Assembly (NCBI GenBank): GCA_001002135.1
Contig: LCLP01000001.1
Coordinates: forward strand, 230,274 to 294,273
From: Candidatus Pacebacteria bacterium GW2011_GWA1_46_10
GTDB lineage: Bacteria; Patescibacteriota; Microgenomatia; UBA1400; PJMF01
Length of the DNA: 64,000 nt
Reading direction: 5' to 3'
Made by a program: the position numbers and the translations under genes. Shown here one piece after another: positions 1 through 64,000 of the stretch. The first letter of the stretch is position 1, and every line of letters starts with the position of its first letter. Below the pieces are notes generated by a model. The model saw only the letters and a list, made by a program, of their open reading frames with translations, ran no database searches and was not told where the DNA came from.

Positions 1-25
1 GGTTTTCCTGTCGGTCGGCCTATTT

Positions 26-3000
26 TTGAAAAATCTTCACCCTGGTCAATATTTATTAGGCTGGGACAGTACCACGCCGGAGCTTAATTTTAGCTTGAAT
101 TTTTCCCGGATTATTTTCGGTGTCTGGCAAGAGTACCGGGGCTTGGGGACCTTGGATGGGATGGCTCACACAGCCAATATCGTTCATTGGTTGGTGACGT
201 TTTTATTGAGTAAAGTTTTACCGGTCACCAGTGTCAGATACATCTTTCAGCTTTTCGCTCACTTTATCGGCGGGGTGGGGGCGTACTTCCTACTGCGAGA
301 CTGGATTACCCCGTACTTACATCAAAAAAAACGAGCACCGATCTTTCCACAACTATTGTCACTGTTGGGGAGCGCTTTTTATCTGCTCAATTTCTACACC
401 ATCCAAATGTTTTATTTACCCTTAGAACTGTTCTCGGTGCACTACGCCCTGTTTCCGTGGGGCTTATGGAGTTTGCTGCGGTACTTTCATTCTGGTCAGC
501 GATCAGCTCTCTTAGTGCTGCTGGGGATTAACGTGCTTGGTATTTCTCAAGCTCATGTACCGACTGTTGTGATTCCGTACGCGGTAGTGTTAGTGATTTT
601 CTCACTCCATTTTTTATTAACTGGCCAAAAAACGAAAGACTCGGTGTTTCGAGTGGTTTTAGCCGGTCTGATTGTTTTTGCGGCCAATGCACTCTGGGTC
701 TTACCATATTTGTATTCCGTCCCAACTAAGTCAGCCGAGATCAGTTGGTCTAAGCAAAATAGACTTGGTACGGCTGGCATTTTCTCCCGCAACTACGCCA
801 GGAGTGACCTGTACTCGGTCACGACCTTGGGTGGGTTTAACTTAGATTACAACGATTGGGATTTAGAAAGCAAAGAATTTGTTTCGGTCATGGCGCCTTG
901 GCAGGAGTGGTATCGCTCGCCGATGTACGTGGCGCTTGCTCTAATATTTTTTGGTTTGTCCGTGTGGGGAGTGGTGGCTGCTTTCCAGCTGGCCGCGCGG
1001 GAAAAAGAAACGGTGTGGTGGCCATATCTGCTGGCTTGGTTTGTTGCTTTGATGATGGTGGGGACCAAAATTCCGCTGATTGGGGCTGCGTCAGCGGCCT
1101 TACGCCATCAATTCCCGCTCTTTGGCCAAATTTTCCGCTTCACTTTTACTAAGTTTTCGATTTTTTATGTCCTTTTTCAAAGTCTATTTGTGGTGGTTGG
1201 CGCTTATTTCTTACTCCGCCTCCTCTCACGCCGGCGCTGGCTGTTGCCCAAGTGGTGGCTCCAACGTTTGGTGTTGGTGTTGCTGATTGTCGGCACTGTG
1301 GTTTTAGCGCGGCCAGCTTTTCAGGGTCACTTCTTTTATCGCTCATTGTTTGTGACGGTGCCTGAGGAATATTTTTCACTATTTGTGTATTTAGAAAACA
1401 ATTTACCGAGCGCCAGACTGGTGGATTTTCCAATTAATTCTCTGTGGGGGTGGTTAACCAATACCCGTGAATGGGGATACCGGGGTTCTGGTTTTACTTG
1501 GCAGGCAATCCGCCAACCGGTGGTGAATCGCTCGTTTGACCCATGGAGCAAAACCAATGAAACGCTTTTTCTCCAGCTCAATCACGCGCTTTACAGCCAA
1601 GACACCGAACGGTTTATGAATACCTTACGCAAATTTCATGCCAATTATCTATTGATGGACCGCTCTATTTTCCATCCCGGCAACTATGATGAAGCCTTGT
1701 TTTACCAAGAAACAGATGCCTTTTTTACCCAAATACCTGAAATAAGAGAAACACAGCGCTTTGGACAGTTAGCACTATATGGTGTAGCTGGGGTCGGCGG
1801 CAAAGAGCTGGTGGCGCCAGCTGTCGCCATCGGGGTTGCCAATTATCCGGCCAGTTACACAACCAAAGATGCCGTCTTTCATTTGTATGGGCCATATTTT
1901 GCTGACGGAGATGGACTAGAGTTTCCATTTGCTGATCTTCAGCAGGAGAACCTGAGTGAACCTCGGTTGGAAAATGAAAGTTTGATTTTATCGTTTGCTG
2001 GGAGTGGCAGACGTTTAAGCTTCCCCGCTTTTAGCGAAACTCAACCAGTGGTGTCGGCCGTGATTTCACAGCATAAAAACGCTCTGCCGTTAACTTTACC
2101 TAGGGTGACTTTGACCGTGGCGATGCAGGTGCCGGAGGTGCGTTTGCAATCAGGAGTAGTATCGGCTCGGCAGACTGCTTGGGATTTGAGTTTGCCCAAT
2201 CAAGGACGGGATTACTTTGTCAGTGTCAATAATTGGGTGACAAAGACTGGTTTGTTTGGGAGTGAATTGCCCACTAAGCAACATATTTCTTTGAGTACCC
2301 GCACGGATAATAGTTTATTGGCGTTTGATAGCGAAGTGACCACGGTTAGAGACATAACAGAAACCTATCGCCAGCAAGCAGGGGAAGCGTGCGTAGTTAA
2401 CAAAGGCCCGTTTACTAAGTTTGTCTCTTTGCCTATCCCGACGCCAACCTCAGTGGGACTGAGTGAGGCCGAGCCGGCTTTATTGGCGATGGTAGCAGAC
2501 TATCAAGTGTTGGGAGATGGTGTGGCCAATGTCTGTATCCGTGATCTAACAACTGGTTTGTGTATCAATGAAACTTTGGAAAGGCTGGCGAGTAGTCGTG
2601 AAGGGTGGCAAACTATTTCCACGGCAGTCCCATTGCAACCTGATGGCAGTTATGCGGTTGATTTATTGGGTTGTGAGTATCAAGCAGGCGCTTGGCAGCA
2701 ATTTACCTATGATGCGGTTTGGTTTCAGTATTATCCCTTTGCCGGTGAGCGAACAATTCCTACTCGAGCGGTGTTTCAACAATTTGATCAAGATTTAGCA
2801 AGGGTTTCGGATCGGGAAGTGTTTCAGACTGAAACGGTGATCTCGATTCCGCTTGGAAAAGAGGCAGAATTTGTCATTAACCATGACGGTCAAAAACAAC
2901 GGTTGGTTGATACGGCAACCAACTGTGCGGTGGGTGAAAAAGGTGGTATTGAGAAGCGCGTTTTGGCAGACGGGGTGGAGTATTTGGCCGCCGATGGAGC

Positions 3001-3667
3001 GGTGATCTGCGATATGTATTTGTTGCCGGAAATTGATGAATCACTGCAATATCTTTTTCATGCTGGCGGTGAGAATAGCACTGGCTCAGGTCTGAAACTA
3101 TTTTTACTAAACCCCTCCAACAAACGATTTGACTTGGAAACTGTCTCTGGGACTGGTCAGTTTGAGTGGTGGCAGACAGTCTACCCCACCACTAATCGTT
3201 ACTTCCCGGATGAAGGCTTTTTTACTCTTTCAGTGAATGGAGAGACGTTTGGTCGAGAGCAAAATCGCACGTTGTTGAAGACCGTGGAATTTTACCCATT
3301 ACCGCTTGATTGGCTGACACAAGTAATGACTGGTGATGTTGATCAAGCCACTCGTCATTTTGAGACAGTAATACTGTCACAGCGGCAATGGAACCCAACT
3401 TTTTATACAGTCAGAGTTAGGGTGCAGTCGGAACAAGGTTTGTTGGTCTTGCCGCAGTCGTTTGATAAGGGATGGGTGGCACTAACTGCTTTTCGTCAGC
3501 CGCAACATACCTTGTATAACGGTTGGGCAAACGCCTGGCTGCTACCATCAGGAGAATATCGGGTGGTGTTACTGTATTGGCCGCAGCTTCTTAGTTTCTT
3601 GGGCTATGGGTTGTTGATCGGCGCTGCTGTTTGGCTTTTAAAGCAGCGTTTCTCAATGTTACATTAA
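26..3667 (+). CDS. Large polytopic membrane protein with GT-C/YfhO-like architecture: N-terminal multi-TM block, large extracytoplasmic domain and one C-terminal TM helix. It may extend upstream of the window.
   Basis: 1213-aa ORF. N-terminal 450 aa are strongly hydrophobic with many predicted TM helices, and the C-terminal segment LLSFLGYGLLIGAAVWLL is hydrophobic. The reading frame is open all the way to position 2. Confidence 0.4.
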   Translation: MKNLHPGQYLLGWDSTTPELNFSLNFSRIIFGVWQEYRGLGTLDGMAHTANIVHWLVTFLLSKVLPVTSVRYIFQLFAHFIGGVGAYFLLRDWITPYLHQKKRAPIFPQLLSLLGSAFYLLNFYTIQMFYLPLELFSVHYALFPWGLWSLLRYFHSGQRSALLVLLGINVLGISQAHVPTVVIPYAVVLVIFSLHFLLTGQKTKDSVFRVVLAGLIVFAANALWVLPYLYSVPTKSAEISWSKQNRLGTAGIFSRNYARSDLYSVTTLGGFNLDYNDWDLESKEFVSVMAPWQEWYRSPMYVALALIFFGLSVWGVVAAFQLAAREKETVWWPYLLAWFVALMMVGTKIPLIGAASAALRHQFPLFGQIFRFTFTKFSIFYVLFQSLFVVVGAYFLLRLLSRRRWLLPKWWLQRLVLVLLIVGTVVLARPAFQGHFFYRSLFVTVPEEYFSLFVYLENNLPSARLVDFPINSLWGWLTNTREWGYRGSGFTWQAIRQPVVNRSFDPWSKTNETLFLQLNHALYSQDTERFMNTLRKFHANYLLMDRSIFHPGNYDEALFYQETDAFFTQIPEIRETQRFGQLALYGVAGVGGKELVAPAVAIGVANYPASYTTKDAVFHLYGPYFADGDGLEFPFADLQQENLSEPRLENESLILSFAGSGRRLSFPAFSETQPVVSAVISQHKNALPLTLPRVTLTVAMQVPEVRLQSGVVSARQTAWDLSLPNQGRDYFVSVNNWVTKTGLFGSELPTKQHISLSTRTDNSLLAFDSEVTTVRDITETYRQQAGEACVVNKGPFTKFVSLPIPTPTSVGLSEAEPALLAMVADYQVLGDGVANVCIRDLTTGLCINETLERLASSREGWQTISTAVPLQPDGSYAVDLLGCEYQAGAWQQFTYDAVWFQYYPFAGERTIPTRAVFQQFDQDLARVSDREVFQTETVISIPLGKEAEFVINHDGQKQRLVDTATNCAVGEKGGIEKRVLADGVEYLAADGAVICDMYLLPEIDESLQYLFHAGGENSTGSGLKLFLLNPSNKRFDLETVSGTGQFEWWQTVYPTTNRYFPDEGFFTLSVNGETFGREQNRTLLKTVEFYPLPLDWLTQVMTGDVDQATRHFETVILSQRQWNPTFYTVRVRVQSEQGLLVLPQSFDKGWVALTAFRQPQHTLYNGWANAWLLPSGEYRVVLLYWPQLLSFLGYGLLIGAAVWLLKQRFSMLH

Positions 3668-3696
3668 CTGTTGGTTTTGGTCGTTGTAATGAAAGA

Positions 3697-5421
3697 GTGA
3701 AATATTTTACTCTCTTTTTGTTTTTCATTACCGCTTGGTTGACTTTTCCATCCCAAACCCAAGCCGCCACGGTGGAAAATTGGGTGATAAAGGGGAGTCA
3801 AAACGAACTTTGGACTCAGGCTATCGATGAGGTGACTGGCTACTCACAGCACTATTTTACTGAGTCATTTTTTGTGGCTGATCCAGTCTCTTTCATCGTG
3901 CCGGAGAACTTTGTTTTTCGTTTTAAACTGACTCCGATTCAGGGAGTGGATCACAACTTTGTCTGGAATTTTCAGGATACGGAGAATTATTACCAGGCGC
4001 ATTTCAACGGCGGGGCAGTCTGGGTCAGTCGATTTATCGATGGTGAGGAGATGTTGTCGGTAGGCAAGAACTTTATTACTTCTCTTGGTCAAACCTATGA
4101 AATACAGCTCAAGCAAGTCGGCAATCGCTTAACTCTAGTGATTGATGATCAGGCAATCGTCGCCTTTGATGATCTGACTCACAACGAGCAGAGTGAGGGT
4201 TTGGTTGGGTTCAAGCTCTCGCCGGGCGCGGTCATTCCGGTGGAAACAAAGTATGAGCACATCATGGCGTATGACGCTGCCGTGACGCTGTTGCCGGTTA
4301 GTTTATTGCAGCAAAACGATGAGCAGTGGGGGGAGATCGAATATGATACCGCCAGTCAGTGGAGTGACTGGGAGGCACCAACGATCAGCCGCTGGGGTTG
4401 TGCGCTGACTTCGTTGACCATGATTATGCGCTATCATGGTTTGACCACTATGCCGGATGGTCAGCCGGTTGATCCAGCGACCGTCAACCAATGGTTGTTG
4501 GATGAGGAAGATGGCTACGTGGGCCAGGGTTTAGTCAACTGGTTTGCGGCCACGCGCCTCATCCGTCAAATCAGTGAGCGGTACTCCGTGCCGGGCAGTC
4601 AGTTGCCGAAGCTGGAGTTTTCCTACCAAGGCTTGCCGTGGCTTGAAGTTGGTAAAAACGAGCTTTTGACGGGGCGGCCGTTGATTGCCCAAGTGCCAGG
4701 TCACTTTACTGTGGTGAACGGGTACGACGAACACAATAATGAATTTTTGATCAGTGATCCGTTGTATTCGTACCAATACTTGAGTCAACACCCAGCCACC
4801 CTGTCATTGCGACTTTTTCGACCCAGCCAAACAGATTTGAGCGCTTTGGTAGCCGTCCACCGTCCAGAGGTAGTAGTTGAGATCCTTAATGAATCAGGAG
4901 TGGTTGTTTCCCAAACCTGGCGGGAGGAGATTGTTGATTCGGTGAGCGGTGAATCAACTGAAGTTTGGCAATTTACAGTGGTCAATCAACCTGCCGCTGG
5001 GCGGTATCAGGTTAATGTTGTTGGGGCCAAAGAAGAAGGGGACGTGCTGATTTTTACCTATGACCAGTTAGCTAATGTTGAAACCTATCTACCTTTAAAA
5101 AGTGAATATATCAATTTTGAGATACTTTCTTTTTACCTAGCTTTTAATAAGGAAACTGGTGGTGAGATCCAACCGCTTGATTTAACAGAGCCAGCTGTTT
5201 TTAGTTGGGGAAATTTTCTGGCCAGGCTCAATCAATTGAAAAACGACCAACTGATCAACCAGTCAATTTATGAACGCCTGAATGCCTTGGCCAATTTAGC
5301 AGCCCAGGCGGATGAAACCACTTGGCCGAGGTATAAGCATTATCTAATTAATTTATTAGAGTTTTATAGTACTGAGATGGCGGGAAAAACAAGAAATGAC
5401 TTAAAAGAAATTTTAAAATGA
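3697..5421 (+). CDS. Secreted protein with a C39-like (papain-fold) cysteine peptidase domain
   Basis: GTG start at 3697 gives a classic signal peptide, MKYFTLFLFFITAWLTFPSQTQA. Cys motif WGCALTSLTMIM and His motif GHFTVVNGYDEHNNEFLISDP match C39-like peptidases. The longer TTG-started ORF at 3631 overlaps the upstream gene. Confidence 0.5.
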   Translation: MKYFTLFLFFITAWLTFPSQTQAATVENWVIKGSQNELWTQAIDEVTGYSQHYFTESFFVADPVSFIVPENFVFRFKLTPIQGVDHNFVWNFQDTENYYQAHFNGGAVWVSRFIDGEEMLSVGKNFITSLGQTYEIQLKQVGNRLTLVIDDQAIVAFDDLTHNEQSEGLVGFKLSPGAVIPVETKYEHIMAYDAAVTLLPVSLLQQNDEQWGEIEYDTASQWSDWEAPTISRWGCALTSLTMIMRYHGLTTMPDGQPVDPATVNQWLLDEEDGYVGQGLVNWFAATRLIRQISERYSVPGSQLPKLEFSYQGLPWLEVGKNELLTGRPLIAQVPGHFTVVNGYDEHNNEFLISDPLYSYQYLSQHPATLSLRLFRPSQTDLSALVAVHRPEVVVEILNESGVVVSQTWREEIVDSVSGESTEVWQFTVVNQPAAGRYQVNVVGAKEEGDVLIFTYDQLANVETYLPLKSEYINFEILSFYLAFNKETGGEIQPLDLTEPAVFSWGNFLARLNQLKNDQLINQSIYERLNALANLAAQADETTWPRYKHYLINLLEFYSTEMAGKTRNDLKEILK

Positions 5422-5428
5422 AAAATAA

Positions 5429-6286
5429 TTATTTTTTCGCTGGTAAGTTATTAATTCTGGCCCAGTCTTTTTTACCGAGGCCTTTTTTAACCGCTCGTTG
5501 ATATTGTTTTAGTACAGCTTCCAATAAGGGCAAATCGAGGTTTTTTGTAGATTGCTTAGCGTAAGTGAGATCTTTAGTAATCCACTCGATAGAAAAATTA
5601 ATAGGATTAGGTTCCGATTGATAATCTTGCCAAGCTAAGGCGGTGATGACTCCTCCTGGCCTGTCAATTAATGCCTCGCTGACTCTTTTTAGATTCATTT
5701 TGGCAGCCTGGGCTGTTCTAATGGCTTCACCAAAACCGACCATGTGAACGGCTTGCAGTGCGTTAAGAATTAATTTGTAGCGAATGCCATGGCCAGCAGG
5801 CCCGAAGTAAAAAACTTTGGCTGCTATGGCTTTTAGATCTGGTTTAATTTTGTCAAGCAATTTTTCATCACCACCAACTAGTAAAACTAGCTGGCCAGTT
5901 TCTGCGCCAACTCTACCACCAGTCATTGGCATGTCAAGAAATTGAAGTTCTCTTTTTTGACATTCTTGAATGAGTCTATCGATCCATTCAACGGAGAGAG
6001 TGGCATTTGCGATTAAAACAGTTTTTTTATTCGCTCCGGCTAAAATACCATTTTTTTCTAGCCAAACCTGTCGGGAAGATTGATCATGAGCAGTAACTTC
6101 AAAGACAATGTCTGCTCGTTCTGCTACTTCTCTGGGATTGCCTAAAGCAATGGCTCCCTTTTTTTGAAATCTTTCTCGTTGAGCAAGGGAACGGTTCCAA
6201 ACATACACGGTATAACCATTTTTAAGAAAATTATTGGCAATGCCGCTGCCCATAATACCTAAACCAACAATACCGATTGTTTTCAT
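5429..6286 (-). CDS. NAD(P)-dependent oxidoreductase (3-hydroxyisobutyrate/6-phosphogluconate dehydrogenase NAD-binding family)
   Basis: N-terminal Rossmann motif IGIVGLGIMGSGIANNFLKNGYTVYVWNRS. Length 285 aa is typical. Its start overlaps the stop of the upstream gene, indicating an operon. Confidence 0.7.
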   Translation of the reverse strand: MKTIGIVGLGIMGSGIANNFLKNGYTVYVWNRSLAQRERFQKKGAIALGNPREVAERADIVFEVTAHDQSSRQVWLEKNGILAGANKKTVLIANATLSVEWIDRLIQECQKRELQFLDMPMTGGRVGAETGQLVLLVGGDEKLLDKIKPDLKAIAAKVFYFGPAGHGIRYKLILNALQAVHMVGFGEAIRTAQAAKMNLKRVSEALIDRPGGVITALAWQDYQSEPNPINFSIEWITKDLTYAKQSTKNLDLPLLEAVLKQYQRAVKKGLGKKDWARINNLPAKK

Positions 6287-6906
6287 TATTTTCTCTGTTC
6301 AAGTAATTCTCTTAAAGTGGCGCTATCCGCATCACGCCGGCTGAGGATCATTTTCTCCCGCTCGATGGGCCACTGGATGTTCAGTTCTGGGTCAAACAGC
6401 GACAGTGCTTTGTCACCAGCCGGATCGCGCTCGTCGTAAAACGTGTCCACGGCGTAGTGATACAGTAGTGGGCCTTTGATCACCGCGATCGAGTTAGCGA
6501 CCCCCATCGGCACGTACAAGCTGACGTGAAATTCATCCGCCGGCTGTGGCTCGAACAAAAAGTATTCGACTTGTTTGAAGCTGGGGGAATCTGGACGAAT
6601 GTCCACCAGTGCTGACATCCCCTGACCAAACAGGACTGTCGTCAATTTATTCCACCCTTCGGCGTGCAGTCCTCGAACAACATTATTATTGGAATAGGCC
6701 AAATTGATTTGCTTGATCTCGATCCGTTTGCCGATCGCTTTTTCTAAAGCTTTCAAGTTTGTGATATTGGTGAAATAGCCGCGATCATCCAAGAATTTCT
6801 GGTGCTTGAAATACAGCAAGTCCTTGATCTTGGTACGAAAAACTCCAGGCGCCACTGCTTGATCAGCGGCGGGTTGATACATTGGTGGGAGATTCATAAT
6901 TTTCAA
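6286..6906 (-). CDS. dTDP-4-dehydrorhamnose 3,5-epimerase-like cupin (RmlC family)
   Basis: About 200 aa with an RGLH motif (VRGLHAEGW) and cupin-like hydrophobic pattern. Translationally coupled to the downstream oxidoreductase. Confidence 0.5.
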   Translation of the reverse strand: MKIMNLPPMYQPAADQAVAPGVFRTKIKDLLYFKHQKFLDDRGYFTNITNLKALEKAIGKRIEIKQINLAYSNNNVVRGLHAEGWNKLTTVLFGQGMSALVDIRPDSPSFKQVEYFLFEPQPADEFHVSLYVPMGVANSIAVIKGPLLYHYAVDTFYDERDPAGDKALSLFDPELNIQWPIEREKMILSRRDADSATLRELLEQRK

Positions 6907-6942
6907 TTATAGCGGAAGTGACATTATTGGCTAGTTCGCAAG

Positions 6943-6972
6943 TAAAAAGCAAAAGGCCCGCTTACGCGGGCC
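6943..6972 (-). terminator. Rho-independent terminator for the 6980..7336 gene
   Basis: GGCCCGC-TTAC-GCGGGCC hairpin. On the minus strand it is followed by a T-run (plus strand aaaagcaaaa precedes it). Confidence 0.6.
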
Positions 6973-6979
6973 TTGAGCC

Positions 6980-7336
6980 TTAACCTTCTTTTTCAAGAAT
7001 GTGATACCGCTTATACATCTCCTCCACTTGCCCGAGTATCAAATCTTTTGGCAAGTGTTCACCTGCCAGTGCCCTGAGGAGCCCAAGCATGTTAAACTCA
7101 GCGAGGTCATTCTCCTCAAGAGATGGCCTGCAAGGGATCAGCCATTCTGTCCAGCCTCGACTGTTGGCGATTTCTACAATAACTCTATCAATCGCCGGCA
7201 CGACAGTGATTAGAATGGAACGGGAAGTGCTAGAGATTTCTCGGAGGTATCCTTTATAGATACCTCTTTGCCTCTGTCGAGCCCTCTGATATTGAGGGTT
7301 CACGAGGATTTCTTGAACCTCCTTAGTCTTCCACAT
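6980..7336 (-). CDS. Hypothetical protein
   Basis: 118-aa ORF with a terminator directly downstream. No recognisable motif. Confidence 0.4.
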   Translation of the reverse strand: MWKTKEVQEILVNPQYQRARQRQRGIYKGYLREISSTSRSILITVVPAIDRVIVEIANSRGWTEWLIPCRPSLEENDLAEFNMLGLLRALAGEHLPKDLILGQVEEMYKRYHILEKEG

Positions 7337-7372
7337 GTTAAGGCTCTCCTTTCCCTGTTAGGGAAAAATCTA

Positions 7373-7419
7373 CTCGTTATATTCCAGTCAAGAGCGATTC
7401 TTGACCTTGATATAACGAG
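7373..7419. promoter_or_regulatory. Nested inverted repeat in a divergent intergenic region; candidate operator
   Basis: Outer arms ctcgttatat / atataacgag enclose an inner palindrome tcaaga-gcgat-tcttga. It lies between divergently oriented gene starts. Confidence 0.4.
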
Positions 7420-7495
7420 GCAAAAATTATATCAAAATGCATAAATAAGTCAATATTATAGGATATTTTCCTCTGGTCAAATTTCGCCTTGAGAT

Positions 7496-8728
7496 ATGTT
7501 ACAATTCACCCCTAAAGCTATGGTCAAACTTTATCAACCGTCACCAAAAACCCTCACCAAATACGCCGACGTCTTGGTCAACTTTGCCCTCAATTCCGGT
7601 CAAGGGGTGAAAAAGGGTGAGGTGGTGCGGATCGTGGTGCCGGACATCGCCAAACCCCTAGCACTTGAGCTGCAAAACACCGTGCTTCGTGCCAGCGCCC
7701 ACCCGGTACTGCGGCTTTTACCGACTGGTTTTGACCAGGATTACTACACCCTGGCCAACAAAAAACAGTTGGAGTTTTTTCCGCGCCAATACCACAAAGT
7801 TCAAGTAGACCTGATTGATCACACCATTGGCATTATTGCTGACCCGTACCCAGCAGAGCTGGCTCAGGTTGATCCACGTAAAATTCTCTTGGCTCGCGAC
7901 TCCAAAAAAGCCATCCGCGACTGGCTGGATAAGAAAGAAAATAAAGGCAAGTACACCTGGACGACCGCCCTGTGGGGTGTGGAGGCTAAAGCAGCAGAAG
8001 TTGGTTTGAGCTTGGAAGCCTATTGGCAGCAGATCATCAAGGCTTGTTTTTTGGATAAAGCCAAACCGGTCCATCAGTGGCGGCAAGTGCTAAAACTGCA
8101 AGAGAGCATCAAGGCCAAGTTAAATGCCTTGCAGATTGATTGGTTACTTATCAAAGGCAAGGATGTTGATCTGCGGATTAATCTTGGCAAGAAGCGCCAA
8201 TGGCGCGGCGGCGAAGGGCGCAACATCCCGAGCTTTGAGATCTTTACCTCACCCGATTGGCGGGGGACGGAAGGTTGGATTAAGTTTAATCAACCACTCT
8301 ATCGGTATGGTAACATTATTCGTGATATTTCCATGCGCTTTGAGCGCGGACACGTGGTGGAGGCTAAGGCCAAGGTTGGCAATCAATTTTTACAAGAAAT
8401 GGTTCGGCGCCACAACGCTGACAAGCTGGGCGAGGTGTCGCTGACCGATAAACGCACTTCTCGGATTTCCCATGTGATGGCCGAGACGCTGTTTGACGAG
8501 AACATCGGCGGCCCCTATGGCAACACTCATGTCGCGATCGGCAAAGCCTACCGCGATTGTTACTTGGAAGACCCCAGTAAGCTGAGCGACGCTGAGTGGC
8601 AGGAGCTTGGCTATAATGATTCAGCTGAACATACCGATATGGTCTCGACGACTGATCGGACGGTGACCGCAATCATGGTCGACAGGACCAAGAAAATCAT
8701 TTATCAAAACGGGATGTTTGTGGTCTAG
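7496..8728 (+). CDS. Aminopeptidase, M29 family (AmpS/PepS-like)
   Basis: 410 aa, the typical length. Segments such as LRINLGKKRQWRGGEGRNIPSFEIFTSPDW and NTHVAIG resemble thermophilic aminopeptidase T/PepS. Confidence 0.55.
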   Translation: MLQFTPKAMVKLYQPSPKTLTKYADVLVNFALNSGQGVKKGEVVRIVVPDIAKPLALELQNTVLRASAHPVLRLLPTGFDQDYYTLANKKQLEFFPRQYHKVQVDLIDHTIGIIADPYPAELAQVDPRKILLARDSKKAIRDWLDKKENKGKYTWTTALWGVEAKAAEVGLSLEAYWQQIIKACFLDKAKPVHQWRQVLKLQESIKAKLNALQIDWLLIKGKDVDLRINLGKKRQWRGGEGRNIPSFEIFTSPDWRGTEGWIKFNQPLYRYGNIIRDISMRFERGHVVEAKAKVGNQFLQEMVRRHNADKLGEVSLTDKRTSRISHVMAETLFDENIGGPYGNTHVAIGKAYRDCYLEDPSKLSDAEWQELGYNDSAEHTDMVSTTDRTVTAIMVDRTKKIIYQNGMFVV

Positions 8729-8746
8729 TGATGGCAGAGAGAATTC

Positions 8747-9523
8747 GTGATCATTTCCTCACCCCAACAACTCCGGCAATACCAGGCGGTGGCCAAAGTC
8801 TCGACCGAGATCTTGTGGCAGCTGCACCAGAAAACCCGTGCTGGGATAACTCCACTGGAGATTGACCGATTGGCCGACAAACTCTGTCGGCAGCACCAAG
8901 TCAAACCAAACTTCAAAGGAGTTGGTTCGCCGGACAATCCGTACCAGCATGCCACCTGTATTTCGGTCAACGACGTGGTGGTGCATGGTATTCCACAAGA
9001 TGTACCACTCAAAGAGGGAGACTTGGTCAAGGTTGATTTTGGGATCGAGCAAGATGGTTGGCAGACAGATCATTGTTTTACGGTGGGCGTTGGCACATTA
9101 ACTGATGAAGAACGGACACTGTTAAGGGTTGGTCGAGCTGCGGTGCTCAAAGCTGCCCGTGGCGCCAAGGTTGGCAAGACAGTGGGTGATCTTGGACACC
9201 TGATGGAGTCAACCGCGGGGAAATATGATTTCTCGGTCACGGAGCAGTATGTCGGGCATGGGATTGGTCACTTGCTACACGAAGAGCCACAAATTCCCGC
9301 TTGGGGGGAACCGAAGACTGGGATGAAATTGACTGAGGGGATGGTGTTGTGTGTGGAGGCGCAAGTGATTGCTGGTAACAGTGATGTCTATACGGCTGCT
9401 GATGGTTGGTCAGTGAAGACCCGTGATGGGAGTAAGGCGGTGATGTTTGAATACATGGTGGTGGTGGGGAAAAAACAGCCGATTTTCTTGACGCCGACCA
9501 CTGCTTGGCCACTGACTGTCTAA
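8747..9523 (+). CDS. map: Methionine aminopeptidase type I
   Basis: Canonical MetAP-I blocks: VCISVNDVVVHGIP, DLVKVDFG, GWQTDHCFTVGVG, HGIGHLLHEEPQIP, GMVLCVE. Confidence 0.9.
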   Translation: MIISSPQQLRQYQAVAKVSTEILWQLHQKTRAGITPLEIDRLADKLCRQHQVKPNFKGVGSPDNPYQHATCISVNDVVVHGIPQDVPLKEGDLVKVDFGIEQDGWQTDHCFTVGVGTLTDEERTLLRVGRAAVLKAARGAKVGKTVGDLGHLMESTAGKYDFSVTEQYVGHGIGHLLHEEPQIPAWGEPKTGMKLTEGMVLCVEAQVIAGNSDVYTAADGWSVKTRDGSKAVMFEYMVVVGKKQPIFLTPTTAWPLTV

Positions 9524-9550
9524 TATTCACCCTCTTTTCTTCTTGGGAAA

Positions 9551-10930
9551 GTGGTGTATAATTATACACCTCTCATGGTGAAGAAATCCCCACGTCAAAC
9601 TGCTTCCCGCAGGAGTGTAACCAGTAAAAAGCGACCGAAGAAATCGGTTCGTCAAACGTCATCTAAACGAAAAGCAGTCAAGAAAACTGTGAAAAAAGTT
9701 TCTCGGTCAACCAAGCAATCAGCCAAAAGACCAACTCAAAAAATGGTGAAAAAGACTGTCCGCAAACCTACCAAACCTACCAAACAAACCAAGCCAACCA
9801 AGGTTGAGCCGTTTATCATTCGTTCTCAGCAGGAGGAAAAACCCCTGCCAAAAATGACTGGCGAGCAGGTTGAGGCGCTTTTCAAAAAAGCCAAAAAGCA
9901 AGGCTTTGTGACTCAAGAGGAGATCTTGGATGTGTTTGTCGAGCCGGAGCTTTATTTGGAGCAGTTGGATGACTTTTATAGTCGAATTGTTGAGGCACAA
10001 ATTGACGTTTTTGAAGCTGTTTCAGAGGAGAAAGAAGAAGAGAGTGATGATGAGCTACAGCAGGAGTTAGATCTATTGGCCGGTCTGAAAAACACTGGTG
10101 TGGCTGACCCGGTCCGCATGTACCTCAAGGAGATTGGCCGGATTCCGCTTTTAACCCGTGAACAAGAAATTAGGTTGGCCCAAAGTGTGGAGGCCGGCGA
10201 CATGAAGGCGAAAAAGGGCTTGATCGATGCCAACCTCCGGTTGGTGGTGTCGATCGCCAAGAAATACATCGGTCGGGGTATGACCTTCCTGGATCTGATT
10301 CAAGAGGGCAACAAGGGTCTCATTCGCGCGGTCGAGAAATTCGACTGGACGAAGGGTTTTAAGTTCAGTACCTACGCCACTTGGTGGATCCGCCAAGCGA
10401 TTACCCGGAGTATTGCTGACCAAGCCCGCACCATTCGGATTCCGGTCCACATGGTCGAGACGATCAATAAACTAATGCGGACCAGCCGCCGGTTGATGCA
10501 AGACTTGGGTCGTGAGCCAACTCCTGAGGAAATTGGTAAACGGATGGAGAACATGGACCCGGATAAGGTTCGTGAAATTCTGAAAATTTCCCAAAATACC
10601 ACTTCACTGGAGACGCCGGTGGGCGATGGAGAAGATGACAGTATTCTCGGGGACTTTATTGCCGATGAAAAACAGGTTTCCCCGTATGAGGCTACCAGCA
10701 AACAGATGCTGCGGGAGAACATCGAAGAAGTCTTGGGTGCGCTTTCAGACCGTGAGGCCAGGGTACTGCGCATGCGGTTTGGGCTGCAGGGTAATAAAAC
10801 GATGACCTTGGAAGAGGTGGGTAAAAAATTCGGGGTCACCCGTGAGCGAATTCGTCAAATTGAGGCCAAGGCGCTGCGGAAGCTCAAACACCCTAGTCGA
10901 CGCAAAAAACTGCAGGATTTCCTCGAGTAA
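9551..10930 (+). CDS. rpoD: RNA polymerase primary sigma factor (sigma-70) with a Lys-rich N-terminal extension
   Basis: Regions 1.2, 2, 3 and 4 are recognisable: [87 protein letters not shown]. Start codon is ambiguous between GTG at 9551 and ATG at 9575. Confidence 0.9.
9553..9570. promoter_or_regulatory. Perfect 18-bp palindrome ggtgtataattatacacc overlapping a TATAAT hexamer at the rpoD 5' end
   Basis: The sequence equals its own reverse complement and contains tataat at 9558-9563. Confidence 0.45.
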
Positions 10931-10958
10931 TGGTCTGATAGTTCCCACCAAAATTTCA

Positions 10959-10990
10959 CTTGCCAATTTCATTTTCGGTTGTTACGCTTC
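10959..10990 (+). repeat. Conserved 5' leader element, copy 1 (cttgccaatttcattttcggttgttacg)
   Basis: About 30 bp nearly identical to 43748..43779. Looser similarity continues into the N-terminal coding region of the paralogous gene. Confidence 0.6.
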
Positions 10991-11019
10991 ATGTTAAGGC
11001 CGTCAGTGACACTATTAGT

Positions 11020-11421
11020 ATGATTACCAAACAAGATTCTCTCCAACTGCAAAAAGACTTTAAAAAAGTTTTTGTTACGAAAGCGGAAATGAATGCCCGA
11101 TTCGACAAGATGGACGTGCGATTTGACAAAATAGATACCCGTCTCGATAAGATGGACGCGCGGTTTGATAAAATTAACGCTCGGTTTGACAAGATGGATA
11201 AGGATAACGAGGAACAAACCCTGAGTTTAGCTCAGACGTTTAATCAAATAAATGACAGATTTATCGCCATTGAGAAGAGATTGGATATGATTGAAGAGAT
11301 TTTGCGAAGAATGGATGACCGGCAAAGCAAGATGGAGGAGTTTATGAAAGTCATGTCGCTTAAACTCCTCAATCATGATGGTCGGATTGTCACTCTGGAA
11401 TCAAAAATCCTCTTGAGTTAG
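11020..11421 (+). CDS. Small coiled-coil protein with five tandem heptad repeats (RFDKMDx); paralog of the 43809..44192 gene
   Basis: ATG at 11020 gives MITKQDSLQLQ, shared with the paralog. Repeat block RFDKMDVRFDKIDTRLDKMDARFDKINARFDKMDK. Confidence 0.55.
   Translation: MITKQDSLQLQKDFKKVFVTKAEMNARFDKMDVRFDKIDTRLDKMDARFDKINARFDKMDKDNEEQTLSLAQTFNQINDRFIAIEKRLDMIEEILRRMDDRQSKMEEFMKVMSLKLLNHDGRIVTLESKILLS
11098..11202 (+). repeat. Five tandem imperfect 21-bp repeats inside the coiled-coil gene
   Basis: The units read cgattcgacaagatggacgtg, cgatttgacaaaatagatacc, cgtctcgataagatggacgcg, cggtttgataaaattaacgct and cggtttgacaagatggataag. Confidence 0.8.
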
Positions 11422-11439
11422 GTATAATAGGGCATTCGA

Positions 11440-11514
11440 TCCCCTGTAGCTCAATGGCAGAGCAGGTCGCTGTTAACGACAAGGTTGGCGGTTCGAGTCC
11501 ACCCGGGGGAGCCA
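11440..11514 (+). tRNA. tRNA-Asn (anticodon GTT), CCA encoded
   Basis: Cloverleaf is recoverable: acceptor tcccctg/cggggga, D arm gctc-aatggca-gagc, anticodon loop cTGTTaa, T loop ttcgagt. There is one mismatch each in the anticodon and T stems. Confidence 0.75.
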
Positions 11515-12972
11515 AAGTTGATTATCGGTATGATTTAAGATTGTGTCGAATGGTTTTATCGCTTCATATCGCACTGTTTTACCCTCTACCCTAAGGTTCG
11601 ATAGTACGAGCTTGATTAACTGTCGTTTTTCCTCAACTTCCGAACTCTTGAACAAATCATAAGCTCGGTTTACTAGCTCCAGTAGGTATTTGCTCGAGAT
11701 GTAATAGTTATCCTCGGCTTCTTGAAGCATACCGAGTTGAGAGTCTAGCCCAGCTATTTGTTCACGGAATGATTGATAGAACTTGTCATACTCATCGTCA
11801 GTAATACGCCCCTTCAGTTTATCAAGGTAAAGATTGTCCATCATTTTAGTAACGCTTTTGTGTTCTGCTGTTAATTTATCGTATTGTTTGTTTTGAAAGT
11901 CCATTTTGTCTTGATGAACATTGTTTAGATTTACCACTACCTGCTCTAAAACCCAGTCGGGGATTTGTAATCGCTTAAATATACTTCCTATTTGCTCGGT
12001 TATATTTTCTTCCCGTAACCATTCAGCCCCGTGTTTGCCGTTATACTGCGTACAGTGGTAATAAACGTGTCCTTTGTGCTTTTCTGGGGTTACAGCGAGC
12101 CCACAATGACCGCATCGTAGTAAGCCCCGATAAGGGTAAGGCTTTCCAGCATATCTAGTTTTTTTCTTATTAAAACCTGCCTTGATTTGCTGTACCTGGT
12201 CATATAAAGTTTTTGCAATAATCGCTGGATACTTATGTTTATATTGCTTATTTTTCCAGGTCATTATTCCGTAATAGAAAGCGTTTTTGAGAATTTTATC
12301 TATCCAACCGTGGGACCACTCAACTGAATATTCGTTTTTTATTTTTGTGCGTAATAAATCCATCGAGAAACTACCAGTCGCATACCACTCATAAGCTTTT
12401 TGAACTACCCGTGATGCAAATTCATCTATAACTATTTCTGTTTTGTCCTTGTTTATTGGTTCTCTTTTGTAACCATAAGGTGGTCGGGCTGGATATGTGC
12501 CCATTCTAAGCATTTGTTCTTGAGCTCGTTTTACGTTATCGCTGATTGCGTCTGAGTAGTACTTGGCTAACCCAAGGCTGATACTGAAATTAAACTTTTC
12601 GACTGCGGATAGCTGGCTATTGATGACTTGTCCATCAGATACAAAATGTATTTCAATTTCATCTCTGAGAGCTTTTTCATAAAGGATGGAAACTCTTTTA
12701 TCAAATATGTTACGAGATAGGCGATCAACCTTATCAAATCCAATGGCTATTTTTTCTTTCTGTGAGAGGATGAAATCAAGAATACCATCAAAGTCATCCC
12801 TCTTATTCTTGTATGCACTTTCATCAAAACTGAACTCCTTTATAATTGGGTACCCTTTATTTTGAAAATATTTTCTTAGTCGCGCAGTTTGGGCTGGTAG
12901 AGAGTTACCAGCATCTTTTTGTTCTTCTGTGCTAACTCGTGAAGTTATAATTGCTTTCATGATTTTTGCCAA
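11473..12972 (-). CDS. Large serine recombinase (integrase)
   Basis: N-terminal resolvase catalytic domain (AIITSRVSTEEQ, GFDKVDRLSRN), a central recombinase domain, and a Cys-rich zinc ribbon (CGHCG...HC). The C-terminal codons run antisense into the tRNA-Asn. Confidence 0.8.
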   Translation of the reverse strand: MAKIMKAIITSRVSTEEQKDAGNSLPAQTARLRKYFQNKGYPIIKEFSFDESAYKNKRDDFDGILDFILSQKEKIAIGFDKVDRLSRNIFDKRVSILYEKALRDEIEIHFVSDGQVINSQLSAVEKFNFSISLGLAKYYSDAISDNVKRAQEQMLRMGTYPARPPYGYKREPINKDKTEIVIDEFASRVVQKAYEWYATGSFSMDLLRTKIKNEYSVEWSHGWIDKILKNAFYYGIMTWKNKQYKHKYPAIIAKTLYDQVQQIKAGFNKKKTRYAGKPYPYRGLLRCGHCGLAVTPEKHKGHVYYHCTQYNGKHGAEWLREENITEQIGSIFKRLQIPDWVLEQVVVNLNNVHQDKMDFQNKQYDKLTAEHKSVTKMMDNLYLDKLKGRITDDEYDKFYQSFREQIAGLDSQLGMLQEAEDNYYISSKYLLELVNRAYDLFKSSEVEEKRQLIKLVLSNLRVEGKTVRYEAIKPFDTILNHTDNQLWLPRVDSNRQPCR

Positions 12973-15900
12973 TGACTTTCAATATAGGATTGTGCCTCGC
13001 TCATGCTTAAAGAGCTAGTGTTATTGCCAGTTCTCACATATAGCTCTTCACTGCCTTGCGATTTTACATAGACTGGATTATCGGATTTTAGAACAGTAAT
13101 AAGACAAACATCTTTCCCTTCGATCATTTCGAAAATCGTACTGAAGTAACGCACTCGATCGGCGCCCATAGTTTCCTTTACAAGCTGAACTAAATGATTT
13201 TCAAACTCATCTCTATTTCCGTTACTCAAAGTCATATAATCTTGTTCTAGTCCAAAGATGCTCCCACCGTCCTCAACACCAATAATGAGTTGTCCACCTT
13301 CAGCATTCATGTATCCAGCAATCGTTTTAAGAATTACCTTTTCCAAGTCTTTGTTTGTTTTTCCTTGTCTAACATCCCATCTTAAAGTTGATTTAAATTC
13401 AAGTTTTTGGCTTTCACCTTTCTTGATGAGCTTGCCAATATCTTCATTTTCCAACTTTCGATAGATACGAGGCATAAGATACTGTTCAAGTTTGTCTCGG
13501 AGTTTTGGATCATTTATGAATTTCATGACCAACTCTTCATTGCGATCCATTCTTTCAACTAGAATATTGATAAGTTCTTCATTGAGCGGATATTTGAATG
13601 CGTCTTTTGGATTGACTTTGGCTTGATTCATTAAAGCCTCGTTGTTGTAAATGTCTTGCTCTATTTGGTCGATAAAAAGCTTATCTGCTTCTGTAAACTC
13701 AGTACCGAGTTTGTCATTGAGTATTTTGATAATTTCAGAAAGAATGGATTTGTCTTCGGTCTCGTAATCTATCGTGCCTGCGTCTTGCAGGGTAGCGAGC
13801 TCAACGGTACCTAGTTTCTCTGGGGTAATACTTCCTTCCTGAATTTTTTGCAGTTTGTAATATTGCAGAGCAATCTCGTCATTAAGATCAAACCGTTCGA
13901 CCGGGTCCTTGGGGAGAGCATTTCTCAGTAAACGTCCAAATACATACAGTTTTTCAAGATCTGAGTCGCTAAAAGGCATTACTTGTGAAAGAAATACATA
14001 CGCTCTAATAAAAGCGGTGAGTTGCTTCTTGAAATCTTCCTGTTTATCCTTTTCTTGCGTTTTGTATCGATCAATAGCTGGGGTGATAATGACATATAGT
14101 TTTTGTTGATCTGCTTTTGTTTGGTATCCAGAGAAGAAAACTTTTGCAAATGACTCTACTTCAGAGAGCCAGAAAACCTTGGAGTCGATCAGACTATTTT
14201 TAAGGTCGTATAAATGATTTGGATCGGTTGACTCATCGATTGAAGTATTCTCATAGTAAGGCTGAAACGCTTCAAGAATTTCACTTGGTTCATTTACAAA
14301 ATCCAAGATAAACGTATCTTCTTTGCCAGGGTGAGTGCGATTGAGTCGTGAAAGGGTTTGGACTGCTTTTACTCCAGATAACTTTTTATCTACAAACATA
14401 GTGTGGAGCAATGGTTCATCGTAACCAGTTTGGTATTTATCAGCTACAAGTAAGATACGATACTCATCAGTAGCAAACTTTTTTGGTAATTCCTTTTCAC
14501 CGAAACCATTTAGCTGAGGTTCAGTGACTTTTTCATCAGTGTCTGGGTCTTTAAGCGCCCCAGAAAAGGCAACCAGCACTCGAATATCGGTGTAGGCTTT
14601 TTCTTTCAAGTAGCGGTTAAATTCCTGATAGTAACGATAGGCGTGTAGGCGAGAGCTGGTCACAACCATTGCTTTTGCTTTACCACCAATTTTCTTCATT
14701 GTTATGTTGCGAAAATGCTCAGCAATAACCTCTGTTTTTTGAGCAAGATTGTGAGGATGCAGAGACAAGAATCTAGCTATGGCTTGATTGGCTTTTTTCT
14801 TATCAAGTTCTGGGTCGTCTTCGATTTTTTTAGTAATTCTGAAGTATGTTTTGTAAGTGGCGTAGCCTTTGAGCACATCAAGAATAAATCCTTCTTCAAT
14901 TGCTTGTCGCATGGAATACAGATGAAAGGGTACAGGCTTACCTTCTACATTTGAAACACCAAAGACTTCGAGCGTTTTGGCTTTGGGTGTGGCTGTGAAA
15001 GCGTAGAAGCTCAGGTTGTCTTGCTTGCCTCGTGCCGTCATGGATTGTCGAATATTATCTTCAACCGTTTCATCATCAGTAGTGTCTTCATTTTCTGCTT
15101 CCTCGAGAGTGTTAGCAGTCAACACTTGTTTCATCTGTTTGGCAGTTTCACCACCTTGTGAGCTGTGTGCTTCGTCAATAATTACCGCATACTTACTGGC
15201 TTGAAACTCACCGATTTGATCAAGCACAAAGGGAAATTTTTGTACCGTAGTGATTATGATCTTAACGCCTGCTCTTAGTGCATCTGCAAGCTGGTTAGAA
15301 TCTTTATCAATTCTCTTAACGACACCTTGCTTGTGATCAAATTGGTAGATAGTATCTTGTAACTGTTTATCCAAGACAATCCTATCGGTGACTACTATGA
15401 CTGACTTGAAAACTGGTTCGTTTTGATCGTCATGCAAACTTGAAAGGCGATACGCCAACCATGCAATGGAATTACTCTTGCCACTTCCTGCGCTATGCTG
15501 AATTAGGTAGTTCTTACCAACACCCTTTGCTTTGGTATCATGAGTAAGCTTGCGGACTACATCGAGTTGATGATAACGAGGGAAGATGATTGTTTCTTTT
15601 GTTTTGATTTTTCCACTAACTCGAATTTCTTGTTGCTCAAAGTGAATGAATTTTTGCAAAATATCCATCCAACTATCTTTGCTCCAAACTTCCTTCCATA
15701 AATAATCAGTTTTGTAACCTTGCTCATTAGGTGGATTGCCTGCTCCGTTTTGGTAGCCCTTATTAAAGGGTAAAAAGGATGTGTCCTCACCTTTTAAGTG
15801 AGTAGTCATGGAAACCTCATTTGGATCAACGGCAAAGTGGACTAAAGCTCTCTTCTTAAATTGAAACAACATTTCGTTGGTATCTCGTGTGTAGATGAAT

Positions 15901-16409
15901 TGTCTTTCAGCATTACTTTTATCTTGTCCTGTAAAAGGATTTTTCAGCTCTACTGTAGCTACAGGAAGTCCATTCAGAAAGAGCACTAAGTCAACTGCTA
16001 AATCTGGATTCTTGACACTAAAATGAACTTGGCGAGTTACGCTCAGGATGTTTTTTTGGTACAACTCAAGTGTTTCAGGGTTGAGATACGACTCAGGCTT
16101 GAAGTAAGCAAGATCTAGGTGAATACCATGATCATCAATACCTTCACGAAGCACTTTGAGCATACCCTTTTTCTCTAGCTCACGCACTAATCTAGAAATG
16201 ATTTTGTCTTCAAGCTGATCCTGATGAATATCAGAGAGCATTTGCCATTTTTCTGGCTGGGTATCGCATAGGAATGAGAGTAGGGTGGTTGTATCAAGAG
16301 CAAGTTGTGGGTCGAAATTATTAGCATTGCCTTGAACATATTCAGATTGGTTGATTAAGCTATCGACGATATTTGATTCGAATGTTTCTTCGTTATAAAT
16401 GTTGCTCAT
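12957..16409 (-). CDS. hsdR: Type I restriction enzyme R subunit fused to a C-terminal AlbA_2/Schlafen-like domain
   Basis: Helicase motif I QHSAGSGKS and DEAH box IIDEAHSS. The C-terminal 200 aa have AlbA_2 hallmarks: LEFKSTL, AGYMNAEGGQLIIGVEDGG and PVYVKSQGSEELYVRTGNNTSSLS. Confidence 0.8.
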   Translation of the reverse strand: MSNIYNEETFESNIVDSLINQSEYVQGNANNFDPQLALDTTTLLSFLCDTQPEKWQMLSDIHQDQLEDKIISRLVRELEKKGMLKVLREGIDDHGIHLDLAYFKPESYLNPETLELYQKNILSVTRQVHFSVKNPDLAVDLVLFLNGLPVATVELKNPFTGQDKSNAERQFIYTRDTNEMLFQFKKRALVHFAVDPNEVSMTTHLKGEDTSFLPFNKGYQNGAGNPPNEQGYKTDYLWKEVWSKDSWMDILQKFIHFEQQEIRVSGKIKTKETIIFPRYHQLDVVRKLTHDTKAKGVGKNYLIQHSAGSGKSNSIAWLAYRLSSLHDDQNEPVFKSVIVVTDRIVLDKQLQDTIYQFDHKQGVVKRIDKDSNQLADALRAGVKIIITTVQKFPFVLDQIGEFQASKYAVIIDEAHSSQGGETAKQMKQVLTANTLEEAENEDTTDDETVEDNIRQSMTARGKQDNLSFYAFTATPKAKTLEVFGVSNVEGKPVPFHLYSMRQAIEEGFILDVLKGYATYKTYFRITKKIEDDPELDKKKANQAIARFLSLHPHNLAQKTEVIAEHFRNITMKKIGGKAKAMVVTSSRLHAYRYYQEFNRYLKEKAYTDIRVLVAFSGALKDPDTDEKVTEPQLNGFGEKELPKKFATDEYRILLVADKYQTGYDEPLLHTMFVDKKLSGVKAVQTLSRLNRTHPGKEDTFILDFVNEPSEILEAFQPYYENTSIDESTDPNHLYDLKNSLIDSKVFWLSEVESFAKVFFSGYQTKADQQKLYVIITPAIDRYKTQEKDKQEDFKKQLTAFIRAYVFLSQVMPFSDSDLEKLYVFGRLLRNALPKDPVERFDLNDEIALQYYKLQKIQEGSITPEKLGTVELATLQDAGTIDYETEDKSILSEIIKILNDKLGTEFTEADKLFIDQIEQDIYNNEALMNQAKVNPKDAFKYPLNEELINILVERMDRNEELVMKFINDPKLRDKLEQYLMPRIYRKLENEDIGKLIKKGESQKLEFKSTLRWDVRQGKTNKDLEKVILKTIAGYMNAEGGQLIIGVEDGGSIFGLEQDYMTLSNGNRDEFENHLVQLVKETMGADRVRYFSTIFEMIEGKDVCLITVLKSDNPVYVKSQGSEELYVRTGNNTSSLSMSEAQSYIESHWQKS

Positions 16410-17761
16410 AGTATTTGATCCTTAATAAATTCTTCTGGGATTGGTTCATCACGAACATCGATTTTTCCAGTAACAGCACTTGAGATGAGTGTTTGGCGGT
16501 ATTCTCGAAGCAGGAGGTTTTGGGATATTAATGTATTTTTCTTGTTTTCAATTTTTTCTACATATCCATCTAGATATTGAGCTATTTTTACTAGCTCTTC
16601 TTCTGAAGGACTTAACAATGGTAGCCATTTTAATTCAGAGAAATTCAAGGTTTGCCTTACACCATTTCCAAGTCCATAAAGCACTTTACCTATATCATAA
16701 GAATGAAGTAGATAGTAATAGTATTGGGAATTAGATAGCTGATTTTTTGGGACAAGCCCAATATATGCTGAGGTTATAATTCCATGTTCTTTTGAAAGTC
16801 CAACTCTCAAACTTTTTTTATCATTTTGAAGGTCAGTTAGTCTTAAAATAATGTATCCCGAAGCTACTACTTGATAGCCCTGAAATGAACTTGGCAGTAA
16901 TCCAAAGTTATTTTCAACATTTCTTTTAATAATTCTTCCATAACTTAATGACAATACATTCTTTTCATTTTGGTTAATATTTTTGGTTTTGTTGTTTGAA
17001 AAGATTGCAAAAAGTGGTTTTATTTCCCAATGCTCAGGAACTTTCCCAATCCACTCAATGCCACTGTCTTTCATTTTGACCGTAGGATCGAGACCTTTAG
17101 TGACTACCTGATTGATGGTGGCTTGTTTTTTTTCTTCAAGGAGCTGGATGAGTTGTTTGTTTTTAGAGATGAGGTTGTCTATGAGGAAGATCTTATAGTT
17201 TAGGTATGAAGCAATTTTCTTCTGCATACTTGTATCGACTGAAATTGGAATGTATAAATTAGAAATAGTGTCTGAATTTAAATTTGCCAGCCCTGTGGTC
17301 GTATTTGAGAATATTTGATACTGCACTCTTGATATTTGTGAATTTAAATACCAATAACCAAATTGGCTGTTCATTTTAGTGTTTGGTCTTATTCTTTGCA
17401 TAAAGTTTGAGTAGCACGTTATTTCAGAGGTAATTCTCTTATCAACTACAGCGGTTTTTCCAATATGTAATTCGCTTCCGCTTGATTTAGTAATAATTAA
17501 ATCACCTATTTCTACTTTACTTTTTCTTATTTCAGCATCTGAGAGATCACGATAAGCAGAATCCTTCAAATTATTCCATTTACCATCGACGGATATTTCT
17601 GTAGACCTTAGTACTCTAGTTCCATTTTCCATGGGATCATTTCCCCATACTCCACCATCATTAGAAGTAATGAGCCACTTGAGTTTGCTTAGATACCAAT
17701 CTTGAGGGATTTCTCCAATCCAAGTTATGCCAGTTTGTTTGTATTTTGAATATGGCTTCAT
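16406..17761 (-). CDS. hsdS: Type I restriction-modification specificity subunit
   Basis: Two-TRD architecture with a central conserved spacer. 4-nt overlaps with both hsdM and hsdR. Confidence 0.75.
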   Translation of the reverse strand: MKPYSKYKQTGITWIGEIPQDWYLSKLKWLITSNDGGVWGNDPMENGTRVLRSTEISVDGKWNNLKDSAYRDLSDAEIRKSKVEIGDLIITKSSGSELHIGKTAVVDKRITSEITCYSNFMQRIRPNTKMNSQFGYWYLNSQISRVQYQIFSNTTTGLANLNSDTISNLYIPISVDTSMQKKIASYLNYKIFLIDNLISKNKQLIQLLEEKKQATINQVVTKGLDPTVKMKDSGIEWIGKVPEHWEIKPLFAIFSNNKTKNINQNEKNVLSLSYGRIIKRNVENNFGLLPSSFQGYQVVASGYIILRLTDLQNDKKSLRVGLSKEHGIITSAYIGLVPKNQLSNSQYYYYLLHSYDIGKVLYGLGNGVRQTLNFSELKWLPLLSPSEEELVKIAQYLDGYVEKIENKKNTLISQNLLLREYRQTLISSAVTGKIDVRDEPIPEEFIKDQIL

Positions 17762-19479
17762 GAGAGTATTTCTTTTAATAACCCATCACTTTCTTTTTCA
17801 AGTTCAAGAATGTCTTTCGTTATTTCCTCGAGTGAACGGAGGGGCTTATATTCATAAAAGTGTTTGGTGAAGTTTATTTCATACCCAACTTTGGTTTGGC
17901 TCTCATCAATCCAGGCATCTGGAACGTGGGGTTTTACCTCACGTTCAAAATACTCATGAATATCCTCTTTGAGTGGCACATTTTCTCTATCTCTCAGGCT
18001 AGTATCAGGCTTGGGGTTACCGCCCTTATCAGTGATTATTTTTCCATTTTTATCTATTTGAGGTCTTTCGATAGCAATCTGATTGTATCCAAAATCTTCA
18101 TTATCAAAAATCTTTGAGAATTTTCCTGACTTGATCTCACCATGCATTTCAACAATCTTGGCTATGTCTTCATCGGCAATTTCATGACGTTTGTTTCCCA
18201 AGCTCTTGCTCATCTTTTTGTAGAAATTAACTGCGTTAATTAGTTGAATTTTGCCTTTTCTTTCATTTGATTTACGATTGGTTAAGATCCAAATGTAGGT
18301 AGAGATTCCAGTGTTGTAAAAAAGTTGATCGGGAAGAGCAATGATCGCTTCTAAAAGGTCGTTTTCAATGATCCATTTACGAATGTCAGATGGACCACTT
18401 CCAGCACTTCCAGTAAACAGAGGTGAGCCGTTGAAGACGATTGATAATCTGCTCCCGCCATTAGACGGCTTCATCTTCGCAAGCATGGTTTGAAGGAATA
18501 AAAGAGAGCCATCGCTGATGCTTGGTAAGCCTGCTCCAAAACGTCCGCCATAACCAAGATCTTCATGTTCGGAAACAACTTCTTTTTGAGCTTTATTCCA
18601 CTTCACTCCAAAGGGAGGGTTGGAGAGCATATAGTCGAACTGTACATTAGATAGTTTATCATCACGCAGGGTATCTCCAAAACGGATATGCTCTGCATTG
18701 TGACCAGTAACCATCATGTCTGATTTACAAATAGCATAAGACTCGGGATTAATTTCTTGCCCGAATAATTCAAGCCGTGCATCTGGGTTTAACTCTTGGA
18801 GGTAATCTTCTGCAACGGTTAACATACCACCAGTTCCACAAGCTGGGTCGTAGATTGTTTTGACAATACTTTTCTTAGATAGAATTTCATTATCGTTTGT
18901 GAAAAGTAGGTTAACCATTAAACGAATGACTTCTCTTGGGGTAAAGTGTTCTCCTGCCGTCTCATTTGAGGATTCGGCGAACTTCCGAATTAACTCTTCA
19001 AAGATGTATCCCATTTCCAAATTAGTAACTTTTTTTGGGTTAAGATCAATTTCTTGGAATTTTTTAACTACTTGATAGAGCAAATCTGCCTTATCGAGCT
19101 TGATAATTTGTTTATCAAACTCAAAGTTTTCTATGATATCTCTAGCATCCTTTGAAAAACCATTTAGATAGTTGCGAAGATTTGGGGCGATATTGCTTGG
19201 GTCAGCAATTAGTTTATTGAAATCAAATTGACTATGATTGTGAAACTTTCTGCCTGCAATCTTGTTCAATAGAATATCTGGATCATCAATCTGTTTGTCC
19301 TTGATAGACCCGTACTGTTTTAGAACTATTTCTTTTGTATCCTCCAAGTCACAGTCAAGTCTACGAAGCACAGTAAGTGGCAAAATAACTTTGCCATAAT
19401 CTGATTGCTTATAATCACCACGGAGCAGATCAGCCACGCTCCAGATAAAGTTTGCGTATTGTGAGATATTAAGTTTCAT
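17758..19479 (-). CDS. hsdM: Type I restriction-modification N6-adenine DNA methyltransferase subunit
   Basis: HsdM N-terminal domain (NFIWSVADLLRGDYKQSDYGKVILPLTVLRRL) and catalytic motif LSNPPFG. Confidence 0.85.
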   Translation of the reverse strand: MKLNISQYANFIWSVADLLRGDYKQSDYGKVILPLTVLRRLDCDLEDTKEIVLKQYGSIKDKQIDDPDILLNKIAGRKFHNHSQFDFNKLIADPSNIAPNLRNYLNGFSKDARDIIENFEFDKQIIKLDKADLLYQVVKKFQEIDLNPKKVTNLEMGYIFEELIRKFAESSNETAGEHFTPREVIRLMVNLLFTNDNEILSKKSIVKTIYDPACGTGGMLTVAEDYLQELNPDARLELFGQEINPESYAICKSDMMVTGHNAEHIRFGDTLRDDKLSNVQFDYMLSNPPFGVKWNKAQKEVVSEHEDLGYGGRFGAGLPSISDGSLLFLQTMLAKMKPSNGGSRLSIVFNGSPLFTGSAGSGPSDIRKWIIENDLLEAIIALPDQLFYNTGISTYIWILTNRKSNERKGKIQLINAVNFYKKMSKSLGNKRHEIADEDIAKIVEMHGEIKSGKFSKIFDNEDFGYNQIAIERPQIDKNGKIITDKGGNPKPDTSLRDRENVPLKEDIHEYFEREVKPHVPDAWIDESQTKVGYEINFTKHFYEYKPLRSLEEITKDILELEKESDGLLKEILS

Positions 19480-19670
19480 TAATTTTTCCTTTCAGATAGA
19501 AAAGACTCTAAGTCGTGCTTGGATATTCGATGTTGTTTACCCGCCTTAACAGCGTGTAATTTTTTTGCCTGCACCCATCTATAAACAGTTAGATAGGCTA
19601 CTTTTAGCATTTTGGAGATTTCTTTAATGGAGTAATATTGCTCTTCTATCATATTAGTTATATTTATCAT
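19479..19670 (-). CDS. Excisionase-family / MerR-like HTH DNA-binding protein
   Basis: 63 aa with HTH segment IKEISKMLKVAYLTVYRWVQAKKLHAVKAGKQHRISKHDLESFL. It overlaps the hsdM start. Confidence 0.6.
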   Translation of the reverse strand: MINITNMIEEQYYSIKEISKMLKVAYLTVYRWVQAKKLHAVKAGKQHRISKHDLESFLSERKN

Positions 19671-20817
19671 TATTTAACATTGTATCTTGAAAATCAACTA
19701 GTTTTAGTGGTTCAAAATTGGTCAAATGCTCACGAATTACTTCAAGTGGGCTTTTGGAAGGGGGCAATTTGACGGTTTTTGCCTCTGCAATGAGTCTATA
19801 CCAACTCCTTTGACTGTATCCACTAAACATAGTTCTAAGCTCACGAGGCGTTATATCGTTGAAAATTTGTTTTAGTCCATAGAGCTGTACGGTTTTTTTT
19901 AGTCCAAGGCGAGAATTATTAATAATAAGGTCTGCCAATAAGGATTTTGGACTTGTTGGTTTGTAATCAAATAGCGGTAGTCGTTTACTTTCAACTTCAT
20001 CGAGATAATGTAGTAAGACTTGTTGAGAAATGCTTGGGCTAAAAAGGTTCTTATAAGTAAGCTCTGATTGAATGCCAAGCGTGCGGAATAACTGCTTTAT
20101 TTTCTGCCGTTTATTGAGCCGTACTTCCATTCGTAAGACCTCTAGCTGTTTTCTTTTCTCAAATGTATCAAAAAGGCTAAGTTGTAAGGCATTATCTCTT
20201 TCTACCGCTCGTTTCTCACTTTTCTTTGCCATTTCGAGGTCTTTTATCTTATCGTAAAAAGCTACTTCATATGAGTTGGCATGCCATTTGTAGCTGTGTC
20301 CATCATTGCGGTAGTCTGTTTGGTTTATATCGAGTGAAAGTTTTATATTTGCTTCATTAATCTTGCTAATAAGGTAATGAGGTGTAGACCCATCTGTTAG
20401 AGGTATATTTTTAGAATAATGAATAGCTGACACTGGTGCATTAAGTAAAAATTTTTCCCAAACCATCACGCCCATATCTTTAAGACGGGATTTTAATAGT
20501 TTGGTAACAGGATCAAAGTCGTCAATCGACAACTCGTCAAAATTATTGCCAAAAAGCAGTTTAGGCAGAGATAATTCTATTTTAAGTGTTGCTTCGCGCC
20601 TGCCTGTGTGGTTAAAACGGTTCGTTAAGGTAAGTCGTGGCTTATAGATACCACTTTGTAATTCTCGCTTAGTGGGGTTTTGTTTTGCAGGAATATATCC
20701 ACGACTACCCATAGATGAGTTTTCATCAAGTATTAGCCTAGCAGATGGTTCAAACCTATCTGGTTCTTTAATGTAATACATACCTTTACTTAGTGTTAAA
20801 ACTACTGTGTCTAGCAT
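19654..20817 (-). CDS. Hypothetical island protein (possible replication or mobilisation function, unproven)
   Basis: 387-aa ORF overlapping its neighbours within the same operon. No clear motif. Confidence 0.35.
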   Translation of the reverse strand: MLDTVVLTLSKGMYYIKEPDRFEPSARLILDENSSMGSRGYIPAKQNPTKRELQSGIYKPRLTLTNRFNHTGRREATLKIELSLPKLLFGNNFDELSIDDFDPVTKLLKSRLKDMGVMVWEKFLLNAPVSAIHYSKNIPLTDGSTPHYLISKINEANIKLSLDINQTDYRNDGHSYKWHANSYEVAFYDKIKDLEMAKKSEKRAVERDNALQLSLFDTFEKRKQLEVLRMEVRLNKRQKIKQLFRTLGIQSELTYKNLFSPSISQQVLLHYLDEVESKRLPLFDYKPTSPKSLLADLIINNSRLGLKKTVQLYGLKQIFNDITPRELRTMFSGYSQRSWYRLIAEAKTVKLPPSKSPLEVIREHLTNFEPLKLVDFQDTMLNNDKYN

Positions 20818-21082
20818 ACATTTTGGTTACATTTTCAAACTTTGAAATGATTACTTTTTCTATTTTTTCCGCAATATTTCGGTTAATGGGATGAAAGATA
20901 TTAAAATTACCGCTCGGACCCTTGCGAGTGGGGTAGGTCAATCGATACCCACCTTGCGGTCTGGTATAGATACCAATGGACCCAAAATAAAAGCTGTCGT
21001 TATAAACGAAGCTCGCAAAACCCACCAAGCCATCTCTTGCTTTGATTGGTGTTATTTGAACTTCGCTTAATATGTCTTTCAT
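20786..21082 (-). CDS. SpoVG-like nucleic-acid-binding protein
   Basis: Resembles SpoVG: N-terminal VQITPIKARDGLVGFASFVYNDSFYF, YPTRKGPSGNF and the HPIN motif. Confidence 0.5.
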   Translation of the reverse strand: MKDILSEVQITPIKARDGLVGFASFVYNDSFYFGSIGIYTRPQGGYRLTYPTRKGPSGNFNIFHPINRNIAEKIEKVIISKFENVTKMYARHSSFNTK

Positions 21083-21417
21083 ATTTTCCCCTTAGGTTGG
21101 TTTTCAATAGATAATCCATCGATGCATCGTTCCAACTCTTTATCACTCCAATTTTCAAGTGATTCCCAACCCATCATCAATAAATCCTCTAAAACCTCTG
21201 TATTTTGAGCGTGACAAATATCACAGACCTTGTCATTAATGATGATTTGGTATGCTCTATCACGGCTTACTTGTTTACCAAATGCTTGGATTTTTACACC
21301 CATCTTTTCTTTACGTGCTCGAATGCCTTCTTTTACCCTCTTACTAAATAGTCTGTGATAATCAGTTGTCAACAAATCCAGAAGTTGAGTCTGAAAACTC
21401 TTGTTTATTTTTTTCAT
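21079..21417 (-). CDS. Hypothetical protein; first gene of the minus-strand island operon
   Basis: 112-aa ORF with a palindrome and a conserved 5' motif upstream. Confidence 0.4.
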   Translation of the reverse strand: MKKINKSFQTQLLDLLTTDYHRLFSKRVKEGIRARKEKMGVKIQAFGKQVSRDRAYQIIINDKVCDICHAQNTEVLEDLLMMGWESLENWSDKELERCIDGLSIENQPKGKI

Positions 21418-21429
21418 TTGTTACTTTCT

Positions 21430-21444
21430 TTGACCGTTGGTCAA
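21430..21444. promoter_or_regulatory. 15-bp palindrome ttgaccgttggtcaa in the 5' UTR of the 21417 gene
   Basis: Perfect inverted repeat about 14 nt upstream of the start codon (minus orientation). Confidence 0.4.
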
Positions 21445-21617
21445 TACTTATTAGAATTGAGAAAAAATCAGTCAACCTTGCCATATCATCAACATCAAAG
21501 CCTTCCGTACTCCTTTCAGGGCTTTGCAACTTTTTGAGCTGGGAATTGGTAAAGCTCGACCGCATTAAGTCGAGGATATAAAAAGGAAGGTTGTCCCAAG
21601 TGGGTCAACTAGTTGTC

Positions 21618-23192
21618 CTACTTTTTGTGGAACAAGAAATCGGAGTTTATATTAACCGTCATCATCGAGTAAATAAAGAAGTTTTGCTTGCCAGTCTTGC
21701 TAGCAATTACAGCATTGAGGTCCCTACAAAGATAGTAAATTTTCCGTTGAGCTTGTTTGGTATCATAATCGTTTGAACCACTGATTGCTTCATAAAGTTC
21801 GACTGATTGCCATTCTTGTTTTGCGATGTTTTTGTTTTTTGACAATATTTTGAGTAATTCTGTGCGATTTGTGTTACTTTTCAACTTAATAGTCTTGTTT
21901 GCCACTGTTAATGTGTTGGTTCTAGTATCGAAACTCCAAGTATCACTAGAAGACTCCACTACTGTTGGTTGTTTTATTGTCGACTCATCAGGAACTTGTT
22001 TTCGTTCGTGTTCATCAAATTTGAGTAATAATTCTTTGGCATATAAATGAACACGCTCCATGTAATTTTTGTAAGTTTCGACATGGAACTCACGAATGTA
22101 GTGATTTGGGTCATGTGGTTTAGTTAGTATTGTATTCAACTCATCAGATAGCATTCCTGCCGATAATGCAGTAAGTGGTTTGCCACTCTCCATGTACTGC
22201 TTGTAAACACTCTCATGATCTATGTAGAGCCTATGAAATGTAAATAGCTTGTCCCAGCTGAACCACGGTCTTGTTTCCCGCAGACGTTCTTGCTTTAGTT
22301 TTTCTTGTTTGTGCCCCTCATAACTTGGTGAAAAAATATACTTCCTCACAAAGCCGTCAGGAGTTAGTTCAGCGTACTGTTGGGCAATTTTTAGGTGTTC
22401 GGTATTTTTTGTTGCCACTAATCCTCGAATAATATCCTCAACTTCACCAATTCGACCAGACAGTGGTCCCTCAGTGCTTTCTATTGTTCCTTTTTCGTAA
22501 GAGTGGTAGTTCTTTATTGCCCCAGTAATAATTGCATTTTTTATGCCTGCTTTTGAACAATATACAGAGAGTTTCTGAAATGCCTTGTCTATTTCAGAAT
22601 AAGCCAGCTTTTCGAGTTGTTTTAATTTAGTTGTTTCGGTGTTACCTAAATCGTTAAGAGCACGAACGACGCCCCTAAGCAAGCCCTCTCTAAAATAGCC
22701 ATCAACATATTCGAACAGGTTGCTAAAAAAGAACTTCGGTTCAGCTGTTTCTTTTACTCTTTTGTAAATTGCGTCGATTTGTTCTACTAATAAGGAGACT
22801 TCTGAAACTGGGTTATCTAATTGAGAAAACTCTGGTGGATTCTCTTTGCCCTCGTATATGTTCCTTTGGTACTCATTTAGATATGTAGTGACGTCGCATA
22901 TCTTTTGATACTTAGTGTAAACGGTCTCAAACGTAGAAGGGTAGATGTCAAGGTAGAGCACGTCGTTAGTACTAACTGGTGGTTCAAACGGGCTTTCTCG
23001 CACTCGTAGAGCACCTAATTCCTGCAACTTGAAAATGATACCCTCACGTCTGTCCCTTGGAATAATGCCTGCACCAGCAACGTGTGGCATTTTGTATTTC
23101 ACTGGCTTATCATTTTGAGTTGCGAGTGTTTCCTCTTTGATGTCTTGGAGTATTTCCCAAACCTGCTGATTAAACTTTTCTTCTGGCGTCAT
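21618..23192 (-). CDS. Hypothetical 524-aa protein with no recognisable domain
   Basis: Long uninterrupted AT-rich ORF, divergent from the AlbA_2/HD gene pair. Confidence 0.5.
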   Translation of the reverse strand: MTPEEKFNQQVWEILQDIKEETLATQNDKPVKYKMPHVAGAGIIPRDRREGIIFKLQELGALRVRESPFEPPVSTNDVLYLDIYPSTFETVYTKYQKICDVTTYLNEYQRNIYEGKENPPEFSQLDNPVSEVSLLVEQIDAIYKRVKETAEPKFFFSNLFEYVDGYFREGLLRGVVRALNDLGNTETTKLKQLEKLAYSEIDKAFQKLSVYCSKAGIKNAIITGAIKNYHSYEKGTIESTEGPLSGRIGEVEDIIRGLVATKNTEHLKIAQQYAELTPDGFVRKYIFSPSYEGHKQEKLKQERLRETRPWFSWDKLFTFHRLYIDHESVYKQYMESGKPLTALSAGMLSDELNTILTKPHDPNHYIREFHVETYKNYMERVHLYAKELLLKFDEHERKQVPDESTIKQPTVVESSSDTWSFDTRTNTLTVANKTIKLKSNTNRTELLKILSKNKNIAKQEWQSVELYEAISGSNDYDTKQAQRKIYYLCRDLNAVIASKTGKQNFFIYSMMTVNINSDFLFHKK

Positions 23193-23260
23193 AGTTCGTT
23201 ACATTTTCAAAACTTATGTTTGTTTATCATATTTTATCAGTTTAACGATAGAATAGTGTT

Positions 23261-24712
23261 ATGGGAGACAAGGCAAAAAAAGCTATAGAAACTCGAAGTA
23301 TTTCACTCGATGAAGTGATTGCCATCCTTTCGTCTAACAAACCTGAAGAATTGATTGGAGTAGAAGAAACGGCATATTTTGAGTGTAGAGGGGTTTCCTA
23401 TTTAACTTCTTTTGGTGAACAATCAGACATAGAAAGACATAAGTTTAATTTGGTTAAAGACGTGGTTTCGATTGCCAATTCTGGTGGTGGGGTTATCTGC
23501 ATCGGTGTCAAAACTTTAGAAAAGTCGAATGAAAAAACAGAGTATATTACCGAGATTGCACCAGTTCCTAAAGACCATATTCAAATGAAGAGTTGGGAAG
23601 ACATACTTTTTGGTTATAGTATTCCGAAATTTAAGAGACAGTGGCTTAAATATGGATACAGTGGCACAGATAAAAAAGTCTTTTGGATAAAGATTGCGGA
23701 CATTCGGGAGACTGCGGAATACCCAGTATTGGTGAGTTTATCTAAGAAATATGAGGAGGGTGTATCAACCGTTAAAGAGAACTTTGGTTTGTACTTTAGA
23801 GACCGTTCAGTCAATGTTCCATATTCTCCTGAAAAACTGCACACATTTATTCAGGCAGGGTTTAGAGGGAATGACAATGGTCAAGCGAGATACCTTAAAT
23901 CTATGCTAGAAGCGATTGACACAAAAATAGACCTACTTTCAAAAAAAGTGAGTAAAGAAGACGCAAAACAAATAAAACTTGAATTAAGAGAGGAGATTGC
24001 CAATTACGTTATTCAAAAGCTCGATAGCTCAAAAGGTCTTTTCTACCTTTTTGCTTTTCCTGTCAAAGATGCAGTAATCAAAGAGTTCTGGGAGCAAGGC
24101 GATAAATCTGTTTATCACCTTATCAAGAACACGCCACATTTAAGAGAGACGGGTTGGGATTTACGTGTAGCTCAGTCTGAGTATCCATATCCCAATAAAA
24201 ATAAATGGGAAATTACAAATGGTAATCGTAAGCTCACGAGCTTTGATATTCGAGGTAGATTGTTTAGTGCTGGTTCAATAGACGGGTTCTTAAATTGGGG
24301 GGTTAGAGATTATAAAACAGACGAAAAACACAACATAGTAAATGCATTTGCTCTAACAGAATATATTGATAGTTTTTTCCAAACCTTGGAAGTATTCAAA
24401 ACGGTTTTTGATATAAAAAGTGATTATGAGGTTGAAGCTGGGTTTTTGGAGGCTGGAAGCAACACTAAACTCTTATTTCCTCCTCATATTATAAGTATTT
24501 TCCACGCTTTGACAGAAACCATCAAACAGGAAAAATGGGATGTAGACGTTAGGCTGGAAGACGATAAGCACCCCTCTTATTTTGCTGGACAATTAATACA
24601 AGAAATTTATGTAAGTGGATTTGGTTATGTGAGCCATCCAGATTATCCTTATCTTACTAAAGATGATAAAGGGTATAAGGTTAATGAGGCTTTGTATATC
24701 AGACAAAAATAG
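23261..24712 (+). CDS. Protein with an N-terminal AlbA_2/Schlafen-like domain and an unknown C-terminal domain
   Basis: VKDVVSIANSGGGVICIGVKTLEKSNEK matches the AlbA_2 G-G-x-I-x-I-G-V block. Upstream an E/EF-rich segment (VEETAYFECRGVSY) is present. Confidence 0.5.
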   Translation: MGDKAKKAIETRSISLDEVIAILSSNKPEELIGVEETAYFECRGVSYLTSFGEQSDIERHKFNLVKDVVSIANSGGGVICIGVKTLEKSNEKTEYITEIAPVPKDHIQMKSWEDILFGYSIPKFKRQWLKYGYSGTDKKVFWIKIADIRETAEYPVLVSLSKKYEEGVSTVKENFGLYFRDRSVNVPYSPEKLHTFIQAGFRGNDNGQARYLKSMLEAIDTKIDLLSKKVSKEDAKQIKLELREEIANYVIQKLDSSKGLFYLFAFPVKDAVIKEFWEQGDKSVYHLIKNTPHLRETGWDLRVAQSEYPYPNKNKWEITNGNRKLTSFDIRGRLFSAGSIDGFLNWGVRDYKTDEKHNIVNAFALTEYIDSFFQTLEVFKTVFDIKSDYEVEAGFLEAGSNTKLLFPPHIISIFHALTETIKQEKWDVDVRLEDDKHPSYFAGQLIQEIYVSGFGYVSHPDYPYLTKDDKGYKVNEALYIRQK

Positions 24713-24843
24713 CTTTAGGTAATCGCAAGATTAAAGGTGTCGAATACTGTTTGGATATTTTGTAAACTAAATCCAAACTCTATCTCTCGGTTCTTAAATG
24801 CGTCAACCAGGGGGAGCTTAATATATTTTGATATAATTGATAA

Positions 24844-25467
24844 ATGGCATTTGATGAGGTTCTTTCTCCTGTTCTTCAGACAGATTTGAGGTCTAAGTAT
24901 CACCCCGTTCTTGTCGCTTATCAAAATAATGAGTGGATAAGAGAGCAAATGGCATTGCTCGAAAGTCACGGCGATCTAGATCATGCGGTACGGGTTGCTT
25001 TTTTGGCAGCTGAGTTAGCAAAGCATGTGGAAATGAACGATGATGAGATATTGATTATTGCCAAAGCAGGGTTGTTGCACGATCTAGGAAAATTACAAAT
25101 ACCGCCTGAAATTTTTAAAAAAGTACAACTTACAGAAAAAGAGAGAGCTTTAGTTGATGAGCACGTTCGAGCTGGCTTTGAGTTGGTGAAGGAGCGTTTC
25201 CCGTTTGTAGCAAAAATAATGGTTGCTCATCACGAGTTTCAAGCTAGAAGGTACCCGAGAAAAAATGACCGAGATCCTGTTGGCACGAGACTGAGGGAAT
25301 TGCAGAGATTATTAGCAATCGCCGACCAGACAGACGCTCTGTTGAGTGCCAGGTCATACAAAAAAAGATGGCCAATCTATAAAGTGAGAGAATACCTTAA
25401 TGATTTATTTGATGATCACCACTTAATCGATTTTTCTATTGCTAAAAGAATCAGCATAGTAGATTAA
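24844..25467 (+). CDS. HD-domain metal-dependent phosphohydrolase
   Basis: H...HD...H...D pattern in HAVRVAFLAAELAKH, GLLHDLGK, AHHE and DQTDAL. Confidence 0.65.
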   Translation: MAFDEVLSPVLQTDLRSKYHPVLVAYQNNEWIREQMALLESHGDLDHAVRVAFLAAELAKHVEMNDDEILIIAKAGLLHDLGKLQIPPEIFKKVQLTEKERALVDEHVRAGFELVKERFPFVAKIMVAHHEFQARRYPRKNDRDPVGTRLRELQRLLAIADQTDALLSARSYKKRWPIYKVREYLNDLFDDHHLIDFSIAKRISIVD

Positions 25468-25473
25468 ATTTTT

Positions 25474-25830
25474 TTAAATCTTTTTTCCGGCAATTTTTTG
25501 TCGGAGGATTTCAAATTCGGGTATTTCTGCGTCCAGATTCTGAGCGACCACAAGTAAGTTATCAATGGCGTTCTGAGCGTCTTCCCAGAGTCCGGCAGCT
25601 GCATAAGTTTGGGCAAGATGGTAGTTGAACCAGAGATCACGTTCTGGGCCGGCCCAGGCAGAGTCAGCTTCTTGTTGGAGTTGATGGATAAACTCATCTA
25701 GAGCTTGGCGAAGCTCGTTTTCAGGTTTTTGTTCACGCACTGTTTGGATGAATATCTCCCTGCTTGGTTTGGCCGTTGCCGTCTCGGCAATAACTGAGTC
25801 ATATGTGGCTGGCTTTGTCTCTTTGTCCAT
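25474..25830 (-). CDS. Hypothetical small helical protein
   Basis: 118-aa ORF convergent with the HD gene. Confidence 0.35.
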   Translation of the reverse strand: MDKETKPATYDSVIAETATAKPSREIFIQTVREQKPENELRQALDEFIHQLQQEADSAWAGPERDLWFNYHLAQTYAAAGLWEDAQNAIDNLLVVAQNLDAEIPEFEILRQKIAGKKI

Positions 25831-25943
25831 AGGTTTACTTTACAATAAAAGATTAAGAAATCATAGAAAAATAGTCAAATTCTAGCAATCGTTCTTAAAA
25901 ACGACTTGGATTTGTGATACTTAAGATGGTGTTCGGATAAAAT

Positions 25944-25965
25944 CCTCCTGGGGGGAGCCAAGGGT
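25944..25965 (+). repeat. Degenerate copy of the tRNA-Asn 3' end (tcctcctggggggagccaag); candidate attR
   Basis: The tRNA 3' end at 11496..11516 reads gagtccacccgggggagccaaag. The candidate at 25941..25970 reads aatcctcctggggggagccaagggttaaag. About 17 of 22 positions match, with one indel. Confidence 0.35.
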
Positions 25966-26012
25966 TAAAGTTTCCTTGTAGTCTGTATAAAACCTTCTTA
26001 TAATGTAACTAA

Positions 26013-26624
26013 ATGCCTAAAGAAACATCGAATGGTAATCCCACTGAGGAAGAAGTGTTGAAAAGGAATCCTACCGAAAAACTGGTTTTAGCCTCAATTG
26101 TTAATGAGGTTTGCGCAATTTATCCAGGGGACGAGTTTGACGAAGATCGTCTTTTAGAAAACGCCCGAAGGATTATAGATGCCCTTAATCAATTAGAGGT
26201 AAGTGGTACGCACGCATCTTTTTCAAAATATGGAAACTCTAAAACATTCAGTGGTTTAGCCTCTACTGGTAGCGGTACCGTTCAACATGATCTTTCAGAT
26301 CAAAAAACAGAAAAAACTACTAAGATTGGGAAGCGCGTGGAAGAGCGGATAGGTTTATATAAAGTTATAAAAAAAGACGACGGCAGTTATTTTACTTTAA
26401 CATTCAGTTACTTCTTGGAGCAGGTAAATACTGAAAAGGCAATTGTGTCGGTTGGGCCGTTGACCAATATTTCCTACGACAGAGAAGATCATTCTATTAA
26501 GGGGGTCTCCAAAGGTCTACCAAAATTGCTTGAGCTTTTTGGATACAAAATACTCTGGTTTAAAACCACCAGCTTGTGGGGTAAATATAAACCAGCATCA
26601 ATTGCTGTAGAAATACTTAGATAG
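26013..26624 (+). CDS. Hypothetical protein
   Basis: 203-aa ORF with no motif. Confidence 0.4.
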   Translation: MPKETSNGNPTEEEVLKRNPTEKLVLASIVNEVCAIYPGDEFDEDRLLENARRIIDALNQLEVSGTHASFSKYGNSKTFSGLASTGSGTVQHDLSDQKTEKTTKIGKRVEERIGLYKVIKKDDGSYFTLTFSYFLEQVNTEKAIVSVGPLTNISYDREDHSIKGVSKGLPKLLELFGYKILWFKTTSLWGKYKPASIAVEILR

Positions 26625-26860
26625 GAACACTCCATTCTACATATTCAACTAAACGGAACGGGTAATTCTCGAACAACTAGTATGAAACAAATTCGATAAG
26701 GGGGCAATCAATCCCAAAGAGATAAAAATTGGCGCGTTGATGAAAAAAGCAGTGATCTTAGAACCAAGCTCATCACTGTTCTCAACTTTCTCGATACCAG
26801 GAAGCTTAAATGAAGTCTTATAGTATATTCGAATTCCTTTCTTTGATATAATTTTTAACA

Positions 26861-27670
26861 ATGAATTTACCCTCGGAAGAAACTCCTATTTCGGTTTGGG
26901 AACAAGGAGATGAAGCAATAGCAGAACATTTACGTTCTGTGAGGAAAACGGTTGATTATAAATTACTAGTTTCTCAAGATTCTCAGATTACTTTCTTTGG
27001 AGAAAGGCACGGGAATACACTCATTGATAGAGAGATAGAGAGTAATGCTGCGCAGTTGAGAGAGTTGGGAGTGACTACTTTCTTGATAGAGGCTCCTGAT
27101 ACTGAAGAGCAAAGAGAACTATTTACTTTAATTAATCGAGGCGATTTTAGTAGGATAAAAGAAACTGATTTGGGTAAATTAGTCGAACCAGGTTCGGTGA
27201 GCTCATATACACGTATTACTCAAGCAAGCAAAATTAGCTTAGCCAAAGCTTTACACCAGGCGGGAATTGAGATGATACCTGTGGATCACATTGCGAGCAG
27301 ACAAGTTGCCTATCAGACGCGCCAACAGGCTTTAAGAGAGAACGTTGAGGCTATTATTGGCAGTGGGAGATCGGGGATTGTCAGTCTGATTGGGCAGTAT
27401 CACGCAATAAGAAGAGAGAGGACTAATGTGCTGATTAACATGTTGGAAAAAAGAGGCATTAGTTGTCATTCGGCGATTTTTGTTGGTGGGCTCGAGGAGA
27501 CTGAGAAAGTGACTGAGCCAGCCAAGTTGGCAAAGCTTGATCACGAAAGGTTTATGTTCGCAGGGGAGGGTAATTATCCGTTTGGAGGTAGAGTGGATTG
27601 GGTAGTGCATTTACCACAACAAAATTTGACGATGACTGAGAGATTAAAGTCTCTAGAAGAAGATGTTTAG
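26861..27670 (+). CDS. Hypothetical protein, possibly ChaN/TraB/Tiki-superfamily-like
   Basis: GERH motif near the N-terminus (FFGERHGNTLIDRE) and overall alpha/beta pattern. Weak support. Confidence 0.35.
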   Translation: MNLPSEETPISVWEQGDEAIAEHLRSVRKTVDYKLLVSQDSQITFFGERHGNTLIDREIESNAAQLRELGVTTFLIEAPDTEEQRELFTLINRGDFSRIKETDLGKLVEPGSVSSYTRITQASKISLAKALHQAGIEMIPVDHIASRQVAYQTRQQALRENVEAIIGSGRSGIVSLIGQYHAIRRERTNVLINMLEKRGISCHSAIFVGGLEETEKVTEPAKLAKLDHERFMFAGEGNYPFGGRVDWVVHLPQQNLTMTERLKSLEEDV

Positions 27671-27733
27671 AGTTCTTATTAATTCATGAAGATGAAGCTC
27701 TAGTTTTCCTTACAGATGATCTTCTTTGTCCAG

Positions 27734-28093
27734 CTAGGCGTCTTGCTTTGTTTGGTGAGTGATGCCGTCTTTATGATGAGGTGGGGAGTAAAGTGTATAA
27801 AGTTTGAGTGGTTTGTCTGGTGAAGTGTTAATGACATTGTGTTGAGTCCCAGCCGGAACAACAATGGCATCTCCGTCTTTGATCAAATGCTCCTCGCCGT
27901 TCATAATCAGTTTTCCCTCGCCGGCCTCGACCCGTAAAAACTGATCCACGATTTCGTGAACCTCCATCCCGATTTCTTCATTTGGCTTGAGTGACATGAG
28001 GACAAGTTGGGTATGTTGGCCGGTGTATAGTACCTGGCGGAAGAAGTCGTTTTGGAGGGTTAACTCTTCGATGTTTTGCAAAAAGCCAATCAT
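27734..28093 (-). CDS. Cupin-domain protein
   Basis: Cupin motifs: HEIVDQFLRVEAGEG and GDAIVVPAGTQHNVIN. Confidence 0.6.
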   Translation of the reverse strand: MIGFLQNIEELTLQNDFFRQVLYTGQHTQLVLMSLKPNEEIGMEVHEIVDQFLRVEAGEGKLIMNGEEHLIKDGDAIVVPAGTQHNVINTSPDKPLKLYTLYSPPHHKDGITHQTKQDA

Positions 28094-28385
28094 TTTTTCC
28101 TCCTTTAATTTTAATTAAGTAGTACGATGCCGGCATTCAGTAGCGTGGCAAAACTAACCCAAAGTAGATAAGGCACCAGTAAACACGCCGCCTAAAATGC
28201 CGACTAACTCACAGCCGATAATGGAGATGATAAGCTTGGGCAGGTTTTTCATCTCTTTTCAGAGTAAAGTAAGCTTGATAAGAAAACAATCAGTATCGCA
28301 GAAAGCGGTTGACCTCTTTTGTCATATTCGACTGTCAGGAACTTCTTGGTGTATTTCAACCATAGTCTTTGTTAAGATTAAGATT

Positions 28386-29054
28386 ATGGTTGTGCAGAAT
28401 TATGAGGATGAAGTTGTTCCGTCAAGGAAAATAGAGGTGCCTGTGAGAGGTTTGCCGGATGGAGTCTTTGACCTTAGTGATCCCAGCGACAAAGTTGTCG
28501 GACTGGTTACTGGGGCGCAGATCCTAAGACAAGTAGGACGAATACCTTTTTTAGCTCCTAACACTGACACGGCGATTTATTTGCATACAGAACTAGATGA
28601 GGATAAGGAAAAATTTGGCTTCCTGGTTGAAGTACAAGATGACACAGTGGAGTTTGATATTATTACGAGGATTGGGGGCAAACTGGGGAGAGATTTTTAT
28701 GCCAGAGATTTGATAGTGAGGTCTGTAGCAGATTTTAGAGCACAAGGGGTAAAGATAGATCATTACAAGTCAAAATGGGACAGAATTGAAGAAAACCAAA
28801 AGAGGAGTGTTAATTACGCGACTTTTTTTAAAAAATTAGGCATAGATATCAACAACGCCGTAGAGCAAATAGACGCAGAGCTTAAAGAAAAAGAACAGGC
28901 AGAAGTGAGTAAAGCAGCATTTAGTACCTGGACTGGTGAAATTGCAAAGAGCCTTGGTTTTGGCGAAATTGAGTCATTGAAACCAAGTGCTCATCAAGTG
29001 GAAGTTGTTTTCAAAAAAACAGAGGACGTTGAAATTGTAAAGAAAACAGCTTAG
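28386..29054 (+). CDS. Hypothetical protein
   Basis: Internal ATG preferred (MVVQNYEDE). The longer ORF starting at 28197 spans a promoter-like intergenic region. Confidence 0.4.
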   Translation: MVVQNYEDEVVPSRKIEVPVRGLPDGVFDLSDPSDKVVGLVTGAQILRQVGRIPFLAPNTDTAIYLHTELDEDKEKFGFLVEVQDDTVEFDIITRIGGKLGRDFYARDLIVRSVADFRAQGVKIDHYKSKWDRIEENQKRSVNYATFFKKLGIDINNAVEQIDAELKEKEQAEVSKAAFSTWTGEIAKSLGFGEIESLKPSAHQVEVVFKKTEDVEIVKKTA

Positions 29055-29082
29055 CCGATGCTTATTTTTATAAAATAAAACT

Positions 29083-29520
29083 ATGCCCAAAAAAAAGTTC
29101 CAGGGTTTTTCGGCTGAAGAGCGCACCGCGATGAGGGAGCGGGCTTTGGAACTGAAGGCGGCAGCGCGCCTGGGCAAAAACAAGGCGGTAGGGGAAAAAG
29201 CTTTGCTCGCCAAAATCAATGAGATGCCGGAACCGGATCGTTCAATGGCCCGGCGGCTTCATGTGTTGGTCATGAAAAACGCTCCGACGCTGATGCCCAA
29301 AACTTGGTATGGCATGCCAGCCTATGCTAACCAGGATGGCAAGGTAGTTTGCTTTTTCCAAGCTGCCTCGAAATTCCAAGTGAGATACGCGTTGTTCGGT
29401 TTTAACGACACTGCCAAGCTTGACGAGGGCGCCATGTGGCCGATCTTTTTTGCCTTGAAAAAGTTGACTCAAGCGGAAGAAACAAAAATCGCCGCGCTGG
29501 TGAAAAAAGCAGTTCGTTGA
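29083..29520 (+). CDS. DUF1801 (YdhG-like) family protein
   Basis: [13 protein letters not shown]...TWYGMPAY...VCFF pattern typical of DUF1801. Confidence 0.5.
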
Positions 29521-29528
29521 AGCGGTTT

Positions 29529-30107
29529 TTATTCACTCTCAAAAAACAGCGGCAAATTCCCCAACGCGATGATGTGTTGCCACTTGGCTGGGTCGTTGCC
29601 CTCGGTGAAAATGGCAGATTCGGCCACGACCGTCGCCCCAGCTTTTTCCATCACGGTTTTCATGCCTTGTTGGGTGGAGCCGGTGCTGACTACATCATCC
29701 ACCAATAACACCCGTTTGCCATCAATCAAGGCATGATCTTTCTCGTCCAAGAAAAGCGTTTGGGGCTGGTCAGTGGTGATCGAGTTAGTTTCCGCCCAAA
29801 CGGTTTTACCCATGTAAGGCTTGGCTGTTTTTCGCAGCACGACGTACGGCTTGTTGGTTCTCTCGGCCAGCTTGTGAGCCAGTGGAATAGATTTGGCTTC
29901 TGCGGTCACGATTACGTCAAATGCTTCAAGATCGAGTTTATCTGCCAGACCTTCAACGGCCGCATTGACAAACTCCACGTCACCAAGGATGTTCAAGAGG
30001 GCAATTTTTACTCCTGGGGCTACCTCTATTTTTGGTAATTTCCGCTCCACGCCACCGATTGTAACGTCATATGTTTCTCGATTATTTGTTTCTCGATCGC
30101 TCATCAC
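29529..30107 (-). CDS. Type I phosphoribosyltransferase (APRT/XPRT-like)
   Basis: PRPP-binding motif VLLVDDVVSTGST. Confidence 0.65.
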   Translation of the reverse strand: MMSDRETNNRETYDVTIGGVERKLPKIEVAPGVKIALLNILGDVEFVNAAVEGLADKLDLEAFDVIVTAEAKSIPLAHKLAERTNKPYVVLRKTAKPYMGKTVWAETNSITTDQPQTLFLDEKDHALIDGKRVLLVDDVVSTGSTQQGMKTVMEKAGATVVAESAIFTEGNDPAKWQHIIALGNLPLFFESE

Positions 30108-30229
30108 TTCCTTTTGGCAGGCTGAAAAATTACGTACCCAACGACTATATCATAAGAGTTCTCTTGCGGCCAAAAGTGATGGACTGCTTGGTTGTTTCGT
30201 TTTTGTTATTTTAGTATGATGAGGTAACA

Positions 30230-31120
30230 ATGCGCCGTAATTTCTTCTTATGGCTCTCGATCAGCACGTTTTTCATTTTTTTAGTTGGTTTTTTGATTGG
30301 TGTATCGTTTGGCCAACACCCCGATCTTCAAATCAATCGGCTGTTGACACTGATTAACCTTCAACAAGCAGATTCAGTGGAGGATGCCGAGCGACACCTA
30401 TCAGCTTGGAGCAAGAATCTTCAGCAATTCGGCCATTTATTAGACTCACCCTGTGACTCGGAAGTGATTAAGATTGTCAACGATGACCCGCGTTTTACCG
30501 CCTACGGCATGGTGGAACCTAATGGAGATGTCATTTGTACCAGTGAACTCTCAACGACTAATGTTAATTTGGCCGACCGGCCGTATTTCCAACAAGCGCT
30601 GGAAACCAAACAGCTGAGTATGAGCGGTTTTCAGGTCGGCCGGTTTACTGGTAAAAGCGTGATCGCCTATGCTCTGCCGGTACTCAACACTCAGGGAGAA
30701 GTGACCCAGGTGGCTTTCATCGGTATTGATTTAGCTTGGGTGAACCGACTATTCAACAACTTTAAACTGCCAAGCGGGATGGAGGTAGTGATGACTGATG
30801 CCAATGGGGTGATCGAACTGTATTATCCGACCGATGACACCAAGATCGGCCAGTCAGTGTTCGACCCCAAGATCTTTAGCATCGTGTTGTCTCAACAAAC
30901 GGGCAAAATCAGCGCCAAGGGGGTGGATGGTGTGACGAGAATGTATTACTACGGACCGATTTACCTGGATAAAGATGAGGAAGCAGACGCCTTTCTGCTG
31001 GTTGGTTTGCCTCGCCGGCCCATCATCGACTTTTCACCAATTATGCCGGTCATCTTGTTTGGCAGTGGGTTGGTCTTGATTGTTGTCCAATTCAAACTCC
31101 TCAGGAGGTTTGCTCATTAA
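30230..31120 (+). CDS. Membrane-anchored Cache-domain sensor protein with no output domain
   Basis: N-terminal and C-terminal TM helices flank an extracytoplasmic domain carrying the Cache hallmark DRPYFQQA. Confidence 0.55.
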   Translation: MRRNFFLWLSISTFFIFLVGFLIGVSFGQHPDLQINRLLTLINLQQADSVEDAERHLSAWSKNLQQFGHLLDSPCDSEVIKIVNDDPRFTAYGMVEPNGDVICTSELSTTNVNLADRPYFQQALETKQLSMSGFQVGRFTGKSVIAYALPVLNTQGEVTQVAFIGIDLAWVNRLFNNFKLPSGMEVVMTDANGVIELYYPTDDTKIGQSVFDPKIFSIVLSQQTGKISAKGVDGVTRMYYYGPIYLDKDEEADAFLLVGLPRRPIIDFSPIMPVILFGSGLVLIVVQFKLLRRFAH

Positions 31121-31295
31121 TCAAACAACCAGGTGATCTTAGAGTAAGAGCAAAACCAGAAAGAGTGCGACGAAGCTAAGGGTGATAATGACGTAATCGT
31201 AGATGACCCCCAACTGCTGTCGTTTCCTCAGTCGGATTAGTATGTAAACAAGAACGATGGCCGCGACCGCAGTCAACAACTGTGTCATCTTAATT

Positions 31296-32369
31296 TTAGC
31301 GCGTGAAAATACTTACTACTGAGTCAAGTACCGACAAAATAAAGTGATCAACAACACTCATAAAAGAGACAAATCCTTGACCGATTGTTGTCCAAAAAGA
31401 GGCAGGTGTTTGCGCCTCGTTTTCGGTTGCGCTGATAGATTTACCCAAGACCTTGGTCTGATCGGAAAAATCGAGTTTAGTGCCAGGATTAGTGAGAGTG
31501 TCTTTTCCTAAAACGCTGGCATCGATTTCCTCTGTTACCACTGGGACTTCAATCTCTTCAAGAGCCGAGGCTCTCTCAGGCATAATCAGGTAGTTCACGG
31601 AGGCAAATTCTTTGAGCACATTGGTGCCTCGGCCGTCGTTGGCCAAGACAATCGAACTGGGTAAAAATTCAACTTGAGTAGGGCCAGGTTTTTGGGTCTG
31701 AAAATAGACTGTGGCAAACTTGCCGGCTGGTTGAGTAAAACCAGGGTTTGGCAAACCGCCACTCAAACGTAGGTACCCAATGGTATTATTGACTTCCTCT
31801 TGAATAAAAATGGTGGCAAAAGAATCGGTTTTGTCAATTTTGACTACTTTTAAAAATTCAGGATCATATGAGAGATCCATTTGAATGGCGTTGATGGCGG
31901 TTTGAACGCCCGTCACCTCCAAGTTAAGCGGGAAAACCTCACCGAGTTTATGTTGTTTGTCGTTGGGGATCAGGACAGAGACGGTTTTTTTGGTCAGGGT
32001 GGTCGAGACCCCAAATTGATTGAGGACTGCCACTTCGACCGCCACCAGGCCTATCGAGGTGAGGGCTAAGATTGCTAAAGTGGCGGTGTTAAGTAGCAGT
32101 GAACGCAGACTACTGGGAGTGCGGTCATGGCGGTGGCTGATTTCTCGCTGGCAAAACTCACACCGCTGGCCTGGTTTGCCTGCCCGGCAAGCTAGGCAGA
32201 GCACTCGCTTGGGGGCAATGAGCCAAGCGATCGGGTAGCCGACAGCCACAAATACGCCGAACAAGGCGAAAAGATGAGCAGCTATCCAAGAAAAGACAAT
32301 AAATGTTCCTAGTTTGATCAGTGACCAAACCCCTTGGGTAGTTGATTTGATAAGGCGCAAGAATGACAT
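31296..32369 (-). CDS. Membrane protein with a cytoplasmic Cys4 zinc ribbon and an extracytoplasmic beta-rich, possibly cohesin-like, domain
   Basis: N-terminal TM helices, CLACRAGKPGQRCEFCQ, a third TM, then an extracellular domain (QMDLSYDPEFLKVVKI...TIGYLRLSGG). Confidence 0.45.
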   Translation of the reverse strand: MSFLRLIKSTTQGVWSLIKLGTFIVFSWIAAHLFALFGVFVAVGYPIAWLIAPKRVLCLACRAGKPGQRCEFCQREISHRHDRTPSSLRSLLLNTATLAILALTSIGLVAVEVAVLNQFGVSTTLTKKTVSVLIPNDKQHKLGEVFPLNLEVTGVQTAINAIQMDLSYDPEFLKVVKIDKTDSFATIFIQEEVNNTIGYLRLSGGLPNPGFTQPAGKFATVYFQTQKPGPTQVEFLPSSIVLANDGRGTNVLKEFASVNYLIMPERASALEEIEVPVVTEEIDASVLGKDTLTNPGTKLDFSDQTKVLGKSISATENEAQTPASFWTTIGQGFVSFMSVVDHFILSVLDSVVSIFTR

Positions 32370-32376
32370 AGTTTGC

Positions 32377-32962
32377 TCACTTTACATGATATAGCAAGAC
32401 GGATAAATCTACCAGATCACATGTATCATCCAGGTTGATGTCACAAACTTTTGTGTCCACTGATTTTGTTTGATCAGCGGTGGTCTGAGTCATAAAGTTT
32501 ACCCAAGTGGCAACCCAGTTGCCAACCGCAGTGCTCACCTCGCCGGCGGAGATGCGGCCGTCCTGGTTGTCGTCAAAGAAAGCGACCGTGGTGGGCAGTA
32601 GTGGAGTGGCCGTGACTATCTGCTGAGTAACGGTGGGCACCACAATGACACTAGGGGTAGTGGCGGTGCTGGTGGTACTGGTGGTATTTGAGGTACTACT
32701 GGTGGTAGTAGTTGAAGTGGGGGTGGGGGTAGGAGTAGGGGTGGGTGCTACGCCGTAACAGTCACTCTCATCAAACTCACAGGTGGTCGGATTGGCATTA
32801 CACTTCAAATCACCAGCAAAGTACCCCTGGGAGCGGCAGGGGGCACCATTCAAACGCCAGATCACCACAGACACTAATTCGTACTGTGGCCGTGACATCC
32901 TGAGCAGCCGCCGACACGGGGAGGGCTGAAAAAAGCAGCAAAAGGGCAGCCAAAATTATCAT
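32377..32962 (-). pseudogene. Dockerin-like Thr/Pro-rich secreted protein gene, frameshifted at a G5/C5 homopolymer
   Basis: A signal peptide (MIILAALLLLFSALPVSAAAQD) starts at 32962 and overlaps the upstream stop as ATGA. That frame terminates after about 50 codons. The long ORF 32377..32898 continues in another frame after the GGGGG run at 32839..32843. The C-terminus has two dockerin-like repeats (DDNQDGRISAGEV, DINLDDTCDLVDLSVL). Confidence 0.5.
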
Positions 32963-33654
32963 TTTTCATTGTCTGGTTTATCGGTTACCGACGGTTTTTG
33001 CTTGAGACTAACATTCAAGGAAATGAAGTTACGCGCCAGCCGCAGCAGCACTAAGATCCCCGCCGCGCCGATGATGATTGGCGGCCAGGGTTGATATTGA
33101 TTCCAGAGGGAAAGGCCGCGGTAGTAAAGGCCTTGCAGGACACTGGCTGGCGCCACCGTGAAATACAACTTGCTGGCTGCTGCCACGCCAATCGTCGCGC
33201 CCTCAGGGTTGTTGACGGTGGCGGTGGGCCTGGCTTCTAGATAAGCAAAGTAATCGCCTGGCACAGTCTTGATGGGCAAGGTGAGCATCACCTCAACAAT
33301 CTTTGCTTCGCCGGGCTCCAGGTTAAAGTTGGCCGGTTGAAAGGTAAACCAGGCACGATCAGGGCGCATTGCTGGTTGTTGTTCGTGATAGGTAACATCC
33401 AGGATGTATTCGCCGCCCTCGTCGCCGGTATTAACGACGGTCACTGACGGTAGTTGATAGAGAGTGCCAGGCTTGAGTGACTCGTCTAGCTGGATTTTGC
33501 CGGTACCTACTCCCACGCCGATTCTAGCTTGAATCAAAGGGGTAAAAATTAGGGAAAGAAAGGAGAACAGAACAACAAAAGAAAACAAAAGGTATGACTT
33601 CATGGCCTCGACTTTATCACCTGGTGGTAACAAACGCAAGTTATGCTGAAACAT
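32959..33654 (-). CDS. Cell-surface protein with N-terminal signal/TM and C-terminal TM anchor (CscA/DUF916-DUF3324-like)
   Basis: Hydrophobic N-terminus, beta-rich ectodomain, C-terminal TM IIIGAAGILVLL followed by basic RLARNF. Confidence 0.4.
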   Translation of the reverse strand: MFQHNLRLLPPGDKVEAMKSYLLFSFVVLFSFLSLIFTPLIQARIGVGVGTGKIQLDESLKPGTLYQLPSVTVVNTGDEGGEYILDVTYHEQQPAMRPDRAWFTFQPANFNLEPGEAKIVEVMLTLPIKTVPGDYFAYLEARPTATVNNPEGATIGVAAASKLYFTVAPASVLQGLYYRGLSLWNQYQPWPPIIIGAAGILVLLRLARNFISLNVSLKQKPSVTDKPDNEK

Positions 33655-33669
33655 CCAGCTTCCAGTCTT

Positions 33670-34194
33670 TTATGAAGCTGAAGCTTGGACAGTGACGGTC
33701 AATGATTCTTGAGCAGTTTGAGTGGTGGCGGTTGGAGCCAGAAACTGCAGATCAAAGACTTGGGTACCAGAGGTAGCGACGCTCGCAGCCAAAGTTTGAT
33801 TACTGGTAGTCAAGGCTGTCCAAGTGGGAGTGGTATCACAAGTGGTGATACAAAACTTGTGAGCATATTGTTCACTGCCGGCTGTCGCGGCCAGCGTCCA
33901 GCTAGTAGAGTCAGCGCCCCGAATATTGAGGTCTTCGGTCACATTACCATCATTGGTGGCAGTTTGACTGTCGTTTACTCCATTGGAAGTTGTATCAGCG
34001 TTACCACTGGTGCTCACCGTGGTGTAGGCGACCGATCCGTCAGTCACCGCGACCGAAACGTTTTGAATCGTGACTGTGGCGGTAACGTTGGCGGAACTGG
34101 CAGCGGAGGCTAAAGGAGAGAAGGCCAGTGCCGCTATCATTAGACTGAGGATGGCTTCTGACCAGGAAAACGTAAACAAGCGAGTAAGTCTCAT
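33670..34194 (-). CDS. Secreted Thr-rich surface protein, WxL-like
   Basis: Signal peptide ending ASAAS. STSWTLAATAG motif. Homologous to the C-terminal half of the next protein. Confidence 0.4.
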   Translation of the reverse strand: MRLTRLFTFSWSEAILSLMIAALAFSPLASAASSANVTATVTIQNVSVAVTDGSVAYTTVSTSGNADTTSNGVNDSQTATNDGNVTEDLNIRGADSTSWTLAATAGSEQYAHKFCITTCDTTPTWTALTTSNQTLAASVATSGTQVFDLQFLAPTATTQTAQESLTVTVQASAS

Positions 34195-34308
34195 ATTTCT
34201 CCTTTAACTGATGTTACCGATAAATACAGTGTATAGCGTAACAAGTTAAAAAAGTTGAAACAATAGCACTTAATATATCAAAGTGAGTAAATTCAAGTAC
34301 CAGGCCAG

Positions 34309-35391
34309 TTAAGGAGTTGAAGCCACTATAGTGACAGTCGTACTTTGTTGAGAAAGGGAGGCGGTGCTGGTGGGAGTAGTCAGTCTTAAAGACAAGTTTC
34401 TGGTGGCGCCTTGAGAGACATTCGTATCAAAAGTATACAGTGTATCCGCGGCCGCAAACGTGGTCCAGCCAGTGCCGTCGTTATTGGAAAACTCCCACAA
34501 GACCTGGTCAGCCCCATTGGCGGTATTGAGAGTCCAGGTGACACTACCATCTGAGAAAGTAGTGGATCTCACATCTAGGTTGGCCGGCCCGGTATCCACC
34601 GAAACTGTTTCTGGATCATTCAGCCCACTACTCGTAGTATCTTGGGTAGTGTTCGGTGCCTGGTAGCCAAAGGCCACCGCGCCGTCTGTACTCAGGGAAA
34701 TACTGACAGCGGGAGGAGGGGTGTAAGTAATGGTCAGGCTCACAGTGTCATGTCTCACGGTGACCGCAGCGTTGTTGTTATTGCCGGTGGCCAGGTCATT
34801 ACTGATTCTAAATAAAACAGTGCTGCTTGAAGCCTGAAGATTAGCAGGTACGCTGACGGCGGTACCGGTTTTTTGCGCCCAGTTGCTGGTAGCCGAGAAG
34901 CTTGTTCCGGATGAAAAAGTGCCAATTAAAGTTTCGCTACTATCACGGAAAGTAAAGGGACCGACCGTGCCGGCCGCGCCAGTGGCATATTCTGATACCC
35001 GCCAATAATAACTGTTACCGGTGCCCGAGCCGACCTCAGTCACGGTACTGTTAGCCGGGATGCCAAACAAACTTTCCCAAGTCCCACTAATGTCTCGCCG
35101 CCGGTCAGTGTTAGTTTTGTTTTTACCACTGATACGAAGTTGGAGCGACCCGTTGCTTGGACTCCCATCGGCTGATTGCCACGAGTCAGTGGTGTTATTA
35201 GCCCCTGCGGGATAGGTAAAAGCCCAACTCTCTGTATCACTATCAAAAGTCCAGGTTTTAGTGGCAGTATCTGCGTTGACTGTTGAGATGAGATGGAGAA
35301 ATTTCAGTTTTTGTGAAAAGGGGAATAAACCACTGAAAAGCCAGCCTAGCAGTAAACAAACAAAGCTTGTTTTGGCCAATAGTTTACGCAT
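34309..35391 (-). CDS. Secreted Thr/Ser-rich surface protein, WxL-like
   Basis: Signal peptide, then GSVTWTLNTANGADQVLWEF. Shares the DG(S/A)VA(Y/F) and WTL blocks with the 174-aa neighbour. Confidence 0.4.
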   Translation of the reverse strand: MRKLLAKTSFVCLLLGWLFSGLFPFSQKLKFLHLISTVNADTATKTWTFDSDTESWAFTYPAGANNTTDSWQSADGSPSNGSLQLRISGKNKTNTDRRRDISGTWESLFGIPANSTVTEVGSGTGNSYYWRVSEYATGAAGTVGPFTFRDSSETLIGTFSSGTSFSATSNWAQKTGTAVSVPANLQASSSTVLFRISNDLATGNNNNAAVTVRHDTVSLTITYTPPPAVSISLSTDGAVAFGYQAPNTTQDTTSSGLNDPETVSVDTGPANLDVRSTTFSDGSVTWTLNTANGADQVLWEFSNNDGTGWTTFAAADTLYTFDTNVSQGATRNLSLRLTTPTSTASLSQQSTTVTIVASTP

Positions 35392-35508
35392 GCTTGTGGC
35401 TGATTATAACGGCAATCACCCTCGCGGTCAGCAGCTTGCTTTTACCATTAAATTTACTCTATGATGAGTATCAGTAGTGGTGTATCAATTATTTGCTAAG
35501 GAGAAAAC

Positions 35509-35988
35509 ATGGCAAAACCCACAAAGACAACCACTGTCTCGACCGCCGCCAGTTTGGGTCAGCTCGAGAAAGTGTTGGAAGAGTATCTGGTGAAGAAAGC
35601 ACCCGCCCTGCCGACCAATCTCAAGGAGTTATTAGTGAAGTTCGCCCCGTATCTGGCCATTATCGGGGTGGTCCTGTCGGTACCAGCTTTATTTACGGCC
35701 TTGAGCGCCGGCGCTTGGCTTTCTCGTAATTATTACTGGGCCATGACCGGTGCCACACTCGGCTGGCAGTATTACTTGGCACTGGCTTTAAGTGCCGTCA
35801 CCGTGGCGCTGGAAGCCTTCGCTATTCCAGGACTCTTCGGTCGAAAAATGAGCGCTTGGAAGCTCTTGTTTTACGCCGTGCTGGTCAACACCGTGTACTC
35901 ACTGGTGTATTTCAACCTGGCGGGTTTAATTCTGGGCACGCTCTTGAGCCTGTACCTGTTGTTTCAAGTCAGATCCTACTATCACTAG
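35509..35988 (+). CDS. Small integral membrane protein
   Basis: Four hydrophobic helices. Confidence 0.5.
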   Translation: MAKPTKTTTVSTAASLGQLEKVLEEYLVKKAPALPTNLKELLVKFAPYLAIIGVVLSVPALFTALSAGAWLSRNYYWAMTGATLGWQYYLALALSAVTVALEAFAIPGLFGRKMSAWKLLFYAVLVNTVYSLVYFNLAGLILGTLLSLYLLFQVRSYYH

Positions 35989-36105
35989 GCTCACCCTAAA
36001 ATTGAGCTAGTTTGATATAGTTTAACCGATTGAGTGTGTTGGTGGTGTTTGTTACACTTTGTGTATCATGTTCGCGTGTAGAATTAATTGCCAAATGAAC
36101 AGGTA

Positions 36106-36130
36106 AACCAGCCAGGATGGCTGGTTTTTT
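36106..36130 (+). terminator. Rho-independent terminator
   Basis: aaccagcc-aggat-ggctggtt hairpin followed by tttttt. Confidence 0.6.
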
Positions 36131-36155
36131 AATTTTTGGCAAGCAAAGGAGAATA

Positions 36156-37031
36156 ATGAAAAAAATTATCAGGAAAAGTGTGGCGCTTTTGGTGGCCGCG
36201 CTCGGTGTGGTGTTTTTGGCTGCCGGTCGAATCCAAGCAGTCGACACTTATTTCAACGGTTTTGAAGTCGATACCGACGGCTGGTTGAGTAACGGGGGCA
36301 CAATCACCAGAGTGGCCAGTGGTACTAATAGTATTACTTCAGCTGATGGCGACTGGCACGCTGAAGCGCTGATTGGCGATGACTTCGACGGTGTCTTCAC
36401 TCGCTGGGGCGGGTACGAAAGTGCCTTTCCAGCTAACGGGTATGTCACTGAGCTTGATATTTATTTGGATATGGCTTTAAACACTGTGGTGGGAACCGAT
36501 CTGCGATTTGACTACTCATCGGCGATTAATGATCCCACCGGCACACACCGCCGAGACTTTATTTTTAGTGTCGGGACGGATCCAACTACCACTGGCCAGT
36601 TTGTGATGAGTGCCAGCAACAACGCGCCGGGGTGGCCAGCCAACCCAGGCAGAGATCCGTTTGTCATTGATACCACTGGTTGGTACACCTTCCGGCATAC
36701 TTTCCAGGATAATGGCGCTGGGGTATTAGCAGTAGTGATGGAGGTATTGGACAGCAGCGGCACAGTGCTGCACAGCTGGACCTTATCTGATCCGTCGGAT
36801 GTGATTGGTACCACGGTCGGTGGCAACCGCTATGGTTGGTTTGTGACCAGCGACTTTAGTTTCCTGGCGGTTGACAACTCCGAGAAAAATAATCTCGCAG
36901 GGCCAGTGCTCACTAAGGCTGAGCTGCTGATGGATAGCGGGATTACCGGCAAAGGGCTGGAAACCGCGCCGGGGCTGATGAAGCCGTTTAACCCAAATTC
37001 AAAGGCAGCTGACAACGCCGGCAAGAAATAA
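36156..37031 (+). CDS. Secreted protein of unknown function
   Basis: ATG at 36156 with aaggag RBS. Signal peptide MKKIIRKSVALLVAALGVVFLAAGRIQA. Confidence 0.5.
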   Translation: MKKIIRKSVALLVAALGVVFLAAGRIQAVDTYFNGFEVDTDGWLSNGGTITRVASGTNSITSADGDWHAEALIGDDFDGVFTRWGGYESAFPANGYVTELDIYLDMALNTVVGTDLRFDYSSAINDPTGTHRRDFIFSVGTDPTTTGQFVMSASNNAPGWPANPGRDPFVIDTTGWYTFRHTFQDNGAGVLAVVMEVLDSSGTVLHSWTLSDPSDVIGTTVGGNRYGWFVTSDFSFLAVDNSEKNNLAGPVLTKAELLMDSGITGKGLETAPGLMKPFNPNSKAADNAGKK

Positions 37032-37058
37032 TAAATTGTTAACTTCTGTGAAGTGAGT

Positions 37059-37089
37059 GACGCTCCGCCGCGGCGGAGCGTCATTTTTT
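37059..37089 (+). terminator. Rho-independent terminator
   Basis: Perfect 24-bp palindrome gacgctccgccgcggcggagcgtc followed by atttttt. Confidence 0.65.
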
Positions 37090-37375
37090 ACCCTGTAAGA
37101 ATTTTTTACCTTGTGCGTCTCTAAGTCAGCGGTATTTTTTCCTTTAACTACCTCTTATAAATAAAAGAAAGGAAACGATGAACGCCAACTATAACCGGGA
37201 CTATTTAAGGGAACACCCTCGTCACGTGATGGCTGATTTTGAGCGGTTGGAGGCGGAATTGAGGAGTATCAGCGCCGTCACTGATGACAGTGAGCAAATA
37301 AACGACGCCGGAGTGTACGGGTGGAGGGGGAACGGCGAAGATGACGATAATGAGGAGTAGTACAATGAGATCGGC

Positions 37376-37879
37376 ATGGACAAAAGGACGTTTGGCGCCT
37401 CCTATCTCAAGTACTCAGACGCCATTTTTCGGCATTGTTACTTTCGTGTCTATGACCGAGAGTTGGCCCGCGACCTGACCCAGCAGACTTTTACTCGGGC
37501 TTGGGAATATTTGAGCAAAGGAAAGATAATTAAAAATATGCGGGCTTTTTTGTATCAAACTGCCAGAAACCTAGTGGTCGATTACTTCAGGAGCAAACGG
37601 AGTATTTCACTGGATACTCTGTTGGAAAAAGGTTTTGAGCCCTCGGGTAATGCCGGCCGGGATCCGGAAAAACAGTTAGAAAGTCGGGAGGTTCAATTTT
37701 TATTACTCAAACTGCGCGCGGCTGATCGAGAGGTGATCGTGATGCGTTACATTGATGGCCTGAAACCGCGTGAGATCGCCTCGATCACGAAAGAAAACAC
37801 CAACGTGGTCTCAGTGCGGCTCTATCGCGCGTCGAGAGCATTTCGTAAAGTCTGTGAGGAACACGGCTATGACTCCTGA
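37376..37879 (+). CDS. ECF-type sigma-70 family sigma factor
   Basis: Region 2 (YFRVYDRELARDLTQQTFTRAWEY) and region 4 (REIASITKENTNVVSVRLYRASRAFRK). Confidence 0.8.
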   Translation: MDKRTFGASYLKYSDAIFRHCYFRVYDRELARDLTQQTFTRAWEYLSKGKIIKNMRAFLYQTARNLVVDYFRSKRSISLDTLLEKGFEPSGNAGRDPEKQLESREVQFLLLKLRAADREVIVMRYIDGLKPREIASITKENTNVVSVRLYRASRAFRKVCEEHGYDS

Positions 37880-38495
37880 AGAACAAAAACTCACACAATT
37901 ATTTGGCGCGGCGCGCCAAGTTAAGTTGACCCCAGTGGAAAAATGGTGGCTGAAAACCAAAATCGAGTTTCACCAGTTGGTCCGTTTTGAGATGCCTGCT
38001 CTTTCACTCACCAAGCCAGCGGCAATACTGTTGGCTTCATTTATTTTATTGGCGGCGGCCGGCGTAGTGGTGGCTGCCTCACACACTTCCCCTGGTGACC
38101 TGTTGTACCCACTGAAAGTGGCCAGCGAAAAAGTGAATGACAGTGTGCAGTCTTTTTTTGGTCAAACAGAGGTGGTAGAACAAGAATCAGTTGAGTTCCC
38201 CGATGAACAGCGTGAAGAATCAAGTGAAGAACCGTTGACAGCAGAGCCGGCAGAAACTGACCAGGAATCAGAGTTGGAGACGGCAGGACCCCTTGACCCA
38301 GTTGATTTGCCGGTAGAGAGAGAGGAACTGCCTGACGAGCTGCCCGGGATCAGCGGTGATGACCACCCCACTGGTGATCAGTCGGTGACGGTGGAAACGC
38401 CGGCTGTCAACCCTAATGTTCCTCCCACCCCTGACGGTACGCCGCCGCTCGAGCTCAAGGTCAATGCCAAGGCCCAGTTGGAGCTTGATTTGTAA
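37869..38495 (+). CDS. Putative anti-sigma factor: membrane protein with acidic, Pro-rich extracytoplasmic tail
   Basis: Start overlaps the sigma-factor stop. Single TM AAILLASFILLAAAGVVVAA. Position downstream of an ECF sigma. Confidence 0.5.
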   Translation: MTPEEQKLTQLFGAARQVKLTPVEKWWLKTKIEFHQLVRFEMPALSLTKPAAILLASFILLAAAGVVVAASHTSPGDLLYPLKVASEKVNDSVQSFFGQTEVVEQESVEFPDEQREESSEEPLTAEPAETDQESELETAGPLDPVDLPVEREELPDELPGISGDDHPTGDQSVTVETPAVNPNVPPTPDGTPPLELKVNAKAQLELDL

Positions 38496-38521
38496 ATTGA
38501 CTTCTAGATGGGAGCAGTCAG

Positions 38522-39592
38522 TTACTTGGTCAACTCAATTTTGAAACGCGGCTCGGTTGTTAAGTATCGCTGTTTCCAGCCGTAGCCGATTTGGAGGTAA
38601 TCGATTTTTTTCAGGCCCATAGCAAAGGCTTGATTGATCTCATGGTAGTTAATGAAGTTGCCGATCCCAGGGAAATTTGGGATGTCATTGCCGCCGCGCA
38701 TTGGGTAGACGACACCGTTGTGAAAAGCCAGCATGTCGATGGCGGCGGTTCGACCATTGATGGTGACGGTTTGGAGTTTGGCCTCAAACTGGCTGGAGCC
38801 GGCATGGAGTAGGTTATAAAAAGCGCCCTCAATAAAAGGGTCTTTTTCAACATCGGTTTCCTCACCTTTGTCATGGAAGCGCTTTTTGGTGATGGTGATC
38901 ATCTTTTCAAATTGATCAAAGTCATCAAAGGTGACAACGGGCTGAAGCTCCAGAATCTTGCGGTAATCGCGCCGGAAGTTGTAGCGCTTTTTTTTCGGTA
39001 GCGTAGAAAGGTAGTGGTCCATGGTCATCAGTCTGGTCAAATCAAGGGCAAAATTAGGTAAGTCCTGTTCGAGTTTGATAAACTCCGGCAGCAGGCGAGC
39101 ACTTTTTTGACTAATCCCCTCCAAGACCAACGGTTTAGGGGCAAAATACAGCAAGATTGGCAAGAAGTAGGGATCGGCGGTGAAAAAATTGATGTTTTCC
39201 ATCCAGTCCGAGCCAAACCAAGTATATTTTTTAATCGTGTTTTGGTAAAAGAGCGGCAGACAAGCCAGCAAGTGTGAATTTTTGGTCAAGGTCATGAAGT
39301 ACGGTTGACCACCATAACTCTGATGAAAGGCCAGCCGCACGTCCCACAAATCAAACAGGTTCTCGTTGGGCGACAGTTGTTGCCAGATTTTTTTGCAGGT
39401 TTTAAGATCGGTGACGATACTCAGCCGGAGATTTTTGAGATACTTAGTCAGTCCATTATTATAGTGGCGATGAAGGTTTCTTTTGATGGGAGCCAGGTTA
39501 AGAGATGGACTGTCAGTGAGTAAAGTGAGTCGGTGAGCGGTAATGTTAATATCGATATTGCCCCGGTAGACCGCGGGCAGAATGATATTCAT
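38522..39592 (-). CDS. Hypothetical protein (possible GNAT/FemAB-like fold, unverified)
   Basis: 356-aa ORF. Confidence 0.3.
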   Translation of the reverse strand: MNIILPAVYRGNIDINITAHRLTLLTDSPSLNLAPIKRNLHRHYNNGLTKYLKNLRLSIVTDLKTCKKIWQQLSPNENLFDLWDVRLAFHQSYGGQPYFMTLTKNSHLLACLPLFYQNTIKKYTWFGSDWMENINFFTADPYFLPILLYFAPKPLVLEGISQKSARLLPEFIKLEQDLPNFALDLTRLMTMDHYLSTLPKKKRYNFRRDYRKILELQPVVTFDDFDQFEKMITITKKRFHDKGEETDVEKDPFIEGAFYNLLHAGSSQFEAKLQTVTINGRTAAIDMLAFHNGVVYPMRGGNDIPNFPGIGNFINYHEINQAFAMGLKKIDYLQIGYGWKQRYLTTEPRFKIELTK

Positions 39593-39661
39593 TTGGATGA
39601 TTAGTATAGCTTTTATTTCACCAATGCAATACCCATAATTACCAGGGGTGTAAACGATAGA

Positions 39662-40468
39662 TTAGCGGCAAGCGATGACGAGGAAATGAGTGTCTTTTTC
39701 ACCCAATTTAATGGTCTGCGTTTGACCCATCAGCGACTGATCGTTGAAGCTCAAAGTCGTACCCGGATCCAACTCAAAGTTGATTTTTAAACTAAGGGCG
39801 GAGAGGGTAATTAGACCGGAAGGCTGGCTGGCGACAGTGACAGTGAGCGGTGGGAGTTCAGCCTGAACCGTTGCACCATCAGGGATTTCACCCTGAGGGA
39901 TGGTTAGTCCTGGGAGTGAGAGCGGGAGAGATTGATTGACGGTTAAGGAGTCACACCCTTGATTGGTGATCGTGACGGTCACACTGTTAGTTTTGAGAAA
40001 ACTCAATCCGGCGACAACAGCGACTGCGGCCACAGTGATTAAACCAAGTGGTCCTTTGGCGCCATGGAGAATCTTAGTGCCCAGTCGCAACTTGGCTGCC
40101 TTGGGAGTTGAGCCGCTTGATACTTGTTCATCGACCAGTTTCCGGACGCGTTTTACTTCGCTTTTGAATGACTTCCAGGTTGAAAGAAAAGCGAGCAGGG
40201 CTTTTTTGCGTTTCTTTTCTGCTTTGGTTTTTGCTGGTAAAGCCTCCACAGTGAGAGAAATAACGTCGCCTTCATAGATTTGTTCAAGTTTTTTGAGTTG
40301 TTTACCGACTTTGGTGAGCAGTTTGTCCAGTTGAGGATTGAAACCCTCAAGTAGTAGGCGAATTTTTTCGAATTTGGCTACTGAGATGGTCTTGTCAGTC
40401 AATAAATCCCAGGCCGCTTCAAATTTTTGCGAGCTTTTTTTATCAGTCTTTGTCGTCAGTTGAGTCAT
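39662..40468 (-). CDS. Hypothetical protein with one TM helix
   Basis: 268-aa ORF. N-terminal half is Lys-rich, TM GLITVAAVAVVAGLSFL, and the C-terminus is beta-rich. Confidence 0.4.
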   Translation of the reverse strand: MTQLTTKTDKKSSQKFEAAWDLLTDKTISVAKFEKIRLLLEGFNPQLDKLLTKVGKQLKKLEQIYEGDVISLTVEALPAKTKAEKKRKKALLAFLSTWKSFKSEVKRVRKLVDEQVSSGSTPKAAKLRLGTKILHGAKGPLGLITVAAVAVVAGLSFLKTNSVTVTITNQGCDSLTVNQSLPLSLPGLTIPQGEIPDGATVQAELPPLTVTVASQPSGLITLSALSLKINFELDPGTTLSFNDQSLMGQTQTIKLGEKDTHFLVIACR

Positions 40469-40475
40469 AGTGCAA

Positions 40476-41099
40476 TCATTTTTTGGTGAAAGAAGCTAGC
40501 ACGCCGTCCAGGATTACCGTTTGTTGACTAGTCGGGACCTGACTTGCCTCAATGCTGATATGGCCATACAAGGTAGGTGCATTCCAACCGTATTGGGTGA
40601 GTTGGCACAAACTATAACCGGTAAAAGGACCACTGTTCCAGACCCGTCGAAACCGGTCGTTGCTGTTGGTGGTGATCTCTTGGTAGTAGTCGTAGCGACC
40701 GCTCGGTCCTTCGAGGTCTGGGTCTCCTGGGAAGAGACAGATCGAGCCGCCAAAGCCGCCTTGTAAAATAGTGATGGTGAAAATGTCGCCGCTGATGGTG
40801 ATTTTTTCATCGTCGGTGGTTTGCGATTCACGGCTGAAAGTCCAATCAGCCGGGATCATCACTTCGTAACGGGGAAAAGAGAGAATGCCACCGCCAGTGA
40901 TAAGCTTAGTACTGTCGACGATTGGGCTGGGGGTAGTCACAATTTCTACTGGCTTGCTTCGTACTGCGGAAGTGGTGGAAGCTTGTTGAGAAATGGCGGG
41001 CTGACCGCTGTTGCGACCAACGAAGTAAGCCAGCGCCCCGGCCAGGGAGATGATAACGACTACCAATAAGGCAATCAAGTATTTCATCAAGAGCATCAT
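40476..41099 (-). CDS. Hypothetical membrane-anchored protein
   Basis: Start trimmed to MMLLMKYLIALLVVVIISLAG, which is signal/TM-like. The longer ORF would overlap the divergent neighbour. Confidence 0.4.
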   Translation of the reverse strand: MMLLMKYLIALLVVVIISLAGALAYFVGRNSGQPAISQQASTTSAVRSKPVEIVTTPSPIVDSTKLITGGGILSFPRYEVMIPADWTFSRESQTTDDEKITISGDIFTITILQGGFGGSICLFPGDPDLEGPSGRYDYYQEITTNSNDRFRRVWNSGPFTGYSLCQLTQYGWNAPTLYGHISIEASQVPTSQQTVILDGVLASFTKK

Positions 41100-41145
41100 A
41101 ACACTTTTGGCAAGCAAACGGGCTCTTTCTGCTATACTCAAAAGC

Positions 41146-41748
41146 ATGCTACATCCGAACTTTGCCATTCTTGGAGCGCTCCTCAACGGGGTTGGCGGCA
41201 CGCTGTATCTCATCGAAACCATCAAAGGCCGGGTGAAACCCAACCGGATGTCGTTTCTGTTGTGGGCGATCGTGCCAATGATTGCTTTCGCAGCTCAGCG
41301 CTCGCAGGGAGTGGGGATTGAGTCGATCATGACCTTTAGTGCGGGGTTTATTCCTTTCATTATTTTCTTGGCTTCGTTTGTCAATAAAAAGGCGGAGTGG
41401 CAACTGACGGCTTTTGATTTATGGTGCGGTTTTTTCTCCGTAGTCGGCATAACCTTATGGTTGACAACCAAAGTGGGTAACATGGCGATTTTCTTTAGTA
41501 TTGTGGCGGATGGCTTGGCGGCTTTGCCCACGGTGGTGAAAGCGTACCAAGCGCCGGAAACGGAAAATGCTTGGTTGTGGCTGACGGGTGTCTTGGGGGT
41601 GATCGTGACGTTGTTGACCTTGGATCGCCCGACCTTTGCCAACTCGGCTTTCATTATTTATATCTTGGTGGTTAACGCGTTGATCTTTTCGCTGGTCTAT
41701 TTTGAGCTTGGAAAGAAATTGAGCGGGGTCGTTGACAAACAGGTCTAG
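41146..41748 (+). CDS. Integral membrane protein
   Basis: ATG at 41146 preceded by tatact. Six hydrophobic helices. Confidence 0.5.
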   Translation: MLHPNFAILGALLNGVGGTLYLIETIKGRVKPNRMSFLLWAIVPMIAFAAQRSQGVGIESIMTFSAGFIPFIIFLASFVNKKAEWQLTAFDLWCGFFSVVGITLWLTTKVGNMAIFFSIVADGLAALPTVVKAYQAPETENAWLWLTGVLGVIVTLLTLDRPTFANSAFIIYILVVNALIFSLVYFELGKKLSGVVDKQV

Positions 41749-41823
41749 CTTGCTATACTCAGTGTTGTAGACAAAAGGTCTACTTGGCTTTGTTCAAAAC
41801 CCGCTTTGGCGGGTTTTTGATTT

Positions 41824-42432
41824 TTAAATTGTTTTTCTCCTCAAATTTAAACGATATTCGAAATCCTCGGCAAAAAGGATATTATTTATTATTCCATTTG
41901 ACTTTGCCTCTATTAATTCTTTGCCAATATGACCTCTTACGCAAAAAGCGTAAACTTCCTTACCCAGTTCATTGTGAATATATTCGAAAACGTATGCCAG
42001 ATCTCCATCGCCGGAAAATATAATTGCCCTATCATAATTATTAGCTTCTTTGATTAAATCAACAGACATCTCTATATCTAAGTTACATTTCTTGGTAAAC
42101 CCAGTGGCGTAATTATTATCGTGGATGTACTTAACCCGTTTGGAAATAATCTCAAATCCGCTATATTGAGCCTGGGCATGAATTGATTCTGACCAATAGG
42201 TTAAGTGAGTAGATGTGTCTTTTGGGCCATAATCAAGACCGTAATAAAACCGGCGCAGAAACTTTTTACCTGCGGAAAGATGTTTGGTCAGTTGTCCCAA
42301 TTTTCTCACTCCAATTGACCAACCAAGGGACTCTTGCCAACGATCAACATTAGCGAAATCAACAAGCACAATATTTCGTTCTTTTGTTTTTGCCAAGTGA
42401 TTTAGAAGATTGCTAATCTCATGTTTTTTCAT
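41824..42432 (-). CDS. NYN-domain (LabA-like, PIN-fold) protein
   Basis: N-terminal NIVLVDFANV and central IIFSGDGDLAYVFEYI motifs. Confidence 0.55.
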   Translation of the reverse strand: MKKHEISNLLNHLAKTKERNIVLVDFANVDRWQESLGWSIGVRKLGQLTKHLSAGKKFLRRFYYGLDYGPKDTSTHLTYWSESIHAQAQYSGFEIISKRVKYIHDNNYATGFTKKCNLDIEMSVDLIKEANNYDRAIIFSGDGDLAYVFEYIHNELGKEVYAFCVRGHIGKELIEAKSNGIINNILFAEDFEYRLNLRRKTI

Positions 42433-42758
42433 GTTTTTTTCTTAAAAGATGGTTGAGATTGTAATAGGTGAAAATTAAAATTCCAAACGGGAAAGCCCTC
42501 AAGACAATGGTCACCGACTAAAATTAACTTGAAACAAAGCTGTAAGAATTGTTATTTCTCATCGTCATCTAGGTAGTATGAAACATCAACTCACTCCCAT
42601 TCTGTTGTTGATTGTTTCGCCTGTCCTGGCGATGCTCACTACTCTTTCAGCCGGGATAAATCTCTTGGGCAGCGACAGCAACTAATTTTGTTTGGTGTCT
42701 TACAGCTTTCAGGTCTTACCGCTGGTAGACTCGGAATGTTGACAGTAAAAATTGGGAT

Positions 42759-43700
42759 ATGCAAGCAGTTCAAGCAGCTCAATACGGTGAGCCGTCGATT
42801 TTAGAGTTTAAGGAAGATGTTGCTGAACCCACCCCAAAACCGAATCAGGTTTTGGTAACGGTTTACGCGGCGGGACTTAATCCTTTTGATGCGATGGTGC
42901 TGGCTGGTGTTTATCGAGATTCAATGCCGCTGGCACTGCCGTTCACTGTCGGTGGTGACTTGGCTGGGGTAATTACTCAGCTTGGTGAAAAGGTGACTAA
43001 CTTCAAGGTTGGTGATGAGGTTTATGGTTCAGCGATTGCGATTAGTGGCGGTTCTGGCGCCTATGCGCGGTTGGCGACCATGAACGCTGAGAAGACTGCG
43101 CTTAAGCCAGTCAATGTCAACTTTGTCGAAGCAGCAGCCCTGCCAGTGGCTGGCATGACGGCGGTCGAAGCGATTGCCGACCACATCAAACTTCAACCAG
43201 GGCAAAGAATCTTGATCCACGGCGGCGCCGGCGGCGTGGGTCACGTGGCGGTGCAATATGCTAAATCAATTGGGGCGCAGGTTATCACTACTGTGGCGGG
43301 TAGGGATGTGGAATTTGTTAAACGCCTTGGTGCAGATGAAGTAGTTGATTATCAAACTCAACAGTTTGAAGAGATATTTAGCGATTTGGATGCAGTTTTT
43401 GACACCGTGGGTGGTGCAGTTTCAACCAAGTCTTACCAAGTCTTGAAGGCCGGCAGACCTTTGGTGTTAATTGTTTCTCGACCAGATGAAAAACTGGCCC
43501 AACGACACCACGTCAAAGTTATTCGCCAAAGCACTGACACCAGCGCGCCGAAACTACAGCGTTTGGCCCGACTAGTGGAAAAGGGTACTCTCAAGGTTCA
43601 TATCGACCGCACTTTTACTCTTGACCAGACTCGTGCTGCTTTCGACCACTTGGCCACCGGTCACCCACAAGGGAAGGTGGTGATTAAAATTAAGGACTAA
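42759..43700 (+). CDS. Zn-independent medium-chain dehydrogenase/reductase (NADPH:quinone oxidoreductase-like)
   Basis: Rossmann motif HGGAGGVGHVAVQYAK and the MDR N-terminal pattern. Confidence 0.75.
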   Translation: MQAVQAAQYGEPSILEFKEDVAEPTPKPNQVLVTVYAAGLNPFDAMVLAGVYRDSMPLALPFTVGGDLAGVITQLGEKVTNFKVGDEVYGSAIAISGGSGAYARLATMNAEKTALKPVNVNFVEAAALPVAGMTAVEAIADHIKLQPGQRILIHGGAGGVGHVAVQYAKSIGAQVITTVAGRDVEFVKRLGADEVVDYQTQQFEEIFSDLDAVFDTVGGAVSTKSYQVLKAGRPLVLIVSRPDEKLAQRHHVKVIRQSTDTSAPKLQRLARLVEKGTLKVHIDRTFTLDQTRAAFDHLATGHPQGKVVIKIKD

Positions 43701-43747
43701 CTTTTATTGACTTGAGTAAAACTCTGATTTATCCCTTTTATTTTTCG

Positions 43748-43779
43748 CTTGCCAATTTCATTTTCGGTCGTTACGGTAA
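43748..43779 (+). repeat. Conserved 5' leader element, copy 2
   Basis: cttgccaatttcattttcggtcgttacg is near-identical to 10959..10990. Confidence 0.6.
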
Positions 43780-43808
43780 GTGTTAGTGTCCATGGTGATA
43801 CTAACAAT

Positions 43809-44192
43809 ATGATTACTAAACAAGATTCTCTTCAGCTTCAGTTAGATTTTGGGAAGTTTTTTGCCACTAAACAAGATATCTTTCGTATGCAAAAGCATTT
43901 TGAGCTTGCCTTTGCGACCAAAAAAGATTTTATTGAGCTCAAAAAGGAAAATGTGGGAATAAAAAAAGACCTTCGCGAGATAAAAAGGAGCATTCTTGAA
44001 CTAGAGCAAAAGCTTGACATCTTTACTGCGGAAATAAAAGAAACTATTTACACCGCGCTTGATCAGGTTGTTGGTGTGACCAAGACTATTACTCAAGAGC
44101 ATGCGGCGCTTCACTATCGGGTCAAAGAACATAGTGATCAATTGGCGCTACACGATAAACGTCTTGATAAACTGGAGTCTAAGCCTGTCTAA
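43809..44192 (+). CDS. Small coiled-coil protein, paralog of the 11020..11421 gene
   Basis: Shares the MITKQDSLQLQ N-terminus and upstream leader. The remainder is coiled-coil-like but lacks the heptad repeats. Confidence 0.5.
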   Translation: MITKQDSLQLQLDFGKFFATKQDIFRMQKHFELAFATKKDFIELKKENVGIKKDLREIKRSILELEQKLDIFTAEIKETIYTALDQVVGVTKTITQEHAALHYRVKEHSDQLALHDKRLDKLESKPV

Positions 44193-44213
44193 AGTTTTTG
44201 CTATACTGCCCTT

Positions 44214-44675
44214 GTGAAAGCGCTGTTATTTGATTTTTCCCGCACCCTTTTATTCCCCAAGGATATGACTGATACTCGCACGCTGAACCAACAGCATCGG
44301 TTCTTCAGCCAGAGCAAGGAGTATCAGCTATTTGATCACTTTGAACTGAACCAGGAACTGCTGGATTTTCTTCACCAAATCAAGGACAAAGTAGCTCTCT
44401 ATATCTTCACTTCTGGTACCATGATCAGCAGCGCCCCAGAATTACAAGCCCACCTCACGGATTTTAAAAAAATCTATTCCGGCACAGAACTCAACTTGGA
44501 TAAACGCGATCCTATGGCCTATACTTGGGTCGCCGCCGACATTGGCCTCCCGCCAGAGGAAATATTATTTGTGGATGATAGTGAGGGAAATGTAGCAGCG
44601 GCAAGAGAGGCAGGGATGCGAGGGATGCATTATAAAAATAATGAGGAAGTGATAAAAAAAGTTAGCAGGATGTAA
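44214..44675 (+). CDS. HAD-like hydrolase with a degenerate motif I
   Basis: GTG start. LLFDFSRT (DxS in place of DxD) and VDDSEGNVAAAREAGM (motif IV). Confidence 0.45.
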   Translation: MKALLFDFSRTLLFPKDMTDTRTLNQQHRFFSQSKEYQLFDHFELNQELLDFLHQIKDKVALYIFTSGTMISSAPELQAHLTDFKKIYSGTELNLDKRDPMAYTWVAADIGLPPEEILFVDDSEGNVAAAREAGMRGMHYKNNEEVIKKVSRM

Positions 44676-46435
44676 TGCAAAAAAGAAATTATAAAGGATC
44701 ATTGCGATTGGATTGGATAAACAAAGGCCTTTCACTTTACTACGAAATTGACGAAAAGGAAGGCAAAGGCGTCCGGCCGGTTTGGGTTTCAAAAAACGAC
44801 ATTCGCGTCGCCGAACCGCGCATTTTGCGTTTTGTGAAAGATTATGGCGACAAGACAAGCGACAATATGCTTATCAAAGGCGATAATCTTTTAGTTTTGC
44901 GAAGTTTAGTTGAGATGTTTAAGGGTAGGCCGAACAAAGAGAAAGTGAAATGCATTTATATCGATCCGCCTTTCAATACGGGAAATGCTTTTAAGTATTA
45001 CGACGACAATTTGCAACACTCTGAGTGGCTTACGATGATGCGAGACAGGTTATGGTTGTTAAAGAAAATTTTACGAAAAGGCGGATTCTTAGCCGTTCAT
45101 ATAAACAATGATGAAATGCCGTATTTAAGAGTGATTCTCGACGAAATTTTTAGTCGCGAGGGTTATGTAACGCAGATTTGTTGGGAAAGATCGCAACGCA
45201 CAGCACTTGGACAAGGTGCGAGTTCCATCAATGATACGGTTGAATATGTTCTCATATACACCAACGACCCGCTGGCAAAATTGAATAAATTACAAAAGTT
45301 TTACGAGATTGAGGAAAGAACAATCCGACAATACAGCAAACGTATTGTATCTTTTGGAAAAAGAAAGATTTTTAAAGAGTCAAAAGACAGCGACGGCAAC
45401 CCGATAACTATTTTTGAACTTGAAGAATTTAAAATCAAAAGCGTGTCTATGCGCGACTTTGAGAAACGCTACGTTGAAATTTACAAAGAATTACTAGACA
45501 ATTTTGATTCTGCTGTTCGTTTGTCAAACCAACAAAAGGAAAGCACTTTTCAACAAAAGGTACTTTCTGATTTTAAGGCAAACAAGACTTACGTCGTTGA
45601 GTACATTCCAAAACGAGGTAAAAATAAGGGCAAGAAAACCGAAGTGTTCTATCACGGAAAAGATGTGGTTCTTTTCCTCAAGAATTACGCAAGGAAGGAA
45701 CAGGGTGTTATCTGGAAGTTAGATGATATGAATAATTTCTGGACACGAAAAGAAATTTCTATGGCTGGCGTTGCCTCCGAGGGCAAGGTTGATTTTAGAA
45801 GGAGCAAAAAGCCGGAAAAACTTATTCAAAGGGTGATTGAACTTTGTAGTGGTGAAAACGATTTTGTTTTTGACTCCTTTGCCGGTTCGGGAACTACAGG
45901 GGCAGTAGCTCATAAAATGAATAGGCGTTGGATAATGGTTGAATTTGGGCGTAACGCAGATGAATTGATAATTCCTCGTATGCAAAGAGTGATAACCGGA
46001 AAAGACCAAACAGGAATAAGCAAGGATGTTAATTGGCAAGGCGGTGGTGGCTTCAAATATTACCAACTCGGCGAGAGCGTGATATACGAACAAGATATGA
46101 ATTGGAAGTTAAAAGCCGAGGAAATGGCTGAAGCCGTATTTTTGCATTTTCAATATCGTCCGACCGATGCGAAATGGCTGGAAAAGGAAAGCATGTATCT
46201 TGGCCGGCACCAATCCGCCCGTTACCATTTCGCCATTTCTTTTGCTTCCAGAGAAATAAAAACATTAACGGCAGACTTATACGAAAAGATCGTTGCAGAA
46301 CTTGAAAGGGAAAAATTTAAACACTTAACAATTTTTACCAATGTTGCCGTTTCTGTGCCGCCGGAATCGCTGAATGATCGCGTTCTAGTAAAAAAGATAC
46401 CGGCGGCAATTTTAAGAGAATATAATTTGCTATGA
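44675..46435 (+). CDS. mod: Type III R-M DNA methyltransferase (Mod), beta-class N6A/N4C MTase
   Basis: Motif IV IYIDPPFNTGNAF precedes motif I FVFDSFAGSGTTG. Confidence 0.8.
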   Translation: MQKRNYKGSLRLDWINKGLSLYYEIDEKEGKGVRPVWVSKNDIRVAEPRILRFVKDYGDKTSDNMLIKGDNLLVLRSLVEMFKGRPNKEKVKCIYIDPPFNTGNAFKYYDDNLQHSEWLTMMRDRLWLLKKILRKGGFLAVHINNDEMPYLRVILDEIFSREGYVTQICWERSQRTALGQGASSINDTVEYVLIYTNDPLAKLNKLQKFYEIEERTIRQYSKRIVSFGKRKIFKESKDSDGNPITIFELEEFKIKSVSMRDFEKRYVEIYKELLDNFDSAVRLSNQQKESTFQQKVLSDFKANKTYVVEYIPKRGKNKGKKTEVFYHGKDVVLFLKNYARKEQGVIWKLDDMNNFWTRKEISMAGVASEGKVDFRRSKKPEKLIQRVIELCSGENDFVFDSFAGSGTTGAVAHKMNRRWIMVEFGRNADELIIPRMQRVITGKDQTGISKDVNWQGGGGFKYYQLGESVIYEQDMNWKLKAEEMAEAVFLHFQYRPTDAKWLEKESMYLGRHQSARYHFAISFASREIKTLTADLYEKIVAELEREKFKHLTIFTNVAVSVPPESLNDRVLVKKIPAAILREYNLL

Positions 46436-49161
46436 GAACAAGACCACAAACATTTTACGATTTGGTAAGCCAAGACCAGCAATACAAAACTGCCGTCGGT
46501 TTGCCATCGCCAAAAACTATTGAGAATTATGATAAGATACAACACTTGCTGAAATTTGCGTTGCGCCCTTATCAAATAGAGGCATTAAATGCGTTTCAGC
46601 TTTTTTGGAAAGATGGTTTTGATAGCCGGAGCTTAAAACAAAAAACACTTCAACAAAGCAGCGACGACAACGGAAAAGTCGTTGAGTGGCACAAAGTCGG
46701 TTTTGAGATGGCGACCGGTTCCGGTAAAACGCTACTAATGGGCGCGACGATCTTGGATTTATACCAACGCGGTTTCAAGGATTTTCTTATTCTTACGCCG
46801 AACACCATTTTATTTGATAAAACAATTGAGAACTTTACGCCGCGCGCGGTAAAAAGCATTTTTGGCGATGGCTGGAATTTAACCTACAATTTGGTTACTG
46901 GAAATTCCTATCGAGATAAGACCTGTAACTACGAAGAAGGGCGCGATATCTCCTTCTATGTTTTCAATATGCAAAAGTTTTACGATAAAGCCGCCTCGTC
47001 AAATCAAAAAGACGGAGAGGACACGATGAAAGGCACGCCGTATGTTCGGCGACCGCTAGAGGAATCTTTGTGGCGAGATAAAAGTGGAAACAACACTATT
47101 TCATTCGTGGAATTTTTGCGGGAACGCCGACCGGTCATTGTTTCAGATGAGGCACATCACTATCAACGAAAGAAAACAACTGAGGCAATTTTTGAGCTTT
47201 TGCCGAGAATTGTTCTTGAATTTACCGCAACATCACTTGAAAAAGGCGGAAGTGAAAGTTTTGGTCAGGATAATTTATATAAATATCCAATGCAGAGATA
47301 CATTGGCGAAGGATATGGCAAAAGAATTTTTGCCGTCGGTTGCGGAACAAGCGACGAGAAAATATCCAATGAAGTAACTGATAGCGACAAGCAAAAATTG
47401 GTATGGGGAATGTTGATTCATCTTCTAAAAACTGAGTCGCTTGCTACCACCAATGCTCCAGTTAAGAAAGCGATGTTGCTCACGAAAGCACGAACAATTA
47501 AACATGCTGACGCTATTGATACCTATCTCAGAAATTGGCCCGATTCAGTTTCGGGCGAGCTTGATGATGTATTAGAACAAGTTAACCGTGAGGGAACAGA
47601 TATTGCGAAAATTGTCCGAAAGAATGTACTAAAGAGTAAGTCAGAATTGATTAACAAATTATCGCGTGTTGCCAAATCGGTTTTTACTATCCATAGCGAG
47701 AATAAAAGTGAGGAGGAGGTATGGACGGATTATCAGTCGCTCGACGATAACAAGGCGGAGATTGTCAATCAGGTTCGCATATTCACTGAGGGGGTTGATT
47801 ACGATAATTTTTATACAATCGTTGTTTTGGGCGATACAGTTGAAAAAGTTGGCCTAGCGGCGGCCCAACTTATTGGGCGCGGCCTTCGTCTTTATAAAGA
47901 GAAGCGTGAGTTTGATATTTTGGGTGACGAACTAAAAGAGCAAAGCGAGATTTTACACATCATTTGCGAGCGAGGCCACCGCTTTGACCAAATCGTCGAG
48001 GAAATCAGACAGAAACTTGCTTTGTCGCAGGCAAGTGTTGAAATACCGACCGAGGAGGAAGATCGCGAGAATAAAGTAAACAGAAAAATTATTGATGACT
48101 ACGAAATTCCGATTTTGCAGATCAAGTCGGTCGCAACTGGAAAAAGTTTTGAGGACACTCTTAAAGATAAGTCATTAAGTATAAAATCATTTATTGATGA
48201 GGTTTGTGGACTTTCAAAAGGTGATAAAGTGTTGAAGCCGGAAGTTTTGGCGATGGTGGATTATGCTGAAATTACAACCGACGAAATTACCTTACAAACA
48301 GATAAACCGGCAACTACTCGCAGGACGATAAACTTATCCAAAAATGAAACGGCGCGTTGGGCTTTGGATTTTATAGAGCAAACAGGCTCATTTATTGGAA
48401 ATAACTCATTTGATACGGCGAAAAAATTGATTGAGAATATTATCAACGCCGGAATACAAGTTGATACTGCCTATGCAGTAGATTATAAGCGCGCACTGAA
48501 AGCTCTAAAGAAAAGCATCATTGAGTTTTACGGAAGTGGAGCGTTTGAGCTTATGTTTGATGGGCAATTCATGTTCCGAAAGAAAAATGTCAAAGAAGTT
48601 TTTGTGGACGGAAAAGTAACTGTGCGAAAACGCAATGGATTGACGCTAAATTTGATTTCTGCCCATCAACCGATGTCCTCTCACTTACAACAAAAAGGAA
48701 TTATTATTGAGGGCTACAATTTTTCTGCTCGGCCATTCGTAAAGTTTGATTCGCCACCAGAAAAATGGGTTGCTGATGCGCTGGAGCATCTTTGTTCGTT
48801 AGACGAAAAGAAGAAAAGCTTTTGGGTTAGGAATGACCCGTTCGAGTATCCTGTTGAGGTTAAACCAGCTCCGTTTTATCCAGACTTTCTTGCGTTCATT
48901 GAAGACAAGTGGATTATTGTTGATGTGAAAGGGAAACATCTTGCGGAAACTAAACAAATTGATGACCGCAAGAAAGCCTTAAAACTTTTGGAAAAAGAAA
49001 GTGGAGTCCAAACTTTTTTTCTAGTCGATAAGGTCATGGAGTCAAGAGGGTTTAATGGAGTTGAAATCACAAACATAAGTGATTTGGAAGGTTTTGATGA
49101 ATTACGTCATCAGGAGTTGGAATTTGAAGAATTAAATAATGGCCAAAATCCCCTTCTTTGA
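46432..49161 (+). CDS. res: Type III restriction enzyme Res subunit (SF2 helicase plus C-terminal PD-(D/E)xK nuclease)
   Basis: Walker A MATGSGKT and DEAH VSDEAHH. C-terminal YPDFLAF...IIVDVKGK. 4-nt overlap with mod. Confidence 0.8.
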   Translation: MRTRPQTFYDLVSQDQQYKTAVGLPSPKTIENYDKIQHLLKFALRPYQIEALNAFQLFWKDGFDSRSLKQKTLQQSSDDNGKVVEWHKVGFEMATGSGKTLLMGATILDLYQRGFKDFLILTPNTILFDKTIENFTPRAVKSIFGDGWNLTYNLVTGNSYRDKTCNYEEGRDISFYVFNMQKFYDKAASSNQKDGEDTMKGTPYVRRPLEESLWRDKSGNNTISFVEFLRERRPVIVSDEAHHYQRKKTTEAIFELLPRIVLEFTATSLEKGGSESFGQDNLYKYPMQRYIGEGYGKRIFAVGCGTSDEKISNEVTDSDKQKLVWGMLIHLLKTESLATTNAPVKKAMLLTKARTIKHADAIDTYLRNWPDSVSGELDDVLEQVNREGTDIAKIVRKNVLKSKSELINKLSRVAKSVFTIHSENKSEEEVWTDYQSLDDNKAEIVNQVRIFTEGVDYDNFYTIVVLGDTVEKVGLAAAQLIGRGLRLYKEKREFDILGDELKEQSEILHIICERGHRFDQIVEEIRQKLALSQASVEIPTEEEDRENKVNRKIIDDYEIPILQIKSVATGKSFEDTLKDKSLSIKSFIDEVCGLSKGDKVLKPEVLAMVDYAEITTDEITLQTDKPATTRRTINLSKNETARWALDFIEQTGSFIGNNSFDTAKKLIENIINAGIQVDTAYAVDYKRALKALKKSIIEFYGSGAFELMFDGQFMFRKKNVKEVFVDGKVTVRKRNGLTLNLISAHQPMSSHLQQKGIIIEGYNFSARPFVKFDSPPEKWVADALEHLCSLDEKKKSFWVRNDPFEYPVEVKPAPFYPDFLAFIEDKWIIVDVKGKHLAETKQIDDRKKALKLLEKESGVQTFFLVDKVMESRGFNGVEITNISDLEGFDELRHQELEFEELNNGQNPLL

Positions 49162-49422
49162 CAACTGAGTCTTAAACTATTGTTTGTGTTGCCTTAACCC
49201 TTCTTTTCTATAGATCCTTATCTCAGTGACAAATTTTAATAAAATCTGGAAAATGTCAATCAAACCGAAAGAGCTTGCCTCCAAGCCATTGTGATGCCGG
49301 TCATGATTATGATTGTTGCTATGAAAGACTTAATGGATATCAATGGTATGACGATTGGGGATGTTATCCTGGTTAGGTTATTTCCTCCCCTTCTTGATCA
49401 AGTTTGATATAATTCCCTTTTT

Positions 49423-49818
49423 ATGAGTAAACAAGAGCAAAGACCAGGTGAGGGAGAGTCGCCGAAGATCGACATTAACCAATATAGTCCCACTAATCCT
49501 AATGAGGTGGTGTGGTTAGACAGTAGTGAGTTTCCTCCCTTGACGATAGCGCAAATTCCGGAAGAAGAGCATGTATTGTGGCGAGATCATATAAACAGCC
49601 ACCAGACCATGATAGTGGTAAACGTCCTCCACAGAGACTTCCCTGACAGCCCCTTTCAGGTGCAAGTGTTTTTTGGGAATGGTTTGAAGGTTTACTTTAT
49701 TATTCGTTTGGAAGTGGAGAACAAAGAAGTCATTCCTTTCGAATTAACCGAACGAATCACCGGCAACACGGTCATCCCGGCCTTGACAGACAAATACGCC
49801 GAGCTATTTGAATGGTAG
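49423..49818 (+). CDS. Hypothetical protein
   Basis: 131-aa ORF. Confidence 0.35.
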   Translation: MSKQEQRPGEGESPKIDINQYSPTNPNEVVWLDSSEFPPLTIAQIPEEEHVLWRDHINSHQTMIVVNVLHRDFPDSPFQVQVFFGNGLKVYFIIRLEVENKEVIPFELTERITGNTVIPALTDKYAELFEW

Positions 49819-49826
49819 CGCGGATC

Positions 49827-49857
49827 TTAACTAGTGCGCCACTTCTCCAGCTTCATC
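49827..49857 (+). repeat. 31-bp direct repeat, copy A (ttaactagtgcgccacttctccagcttcatc); duplicate of the 3' end of the 50241..50717 gene
   Basis: 30 of 31 positions identical to 50241..50271. Confidence 0.8.
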
Positions 49858-49923
49858 CTGATTGACTTCCAATTACATGCATGATGTCAGTTTAATGTTA
49901 GGGTAACTCTTCATGCTGACTGA

Positions 49924-50238
49924 GTGGCAGTTCAAAGACTAAGGCAACTAAGAAAATCACTTAACTTAGTATCAACCGGGAAGTTACCGGGTGGAATGAG
50001 GCAGGGTGTGATTACTTCTTTTTATTTGGGAGTTGTTGATAAAAAAGATCAAAAGTATCTGCAGAGATTAAAAAACACCTCCGAAGAAGTGTTTTCTGGA
50101 GATTCTGGAGGGGCGGGTTTTCCCTCATCTGACATGCTTTCGCAAGTGCCCGGAACATGGTCCCGACTTCCCAGGTCCTCAGAATCTGAACCTAGTTTAA
50201 TCAAGTCACTTAAAAAGTCAAGTGACGCAAAGAGATAG
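49924..50238 (+). CDS. Doubtful ORF between the direct repeats, with a low-complexity product
   Basis: 104-aa ORF but Ser/Lys-rich and non-globular. It could be non-coding. Confidence 0.2.
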   Translation: MAVQRLRQLRKSLNLVSTGKLPGGMRQGVITSFYLGVVDKKDQKYLQRLKNTSEEVFSGDSGGAGFPSSDMLSQVPGTWSRLPRSSESEPSLIKSLKKSSDAKR

Positions 50239-50240
50239 TT

Positions 50241-50271
50241 TTAACTGGTGCGCCACTTCTCCAGCTTCATC
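50241..50271 (+). repeat. 31-bp direct repeat, copy B
   Basis: Covers the stop codon and last 9 codons (MKLEKWRTS*) of the minus-strand membrane gene. Confidence 0.8.
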
Positions 50272-50717
50272 ATGGCCAAACCTTGAACAAAGTCCAAGGC
50301 CAGCGCCAAGACGGCGACCACCACCCAAGAGGTGACCCCCAAACCGAAGATATCCGCGAAGCGGGTGACCAGCCACAGCCCGACAAAGTTGACTACAAAG
50401 TAACCAGCCATCCAGTCCATACTGGACAAAGCCTGGCCGCGGCGATGCTCCCACTCGGTGAAGAACGGAATAGCCAAGGTATTAATCAAGGCCAGCTTAC
50501 CCATGGACAGCCACAACGCCCAAGTCGCGGTCAAAGACATCGTGCCCAACACCAGATATTGGGGGAACCACATTTGAGCCAGATACAAGACGATCACGTT
50601 GGTTATCAGTAACGTCACGTACGAGATGACCAACATCATCCCCGGATTGTGTTCAAATCGAGACATTTTCTTTGCCATAGCCCTCCTTTTATTACTACTC
50701 ATACAAATGTAATACAT
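50241..50717 (-). CDS. Small integral membrane protein
   Basis: Four hydrophobic helices. True start probably internal (MAKKMSRF). Confidence 0.5.
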   Translation of the reverse strand: MYYICMSSNKRRAMAKKMSRFEHNPGMMLVISYVTLLITNVIVLYLAQMWFPQYLVLGTMSLTATWALWLSMGKLALINTLAIPFFTEWEHRRGQALSSMDWMAGYFVVNFVGLWLVTRFADIFGLGVTSWVVVAVLALALDFVQGLAMMKLEKWRTS

Positions 50718-50763
50718 TTATAAGCGCCGATCAAGTCTAGGCCAAATGCTATAATAGACTGAC

Positions 50764-51102
50764 ATGGTAAACGTCAACGCCCACGAAACCCTAACCGACT
50801 CACCCAACTGGCAGGAACCCATCGCTAAAGCTGAAAACTGCTCGATCGATGATTGGTTGGAATTGATGAGAAATGTCAGTGAGGTAGCCATTGATCTAGT
50901 GGCAGAGAAGGCCGGTCCAGTGACCAATGAAGTAGTGTTCATTAGAAATCAAGCGATACTCAGTTTTGAAGACTCTGGTGGGATGAACCAAGACGCCAAA
51001 TTTATTGCGATCGCCCTGTCAGTCAGTGACAGAGCTAAACGCGTGTTGCGTCGCGCCATGGCGAAACGAGACATACTCTATAAAGAGCTTCCGCAAACTT
51101 GA
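50764..51102 (+). CDS. Hypothetical protein
   Basis: 112-aa ORF. Confidence 0.35.
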   Translation: MVNVNAHETLTDSPNWQEPIAKAENCSIDDWLELMRNVSEVAIDLVAEKAGPVTNEVVFIRNQAILSFEDSGGMNQDAKFIAIALSVSDRAKRVLRRAMAKRDILYKELPQT

Positions 51103-51135
51103 ATTTTGACAGCGTTCGTGTTTGAATACTCTCCA

Positions 51136-51285
51136 TAAACATCAAGAGTGGGAAGGAGGGACTCGGCCCGCTGATCTCCCCGGCAACCTGTGTGCCCCGT
51201 GCAGATAAGGTGCTCCATCCGACCTGAGAGGAAAGATGTCATAATACGTATCCGCCTCTCGATACACCAAATAAAGGAGAGGCAG
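51136..51285 (+). promoter_or_regulatory. SAM-I (S-box) riboswitch with an RBS-sequestering expression platform
   Basis: Aptamer core atcAAGAGtGGgaaGGAGGGActcGGCCCgcTGAtctCCCcGGCAACC ... GGTGCTccatCC ... gAGAGGAAAGATGtc. Downstream, CCTCTC at 51255..51260 is complementary both to the aptamer 3' GAGAGG and to the RBS GGAGAGG at 51276..51282. Confidence 0.85.
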
Positions 51286-52392
51286 ATGCTCACCCCACAT
51301 ATTTTTACTTCCGAATCAGTCTGTGCCGGCCACCCGGATAAGATTTGCGATCAAACTTCTGACGCTATTTTGGACGCCGCGCTGGCGCAAGACCCTCTGA
51401 GCCGCGTGGCCGTCGAGACGCTGGTCACCAAAAATCACATGGTCATTGCCGGTGAAATCACCACCAAAGCCGAGCTGGACATCGAAAAAATCGCCCGTGC
51501 TGAAATTAAACGGTTGGGCTACACCAAACCCGAGTGGGGCTTTTCCGATCAATCTAAAATCGAAGTATTAGTCCACAAACAATCGCCAGAAATCGCCCAA
51601 GGTGTCAATCAAGAAGGCGCTGGTGATCAAGGAATGATGTTCGGCTTTGCTTGCCGGGAGACCCCGGAACTAATGCCGCTGCCGATTATGTTGGCCCACG
51701 CCCTGGTCATGGGTATTGACCGACTGCGGGAGAGTAAAGTGATCCCGTACCTGCGGCCTGATGGTAAATCACAAGTGACCGTGAATTACGAAGACAACCG
51801 GCCGGTGTCAGTCGAGGCCGTAGTGCTGGCTGTGCCGCATGATGAAGAGGTGCAGTTGGAGGAGGTGAAAAAGGATTTGTATGAAAAATTGGTCCAGCCG
51901 GTGCTGATGGGCTATGGCTATGAAGTCTCGCCCGAGAAATTGATCGTCAATGGCACTGGTGTCTGGCACCTGGGCGGACCGGCCTCAGACACCGGGGTGA
52001 CTGGCCGCAAGATTATCGTCGACAGCTATGGGGGTTACGCTCGAGTGGGGGGTGGCTGTTTTAGCGGTAAAGACCCGACGAAAGTGGATCGGTCCGGAGC
52101 CTACGCCGCCCGGTACTTGTCCAAACGAATCGTGGCCGAGGGCCTGGCCGAGCACGCCGAAGTGGCACTGGCCTACGCCATTGGCCAAGCACAACCAGTG
52201 ATGAAAGACGTGGAAACTTTTGGCACCAGGACAAAGAGTCCCAAGGTGATTCGCGACTTTGTTGATGGTTTGCTGGATACATCGGTCAAGGGGATTATCG
52301 AAGGCCTGGAGCTGCGACGCCCGATTTTCAAAGAAACTGCTGTCTATGGTCACTTTGGCCGCGACCGTTTCCCGTGGGAAAAACTGGGCTGA
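51286..52392 (+). CDS. metK: S-adenosylmethionine synthetase
   Basis: MLTPHIFTSESVCAGHPDKICDQ... and GGGAFSGKDPTKVDRS-like blocks. ATG at 51286 follows the riboswitch and RBS. Confidence 0.9.
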   Translation: MLTPHIFTSESVCAGHPDKICDQTSDAILDAALAQDPLSRVAVETLVTKNHMVIAGEITTKAELDIEKIARAEIKRLGYTKPEWGFSDQSKIEVLVHKQSPEIAQGVNQEGAGDQGMMFGFACRETPELMPLPIMLAHALVMGIDRLRESKVIPYLRPDGKSQVTVNYEDNRPVSVEAVVLAVPHDEEVQLEEVKKDLYEKLVQPVLMGYGYEVSPEKLIVNGTGVWHLGGPASDTGVTGRKIIVDSYGGYARVGGGCFSGKDPTKVDRSGAYAARYLSKRIVAEGLAEHAEVALAYAIGQAQPVMKDVETFGTRTKSPKVIRDFVDGLLDTSVKGIIEGLELRRPIFKETAVYGHFGRDRFPWEKLG

Positions 52393-52482
52393 GAAGGAGT
52401 CATTTCCCACGACAGATATCTCTTTTGCTGACAACAACCCCTCATATTTGCCTTGCATTTGCAGTGCAAATTTAAGGAGTCA

Positions 52483-53112
52483 TTACTGGTGAGAAGTGAT
52501 CAGTGGCACGAACTCCACTAAGCCGTGATTTGTCAAGTGGAGAGCACCGTTCAGCTTAGTGCCGGCCATCAGCCGATTGCCCAGCGGCACCACCAGGCGA
52601 CCATTTTCTTTGAGTTGTTCAATCAGAGGTTGCGGCACTTGCGGGGTAGTGGCCGTAATGATTATGGCATCAAAAGGCGCTTTGCTCTGATAACCTTTCG
52701 CCCCATCGCCGACTATCACCACCACGTTCGTAATATTAAGTTGTTTAAAGCGTTCACGGGCCTGCTGAGCTAATACATCGAGCCGTTCAATGGAATAGAC
52801 TTGCTTGGCCAGGTGCGACAGAATCGCCGCTTGATAACCGGAGCCGGTGCCGATTTCCAGCACCGTTTCAGTGCCGGTCAGCTGCAGTAGTTCGGTCATT
52901 TGGGCGACCAGCGATGGTTGACTGATGGTTTGCCCGGCACCGATTGGCAAGGCGCGGTCCTGGTAAGCTGCCGACTGAAATTCGGCCGGTACAAAGATTT
53001 CTCGGGGGATTGTTTGGAAAGCCGTGACGACCCGACTATCAGTCACCATGGGGGCGATATATGTTTGAACAAACTGTTGGCGTAATTGTTCGGTGGAAGA
53101 AAACTCTGCCAT
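52483..53112 (-). CDS. pcm: Protein-L-isoaspartate O-methyltransferase
   Basis: SAM motif VLEIGTGSGYQAAILSHL. Length 209 aa. Confidence 0.85.
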   Translation of the reverse strand: MAEFSSTEQLRQQFVQTYIAPMVTDSRVVTAFQTIPREIFVPAEFQSAAYQDRALPIGAGQTISQPSLVAQMTELLQLTGTETVLEIGTGSGYQAAILSHLAKQVYSIERLDVLAQQARERFKQLNITNVVVIVGDGAKGYQSKAPFDAIIITATTPQVPQPLIEQLKENGRLVVPLGNRLMAGTKLNGALHLTNHGLVEFVPLITSHQ

Positions 53113-53166
53113 GGGTCAACCCCATTGTACCAGCACCAGCTTGCCAGTCGTTGTACACTAAGATGA

Positions 53167-54516
53167 ATGAAGAAACGGTCACCAGTGATACTGATTATTA
53201 TTGGGATTACTGGTGATTTGGCGAGAAGAAAACTACTGCCTGCCATTGAACAAATTGCTGCGGCTGGTGAGTTGCCCAAACACTTCCAGGTATTGGGTAT
53301 TACTCGCCGGCAAATTACGGCTGAGGCCGTGCTCAAAGAGGTAATTAACCTGAAACCAGGCAGTTACAGCTATCTCAAAAAACACCTGTCGTTGTATCGG
53401 ATGGACCTGACCAAGAGTAAAGCCTATGCCAAACTCAAACAAGATTTGTATAAATTAAGTAAACCCTTTGGCCAACCTAGCCAACAGTTGTTTTACTTAG
53501 CGATTCCCCCTCAAGTTTCACCCTCAGTGGTGGAGCAGTTGGGTAAGGCTGGTTTGGCTGCCCAGCCGGGCACGAAGCTGTTGATGGAAAAACCGTTTGG
53601 TACCGATCTGACTTCGGCCAGAGATTTGATTACAAGGATCCAACAGTATTTTAACGAGGATCAAATTTACCGGATTGATCACTATTTGGCCAAGGAAATG
53701 GCTCAAAACCTGCTGGTTTTCCGCAGCGGCAACTCGCTTTTTAAAAACACTTGGAACAACCAATTTATTGAAAAAATCGAGGTCATTAACAGTGAAAAGA
53801 TTGGAGTCGAGGGTCGAGCCGCTTTTTATGAACAAACCGGGGCGCTGCGCGACATGGTCCAAAGCCACTTACTGCAGTTGGCGGCCTTAGTGCTGATGAG
53901 ACTGCCGGCGGCCGATGACCTCAGCCAAATTCAATCACTGCGTTATGAGGCCTTAGCCGCGCTGCGACCACCGACTGCTGAAGAAGTTAAAAGCCGAGTG
54001 AGCCGCGCTCAGTACGAGGGGTATGGCGCAGCCGTTGGGAATCAAAAGAGTACGGTCGAGACTTTTGTTTCACTGACCTTGTACTCGGACGAGTACCGCT
54101 GGAACGGGGTGCCGATTGTTTTAACGGTTGGCAAGGCCTTGGATCAACAAGTGATCGAGATCAGAATGAGTTACAAAAAACAGACCGCCGAGGAAGCCAA
54201 CCAACTCACCTTGCGCTTGCAGCCGTATGAAGGGATTGAGTTTGATTTTTGGAGCAAACGGCCTGGCTACGACCGGCAGTTGGAGAATGTCCCACTCTCT
54301 TTTGCCTATCGCGATCACTTTGAAACATTACCGGAGGCCTATGAAAAAGTGCTGTTGGACGCGATTCACTCCGATCACAGTCTTTTTCCCTCCAGCGCCG
54401 AGGTTTTGGCATCTTGGAAAATCCTTGAGCCGATTCAGCGCGTGTGGGCCCGGGAGAAAAAACCACTCAAGGTGTATAAGCCAGGCAGTTCGATTGAGGA
54501 AGTGATGTCATTGTAG
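53167..54516 (+). CDS. zwf: Glucose-6-phosphate 1-dehydrogenase
   Basis: N-terminal NADP motif IIIGITGDLARRKLLPAI and active-site RIDHYLAKE. Confidence 0.9.
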   Translation: MKKRSPVILIIIGITGDLARRKLLPAIEQIAAAGELPKHFQVLGITRRQITAEAVLKEVINLKPGSYSYLKKHLSLYRMDLTKSKAYAKLKQDLYKLSKPFGQPSQQLFYLAIPPQVSPSVVEQLGKAGLAAQPGTKLLMEKPFGTDLTSARDLITRIQQYFNEDQIYRIDHYLAKEMAQNLLVFRSGNSLFKNTWNNQFIEKIEVINSEKIGVEGRAAFYEQTGALRDMVQSHLLQLAALVLMRLPAADDLSQIQSLRYEALAALRPPTAEEVKSRVSRAQYEGYGAAVGNQKSTVETFVSLTLYSDEYRWNGVPIVLTVGKALDQQVIEIRMSYKKQTAEEANQLTLRLQPYEGIEFDFWSKRPGYDRQLENVPLSFAYRDHFETLPEAYEKVLLDAIHSDHSLFPSSAEVLASWKILEPIQRVWAREKKPLKVYKPGSSIEEVMSL

Positions 54517-54664
54517 GGGTGATACCGACTCGTCCCGCATGGGTGACGATAAAATCATTCGAATCAGCAAAGATGTGTTCTTCCAGTGATGCCGGGTAGG
54601 CAAGCTGGAAAAAAGTAAGTACGGCTACAAAAAATTTTCCTCATCATCGTTTAGAATAAAGGAC

Positions 54665-56392
54665 ATGGCAATCTTGATTTTTTTCGCTTTTCTAGCTGGG
54701 ATCGTCACTATTCTTTCGCCCTGTATTTTGCCGGTCTTACCGATCGTGCTGGCTGGCTCAGTGGGAGAAGGCAAAAAAAGGCCGCTGGGGATTGTGGCCG
54801 GCTTTGTCTTGAGCTTCACTTTTTTTACCCTGTTTTTAACCATCCTCATTAGTCGGCTAGGGGTTTCCGCTGATGCCCTGAGAAATGTGGCCGTAGTGGT
54901 GATTTTGTTTTTTGGCGCTAGTTTACTGCTCCCTCAACTCCAAGTTTGGTTGGAAAAGCTATTCAGCCGCTTCAGTCAGTTAGCCCCTCGTGAACAAAAA
55001 GATGGTTTTGGTGGTGGCTTTTTGTTGGGCATTTCACTGGGATTATTGTGGACGCCGTGCGTGGGGCCGATCCTGGCCTCAGTTATTTCCTTGGCTCTCA
55101 TCGGTTCGGTGACCAGCACCGCCCTTTTGATTACCTTGGCGTATGCGCTGGGCACCGGTTTGCCGATGCTGGCTATTACGTATGGTGGTCGGCGGCTGTT
55201 GGATAAAACGCCCTGGATCACGAAGAATCTCAAACGCATTCAACAACTGTTTGGTGTGGTGATGATCCTGACGGCGCTGGCCATTTACTTGCAGTGGGAC
55301 CGTCGTTTCCAGACTTGGATCTTGACAGTTTTTCCTAATTATGGCGTTGGCCTGACCCAGCTAGAAAATATTGATGCTGTTAAAGCGCGGCTCCAGCGCT
55401 TGAACGGTGTCACCGACGAAGACATGGGTCGGCCACTGTTTGAGATGAAAGAAGAAAAAGTTTACCCAGTCGCTCCTGAGCTGGCGGGAGGGACGCAATG
55501 GATTAACTCCGTGCCACTGCGGTTTGATGACAACTTGCAAGGCAAAGTAGTGTTGGTCGATTTCTGGACCTATTCGTGCATTAACTGTATTCGCACTTTT
55601 CCACATCTGATCAGCTGGTATGAAAAATACCAAGATCAAGGCTTGGTGATCGTGGGGGTTCACTCGCCAGAGTTTGAGTTTGAAAAGAGTCAGGCCAACG
55701 TGATGGCGGCCATGGAAGATTATGGCATTACCTATCCGGTGGTGATGGATAATGATTTCCGCATTTGGCGTGCCTACCACAACCGCTATTGGCCGGCTCA
55801 TTACTTGGTGGATAAAGAAGGTCGCATCCGTTACACCCATTTTGGTGAAGGGAAATATGAAGAGACCGAAAATAAAATTCGTGAGCTCTTGGGTGAAGAG
55901 GCACTGCCGGCAAACGGGGTCGTGGCTGATACTACCCCGACTCGACCGCAAACCCCGGAAACCTACCTCGGATATACCCGGGCAGCAGCGTATACCCTGG
56001 AAAATCGCTTGAGCCGTAATCAGGTGGCTGAGTATGATTTTACTGCCAGTTTGCCGGCAGACGCAGTTGGCCTGAAAGGCAATTGGCTGGTGAGTGAGGA
56101 ATATATTTCGGCTCAAGCAACTGGCGCCAGCGTCAGTCTTAACTTTTTGGCTCAAACCGTCCACTTAGTGTTGGCTCCTGAAGGAAGTGAGGGCAAGATT
56201 GAGGTGTTACTGGATGGTCGGCCGCTCCCTCGACAATACTGGACGGACGACATCAATGAAAGTGGTTTTATCTTGGTTGATGAATCGCGCAAATATGACA
56301 TTCTCGATTTGGGCGGTGATTATGGTCGTCACACTCTGGAATTAAAATTCGACGCTGGCGTGGCGGCCTATGCCTTTACCTTTGGCTCGTAG
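54665..56392 (+). CDS. CcdA/DsbD-type membrane thiol-disulfide transporter fused to a TlpA/ResA-like thioredoxin domain and a C-terminal domain
   Basis: TM Cys pair (LSPCILPV, WTPCVGPIL), thioredoxin CxxC (FWTYSCINCIRTFP), and about 150 aa more at the C-terminus. Confidence 0.75.
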   Translation: MAILIFFAFLAGIVTILSPCILPVLPIVLAGSVGEGKKRPLGIVAGFVLSFTFFTLFLTILISRLGVSADALRNVAVVVILFFGASLLLPQLQVWLEKLFSRFSQLAPREQKDGFGGGFLLGISLGLLWTPCVGPILASVISLALIGSVTSTALLITLAYALGTGLPMLAITYGGRRLLDKTPWITKNLKRIQQLFGVVMILTALAIYLQWDRRFQTWILTVFPNYGVGLTQLENIDAVKARLQRLNGVTDEDMGRPLFEMKEEKVYPVAPELAGGTQWINSVPLRFDDNLQGKVVLVDFWTYSCINCIRTFPHLISWYEKYQDQGLVIVGVHSPEFEFEKSQANVMAAMEDYGITYPVVMDNDFRIWRAYHNRYWPAHYLVDKEGRIRYTHFGEGKYEETENKIRELLGEEALPANGVVADTTPTRPQTPETYLGYTRAAAYTLENRLSRNQVAEYDFTASLPADAVGLKGNWLVSEEYISAQATGASVSLNFLAQTVHLVLAPEGSEGKIEVLLDGRPLPRQYWTDDINESGFILVDESRKYDILDLGGDYGRHTLELKFDAGVAAYAFTFGS

Positions 56393-56433
56393 CTTTTGGG
56401 CGGTGATTCTCAAAACACTGTGTTAAGCGACGT

Positions 56434-57177
56434 TTACGCTGGATGTGGCACCAATTGAGTGGCCACCAGCATCACCAGTACCCCCATCATCAGAGCAATC
56501 ACGGCTTTTTTATAAGGGGAGTTTTTGCTGGGTTTTGGTAAAAAATCGCTGGCTGCTAAATATAAAAACATCCCACTGGAGACAGCCAAGAGTGGTCCGA
56601 CTATGGATAGAGTTTGTGCCGCGGTCAGCACCACCAAAGCGCCTAAAAACGAGGCCAGCGCCGAGAGAGTGTTGACCCAAATAATTTTTAGCCTTCGCCA
56701 GCCAGCAGCCAGCAGCACCCCAATATCACCCATTTCATGCGGTACTTCGTGTAAAAACGTAGAGAGAGCGGTCACGACGCCGAGTGAGGGGGTGGCCAGG
56801 TAGGCCGCGGCAATGGCGGCGCCGTCAATCAAGTTATGAATGGTGTCGCCGAAGATGATCAGTGGCACGACAGTGGTGTGAGCGGCGTGGTGGTGTTGGT
56901 CAGGGTGATGATGAAGGGTGAAAAGGTAGTTTTCAAAAATATAGGTTGCTAAAAATGAAAACAAGACCCAGAAAAAAGCTGTCTCGCCCATTTCATGAAC
57001 GGCCTCTGGTATCAGGTCTAACAAAGTGACGGTTAACAGCACACCGGAGGCAAACGAAGTGCCATAGCGGGTAAACAACCGAGTAAGTGGCTTGATTCTC
57101 AGACTCGCCAGTGCTGCACCTAAGGCAACCAGACTACCGAATAAAACCAACAAGTTGATGGCTAGGAAATTTTCCAT
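56434..57177 (-). CDS. ZIP-family divalent metal transporter (ZupT-like)
   Basis: HNLIDGAAIAAAYL and HEVPHEMGD motifs. Confidence 0.8.
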   Translation of the reverse strand: MENFLAINLLVLFGSLVALGAALASLRIKPLTRLFTRYGTSFASGVLLTVTLLDLIPEAVHEMGETAFFWVLFSFLATYIFENYLFTLHHHPDQHHHAAHTTVVPLIIFGDTIHNLIDGAAIAAAYLATPSLGVVTALSTFLHEVPHEMGDIGVLLAAGWRRLKIIWVNTLSALASFLGALVVLTAAQTLSIVGPLLAVSSGMFLYLAASDFLPKPSKNSPYKKAVIALMMGVLVMLVATQLVPHPA

Positions 57178-57240
57178 ACAGACTATTGTATAGAAGTTGA
57201 CAAGAGGCTGATAGAATGTACCCGTCTGAAATAAGTCAGC

Positions 57241-57313
57241 GCGCTCGTAGTTTAGTGGATAAAATGTCGGTTTCCGGAACCGAAGACCGTGGGTTCGACT
57301 CCCACCGAGCGCA
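57241..57313 (+). tRNA. tRNA-Arg (anticodon CCG), CCA not encoded
   Basis: Acceptor gcgctcg/cgagcgc, anticodon stem tcggt/accga with loop ttCCGga, T arm gtggg-ttcgact-cccac. Confidence 0.85.
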
Positions 57314-57364
57314 CTTTCAACAGCCAGTTGTTACGGTTATTGTTCAATTGGCTATAATACACTT

Positions 57365-57667
57365 ATGAAAACAGTGAGAGTCCAATTTAGACTACCAGTT
57401 TCTGTGATAAAAGAAGGCAAGAGTTTTGTGGCTTATTCGCCTGCACTTGATTTGTCTTCTGTTGGACAGACTGCCAAACAAGCTCGAGCGAATTTGGTAG
57501 AAGCGGCAGAACTTTTTTTTGAGGAAATCATTGAAAAAGGAACCTTTGAAGAAGTGTTGATTGAACTTGGTTGGCGGAAGGTTGATAAACGTCTGGTTCC
57601 TCCGGAAGTAATTTCTCAACGCATTCAACAATTTTCTGTCCAAGGTCCCGCGGCCTTGTATGCCTAG
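57365..57667 (+). CDS. hicB: HicB-family antitoxin
   Basis: 100 aa. KSFVAYSPALDLSSVGQTAKQARANLVEAAELFFE matches the HicB/UPF0150 fold. Confidence 0.6.
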   Translation: MKTVRVQFRLPVSVIKEGKSFVAYSPALDLSSVGQTAKQARANLVEAAELFFEEIIEKGTFEEVLIELGWRKVDKRLVPPEVISQRIQQFSVQGPAALYA

Positions 57668-57890
57668 AATTACTCCCATACGTTGGCAGAAATTTGAAAA
57701 GTTTCTATTGAGAAGTGGCTGTGCTTTTATCCGTCAAAAAGGTGACCATCGAGTCTATTGGCGAAAAGGCTTGAAGAGACCAATTATTTTGCCTATGTCC
57801 AAGGATTTACCAATTTTTATCATTAGAAATAATTTAAGAACGTTGAGGATTGAGCTGAGTGAGTATCTGAAAATATTACAGCAACTCTAA
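57660..57890 (+). CDS. hicA: HicA-family mRNA interferase toxin
   Basis: 76 aa. FEKFLLRSGCAFIRQKGDHRVYWRK matches the HicA/YcfA pattern. 8-nt overlap with hicB. Confidence 0.6.
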   Translation: MPRITPIRWQKFEKFLLRSGCAFIRQKGDHRVYWRKGLKRPIILPMSKDLPIFIIRNNLRTLRIELSEYLKILQQL

Positions 57891-57935
57891 TCGGAGCTTA
57901 CTTGCTAAACTCCTTGTTTCAGCACAAAATAAAGT

Positions 57936-59402
57936 TTGATGGCGAAGAAAAAAACTCAGCAATCGAGCTTGTTTAAATGGATGATTGGTTTAGTGGTAGG
58001 AGCGGTTTTTATCGGTCTGCGGATTTTTTCTCTTCAACAAAGTTTTTGGTTTTGGGGCGACATGGGGCGAGATTTTTTTGTCCTGCAAAATTGGGCGCAG
58101 CAGCCTTTTCATCCACCACTGTTAGGTCCGCAGACCAGTGTTTTTAGTTTTAACCACAGCGCGTGGTATTACTATTTATTATTTCCGTTTTTTATCCTCA
58201 CTGGTCATTCGCCCTACGCGACGTACATCGCTATCTTAACCAGCTATGCGGCTATTTTTATCGGTGGTCTGATGGTTTTCAAAAAGAAACGTCATTGGTT
58301 ACCATTTATTGCTCTGTTTTATTTACTAGCCATCCATCCGCAGTTCGTCATGCAACACCGCTATATTTGGAATCCGTCATTAATCACACCCTTTCTGTTG
58401 CTTGGTTTTTGGGCTTGGTGGCGATATCAATGGCAAAAAAATTGGCGGTGGCTGGCGGTTTTTGCTGGCAGTACCGCTGTGGCAGCAGGACTCAACCTCT
58501 CGATCGCACCCACGGCGTTGGTGATGGGGGCGTTATTTTTGTGGGAACAGCGGCGCAGTAAGGCTGGTTTTTGGCAATTTATTGGTTTAAGTGCGTTGGC
58601 CAATTTGATCGTGCATTTGCCGACGCTGGTCTTTGAATTACGTCATCGGTTTTTGCTCTGGCAAAACTTACCCGCTGAGAGGCTGCAACAGCTGGAACCG
58701 AATTTTGACCAGAAATTAACCCAATTCTTTGCCAATATCTTTTTACCCAACCAACCAGTTAACTGGAGTCTCAACCTGGGTTTAGCAGTCATCGTGTTGT
58801 TATTGTTTGTTTATTTGCGGTCTATGAAACTGCGAAATAATTGGGTCTTTACTCGCTCGCTTTCAATCGCTTTTTTCACCGCGGTATTAATCATGCTCTT
58901 TCCCATTCAGATGCAGGCTCACTTCCTATTTGGTGTCTTGACGTTTTTGCTCGTCGCTCTGGCTCGGCTGCCAAGAAAGTTACTGTGGGCAGTACTGATC
59001 GTGTTGAGCGTGCTGTATCTTCAACCAGCATATTTTCAGCTCTATCAGGAACGCGCGCCGCACACAGTCGATGAACAACGCCAGTGTATGCAGATCACTT
59101 GCCAAACCATCAAAACACAAGGTTTAGAACCAATTTTTGTGAACACGCAAACGGCGTCATACAACCATCAAGCGCGCGAATATGTGTTTTGGCTCAAGGA
59201 ACTAGGTTGTCAAGCGATTGACACTCAGCAGTTTTTACAAACACCAACCGATTACATGGCGGTAGTGGCGGATCGGGCTGAGTTTACTAATGGGCAGACA
59301 GGGTACTATGAACTCAGTCAATTTGGTCCGGCGGAAGAACTGCAAAAGATTGCCTGTAAAGAGGATTTGACCATTCATTTACTGAAAAGAACAGCGCGTT
59401 GA
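57936..59402 (+). CDS. Polytopic membrane glycosyltransferase, GT-C fold (PMT/ArnT-like)
   Basis: 488 aa with 11-13 TM helices. Aromatic-rich loops typical of GT39/GT83-like enzymes. Confidence 0.4.
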   Translation: MMAKKKTQQSSLFKWMIGLVVGAVFIGLRIFSLQQSFWFWGDMGRDFFVLQNWAQQPFHPPLLGPQTSVFSFNHSAWYYYLLFPFFILTGHSPYATYIAILTSYAAIFIGGLMVFKKKRHWLPFIALFYLLAIHPQFVMQHRYIWNPSLITPFLLLGFWAWWRYQWQKNWRWLAVFAGSTAVAAGLNLSIAPTALVMGALFLWEQRRSKAGFWQFIGLSALANLIVHLPTLVFELRHRFLLWQNLPAERLQQLEPNFDQKLTQFFANIFLPNQPVNWSLNLGLAVIVLLLFVYLRSMKLRNNWVFTRSLSIAFFTAVLIMLFPIQMQAHFLFGVLTFLLVALARLPRKLLWAVLIVLSVLYLQPAYFQLYQERAPHTVDEQRQCMQITCQTIKTQGLEPIFVNTQTASYNHQAREYVFWLKELGCQAIDTQQFLQTPTDYMAVVADRAEFTNGQTGYYELSQFGPAEELQKIACKEDLTIHLLKRTAR

Positions 59403-59460
59403 ACTCCAGTTGGTTGTCTTTTCCTGATTGACTTCTTAATGAACTCGAGTGGGATAAGCC

Positions 59461-59480
59461 CGAGAGATATCTCTCTTTTT
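59461..59480 (+). terminator. Rho-independent terminator
   Basis: gagagatatctctc palindrome followed by ttttt. Confidence 0.55.
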
Positions 59481-59613
59481 GTGAAAATTCAGACGATATA
59501 ATAATTCTATGTTATTCATATAATTGTTATATGGGTGGCAAAACTGTTTAGAGGCAAGGTGTTGGCGAGCGCAATTGTACAACCACTCTCGTCTAAGCCA
59601 GGCACTTAGAACT

Positions 59614-60720
59614 TTATAGTTGATTTTGAATATATTGATGCACCGCTTCCCAGGAATCTTTTGGTTGCACGATTGAAGCGCCGCCATTAGAAGTCCCGCT
59701 AGTTAACACATTCTCGGTCGATAAGTTGATGCGCATAAATTGGTAATTTTTACTGCCCTTGAGTGCTGGCCAGAGAAACTCAGCGAGCTTGGCATTAAGA
59801 TCGGTCTGAGTGTGGGCCGCAAACTGTTCAAAGACTTTCGGAATATTTCCGACACCCTCCAGGGTGAAAAGCTTGTTGCGGATAGCTACCAGTACTTCTT
59901 GCTGTCTGACCCCACGGGCAAAATCCCCACCCGGCGTGCCGTGCCGAGAGCGGACATATTTCAGGGCATCACCACCTTCCATGTGGATCATACCGGCCGG
60001 GTACCGAATAGTCTCAAAACGGCAAGGAAATTGTTTTTCTAGTTCGAAGCCAGAGTAATTGGCATGCGCTGCTTCAATTTCTGCTGGACTTAAACCGCAC
60101 AGATTTAGTTCCTCGCCCTTAATGGGGTACCATTCGTCAACCATGGTTTGGGCCACCTCAACGTCAATGCCCCCTAGCTCTTGACCGACAAGGCGCTGAA
60201 AGCCAACAAAGTCGGTGGCGATGTAGTAGTCGATCGGCAAACCAGTGACCACTTGAGCCATTTGCTTGGCGATGGTGGCGCTTTGATCGCTGTTTTGCAG
60301 ATCGAGGCTAAAAGCGGCATTGATTTTGTTTTGTGTGCCGTTGGGCAGCGCCACCCAGAGGTCGCGGGGGATAGAAATCAGGGCAATCGTGCCGCGCTCA
60401 AAATTAATATTGGCTACTTGAATGACATCGGACAGGGTGCCGCCGGAGTGACCGGCGCCGCCGTAGCCCAGTAAAAGGACAGTTAAGGTTTTGAGCTCTT
60501 CGGGGTTGGTTGGTAAAGTTTGGGCACTTTGTAAAGCCGGAGGGCGCAGGGTGAGCGAGGAAACCAAGCCTTGTTTGCTCCCGGCCGAGTACGTCACCAG
60601 TGCGGTGGAGACGATCACTCCGAAAACCACTCCCCACAACCACCGGTGAGTGCGAAACGCTTCTCCCAGGGGGTGGATCACTGGCTCACACTGTTCTTTG
60701 AGTAAACGGAATATTCTCAT
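59614..60720 (-). CDS. LytR-CpsA-Psr (LCP) family cell-wall glycopolymer transferase
   Basis: N-terminal TM, then LLLGYGGAGHSGGTLSDVIQVANINFERGTIALISIPRDLWV. Confidence 0.8.
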   Translation of the reverse strand: MRIFRLLKEQCEPVIHPLGEAFRTHRWLWGVVFGVIVSTALVTYSAGSKQGLVSSLTLRPPALQSAQTLPTNPEELKTLTVLLLGYGGAGHSGGTLSDVIQVANINFERGTIALISIPRDLWVALPNGTQNKINAAFSLDLQNSDQSATIAKQMAQVVTGLPIDYYIATDFVGFQRLVGQELGGIDVEVAQTMVDEWYPIKGEELNLCGLSPAEIEAAHANYSGFELEKQFPCRFETIRYPAGMIHMEGGDALKYVRSRHGTPGGDFARGVRQQEVLVAIRNKLFTLEGVGNIPKVFEQFAAHTQTDLNAKLAEFLWPALKGSKNYQFMRINLSTENVLTSGTSNGGASIVQPKDSWEAVHQYIQNQL

Positions 60721-60760
60721 CGCGTTGAAACTACTGTACTATAAGTTTTTATCGCAAACC

Positions 60761-61489
60761 ATGTTGCATTATTTCACTCATCATTACGACAGTTTAGCGA
60801 TCATTCTGCCCAAGTCTTACTGGTACCGTCGGGCCTTACTGACGGTTCGTTCTTGGGTATCAGTTATTTTCCAACGCTTGGTAGTCTGCGCGCTGCTGTT
60901 TTTTGACTTTTTTCCTTTCAAGGTGGAGTTTGAGAATAAAAAATTGGTGGATGCAGCTATCAGGCAAGGCGCTGTTTTACTGACAGTTCACTCAGGCCCC
61001 TACCCAGTTTTCAGTAAAGTGTTTGAGCGTTTTTACCCTGATAAAGAATTGGCAGTGACGTTTTATCATGCTCGCAAGGTCTCGTTTTTTCCGCTCTTTC
61101 GCCGCTTTTTCAGACGAATGGGGGTGACCGTGATTGCCTTGGGGGGAGCGATGAGGGAGATCGACCCGGTGCTCACCAATGGCGGTTCGATGGTCTTGTT
61201 TTTGGATGCGAAACTGCCGATTAGCCGGACGGAAAGAGTCTGGCTGTTTGGCAAAGAGCGGCAGTTATCGACCGGACCCTATTTTTTGGCTAAAAAATAT
61301 GGTTTAAAAGTCTTGCCACTGTATGTCAGCAGAAAAGGTCTCACTTTATCGATTCACACCCTCCCAGCCATTCCGCACGCCCGCCAAACTCAACAACGAT
61401 TTATGCAGCAGGTGGCGATGGCAGTCGAACAGATGATTATCAACACCCTGCCTTCCTGGCAGGCGTTTGATCGGTTCTTGCTGGATTAA
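60761..61489 (+). CDS. Acyltransferase-like protein (HtrB/LPLAT superfamily-like, weak)
   Basis: Start trimmed to MLHYFTHH. The longer ORF overlaps the LCP start. No clear HxxxxD. Confidence 0.3.
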   Translation: MLHYFTHHYDSLAIILPKSYWYRRALLTVRSWVSVIFQRLVVCALLFFDFFPFKVEFENKKLVDAAIRQGAVLLTVHSGPYPVFSKVFERFYPDKELAVTFYHARKVSFFPLFRRFFRRMGVTVIALGGAMREIDPVLTNGGSMVLFLDAKLPISRTERVWLFGKERQLSTGPYFLAKKYGLKVLPLYVSRKGLTLSIHTLPAIPHARQTQQRFMQQVAMAVEQMIINTLPSWQAFDRFLLD

Positions 61490-61576
61490 AGTGTGCCAGC
61501 CAAACGGTTGGCGACTTTTGGTTTTTACCGCCAGCTTTTTAGGCCTGGCTTTTTCAGATTTTTTTGAAAGTGTTTT

Positions 61577-62191
61577 TTAGGTTGGACTGACTGGTGGACT
61601 GGAGACTTTGTGCCAGATTAGTGAAAATAACTCCAGGGCAGCCATGATCAGTGTGATAAAAGTTTTCCAACCGAGGTTGCTTTGGAGAGCCAAATGAAGG
61701 AAAAGCAGCCAAATAACGATGTAAACCAATGCGTGGAGGGTGCGCCACCAGCGGCCAAGCATCCTGACTGACCAGTCGTTGGAAGTGATAAAGACTGGGG
61801 TGAGAAGGATAAAAGCCGACAACCCAATGATCTCGAAAGGACTAAACAGCCAGATGTTGCCACCAATCTTAAAAATCGGCAGGAAGCGTGACCACAGCAA
61901 ATGGGTCAGGGCAAAAACATACATGGTAATACCCATTTGTCGTCGATACAGCACCATCAGCGTGCGGATCGGAATCAGCCGGCCGCCAAGCTGGAAACGC
62001 TTCAAGATGCCGGGGATGAGCGTGAGCCAAAAAAAGATGAGGGCCGCTGTCGCTGATTGCCGACCCCACCAAGTCCACTCACCAATCCCGAGCGTTTTGA
62101 GAGAAATTAGGAAAAAAACCAGCCAGCCGCCAAGCAGGGTATACCAGATTCTGATCAACTTCAGTTTATTGACGACAAGCCAGCGCTGCAT
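61577..62191 (-). CDS. Six-TM ferric-reductase-like (MsrQ/YedZ-like) membrane protein
   Basis: Six hydrophobic helices with conserved His positions (FALTHLLW, HALVYIVIW). Confidence 0.4.
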   Translation of the reverse strand: MQRWLVVNKLKLIRIWYTLLGGWLVFFLISLKTLGIGEWTWWGRQSATAALIFFWLTLIPGILKRFQLGGRLIPIRTLMVLYRRQMGITMYVFALTHLLWSRFLPIFKIGGNIWLFSPFEIIGLSAFILLTPVFITSNDWSVRMLGRWWRTLHALVYIVIWLLFLHLALQSNLGWKTFITLIMAALELFSLIWHKVSSPPVSPT

Positions 62192-62211
62192 TGAGTTTGT
62201 TTATACGCTTT

Positions 62212-63465
62212 TTAGACGGTAGGCTCAAGTTTTTCTGCAATTCGAGTCAGTTCGTTGTATTTGGCGGTGCGCTCAGAGCGGCTGGGTGCGCCGGTCTTGA
62301 TTTGGCCGCAGCCGGTGCCGACAGCCAAGTGAGCAATCGTCACATCTTCGGTCTCGCCACTGCGATGAGAGACAACATTGGTCCAACCTGCGTTCTGGGC
62401 CAGCTTCATCGCTTGAAGCGTTTCGGTCAGGGTCCCGATTTGATTGAGTTTCACCAGCAGGGAGTTGCAGGCTTTTTGAGTGATGGCCTGTTTGATCAGT
62501 TTGGTATTAGTGGTCAAAAGGTCGTCGCCCACAATTTGAGTGGTGCCGCCCAGTTGTTCAGTTAAGCTCGTCCAACCGGCCCAGTCGTCTTCCGCCAGCA
62601 TATCTTCCAATGAAATCAGTGGGTATTTTTGGGTGAGGTCCACGGTCCAGCGCACCATTTGCTCACTGGTTAAGGTTTTTTGGTCGCGCTTGAGTTGGTA
62701 TCGTTTGGTCTCCGAGTTGTAAAATTCGGAGGCCGCCGGATCCAGGCCAATTGCTACTTCGGTCGCTACGGCGTACCCGGCGGTGGTGATGGCTTGAATC
62801 ATCAGTTCGAGTGCTTCTTCGTTGGATTCAAGCTGTGGGGCAAACCCACCTTCATAGCCGACGTTGGTCGAGTATTTTTTTGTTTTAAGCAGTTTATAAA
62901 GCGCGTGATAGATCTCCACCCCCACCCGTTGCTTCTCCGCCCAAGTGGCGGCCTTGATGGGAATAACCATGTACTCCTGAATGTCAGTGGCCCAGTTGGC
63001 GTGTTTGCCGCCATTCATGATATTAAACATGGGGCGAGGAAGCACAAATTTGGCGTTACCGTAGAGGTCGCCGATGTAGTGGTAGAGCGGTTTACTTTCT
63101 GCTCGGCTCGCGGCCCAGGCGAAAGCGAGTGAGACAGACAAAATAGCGTTGGCTCCGAGCCGCCCTTTATTATCAGTGCCGTCCAGTTCAATCAGCGTTT
63201 GGTCCAAAGTAGTTTGGTCAAATTCTTTGCCAATCAGCGCTTGGGCCAGGGTGGTCTTGACATTATTGACCGCCTTGGTAACGGCTTGGCCAAAGTACGC
63301 TTCGCCCTCATCGCGCAGTTCCACTGCCTCGTGCCGGCCGGCTGAAGTGCCGCCGGGAATAGCGGCGCGACCAGCAGTCTCATTTGATAAGGTAAGTTCT
63401 GCTTCCAGTGTGGGGTAACCGCGGGAATCAAGAATTTGACGAGCAATCAACTGAGTAATTTTCAT
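62212..63465 (-). CDS. eno: Enolase
   Basis: MKITQLIARQILDSRGYPTLEAELTL N-terminus. 417 aa. Confidence 0.95.
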   Translation of the reverse strand: MKITQLIARQILDSRGYPTLEAELTLSNETAGRAAIPGGTSAGRHEAVELRDEGEAYFGQAVTKAVNNVKTTLAQALIGKEFDQTTLDQTLIELDGTDNKGRLGANAILSVSLAFAWAASRAESKPLYHYIGDLYGNAKFVLPRPMFNIMNGGKHANWATDIQEYMVIPIKAATWAEKQRVGVEIYHALYKLLKTKKYSTNVGYEGGFAPQLESNEEALELMIQAITTAGYAVATEVAIGLDPAASEFYNSETKRYQLKRDQKTLTSEQMVRWTVDLTQKYPLISLEDMLAEDDWAGWTSLTEQLGGTTQIVGDDLLTTNTKLIKQAITQKACNSLLVKLNQIGTLTETLQAMKLAQNAGWTNVVSHRSGETEDVTIAHLAVGTGCGQIKTGAPSRSERTAKYNELTRIAEKLEPTV

Positions 63466-63554
63466 AGTGGTTTAAATACTCGTTTTCATCATAGCAGAAA
63501 AACTGTGAGCTTTTTCACTTTACTTTGTTATGCCAAGACCTAAAATCAAGGTGA

Positions 63555-63929
63555 ATGCATAACTGGTATCAATCGGCGATTCAACGGGGTGATCAAACTG
63601 GTTCCAAACATGTTTATCCGACCATCAACCTTGACCCCAGTGTTTTGCCAAGTGATACCCAGCGGGGGGTTTGGGCCAGTCGGGTGAAATGGGGTAAGGC
63701 GGTGTACCAAGGAGCGTTGTATTTTGGTCCGCGGGTGGTCAAGGGTGAAACCAATGATGTGCTGGAGATTTATCTCTTGGATTTTACTGGTCACACTGCG
63801 GACAAAACGGTAGAGTTTACTTTGGCAAAGTTTTTGCGCGGAGTGATGGATTTCCCGGATTTAACCAATCTGCGCCAACAAGTGACCAAAGATATTAAAA
63901 ATGTCAGAAAGGTTTTCGATGAAAAATAA
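63555..63929 (+). CDS. Monofunctional riboflavin kinase
   Basis: PTINL, VYQGALYFGPR and EIYLLDFTGHTADKTVEF match the riboflavin kinase (RibF C-terminal domain) signature. Confidence 0.7.
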   Translation: MHNWYQSAIQRGDQTGSKHVYPTINLDPSVLPSDTQRGVWASRVKWGKAVYQGALYFGPRVVKGETNDVLEIYLLDFTGHTADKTVEFTLAKFLRGVMDFPDLTNLRQQVTKDIKNVRKVFDEK

Positions 63930-64000
63930 ACAGGTAATGGGTCCCATGCTGATTGCGGCCGCGGCGGCTTTGTGGGCCTTTGATGGCATTATTCGCCGCA
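63919..64000 (+). CDS. 5' end of a membrane protein gene, truncated by the window
   Basis: MKNKQVMGPMLIAAAAALWAFDGIIRR, open to the window end. Confidence 0.3.
   Translation, partial: MKNKQVMGPMLIAAAAALWAFDGIIRR

Follow-up and report, generated by a model that had tools for sequence, protein, structure and literature searches.

The three adjacent open reading frames described here are best explained, with a probability of roughly 0.7, as three separate things: a single-gene prokaryotic Schlafen (pSlfn) immune effector of 483 aa, a backbone gene of the surrounding mobile island (u524, 524 aa), and an unlinked, independently transcribed HD-domain gene (HD207, 207 aa). The candidate effector is self-contained, with a ribonuclease domain carrying an intact Ex4Ex(K/R) site, a linker and a C-terminal domain; this modular protein has the Schlafen fold and motif, its gene moves singly between elements, and defence genes are frequent among its neighbours. 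If the protein works like the characterised pSlfns, its C-terminal domain would hold the nuclease inactive until an infection cue is sensed, whereupon the nuclease would cleave tRNA, or other RNA, shutting down translation and limiting phage yield. We infer the trigger, the RNA target, tRNA cleavage and the anti-phage effect from that analogy.

All three genes are located in a low-GC island (38.5% GC, compared with 47–49% in the flanks) of a Candidatus Pacebacteria (CPR) genome, within the window, the whole stretch of 64,000 nucleotides that was analysed. The open reading frames were recovered where the preliminary description had placed them (Table 1), together with the motifs it quoted, IANSGGGVICIGV in the 483-aa protein (residues 71–83) and GLLHDLGK in the 207-aa protein (residues 76–83), and with the divergent arrangement of the 524-aa and 483-aa genes around a spacer of 68 nt with an A+T content of 76.5%. 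Each of the three proteins has homologues, which for the 524-aa and 483-aa proteins include full-length ones at 31–89% identity in other genomes, and the three are therefore real genes rather than chance reading frames. Their placement inside a restriction-modification (R-M) island was also correct: a type I R-M system lies within the low-GC block, 2 kb to the left of the three-gene stretch and less than 4 kb from the pSlfn gene, and the C-terminus of its HsdR is itself a Schlafen/AlbA_2 domain with an ESQKLEFK motif.

Table 1. Coordinates of the features discussed, numbered from the first letter of the window.
Feature	Position	Strand	Remarks
Large serine recombinase	11473..12972	-	Left end of island; Pfam Resolvase + Recombinase + Zn_ribbon_recom
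tRNA-Asn(GTT)	11440..11514	+	ARAGORN; overlaps 3' end of recombinase
Type I R-M cargo: hsdM, hsdS, hsdR	12957..19479	-	Pfam; PADLOC REase_I
Backbone block co-conserved with u524	19479..21417	-	u112, SpoVG, u387, HTH_17
HTH_17	19479..19670	-	
u387	19654..20817	-	387-aa ORF
SpoVG	20786..21082	-	Pfam SpoVG
u112	21079..21417	-	
u524	21618..23192	-	524 aa; first gene of the conserved backbone block
pSlfn cassette	23187..24718	+	Gene + 68-nt upstream region; unit common to window and related element L025
pSlfn gene	23261..24712	+	483 aa; candidate single-gene prokaryotic Schlafen defence protein
Schlafen/AlbA_2 nuclease domain	23288..23845	+	~aa 10-195
Catalytic motif	23366..23389	+	E36-TAYF-E41-C-R43 = Ex4Ex(K/R)
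C-terminal domain	24023..24709	+	~aa 255-483; presumed sensor/regulatory module
HD207	24844..25467	+	207 aa; stand-alone HD-GYP-type phosphodiesterase homologue; adjoins pSlfn unit, outside it

The island spans approximately 13–18 kb and carries its large serine recombinase at the end far from the pSlfn gene; on the right side the firm low-GC block stops near pSlfn or HD207, and the edge is not sharply placed. The recombinase is 50–72% identical to the recombinases that terminate three related elements (L019, L020 and L025), and the overlap of its 3' end with tRNA-Asn recurs in two genomes, those of the window and L019, making this tRNA gene the probable integration target. The order of genes is u524, u112, SpoVG, u387 and HTH_17, then variable R-M cargo, then the recombinase beside tRNA-Asn, and tblastn recovers the backbone genes in the same order at 50–80% identity in L018, L019, L020 and L025. 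This conserved set, from u524 to the recombinase, is the backbone of a mobile island. Such tRNA-Asn-associated serine-recombinase islands form a family with a fixed backbone and exchangeable defence cargo, in which type I, II or III R-M, pSlfn, Shedu, DUF5655 and toxin-antitoxin genes are swapped.

The 524-aa protein had been described as lacking any recognisable domain, and we likewise obtained no match to it in Pfam, NCBIfam, PADLOC or PHROGs. Its structure model is mostly helical, with resemblances only to winged-helix-turn-helix (wHTH) and helical-bundle proteins. Homologues with 55–58% identity lead the same block in L018, L019 and L020, where the divergent neighbour differs each time (a DUF5655 or a proteasome-like gene) and is in no case a Schlafen or HD gene. 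Thus u524 is a backbone gene and no partner of pSlfn, and it probably encodes a DNA-binding protein for element maintenance or regulation.

The N-terminal domain of the 483-aa protein shows the Schlafen nuclease fold. Its earlier assignment as AlbA_2/Schlafen-like stands at the level of family and structure, the exception being the Pfam match of the single sequence, which at 21.5 bits over 42 residues (E 3.5e-4) falls below the GA of 25.3 for AlbA_2 (PF04326) and counts against the pSlfn reading. Among full-length family members, 49 of 51 match PF04326, the best at 2.3e-12, and the family profile recovers CbCash from the PDB at 4.5e-6, as well as SLFN8, SLFN11, SLFN14 and SLFN5. In a profile search the family motif aligns with the Schlafen catalytic SESASIEFK of rat Slfn. 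E36 and E41 are invariant in the close homologues (14/14), and across the 51 wider members E36, an E or D at position 41 and a K or R at position 43 are each present without exception, D67 being kept in 50, in agreement with the published Ex4(E/D)xK definition (PMC13056530). Position 43 is K in 47 of these members and R in the subclade of the window protein; the change is conservative, though this departure from the canonical K in the third motif residue also counts against assignment to the class.

The boundaries of the mobile unit are given by L025, the closest related element, whose pSlfn protein is 89% identical to that of the window. By blastn the two cassettes share 86.7% identity over 1,532 nt, compared with 68–70% for the backbone, and the homology ends 6 nt past the pSlfn stop codon on one side and, on the other, where the 524-aa gene has its start codon. 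L025 has a 237-aa ORF in place of the 524-aa gene and Shedu in place of the HD gene. No constant upstream or downstream gene was found beside pSlfn in 11 independent neighbourhoods, a small sample in which some contigs (L021, L032) lack the downstream side. Clear defence neighbours are present in five of the 11, namely the window (type I R-M), L025 (R-M and Shedu), L011 (type III-like R-M), L013 (ResIII/RE_endonuc/GmrSD) and L021 (AbiV-HEPN), and probable ones in two more, L014 (helicase-PLD) and L028. The earlier view of an AlbA_2/Schlafen-like protein in an R-M island as a credible anti-phage gene is thus supported by the Schlafen family matches and the defence context, from which an anti-phage activity may be predicted. 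What appeared to be a three-gene system becomes a correctly bounded and testable single cassette of 1.5 kb.

The remaining four of the 11 neighbourhoods have no recognisable defence gene, which counts against the immune reading and provides an argument for the strongest of the alternatives, namely that the 483-aa protein is no immune effector but a member of the AlbA family that binds nucleic acids or acts in regulation and serves housekeeping or the upkeep of the mobile element, for instance as a DNA-binding regulator or as part of a toxin-like addiction module. In L038 the gene sits between hemC and hemD, NCBI names one family member an "AlbA family DNA-binding domain-containing protein", and the structure first solved for the AlbA_2 domain of SAMD9 (7ksp) was that of a DNA-binding domain; in the published survey, 69.6% of pSlfn genes were in defence neighbourhoods and 30.4% outside them (PMC13056530). 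Nevertheless, the acidic/basic catalytic motif is strictly kept over 51 diverse members, which argues for enzymatic activity over mere binding, the gene travels between mobile islands as a discrete cassette, R-M, Shedu, AbiV or GmrSD adjoins it in most sampled contexts, and scattered solo insertions, as in L038, are what mobile defence genes typically show. We therefore regard a non-immune role as unlikely.

HD207 contains a well-supported HD domain of the HD_5/HD-GYP type (HD_5, 1.4e-15, 57.9 bits, GA 27.2; HD, 1.3e-13, 51.7 bits, GA 22; HDIG, 30.6 bits, GA 27.6), which agrees with its previous labelling as an HD-domain hydrolase; it is a phosphodiesterase homologue and not a nuclease. Its best relatives in the PDB are PmGH (4mcw), V-cGAP3 (5z7c, the second-best) and PA4781 (4r8z). 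H47, H79, D80, H107, H129, H130 and D161 align to metal ligands of PmGH, whose E185 has no aligned counterpart in HD207. The GYP signature is absent, with R136-Y137-P138 (in HHEFQARRYP) at the position where PmGH and V-cGAP3 have GYP. No relatives with more than 39% identity were found, and an HD-GYP HMM returned nothing in 26 related loci, yet recovered HD207 in the window. HD207 is co-directional with pSlfn across a gap of 131 nt, has its own extended -10 element (TGnTATAAT, 24829–24837), and differs in GC content (0.405, compared with 0.366 for pSlfn). Because this GC content is intermediate and the neighbouring u118, cupin and u145 genes are at background GC, HD207 may sit at or beyond the island edge. 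As judged from its sequence, HD207 is a lineage-restricted phosphodiesterase homologue with no conserved link to either neighbour, and its most likely substrate is a cyclic dinucleotide.

HD207 could on its own be anti-defence or signalling cargo that breaks down, for instance, cyclic dinucleotides of the CBASS type; it could also be a native enzyme of c-di-GMP turnover encoded immediately beyond the island. Its HD-GYP family membership, the seven conserved metal ligands, the 3'3'-cGAMP specificity of V-cGAP3 and its position at or past the edge would fit such roles, whereas the protein has no sensor or receiver domain and departs from the family at the GYP and E185 positions; we found neither orthologues for a comparative test nor publications that connect the HD-GYP family with phage defence or counter-defence. 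We consider this very improbable.

The C-terminal domain of pSlfn, joined to the Schlafen domain by a helical linker (residues 196–254), comprises about 230 residues and is conserved over its full length in the highest-scoring profile hits. It matches no Pfam or PADLOC family and bears a weak AdoMetDC/TBP-like resemblance, and there is no sequence evidence of a second Schlafen lobe in this half of the protein. The mean pairwise identity of the C-terminal and nuclease domains is 45% and 46%, respectively, in close homologues and 26% and 32% in the wider set, and R295, G298 and E367 are invariant. The pSlfn5 sensor, in contrast, is reported as fast-evolving, and the difference counts against the pSlfn reading. 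The near-equal conservation could reflect an enzymatic or ligand-binding role. Clustered at 50% identity, the family of the 483-aa protein comprises about 1,400 clusters; its full-length members, amounting to hundreds of clusters, have the conserved unannotated C-terminal domain, a reasonable target in the search for a new activation mechanism.

One alternative built on this domain is a strain-specific pair, in which a second messenger gates pSlfn through the C-terminal domain and HD207, by degrading the messenger, serves as an off-switch comparable to the ring nucleases of cA4-activated Cash. Cash is a Schlafen nuclease that can be activated by cyclic oligonucleotides (PMC13462974); the closest solved HD207 relatives hydrolyse c-di-GMP or 3'3'-cGAMP, the invariant charged or polar residues R295 and E367 of the unusually conserved domain would suit a small-molecule site, and the two genes are close and co-directional. 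Against such a pair, the scanned island genes revealed neither a cyclase nor a CD-NTase, an HD-GYP gene adjoins none of the 10 other pSlfn family neighbourhoods, HD207 has its own promoter element and higher GC, the homology with L025 stops before HD207, and the CbCash match is limited to the Schlafen domain. A functional pairing is accordingly given very little weight. Slightly less probable again is the version in which the C-terminal domain is a new-fold small-molecule- or nucleotide-binding or enzymatic module, not a sensor of phage proteins, with HD207 tuning the signal in the window strain; if true, it would constitute a second-messenger-gated Schlafen nuclease outside CRISPR, in a CPR bacterium.

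The least credible reading is the originally proposed three-gene defence system (sensor, HD effector and accessory protein sharing a divergent promoter), as although the genes are adjacent around an AT-rich spacer, lie together in a low-GC island beside R-M and keep their arrangement across metagenome contigs of the source organism, those contigs all carry identical proteins and so represent one population, no two of the trio occur together outside it in 26 loci (tblastn and HMM matrices), u524 homologues are never beside a Schlafen or HD gene, neither an HD gene nor a full homologue of u524 ever adjoins pSlfn homologues (31–89% identity), L025 keeps pSlfn with both neighbours swapped, and, weak Cas3-HD hits apart, no PADLOC system model matches any of the three.

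The arrangement had also been left unmatched to any named system, but a stand-alone Schlafen nuclease with a variable C-terminal domain corresponds to the pSlfn class published in 2025–2026 (PMC13056530, PMC13552941). Of the systems compared, HD-GYP phosphodiesterases share HD_5, the His/Asp metal ligands and the HHE motif with HD207, which differs from them as a bare catalytic domain without REC or sensor, with RYP and with one ligand of the trinuclear site not conserved. Shedu (SduA), which fills the slot beside pSlfn in L025, is like pSlfn a single-gene modular nuclease-plus-sensor defence, though it is homologous to neither pSlfn nor HD207 and is absent from the window. CbCash (9ylu; PMC13462974) is the best PDB sequence-profile match to the Schlafen domain, covering only positions 44–181; no Csx15/CARF-type sensor was detected in pSlfn, and the island showed no cas genes. 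The mammalian SLFN11/13/14 and SAMD9 tRNase domains are also among the closest known systems, the SLFN proteins having a two-lobed N-domain and a helicase where the 483-aa protein has one Schlafen lobe. The Schlafen protein of Enterococcus lactis gives, from a single gene, broad defence by abortive infection (PMC13552941) and is alike in its Schlafen domain, in a C-terminus without known domain (the two C-termini being likened by description) and in its association with a serine recombinase, which is small and adjacent in E. lactis, whereas that of the island is large and at the far end. Closest are the pSlfns RorSlfn5 and EcoSlfn7 (Perez Taboada et al., Nat Microbiol 2026, PMC13056530), members of a class whose sensor-fused proteins protect E. 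coli and in which RorSlfn5 is a phage-activated tRNase. They have the same Schlafen/AlbA_2 nuclease with an Ex4(E/D)xK-type motif, the same fusion of nuclease and accessory domain in one polypeptide, and the same occurrence as single genes in defence islands or mobile elements. The 483-aa protein differs in an accessory domain that is not Ig-like, DUF262, HisKinase or HTH and has no Pfam family, in its N-terminal nuclease, in the R at the third motif position of its subclade, and in its CPR host, which lies outside the RefSeq complete genomes surveyed in that work. On sequence grounds, the 483-aa gene is thus a probable further member of the pSlfn class, carried as single-gene defence cargo, and would extend the Schlafen branch of bacterial immunity to the CPR/Patescibacteria, whose defence repertoire is poorly known.

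The locus holds a single-gene prokaryotic Schlafen (pSlfn; a Schlafen/AlbA_2 nuclease and an accessory domain in a single polypeptide), part of the cargo of a serine-recombinase island in a CPR bacterium. Its neighbours are one island-backbone gene, u524 (ORFs written u plus a number are named by length), and one unlinked HD-GYP-type phosphodiesterase gene, HD207. The preliminary description had grouped the three as one candidate undescribed defence module, and its account of the setting was borne out: all three ORFs are in place, the peptide motifs cited for pSlfn and HD207 are found in their translations, u524 and pSlfn diverge from an AT-rich spacer (68 nt, 76.5% A+T), and a complete type I restriction-modification (R-M) system lies immediately to the left, in an island of 38.5% GC compared with 47–49% in the flanks. 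As had been reported, u524 lacks a recognisable domain (zero matches in Pfam, NCBIfam, PADLOC and PHROGs) and HD207 is an HD-domain protein, with clear HD_5, HD and HDIG matches. The three-gene module itself is refuted by comparative genomics, with no co-occurrence among diverged homologues of u524, pSlfn and HD207; what stands of the defence reading is a plausible defence role for the middle gene, in an island that carries defence genes. All ten contigs from an initial neighbourhood search encode identical proteins; they represent one population and are uninformative on conservation, so diverged homologues were used instead. By megablast, the region matched nothing in E. coli genomes or plasmids.

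Features of the locus and of the wider window
Feature	Position (strand)	Description
Island-family stretch	11440-23192	
Large serine recombinase	11473-12972	Resolvase, Recombinase, Zn_ribbon_recom domains
Type I R-M	hsdR 12957-16409, then hsdS, hsdM to 19479	
HsdR Schlafen/AlbA_2 domain	12957-13499 (-)	C-terminal, residues ~999-1133, Pfam 1.9e-15
HTH_17 ORF	19479-19670	
u524	21618-23192 (-)	524 aa
-10-like element of pSlfn	23249-23254	TAGAAT
pSlfn	23261-24712 (+)	483 aa
GTG ORF	24715-24969 (-)	84 aa, antisense over the pSlfn-HD207 spacer and HD207 start; probably spurious
-10-like element of HD207	24829-24837	TGATATAAT
HD207	24844-25467 (+)	207 aa
NYN-domain RNase-like protein	41824-42432 (-)	upstream of type III R-M
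Type III R-M	44675-49161 (+)	second low-GC stretch, 39-42% GC; N6_N4 methylase 586 aa, ResIII helicase-nuclease 909 aa

The AlbA_2/Schlafen block attributed to the 483-aa protein holds at the family level; the protein alone is sub-threshold for Pfam AlbA_2 (21.5 vs 25.3 bits) and without a match in PADLOC, NCBIfam and PHROGs scans. At E ≤ 1e-3 an exhaustive profile search retrieved 1,437 clusters (50% identity), of which 665 pass E ≤ 1e-10; the top matches are mostly 450–490 aa and aligned end to end, and the architecture is widespread, chiefly in metagenomes. PF04326 (SLFN_AlbA_2) is matched by 49 of 51 sampled members, and in these 51 no Pfam family covers the C-terminal half. The family profile also matches CbCash (4.5e-6) and, by sequence, SLFN8, SLFN11, SLFN14 and SLFN5, and it aligns the family segment iEneflecK onto the Schlafen catalytic SESASIEFK. 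The motif that defines prokaryotic Schlafens is Ex4(E/D)xK (PMC13056530). The window protein reads E36-TAYF-E41-C-R43, and the E, E/D and K/R columns are each occupied in 51/51 members, with D67 in 50/51. Close relatives are conserved over their full length, with invariant EET..FE, SIANSGGG, GWDL and WE..NG.RK. By every computationally testable measure, the 483-aa protein is a pSlfn. The C-terminal domain of HsdR carries a perfect Ex4ExK (GESQKLEFK) and, together with pSlfn, brings the Schlafen-type nuclease domains in the island to two. In a related locus (L018:9699-11357), hsdM and hsdS flank an additional gene, whose 552-aa HsdS-like product has an AlbA_2 domain at its C-terminus.

Comparison with the closest related element, L025, is decisive. 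L025 has the same backbone as the window (recombinase 72%, u387 51%, SpoVG 80% and u112 57% identical) and, in the same slot, a Schlafen gene with 89% aa identity. A 237-aa ORF replaces u524, sharing with it only the C-terminal ~100 residues of u524 (27% identity, E = 1e-5), and the HD207 slot is taken by a Shedu protein (SduA_C 7e-20; PADLOC SduA), followed directly by housekeeping genes. Nucleotide identity to L025 is 86.7% over window 23187-24718, compared with 68–70% for the backbone, and the homology ends 6 nt past the pSlfn stop codon on one side and at the u524 start codon on the other. From the swapped neighbours and these limits, pSlfn, together with its promoter region, behaves as a self-contained cassette of one gene. 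The L025 housekeeping flank was also sought in the window to fix the right boundary of the island, and no synteny was found.

The same picture holds over a wider range of pSlfn homologues, from 89% down to about 20–30% identity: across the 11 independent contexts compared, none of the flanking genes recurs on either side. A tight-alignment search for related loci yielded 8 from genomes and 5 from metagenomes, several too short for neighbours, and none on viral contigs. An HMM trained on HD207 together with its relatives recovered HD207 and nothing else in the window and detected no HD-GYP ORF in 26 related loci (L011-L036); no HD family was present among the called genes of L037 and L038. Two downstream genes considered as cryptic HD proteins, of 226 aa (L016) and 170 aa (L013), had neither a Pfam nor an HD-HMM match and were rejected as such.

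Genomic contexts of pSlfn homologues
Locus	Relation to window pSlfn	Neighbours
Window	reference	type I R-M
L025	89% identity	R-M + Shedu
L022/L023	81% identity	housekeeping
L021	66% identity	AbiV-HEPN, resolvase
L011/L012	57% identity	type III-like R-M
L013	33% identity	ResIII, RE_endonuc, GmrSD, transposases
L014/L015	32% identity	helicase-PLD
L016/L017	32% identity	housekeeping
L028	31% identity	HSDR_N_2 protein
L037	distant family member	no defence genes seen
L038	distant family member	between hemC and hemD

Two of these contexts show further features. On L038, a 107-kb non-CPR metagenome contig, a lone pSlfn relative (8001-9443) is inserted in a haem-biosynthesis cluster, with hemC on one side and a hemD/cobA gene on the other, and a Y1 transposase nearby. 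Gene calling splits the 81%-identical homologue (L022:7034-8476, L023:3851-5293) into two genes (56 + 395 aa), yet by tblastn its residues 1-482 are continuous in one frame, which indicates an in-frame stop, and hence a pseudogene or a reassigned stop codon.

u524 belongs to the backbone of a serine-recombinase island associated with tRNA-Asn. Homologues at 55–58% identity on three contigs (L018, L019 and L020) head a shared co-directional block of u524, u112, SpoVG, u387 (~390 aa), HTH_17 (~58 aa), R-M and a large serine recombinase (~484 aa), the recombinase end being out of view in L018, where the contig stops inside hsdR. The R-M type varies among the elements (type I, or N6_N4 methylase with or without ResIII), and in a tblastn matrix the recombinase, u387, SpoVG, u112 and u524 travel together at 50–66% identity. 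The divergent partner of u524 differs: DUF5655 in L018 and L020, a proteasome-like gene in L019 and pSlfn in the window. The window holds all of the backbone parts, and in both the window and L019 the recombinase 3' end overlaps tRNA-Asn(GTT), with rpoD close by. Because the backbone is complete in the window and conserved in L018-L020, u524 belongs to it and is not a partner of the rightward genes.

The N-terminal ~95 residues of u524 form a head domain common to proteins of other architectures. In a 655-aa homologue (P0022, L020:8001-9968) the conserved head domain (MTPEE) follows a ~125-residue N-terminal extension. The head is also all that several unrelated proteins (P0023-P0031) have in common with u524 homologues, which marks it as a mobile module. 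Our best guess for u524 is DNA-binding regulation or maintenance within the element. It could regulate whatever cargo fills the divergent slot, but such regulation would belong to the element and not to a Schlafen system. u387 gave zero matches in Pfam or PDB. The window island and L018, L019, L020 and L025 form a CPR mobile-island family with a fixed backbone (large serine recombinase, variable R-M, HTH_17, u387, SpoVG, u112 and a u524-like gene) and swappable cargo, including type I, II or III R-M, pSlfn, Shedu, DUF5655, SocA/Panacea and HepT/MNT.

The best solved relatives of HD207 are the HD-GYP cyclic-dinucleotide phosphodiesterases PmGH (2e-12), V-cGAP3 (5e-10) and PA4781, and its conserved residues are H47, H79-D80, K83, H107, H129-H130-E131 and D161. 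It differs from HD-GYP proteins in having RYP in place of GYP, and the equivalent of PmGH E185 is not aligned; at its length it is a bare catalytic domain. Judged by family membership, HD207 most likely hydrolyses a cyclic dinucleotide. PADLOC gave weak Cas3-HD matches only, and among 5.8 billion clusters no relative other than identical copies exceeded 39% identity (over about 63% of length). HD207 is separated from pSlfn by 131 nt and has its own TGnTATAAT. Its GC content is above that of pSlfn (0.405 vs 0.366) and its neighbours are near background, so HD207 may lie at or past the island edge. The -10-like elements of pSlfn and HD207 each end 6 nt upstream of the ATG, and the gap contains no Shine-Dalgarno sequence, an arrangement that suggests leaderless transcripts.

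The pSlfn is of a kind already known, described in 2025–2026, of which this gene is a further member. These proteins join nuclease and sensor in a single polypeptide and act in defence; defence genes are close by for 69.6% of them, an unannotated domain is the fusion partner in 17%, and one, RorSlfn5, is a phage-activated tRNase (PMC13056530). The overall interest of the locus is modest: as a candidate gene it extends Schlafen defence to CPR bacteria, and it brings a large uncharacterised C-terminal domain family and a modular island. That domain (aa 255-483) was rejected as a second Schlafen lobe at the sequence level (hhalign probability below 1%). Its mean pairwise identity is 45% vs 46% for the nuclease domain in close homologues and 26% vs 32% in the wider set. 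It is therefore nearly as conserved as the nuclease domain, whereas the pSlfn5 sensor is described as fast-evolving, and this conservation is the main residual uncertainty on how the predicted nuclease is activated. An Enterococcus lactis Schlafen, which was found via a serine recombinase and provides broad abortive-infection defence, likewise has an unannotated C-terminus (PMC13552941).

Follow-up and report, generated by a model that had tools for sequence, protein, structure and literature searches.

A conserved five-gene surface cassette of CPR bacteria proposed to encode an usher-less donor-strand fibre

In chaperone-usher pilins, the pilin domain lies at the extreme C-terminus and the C-terminal carboxylate docks in the chaperone. 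The monoderm Bacillus subtilis builds a donor-strand fibre without an usher from TasA and TapA, with the N-terminus of the cell-surface associated TapA serving as the donor strand for the fibre subunit (PMC10151520). CPR bacteria also build donor-strand pili, the Pam pili, as seen by cryo-EM in a preprint that predicts, from AlphaFold models, usher-less assembly by PapD-like chaperones with a transmembrane (TM) anchor, and that reports remote homologs in Microgenomatia (bioRxiv 10.64898/2026.03.03.709456). WxL clusters encode a small domain-only protein, a large one that ends in the same domain behind an N-terminus that varies, and an Ig-like protein whose TM helix is C-terminal (PMC9772566, PMC10599100); their defining pattern is a pair of WxL motifs spaced by about 68 or 106 residues. 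In cohesin-dockerin anchoring modules, whether cellulosomal or not, one partner is cell-bound and the other secreted.

Here we compare with these systems a cassette within a 64,000-nucleotide stretch (the window) of Candidatus Pacebacteria bacterium GW2011_GWA1_46_10. Its features and those of its neighbours are as follows.

30230-31120, plus strand: A, stand-alone protein with a Cache domain (dCache_1 at 59.7 bits, cutoff 45)
31296..32369, minus strand: B, membrane protein of 357 aa, cohesin ectodomain at residues 132-229
32377..32962, minus strand: C, dockerin protein, in ORF pieces 32810-32962 and 32377-32898 with a gap or frameshift near 32850
32959..33654, minus strand: D, 231 aa, signal peptide, single PapD-like Ig sandwich (residues about 46-167), amphipathic helix, C-terminal TM helix
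33670..34194, minus strand: E, small subunit, 174 aa, signal peptide, conserved N-terminal extension, then the E-domain
34309..35391, minus strand: F, large subunit, 360 aa, signal peptide, N-terminal domain of ~180 aa, C-terminal E-domain (residues about 229-359)
35403..35431, minus strand: promoter-like site (CTGACC, 17 nt, TATAAT) immediately upstream of F, from a consensus scan only, 10 of 12 positions matching
37376-37879, plus strand: I, ECF sigma (Sigma70_r2 and r4_2 matches)

The five genes F-E-D-C-B run along the minus strand from 35391 to 31296 and are syntenic across many CPR relatives of ultra-small size; in 80 species-level genomes the genes follow one another on one strand as a large E-domain protein, a small E protein, D, C and B. 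Within ±9 kb of D in the 80 related loci, only four families are conserved (E-domain, D, C and B), and they are strictly co-conserved, with their order kept, in about 60-80 genomes. D is present at all 80 loci and B at 59-62 of them, many of the B-less loci being short contigs or having D near a contig end. In the window the intergenic gaps are 114 nt (F-E), 15 nt (E-D) and 7 nt (C-B), D and C overlap by 4 nt, and the promoter-like site is a possible start of the operon. Each of the five proteins has a signal peptide or TM segments, and the initial annotation's reading of a cell-surface display or adhesion locus is upheld. Its view that the whole region is self-contained is not, as synteny among the relatives is kept only for F-E-D-C-B. 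Gene A, genes G and H, and the sigma/anti-sigma pair showed no conserved synteny with the five genes in the 80 genomes, and are neighbours unrelated to the operon.

E and F, earlier described as two homologous Thr-rich proteins (19.5% and 16.4% Thr, respectively), do share a domain: E is homologous to the C-terminal 130 aa of F (32% identity, E=1e-9, BLASTP). The domain ends 1-4 residues from the C-terminus in 54 of 54 large and 77 of 77 small proteins, and we propose that in both proteins it forms an incomplete pilin fold of the Ig-like type at the very C-terminus. The E family comprises 1420 clusters at 50% identity and has no Pfam model. The mature N-terminus of E is SSANVTATVTIQN, and the family consensus of its extension is AADTATVTATVTVQN. 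Although this extension is one of the most conserved stretches of E, it falls outside the sheet in the monomer model (AF2, pLDDT 89.4), in which the first in-sheet strand begins past it, at residue 48; together with the Cys115/Cys119 pair it is invariant or nearly so across the family. The top Foldseek PDB matches of the model are nearly all donor-strand filament subunits (FimA, CS20, FimG, PapE, CsuA/B, CfaB, Caf1, archaeal bundling pili, cannulae and threads), with weak scores (E 0.014-0.2, probability up to 0.98, TM scores 0.3-0.5) and no match at E<=1e-3. Ig-like sandwiches of a generic type are common, which calls for caution with such a fold match. From the model and the extension, E is proposed to be a shaft pilin that would polymerise by donor-strand complementation.

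The N-terminal domain of F diverges fast, and most F homologs align solely to its C-terminal 37-62%. Among 54 large relatives the N-termini are unrelated, including Peptidase_S8, fn3, BNR_2, F5/8-C, RIP, DUF7483 and others. These large proteins lack the VTATVTVQN extension and have only 'VSVSxTxDG' in common; FimH and PapG likewise have no N-terminal extension. F is accordingly proposed to be a tip or payload subunit. As in chaperone-usher pili (Fim, Pap, Csu, Caf1), the extension is on the proposed shaft protein of the cassette and not on the proposed tip protein, the pilin domain is at the extreme C-terminus, and the gene set can be read as adhesin, pilin and chaperone.

The candidate chaperone is D, whose model (AF2, pLDDT 86.1) is one Ig-like sandwich. 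Foldseek returned 79 PDB matches at E<=1e-3, mostly chaperone-usher chaperones (FaeE, DraB, Caf1M, CupB2, SafB, FimC, CsuC and SfaE) and MSP/ASH PapD-like domains. The matches to PapD-like chaperones, at E 7.5e-5 to 5e-4, correspond to domain 1 of those proteins. A solved WxLIP of E. faecium (9i1y_B) matches at E=2.2e-4. Two lysines stand out in the D family: K53 of the first strand, which hardly varies, and K162 of the last strand, which is invariant; we take the pair to be reminiscent of PapD R8/K112. One D homolog carries PF00345 (PapD_N); among the window proteins there is no Pfam match to Fimbrial, PapD_N/C or Usher. Based on its modelled fold, D is proposed to be a membrane-tethered chaperone. 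The cassette differs from chaperone-usher systems in having no usher and no outer membrane, in a chaperone that is single-domain and tethered to the membrane, and in a fibre end and anchor that would be formed by a strand-donating dockerin protein.

That protein is C. The window lacks 32 bp of the gene that are found in other assemblies, one of which has NN at this point, and because of this absence the 173-aa 'dockerin' ORF is an artefact. Intact C, whose start overlaps the end of D, is 205 aa long and consists of a signal peptide, a strand 'DVTATVRISV', a Cys-rich repeat, a linker rich in Thr/Pro, and a dockerin containing a pair of Ca-loop motifs that, on inspection of the sequence, are unusually far apart. 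Dockerin_1 falls below threshold in the window copy (17.2 against 22.9 bits) and is matched by 25 of 49 C family members (best E=6e-11), with DUF4215 matched by 3. The earlier assignment of a dockerin-repeat protein thus stands at the level of the family, not for the ORF to which it was given. The consensus of the mature N-terminus of C, AASSATVNATVKISVCGN, resembles the extension of E. A 14-aa profile built from the E extension was scanned over 4047 ORFs, and C proteins made up 10 of the top 19 non-E matches, always at the mature N-terminus (p=9e-14). An alternative is that E and C share these conserved N-termini as a processing, glycosylation or sorting signal. C is proposed to be the base adaptor and terminator.

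The gene for B starts 7 nt past that of C, in the same orientation. Its product opens with a TM hairpin, followed by a CxxC...CxxC zinc ribbon, another TM segment, the cohesin ectodomain and a hydrophobic C-terminal segment. The description of B as a Zn-ribbon membrane protein with a cohesin-like ectodomain was confirmed: Pfam Cohesin is matched with 31.5 bits against a cutoff of 24.1 (36 of 48 B family members also match), and the CxxC...CxxC motif is kept in the family consensus. We propose that B is the membrane anchor receiving the dockerin of C.

We favour the reading of F-E-D-C-B as an operon for a chaperone-assisted, usher-less, donor-strand surface fibre, and judge its chances to be even. 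It draws on direct observations of gene content, homology, synteny, Pfam matches, the fold similarities of monomer models and the way in which the extension motif is spread over E, F-like proteins and C. From these we infer strand exchange and the fibre itself, as well as the role of D as a chaperone and the pairing of C with E and with B. In the proposed mechanism D, tethered at the membrane by its C-terminal helix, would cap newly exported E-domains. F has an E-domain without an N-terminal extension, and would therefore be a strand acceptor only, placed at the fibre tip with its lineage-specific payload domain. E combines the extension (VTATVT(V/I)QN) with the fold, and would therefore polymerise head-to-tail into the shaft. 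C, whose mature N-terminus copies the extension and which has no E-domain, would plug the last E subunit and end growth, while its Thr/Pro linker and C-terminal dockerin would fasten the fibre to the cohesin ectodomain of B. Strand donation by TapA to TasA (PMC10151520) and PamR in Pam pili (bioRxiv 10.64898/2026.03.03.709456) are precedents for such mimicry of the extension by C. The proposed fibre shares with TasA/TapA a monoderm setting and the lack of an usher. Unlike TasA/TapA, the cassette has no SipW-type signal peptidase, the window proteins give no Pfam match to camelysin (Peptidase_M73), and the cassette includes a dedicated candidate Ig chaperone together with anchoring by cohesin and dockerin. 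Against the fibre stand the weak pilin match of E, the sub-threshold score and wide loop spacing of the window's dockerin, and the one Ig domain of D, as compared with two in the chaperones of chaperone-usher and Pam systems.

In our best model the fibre system would be a variant form of the Pam pili of CPR bacteria. Pam pili, known from Ca. Mycosynbacter amalyticus, are CPR-restricted like the cassette, and both operons went unannotated by sequence methods. Judged by the published descriptions of Pam, both systems have Sec-exported Ig-like pilins with proposed donor-strand assembly, PapD/FimC-like chaperones with a C-terminal TM helix, no usher or trans-envelope machine, and a base protein proposed to donate its N-terminal strand and so tie the fibre to the membrane. 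They differ in that Pam pilins have two domains and a linker strand, whereas the shaft candidate here is single-domain with an N-terminal strand; in two chaperones of two domains each against one chaperone with one Ig domain; in the anchor, which is the RbmA-like PamR in Pam and a dockerin adaptor with a membrane cohesin here; and in the highly variable payload domains on the product of the cassette's first gene. It is quite improbable that the cassette amounts to no more than the Microgenomatia orthologue of the known Pam operon, with F a linker-polymerising two-domain pilin of the PamA/PamB type, E a PamT-like single-domain tip and D the orthologue of PamC/D. The language-model homologs of PamA in Microgenomatia that the preprint reports, which include a Roizmanbacteria protein, are consistent with orthology, as are Roizmanbacteria members in the E and D families, the two-domain, 360-aa F with a size near that of PamB (38.7 kDa), and the TM-anchored PapD-like design of D as described for PamC/D. 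However, PamT has no donor strand while E has the most conserved one, the large proteins have no conserved strand upstream of the E-domain and their N-termini are mutually unrelated, Pam chaperones are two-domain, and the Pam operon has PamR and neither cohesin nor dockerin.

The WxL/Csc clusters of Lactobacillales and Bacillales share with the cassette the three-part architecture of small, large and Ig-TM proteins, and the initial annotation had pointed to a WxL/Csc-type locus. Membership is rejected. WxL, DUF916 and DUF3324 gave no Pfam match at E<=1 among window proteins or at E<=10 among 40 E-family members; the (S/T)WTL motifs once likened to WxL domains are wrong in number and spacing, as E has only one WxL motif, followed 26 residues on by a WxxL; D has a single Ig domain; and no window protein is an LPxTG protein. 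D, thought to resemble CscA/DUF916, does have the signal peptide and C-terminal TM helix, without a DUF916 HMM match. WxL/Csc clusters differ in exactly these respects, having the dual motif, a WxLIP (DUF916, DUF3324 and TM) with two Ig domains and an LPxTG partner, and the cassette adds conserved cohesin and dockerin genes in a CPR lineage. A WxL-like display platform without polymerisation is nevertheless conceivable, though unlikely: E-domains would sit on the cell wall, a WxLIP-like D would stay bound by strand insertion and tether them near the membrane, and cohesin-dockerin would be a separate attachment device. The match of D to 9i1y_B and the variable payloads, which resemble those of large WxL proteins, speak for it together with the shared architecture, as does AF2 work on WxL predicting that a WxLIP strand enters the incomplete WxL sandwich, much as the cassette's incomplete fold would be completed. 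Besides the missing HMM matches and the motif and Ig counts, such a platform leaves unexplained a conserved N-terminal strand found only on the small protein and C, and the best structural neighbours of E are polymerising pilins. For E and D, the folds indicate chaperone-usher pilins and PapD-like chaperones as strongly as WxL or more so. A minimal cellulosome-like scaffold, in which the cohesin-dockerin core docks a secreted Cys-rich protein at the membrane, with E, F and D as surface proteins expressed alongside it but independent in mechanism, has a very slim chance. Cohesin and dockerin are indeed the cassette's only matches to curated Pfam families. Nonetheless there is a single pair, with no carbohydrate-active enzyme in the conserved gene set; the four families are strictly co-conserved; and the likeness of the N-termini of C and E ties both halves together. 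Known cohesin-dockerin anchoring modules resemble the cassette in that the two domains come from neighbouring genes, with a cell-bound and a secreted partner. The cassette differs from them in its single pair, in a dockerin protein with no enzyme module, in the sub-threshold score and unusual loop spacing of the window's dockerin, and in a cohesin carried by a polytopic zinc-ribbon membrane protein rather than an SLH- or sortase-anchored scaffoldin.

As for the neighbouring genes, the membrane anti-sigma was not confirmed: its basis is an 11-nt overlap with the sigma gene and one TM segment, and it has no family match. A holds up as a stand-alone Cache sensor: dCache_1 passes the Pfam threshold, TM segments are at 4-29 and 264-292, and an output domain is absent. 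The ECF sigma was likewise corroborated, as both Sigma70_r2 and r4_2 pass their Pfam thresholds.

The locus is real and of greater interest than an ordinary surface cluster, although the family labels of the initial annotation are only partly right. Gene calls, made from the ORFs of the window together with those of other assemblies, place the following features between 30230 and 38495, the letters naming the encoded proteins:

A, 30230-31120, + strand: dCache_1 protein
B, 31296-32369, - strand: cohesin membrane protein
C, 32377-32962, - strand: dockerin protein
D, 32959-33654, - strand: single-Ig protein with a transmembrane (TM) segment
E, 33670-34194, - strand: small E-domain protein, 174 aa
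F, 34309-35391, - strand: large E-domain protein
G, 35509-35988, + strand: 159-aa polytopic membrane protein
H, 36156-37031, + strand: 291-aa secreted protein
60-aa ORF, 37178-37360, + strand: very acidic, directly 5' of the ECF sigma gene
I, 37376-37879, + strand: ECF sigma factor
J, 37869-38495, + strand: 208-aa protein with one TM segment, overlapping I by 11 nt

A promoter-like site lies immediately 5' of F, and the start of C overlaps the end of D. E is 100% identical to an NCBI protein of Candidatus Pacebacteria bacterium GW2011_GWB1_47_8, an organism that NCBI taxonomy places in Minisyncoccota (CPR/Patescibacteria). The 60-aa acidic ORF is also called by gene callers elsewhere (L001:4978-5160), and a strong terminator-like hairpin (36105-36127) follows G.

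A profile built from D homologs retrieved 80 species-level genomes. The cassette F-E-D-C-B is widespread, being found in at least 80 species, among them members of Pacebacteria, WWE3, WS6/Dojkabacteria, Roizman-, Woese-, Levy-, Davies-, Beckwith-, Collier- and Amesbacteria, plus some mislabelled MAGs. When ORFs were called in the related loci and searched with profiles of the window proteins, nearly every one of the 80 loci on a long enough contig had a same-strand cassette of a large protein (~300-1495 aa, E-domain C-terminal), a small E protein (~165-190 aa), D (~200-245 aa), C and B, with the order large-small-D kept in most. When all ORFs up to 9 kb on either side of D in these loci were clustered without supervision, only four conserved families emerged: D (80 loci), the E-domain shared by E and F (75), C (67) and B (62). 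The next cluster was an antisense artefact (13 loci). All four families either have no Pfam model or have only a marginal one. Several public MAGs with the cassette bear the labels Gammaproteobacteria, Chitinophagaceae or Bathyarchaeia (L011, L014, L016, L021 and others); mislabelled bins or contaminating contigs are the probable explanation.

The neighbouring genes do not share this conservation. A is a Cache protein, as first annotated, scoring 59.7 bits with dCache_1 (gathering score 45); a TM segment lies at each end (4-29 and 264-292), no output domain is present, and the protein adjoins the cassette in one of the 80 related loci, a close relative. Likewise, I is an ECF sigma factor by its matches to Sigma70_r2 and r4_2, and a sigma factor lies near the cassette in a single locus of the 80. 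The anti-sigma half of the proposed pair is positional only, as J matched no anti-sigma or other family in the family scans. G and H also lacked a family match in those scans, and G, H and J are found beside the cassette in none of the 80 loci. H was considered as a relative of the N-terminal domain of F and rejected, the comparison showing no relatedness. With Cache, G, H and sigma/anti-sigma in 0-1 of 80 loci, these were discarded as members of the system. Therefore, what had been taken for one self-contained locus is an operon of five genes, F-E-D-C-B, flanked by unrelated ones.

Two homologous Thr-rich proteins had been recognized in the cluster, and their relationship is borne out: E aligns with the last 130 residues of F at 32% identity (E=1e-9), with Thr contents of 19.5% in E and 16.4% in F. 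The shared domain is strictly C-terminal, ending 1-4 residues from the C-terminus in 54/54 large and 77/77 small proteins; it is similarly placed in a library of 1.84 billion proteins, where its profile found 1420 clusters at 50% identity (E<=1e-3). For most F homologs, the alignment covers just the C-terminal 37-62% of F. The N-terminal modules of the large proteins differ widely and include DUF7483, DUF7361, Gly_rich_2, fn3, Peptidase_S8, BNR_2, F5/8 type C and RIP, among others. Among loci L007-L086, the payloads include Peptidase_S8 subtilases (three), BNR/sialidase-like repeats, an F5/8 type C lectin and a ribosome-inactivating protein (one), so the position occupied by F may carry enzymes or toxins besides adhesins.

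The small proteins differ from the large ones at the start of the domain. In small E proteins the mature N-terminus is strongly conserved, reading AADTATVTATVTVQN and then ISVSVSDG, while the large proteins retain only the second part, (V/I)SVSxTxDG, with unrelated sequence N-terminal of it. AF2 models E (pLDDT 89.4) as a beta-sandwich in which the first strand to join the sheet starts at residue 48. Searches of PDB sequences, by sequence and by profile, gave nothing meaningful for E or D. Foldseek found no PDB match to the E model at E<=1e-3 and only weak likeness beyond that (best E=0.014, TM 0.3-0.5); most of the 50 matches listed are subunits of donor-strand-complemented filaments, including FimA, CS20, FimG, PapE, CsuA/B, CfaB and Caf1 along with the bundling pili of Pyrobaculum, the cannulae of Pyrodictium and the thread of Sulfolobus.

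For D, AF2 (pLDDT 86.1) gives a single Ig sandwich, after which come an amphipathic helix and a TM helix. Among the 79 Foldseek matches of this model in the PDB at E<=1e-3, domain 1 of PapD-like chaperones predominates, led by FaeE (7.5e-5) and continuing with DraB, Caf1M, CupB2, SafB, FimC, CsuC and SfaE (range for the group, 7.5e-5 to 5e-4). Eukaryotic PapD-like MSP/ASH domains are matched as well, as is the solved WxLIP of E. faecium (9i1y_B, E=2.2e-4, rank 22). One D homolog has a precomputed match to PF00345 (PapD_N). Across the family, a Lys in the first strand is nearly invariant and a Lys in the last strand is invariant, the latter within an invariant GxAAAxKLxF. This pair may correspond to the R8/K112 pair of PapD, which holds the pilin C-terminus.

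The cohesin call for B was upheld. B matches Pfam Cohesin (PF00963) over residues 132-229 with 31.5 bits (gathering score 24.1). The family is also matched by 36/48 of its relatives, whose consensus retains a CxxC...CxxC zinc ribbon. At many loci a second, longer B-like protein (450-940 aa) occurs after or instead of the ~340-aa B, for example at L039:3464-5233, L044:12668-14452, L045:11680-14490 and L056:3270-6086.

For C, the gene in the window is missing 32 bp (GCTGAAGGCAGTGAGCAGTGCGACAACACTGA) near ~32850 that are present in two other assemblies, which puts the dockerin gene into two frames. GenBank assembly GCA_003524865.1 has NN at the same position. Probably the gap arose in assembly or scaffolding, and the gene is not a pseudogene. 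The 173-aa dockerin ORF of the initial annotation is a shortened form of a 205-aa product, which has a signal peptide, a Cys-rich repeat, a Thr/Pro linker and a C-terminal dockerin. The dockerin assignment has support at the level of the family, in which 25/49 members match Dockerin_1 (PF00404; best E=6e-11) and EF-hand matches also occur, but the copies in the window and in L001 remain below threshold (16.6-17.2 bits, 17.2 for the window copy, against 22.9) and match over the second repeat only. A duplicated Ca-binding loop-helix motif is characteristic of dockerins, and two D-x-N/D-x-D loops are visible in the sequence of C.

C proteins have a common mature N-terminus, AASSATVNATVKISVCGN, that is similar to the N-terminal extension of E. 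A 14-residue, hmmalign-registered profile of the extension was scanned over 4047 ORFs of the 80 loci, and its top 80 matches comprised 61 small E and 10 C proteins. Those 10 are among the best 19 non-E matches (hypergeometric p=9e-14), and the match is always at the mature N-terminus. In two WWE3 loci without a detected dockerin protein, a short ORF (76-96 aa) directly after D shares the strand-like motif, here VVSATVT (L062:10609-10839 and L079:6279-6569); it may be a minimal terminator lacking the dockerin.

The initial annotation had likened the cluster to WxL/Csc loci, with E and F as WxL-like proteins and D as a CscA/DUF916-like anchor. The small, large and Ig/TM layout is indeed common to WxL clusters and the cassette, as an architectural analogy only, and the predicted strand insertion of WxLIP in those clusters, along with the fold likeness of D to WxLIP (9i1y_B, E=2.2e-4), adds to the resemblance. 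However, the WxL domain (PF13731) is a C-terminal domain of 160-190 aa with two Trp-x-Leu motifs spaced ~68 residues apart in large and ~106 in small proteins (PMC9772566), whereas in E a WTL (residue 99) and a WTAL (residue 125) lie just 26 residues apart, and the C-terminal domain of F has a single WTL. WxL, DUF916 (PF06030) and DUF3324 (PF11797) were not matched by the window proteins at E<=1 in Pfam or in the NCBIfam scan, nor by 40 members of the E family at E<=10. In addition, WxLIP/CscA proteins combine DUF916 and DUF3324 as tandem Ig domains with a C-terminal TM helix, while D has a single Ig sandwich and a TM helix. The cassette is thus WxL-like in outline and, by these defining features, not a member of that group.

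In chaperone-usher pili, the pilin has an incomplete Ig fold plus an N-terminal donor strand, and the tip adhesin is without the strand. The conserved extension, present in the small and absent from the large proteins, may be a counterpart of that strand, and the top PDB matches of E are pilins of this pathway, though at E>=0.014. The cassette does not qualify as a classical chaperone-usher system for want of an usher and, less clearly, of a two-domain chaperone. Pfam and NCBIfam scans found no Fimbrial, PapD or Usher match in the window proteins, and no usher-sized or usher-like family is among the four conserved around D in the 80 loci. Chaperones of that pathway have two Ig domains (PF00345/PF02753) in contrast to the one Ig domain and TM anchor of D. 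No outer membrane is expected in a CPR bacterium.

Among published systems, the Pam pilus of Ca. Mycosynbacter amalyticus comes closest; for it, a June 2026 preprint showed CPR donor-strand pili without an usher by cryo-EM structures of the pilins (bioRxiv 10.64898/2026.03.03.709456). Its proposed chaperones are PapD/FimC-like by AlphaFold/Foldseek and have C-terminal TM helices, and its terminator is membrane-anchored and strand-donating. Remote homologs of the system are reported in Microgenomatia (bioRxiv 10.64898/2026.03.03.709456). Common to Pam and the cassette are the absence of an usher and a putative PapD/FimC-like chaperone that a C-terminal TM helix anchors in the membrane. They differ in that PamC/D have two domains each and the cassette has one such protein, of a single domain. 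Pam major pilins join a 9-strand NTD, a linker donor strand and a truncated Ig CTD, while E is a single domain with a donor-like N-terminal strand; the two-domain F-like proteins have unrelated N-termini and no conserved strand N-terminal of the domain. Strand-mimicking accessory proteins have precedents in TapA, for TasA (PMC10151520), and in PamR, in Pam pili (bioRxiv 10.64898/2026.03.03.709456). Where Pam has PamR, the cassette has a cohesin-dockerin pair, and the preprint mentions neither cohesin nor dockerin. Pam sequences were looked for and are given in neither the preprint nor its supplement. A literature search found nothing relevant on a cohesin-dockerin system in CPR pili. Apparently, the cassette is a second and simpler form of such usher-less pili. 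It would then belong with the known donor-strand pili of CPR that have tethered chaperones, the cohesin-dockerin anchor being the possibly new element.

We put at about even the chance that the cassette encodes a chaperone-assisted, usher-less donor-strand fibre, a model under which each of the five conserved genes can be assigned a role. D would be a membrane-tethered chaperone for exported E-domains. With a putative groove but no strand, F would be the subunit at the tip that bears the payload, in the manner of FimH or PapG, while E, with both strand and groove, would polymerise into the shaft through strand exchange. C, which has the strand and lacks the groove, would fill the last E subunit and so stop the fibre growing. 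More tentatively, and with somewhat less than even likelihood, the Thr/Pro linker and dockerin of C would join the fibre to the cohesin of B at the membrane. The data show the gene content, homology, synteny, Pfam assignments, likeness of the monomer folds and spread of the strand motif; strand exchange, chaperoning and the pairing of C with E and with B are inferred.

It is a rather unlikely extension of this model that the cassette encodes a new, cohesin-dockerin-anchored monoderm pilus with a swappable tip, and that WxL, chaperone-usher and CPR systems are one ancient machine. If so, it would be the first pilus anchored by cohesin and dockerin, its base a strand-donating dockerin protein held in a membrane-embedded cohesin, and its tip slot would be filled by adhesins, subtilases, sialidase-like or ribosome-inactivating-protein domains according to the CPR lineage. 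The architecture and the fold match between D and WxLIP would then point to a common machine of an Ig chaperone plus an incomplete-Ig subunit. 

The cassette would link chaperone-usher pili, WxL clusters and cohesin-dockerin anchoring, which have so far been studied separately. For CPR bacteria a life attached to host cells is generally assumed, yet few surface structures are known from them. The cassette points to a swappable tip position, which could set host or substrate specificity.

Elsewhere in the window, the stretch from 11440 to 28000 has a low GC content (35-40%, compared with 45-51% in the remainder) and looks like an integrated mobile island. It begins at a tRNA-Asn (11440-11514) beside a large serine recombinase (11473-12972, - strand) and contains a type I restriction-modification system of hsdR (12957-16409), hsdS (16406-17761) and hsdM (17758-19479), the hsdR product having a C-terminal Schlafen/AlbA_2 domain. 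At the start of the window (26-5421, + strand), a 1213-aa ORF without a Pfam match precedes a 596-aa protein that has a Peptidase_C39-like domain.

What the first reader, a model, noticed from the sequence alone, without database searches (positions are those of the whole stretch)
44214..50271. AT-rich Type III R-M block ending at a 31-bp direct repeat that duplicates the 3' end of a membrane-protein gene
mod and res are visibly AT-richer than the flanking core genes (quinone oxidoreductase, metK). Just downstream, the sequence ttaact(a/g)gtgcgccacttctccagcttcatc occurs twice, 414 bp apart, at 49827..49857 and 50241..50271. Copy B is the stop codon and last nine codons of the minus-strand gene 50241..50717. 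Duplication of a gene 3' end is the footprint of site-specific integration. The 380 bp between the copies contains only a doubtful low-complexity ORF. The repeats may therefore bracket a decayed or miniature element, or mark one end of the R-M island.
Basis: seen in the sequence. Interest (0 to 1): 0.55.

Follow-up and report, generated by a model that had tools for sequence, protein, structure and literature searches.

The report
Tiny repeat-flanked insert carrying a small RNA
The repeat is real, but it does not end the restriction-modification island: it brackets a separate 383-bp insertion at the end of a membrane-protein gene, probably the stump of an integrated mobile element, whose cargo is a small structured RNA gene rather than a protein.

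Summary
49827-49857 and 50241-50271 match at 30 of 31 positions (32/34 if extended), 414 bp apart, with none expected by chance. Copy B is the stop codon plus the last ten codons of a conserved 145-aa membrane-protein gene.

The organism is a groundwater Pacebacteria (CPR) bacterium. A relative from the same aquifer (membrane protein 85% identical) has the empty site. There the membrane gene and a homologue of the 131-aa gene (49423-49818) converge and overlap by 4 nt, and its single sequence aligns to both copies. So the repeat brackets a 383-bp lineage-specific insertion.

The mod-res pair is a separate mobile cassette. Its 76-81% nucleotide identity to cassettes in other phyla stops at 49133, one ancestral gene away from the repeat.

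The insert is not empty. Its minus strand carries a promoter-like site, an 88-nt structured RNA (50187-50100) and a strong terminator. The "doubtful ORF" is a translation of this RNA gene. The RNA resembles the skipping-rope class (26.7 bits against a cut-off of 36.7). I confirmed true members of that class in a phage and in an integrase-bearing phage satellite.

Best reading: a decayed or miniature integrative element (CIME/microCIME-like). No recombinase or parent element was found. This is an ordinary kind of feature with a modestly interesting RNA cargo.

The parts
49827..49857 (.). Repeat copy A (attL-like). This is the displaced original 3' end of the membrane gene (…MKLEKWRTS*, minus-strand sense), 8 bp from the stop codon of the 131-aa gene. 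Weak extension to 49860.
   Evidence: alignment A5 shows the relative's single site aligning here together with the end of the 131-aa gene
50241..50271 (.). Repeat copy B (attR-like). This is the working stop codon and last ten codons of the membrane gene. It differs from copy A at one synonymous position (ACC vs ACT).
49858..50240 (.). 383-bp lineage-specific insert between the copies (GC 0.42). It is absent from all relatives examined.
50100..50187 (-). 88-nt structured small RNA resembling the skipping-rope class. An outer stem encloses three hairpins, with GAGG, AGAUG and CC junction motifs and a proposed loop-loop pairing CGGG:CCCG.
   Evidence: Rfam RF02924 26.7 bits, E 9.6e-5, full model length (18.7 bits in the wider scan). 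Homologues at 77-83% nt identity on unrelated contigs L123-L128. Proposed structure 93% paired against 24-46% for slid controls. Third hairpin covaries with confirmed family members.
50070..50093 (-). Intrinsic-terminator hairpin with a UUCG loop and a U6 tail, directly 3' of the RNA. It also ends the membrane-gene transcript.
   Evidence: sequence AACACUUCUUCGGAGGUGUUUUUU; an equivalent terminator follows the homologues in L123
50194..50221 (-). Promoter-like site TTGACT-16-TAAACT, ending 6 nt upstream of the RNA. Tentative.
   Evidence: the number of such sites in the region is no higher than in shuffles, so this is weak
49924..50238 (+). It is an artefact: its only non-self database match is a translation of the same RNA motif on another contig.
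50241..50678 (-). Target gene: a conserved 145-aa membrane protein with no Pfam family. Its C-terminus MMKLEKWRTS is conserved in homologues.
49423..49818 (+). 131-aa gene of unknown function. It is the ancestral convergent neighbour of the membrane gene and belongs to neither the insert nor the R-M cassette.
   Evidence: homologues abut the membrane gene in L068/L129 (45% identity), L023 (28%) and L038 (26%)
44675..46435 (+). Type III mod. It has DPPF and FxGxG methyltransferase motifs and a variable target-recognition region at 45218-45854. Its start overlaps the stop of the HAD-like gene.
46432..49161 (+). Type III res (helicase domain plus a C-terminal PD…DxK nuclease motif). Together with mod it forms the horizontally shared two-gene cassette.

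Best explanation
Two independent acquisitions lie side by side.

(1) Shown: a 383-bp piece of foreign DNA sits inside the last 31 bp of a conserved membrane-protein gene. The insert brings its own copy of those 31 bp, so the gene keeps its conserved C-terminus. The displaced original end (copy A) stays 8 bp from the stop codon of the ancestral convergent neighbour, the 131-aa gene.

Inferred: this is the attL/attR geometry left by an integrase-type site-specific recombinase whose attP mimics the 3' end of its target gene. The unit has 383 bp and no recombinase, so it is either the stump of a larger element after internal deletion or a miniature element moved in trans. Both correspond to the CIME/microCIME type.

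(2) Shown: the insert's cargo is a small RNA gene on the minus strand. It comprises a promoter-like site, an 88-nt multi-hairpin RNA resembling the skipping-rope class, and a strong intrinsic terminator.

Inferred: the RNA is made either from its own promoter or as the 3' end of the membrane-gene transcript. Its function is unknown, as it is for the whole class.

(3) Shown: mod-res (44675-49161) is a separate, apparently intact two-gene Type III cassette that circulates between phyla. Its boundaries do not touch the repeat.
For: Repeat real and non-random.

Fixed in roughly a dozen assemblies of the same organism.

Empty site: in a relative from the same aquifer (membrane protein 85% identical, four assemblies) the homologue of the 131-aa gene and the membrane gene overlap by 4 nt. 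One 32-nt stretch of the relative aligns to both copy A (with the left flank) and copy B (with the right flank).

No relative duplicates the 3' end.

The two mismatches flank a perfect 24-bp core, as expected when attP and attB differ outside the crossover region.

RNA: 26.7 bits and E 9.6e-5 to RF02924 over the full model. Two tandem homologues, also followed by a terminator, lie on an unrelated contig with a ParA/ribbon-helix-helix module and 17-bp iterons.

This RNA class rides on mobile elements. I confirmed 68-bit members in Streptococcus satellite phage Javan99, which has an integrase at one end and the RNA about 1.1 kb from the other end, and in Enterocloster phage CB473P3. PMC8501573 lists the class among phage ncRNAs.

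Cassette limits: nucleotide homology to cassettes in Omnitrophica and other contigs runs only from 44681 to 49133. Res is 75-89% identical across phyla. Elsewhere the cassette sits beside integrase, HTH_17 or DUF5659 genes.

Gene-free, att-flanked microCIMEs of 130-220 bp at gene 3' ends are documented (PMC7563491).
Against: No tyrosine recombinase was found in the ORFs of the 64-kb window that I scanned (most ORFs of 150 aa or more between 5 and 60 kb). The only recombinase seen is a large serine recombinase at 11473-12972, a type that does not leave long direct repeats.

No larger element using the same site turned up in 18 relatives. No matching attP or insert sequence was found in viral collections, phages or plasmids.

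No excision product or population polymorphism could be examined; all assemblies carry the insert.

A direct repeat alone does not prove a recombinase.

The RNA scores below Rfam's cut-off, its middle 44 nt do not align to the model, and one of the two tandem homologues gets no hit. Covariation rests on 3-5 sequences.

The promoter call is no better than chance.
Confidence: 0.55

Rival explanations
1. The insertion is real but was not made by an integrase. Foreign DNA was captured by illegitimate or homology-facilitated recombination or by break repair. The 31-bp duplicate is then a fill-in of staggered ends, or a scrap of donor DNA from a close relative.
For: No recombinase, parent element or attP was found. 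There is only one occurrence, so site specificity is unproven. The relatives show that the region downstream of this gene is highly variable without any repeats.
Against: The duplicate covers the stop codon plus the last ten codons and so keeps the gene intact, which is typical of attP mimicry. The mismatches flank a perfect 24-bp core. Target duplications as long as 31 bp are not typical of transposition or repair (my own knowledge). The cargo RNA class is documented on integrase-bearing elements.
Confidence: 0.25
2. The arrangement with the insert is ancestral, and the relatives lost it by recombination between the two copies.
For: Deletion between direct repeats leaves exactly the single-copy state seen in L068/L129.
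Against: It would require independent precise losses, or one very early loss, across all 18 relatives spanning 46-85% protein identity. None of them retains any trace of the 383 bp or the RNA. This reading still implies a repeat-bounded unit that can be excised.
Confidence: 0.1
3. One reading: the repeat marks one end of the Type III R-M island. Copy A would be the remnant of the target site at the island's right end.
For: Copy A lies 666 bp beyond res. The 131-aa gene diverges much faster than the membrane gene (45% against 85% identity in L068), so it could in principle have arrived with the island. The gene upstream of the 131-aa homologue in the relative is not res.
Against: No partner repeat lies left of the block. 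Cassette homology ends at 49133. Homologues of the 131-aa gene abut the membrane gene in three lineages without R-M. The two copies are 414 bp apart, not 6 kb.
Confidence: 0.05
4. The repeat is a chance match, an assembly artefact or a dispersed repeat family.
For: None beyond its short length.
Against: 0 expected by chance. The arrangement is identical in roughly a dozen assemblies from several projects. A degenerate core pattern scanned over the metagenome collection hit only the ends of homologous genes, plus chance matches unrelated to the gene.
Confidence: 0.01

Closest known systems
CIMEs and microCIMEs: decayed integrative elements that keep their att sites, described at the 3' ends of rpmG, rpsI, fda and rplL in Streptococcus (PMC7563491)
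   Same: Flanked by direct repeats, one of which is the 3' end of an intact target gene. No integrase, relaxase or other mobility gene. Size is in the microCIME-to-small-CIME range.
   Different: It is found alone, not in tandem with an active element. No parent element or cognate integrase is known. The host is a CPR bacterium. The cargo is an RNA gene rather than nothing (microCIME) or protein genes (CIME).
skipping-rope RNA motif, Rfam RF02924 (Weinberg et al. 2017, PMC5737381)
   Same: An outer stem encloses hairpins. GAGG follows the outer stem. The 3' half AGAUG-nnGGA…CCGCCC-nn-CC is shared, and its stem covaries. An intrinsic terminator follows directly. It is carried on mobile DNA. Function is unknown.
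   Different: It scores 26.7 bits against a cut-off of 36.7. The central region (44 nt against about 33) does not align. The first hairpin is longer with a large loop. No shared neighbouring protein was detected. CPR is, to my knowledge, not among the phyla reported for the class.
Type III restriction-modification systems of the EcoP15I/EcoP1I type (mod-res operon)
   Same: Gene order mod then res with overlapping stop and start. Mod has the beta-class motif order with a variable target-recognition region. Res has helicase motifs and a C-terminal PD…DxK nuclease motif.
   Different: Nothing unusual. It is translationally coupled to an upstream HAD-like gene, and no flanking repeats or recombinase mark how it entered.
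Integrative elements that target the 3' end of protein-coding genes, such as ICESt1/ICESt3 at fda (my own knowledge and PMC7563491)
   Same: The direct repeat duplicates the gene's 3' end and preserves the reading frame.
   Different: Those elements are tens of kilobases long and encode their integrase. Only 383 bp remain here.

Membership tests
CIME/microCIME (decayed integrative element) | Flanked by att-type direct repeats, one lying in the 3' end of an intact target gene | tested here: met
   30/31 repeat; copy B is the stop codon plus the last ten codons; the gene's C-terminus is conserved
CIME/microCIME (decayed integrative element) | Devoid of recombination and transfer genes | tested here: met
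   383 bp; the only ORF longer than 51 aa is a translation of the RNA gene; no Pfam hit
CIME/microCIME (decayed integrative element) | Derived from, or mobilised by, an ICE, IME or prophage that uses the same att site | tested here: inconclusive
   No such element in 18 relatives, viral contigs, phages or plasmids. The complete host genome was not available.
CIME/microCIME (decayed integrative element) | Absent from the same site in related genomes (insertion polymorphism) | tested here: met
   Empty site in L068 and L129-L132
CIME/microCIME (decayed integrative element) | Excision or circular form | not testable with these tools
   No read-level data
skipping-rope RNA (RF02924) | Covariance-model score at or above the gathering cut-off of 36.7 bits | tested here: not met
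   Window 26.7 bits (18.7 bits in the wider scan). L123 copy a 22.7 bits. L123 copy b no hit. Confirmed members score 68 bits.
skipping-rope RNA (RF02924) | Architecture and junction motifs (outer stem, GAGG, hairpins, AGAUG, third hairpin, CC) | tested here: inconclusive
   The outer stem, GAGG, AGAUG, third hairpin and CC align over the full model, and the third hairpin covaries with confirmed members. The central hairpins do not align.
skipping-rope RNA (RF02924) | Followed directly by a Rho-independent terminator (PMC5737381) | tested here: met
   50093-50070 in the window; equivalent hairpin plus U-run in L123 and Javan99
skipping-rope RNA (RF02924) | Association with one particular protein family encoded nearby (PMC5737381, supplementary text) | tested here: inconclusive
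   The supplementary text is not held, so the family's identity is unknown to me. No protein is shared among the window, L123, Javan99 and CB473P3 neighbourhoods.
Type III restriction-modification system | Mod: N6/N4 methyltransferase of the Type III kind | tested here: met
   PADLOC MTase_III E 6.8e-98; Pfam PF01555 E 9.7e-35
Type III restriction-modification system | Res: ResIII helicase domain plus nuclease, encoded directly after mod | tested here: met
   Pfam PF04851 E 2.1e-22; PADLOC REase_III E 7.1e-16; 4-nt overlap between mod and res; PD…DVK motif read from the translation
   Both copies lie to the right of the island, 414 bp apart. There is no third copy in the window.

The most novel reading that the evidence does not exclude
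The 383-bp unit may not be debris. It could be an intact miniature element, moved in trans by a recombinase encoded elsewhere, whose only payload is a skipping-rope-class RNA with its own promoter and terminator. That would be the smallest known context for this orphan RNA class and, to my knowledge, the first in CPR bacteria. It would show that the RNA can persist without a partner protein encoded beside it, and would tie the class to the upkeep or benefit of integrative elements. A direct guide role in recombination was looked for and not supported: complementarity between the RNA and the repeats is no greater than chance.
Probability: 0.1. Interest if true: 0.65.

Novelty: new member of a known kind. 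Interest (0 to 1): 0.35.

Why it matters
For annotation, it separates two events that look like one island and replaces a spurious 104-aa ORF call with an RNA gene.

For biology, it gives a clean before-and-after pair (empty and occupied site in co-occurring relatives) for insertion at a gene's 3' end in a CPR bacterium. Mobile elements and their recombinases are poorly charted in that group.

It also extends a skipping-rope-like RNA, a class flagged in 2017 as structurally sophisticated but of unknown function, to a new lineage and to a minimal, protein-free context. Confirmed members of the class were found here in a phage and in an integrase-bearing phage satellite, which adds to the case that the class belongs to mobile elements.

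None of this overturns current understanding.

Tried and rejected
- Looked for the same 3'-end duplication in 16 relatives from encoding-contig look-ups and a genome scan: none.
- Scanned the metagenome collection with a degenerate core pattern: 78 loci, of which only three hold the gene. One is the same organism; two are relatives without the duplication.
- Searched viral contigs for the repeat core, a degenerate core, two interior 24-26-mers, the RNA core and an RNA-derived peptide: all empty. BLAST of the insert against phages and plasmids: no match.
- Tested whether the 383 bp is a decayed copy of genes that occupy this slot in relatives (L038 pA, L083 74-aa and 137-aa genes) or of L123 proteins: no similarity.
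- Tested whether the 104-aa ORF is real: its only distant hit is a translation of the RNA motif.
- Folded the whole spacer: z -1.9 on the minus strand and +0.3 on the plus strand. Only the RNA and terminator hairpins stand out.
- Built covariance model R1 and searched the window and 22 loci: only the three training copies were found, plus one weak hit inside a gene that is probably chance.
- Looked for guide-like complementarity between the RNA and the repeats: not above shuffles.
- Looked for a shared partner protein near the RNA in four contexts: none.
- Considered the large serine recombinase at 11473-12972 as the agent. Rejected, because that enzyme family does not leave long direct repeats (my own knowledge) and no tRNA-end duplicate accompanies it.
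- Looked for repeats flanking mod-res: none.
- The supplementary text of PMC5737381, which names the associated protein family, is not held.
Full report
**1. The observation**

The sequence at 49827-49860 recurs at 50241-50274 with 32 of 34 matches, 414 bp apart. The perfect 24-nt core occurs exactly twice in the window even with three mismatches allowed, and shuffles give none.

Copy B is the stop codon and last ten codons of the minus-strand gene. Its real start is most likely 50678 (145 aa, preceded by GGAGG), which matches the database protein exactly. The C-terminus MMKLEKWRTS is conserved among homologues.

About 20 loci, drawn from roughly a dozen assemblies of the same organism (NCBI, ENA, JGI and Logan; mostly groundwater), carry both copies at the same spacing. 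They are 99.8-100% identical to the window over up to 20 kb, with no differences in the insert. The repeat is therefore not an assembly artefact. The organism is a Candidatus Pacebacteria (CPR) bacterium of the GW2011_GWB1_47_8 type.

**2. What the repeat brackets**

Relatives whose membrane protein is 46-85% identical never duplicate the gene's end. In them a convergent gene lies next to the membrane gene: it starts 11-26 bp beyond the stop in three relatives and overlaps the stop by 4 nt in two.

The 131-aa gene at 49423-49818 has homologues in exactly that position:
- L068/L129, 45% identity, with a 4-nt overlap of the two genes;
- L023, 28% identity, with a 22-bp gap;
- L038, 26% identity, with one extra gene between.

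L068/L129 comes from the same aquifer, and the arrangement appears in four assemblies. Its single 32-nt stretch aligns on the left with the end of the 131-aa gene plus copy A, and on the right with copy B plus the body of the membrane gene. That is an empty site.

The window therefore carries a 383-bp insertion inside the last 31 bp of the membrane gene. Copy A is the displaced original end, 8 bp from the stop of the 131-aa gene.

**3. The R-M block is a separate event**

Mod and Res are clear Type III proteins. Res homologues are 75-89% identical in bins labelled Omnitrophica, Sedimentisphaerales, Vogelbacteria, Pacebacteria and Parcubacteria. That is as high as, or higher than, the identity of the host's own membrane protein to its nearest relative.

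Nucleotide homology of 76-81% to four such cassettes runs only from 44681 to 49133, with a gap at the Mod target-recognition region 45218-45854. The flanking genes differ in every case. They include an integrase with HTH_17 (L121), HTH_17, DUF5659 and PDDEXK genes (L133), a T5orf172 gene (L119), and an IS element inserted in mod (L117).

The mobile unit is therefore mod plus res alone. Its right edge is about 670 bp and one ancestral gene away from copy A, and no repeat flanks it. In L083 a homologue of the quinone oxidoreductase (44% identity) lies about 700 bp from the membrane gene. This suggests, weakly, that everything from 43.7 to 49.2 kb is extra in the window lineage.

The GC contrast is real (0.40 against 0.51-0.55) but is only about one standard deviation below the window mean.

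**4. What the insert contains**

The 104-aa ORF has a single non-self match: an 83-aa 'protein' on six short contigs. At the DNA level this is a 95-nt element, 77-83% identical to window 50101-50195. It is present twice in tandem in an intergenic region beside a ParA gene, a ribbon-helix-helix gene and 17-bp iterons. The ORF is thus an artefact of translating a conserved non-coding element.

On the minus strand the element folds as an outer stem enclosing three hairpins. On the three copies 93% of cells pair, against 24-46% when partners are slid, and two pairs change on both sides. By inspection, a loop-loop pairing also covaries: CGGG:CCCG in two copies and CGGAC:GUCCG in the third.

A strong terminator follows directly, both in the window (50093-50070) and in L123. 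A TTGACT-16-TAAACT site ends 6 nt before the RNA, but that call is weak.

**5. Relation to the skipping-rope class**

Rfam's best match for the window RNA and for one L123 copy is skipping-rope (RF02924), over the full model length. The window scores 18.7 bits in a 427-nt scan and 26.7 bits (E 9.6e-5) in a 105-nt scan. L123 copy a scores 22.7 bits. All are below the cut-off of 36.7, and L123 copy b gets no hit.

The aligned parts are the outer stem, GAGG, AGAUG, the third hairpin with its CCGCCC loop-stem, and CC. The central 44 nt do not align.

[quoted passage not shown] They did not detect self-cleavage in experiments on it, consider it an improbable riboswitch, note that it is associated with a nearby protein family, and leave its function unknown (PMC5737381).

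Using the Rfam consensus as a BLAST probe, I found and then confirmed 68-bit members in two places:
- Streptococcus satellite phage Javan99, which has its integrase at 1-1164 and the RNA at 8001-8078 of 9145 bp;
- Enterocloster phage CB473P3.

PMC8501573 also lists the motif among phage ncRNAs. Aligned together, the new RNAs and the confirmed members share AGAUGnnGGA…CCGCCCnnCC, and the stem covaries (96% paired, two pairs changed on both sides).

I therefore call the window RNA skipping-rope-like. It is probably a divergent relative, but it is not a certified member.

**6. Mechanism**

Shown:
- an insertion bounded by a 31-bp repeat that restores the target gene's end;
- two mismatches that flank a perfect 24-bp core;
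- an RNA cargo of a class that travels on integrase-bearing elements.

Inferred: integration by a site-specific recombinase whose attP mimics the gene's 3' end, followed by loss of nearly all of the element, or mobilisation in trans of a miniature element. The closest described category is the CIME/microCIME: att-flanked, gene-poor or gene-free relics of 130 bp to 13 kb at the 3' ends of genes (PMC7563491).

Against this reading, no cognate recombinase, parent element or attP was found. The only recombinase seen in the window is a large serine recombinase, which is the wrong type. An origin by illegitimate recombination cannot be excluded. I give the integrase-relic reading about 0.55, non-integrase capture 0.25, ancestral presence with loss in relatives 0.10, and the R-M-boundary reading 0.05.

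**7. Verdict**

The feature is a new example of known kinds: an att-flanked relic, and a horizontally moving Type III cassette. It has one modestly interesting addition, a skipping-rope-like RNA gene in a CPR bacterium in a minimal, protein-free context. Interest 0.35.

Noticed in passing
window 51136-51242 (+): A SAM riboswitch (S-box, RF00162) lies directly upstream of metK. It aligns over the full model at 42.3 bits, just under the 44.4-bit cut-off (E 5.2e-7). The long ORF call 51190-52392 overlaps it; the real metK start is about 51286.
   Followed up: partly
window 11440-19479: A second defence island. tRNA-Asn (11440-11514) is overlapped at its 3' half by the end of a convergent large serine recombinase gene (11473-12972, Resolvase + Recombinase + Zn_ribbon). 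A Type I R-M block follows (ORFs 12957-16409, 16406-17761 with Methylase_S, and 17758-19479). GC is 0.38. No duplicate of the tRNA 3' end was found in the window.
   Followed up: partly
window 10917-11082 and 43706-43871: A 166-nt direct repeat (71% identity) covers the upstream region and first ~25 codons (MITKQDSLQLQ…) of two paralogous small coiled-coil genes, 10960-11421 and 43749-44192. Each lies immediately upstream of one of the two R-M-containing blocks. The significance is unknown.
   Followed up: partly
L123 1531-1721 (-), also L124-L128: Two tandem copies of the skipping-rope-like RNA, followed by a terminator, lie between a 303-aa gene of unknown function and a ParA gene plus a ribbon-helix-helix gene. 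17-bp iterons (TTGTACGCTCGAACTGT, ×4-5) are nearby. The locus looks like a plasmid or other partitioned replicon, but its taxonomy is unresolved.
   Followed up: partly
loci L021, L023, L025, L038, L083 against window 43.7-50.2 kb: The DNA downstream of the membrane gene's stop differs in every relative (CHASE-domain gene, Na/Ca exchanger, small gene families, oxidoreductase). The far upstream side (DsbD, Zip, LytR, enolase) stays syntenic. The gene's 3' end therefore borders a recurrent hotspot of gene turnover, without repeats in the other lineages.
   Followed up: partly
window 45218-45854: The central region of Mod has no nucleotide homology to otherwise 72-81% identical cassettes. This is the expected swap of the target-recognition domain, implying a different recognition sequence.
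   Followed up: no
window 44214-44675: The HAD-like gene lacks the second Asp of the usual DxD motif (FDFSRTL). Its stop overlaps the mod start by 1 nt, so the acquired cassette appears to be translationally coupled to a host gene.
   Followed up: no
window 57241-57890: tRNA-Arg (57241-57314) is followed by a probable HicB/HicA toxin-antitoxin pair (57365-57667 and 57660-57890). The HicA_toxin Pfam hit is on the identical locus L002.
   Followed up: no
window 41824-42432 (-): A NYN-domain nuclease gene (also a weak PADLOC NYN hit) sits in the most AT-rich stretch near the finding (GC 0.36). It may be another acquired defence-type gene.
   Followed up: no
L134 (Javan99) 7856-7958 and 8001-8078: In the Streptococcus satellite phage, the confirmed skipping-rope RNA lies directly after another annotated sRNA (SpF41, 115.8 bits) and before a HigB/HigA-like gene pair near the integrase-distal end.
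   Followed up: no
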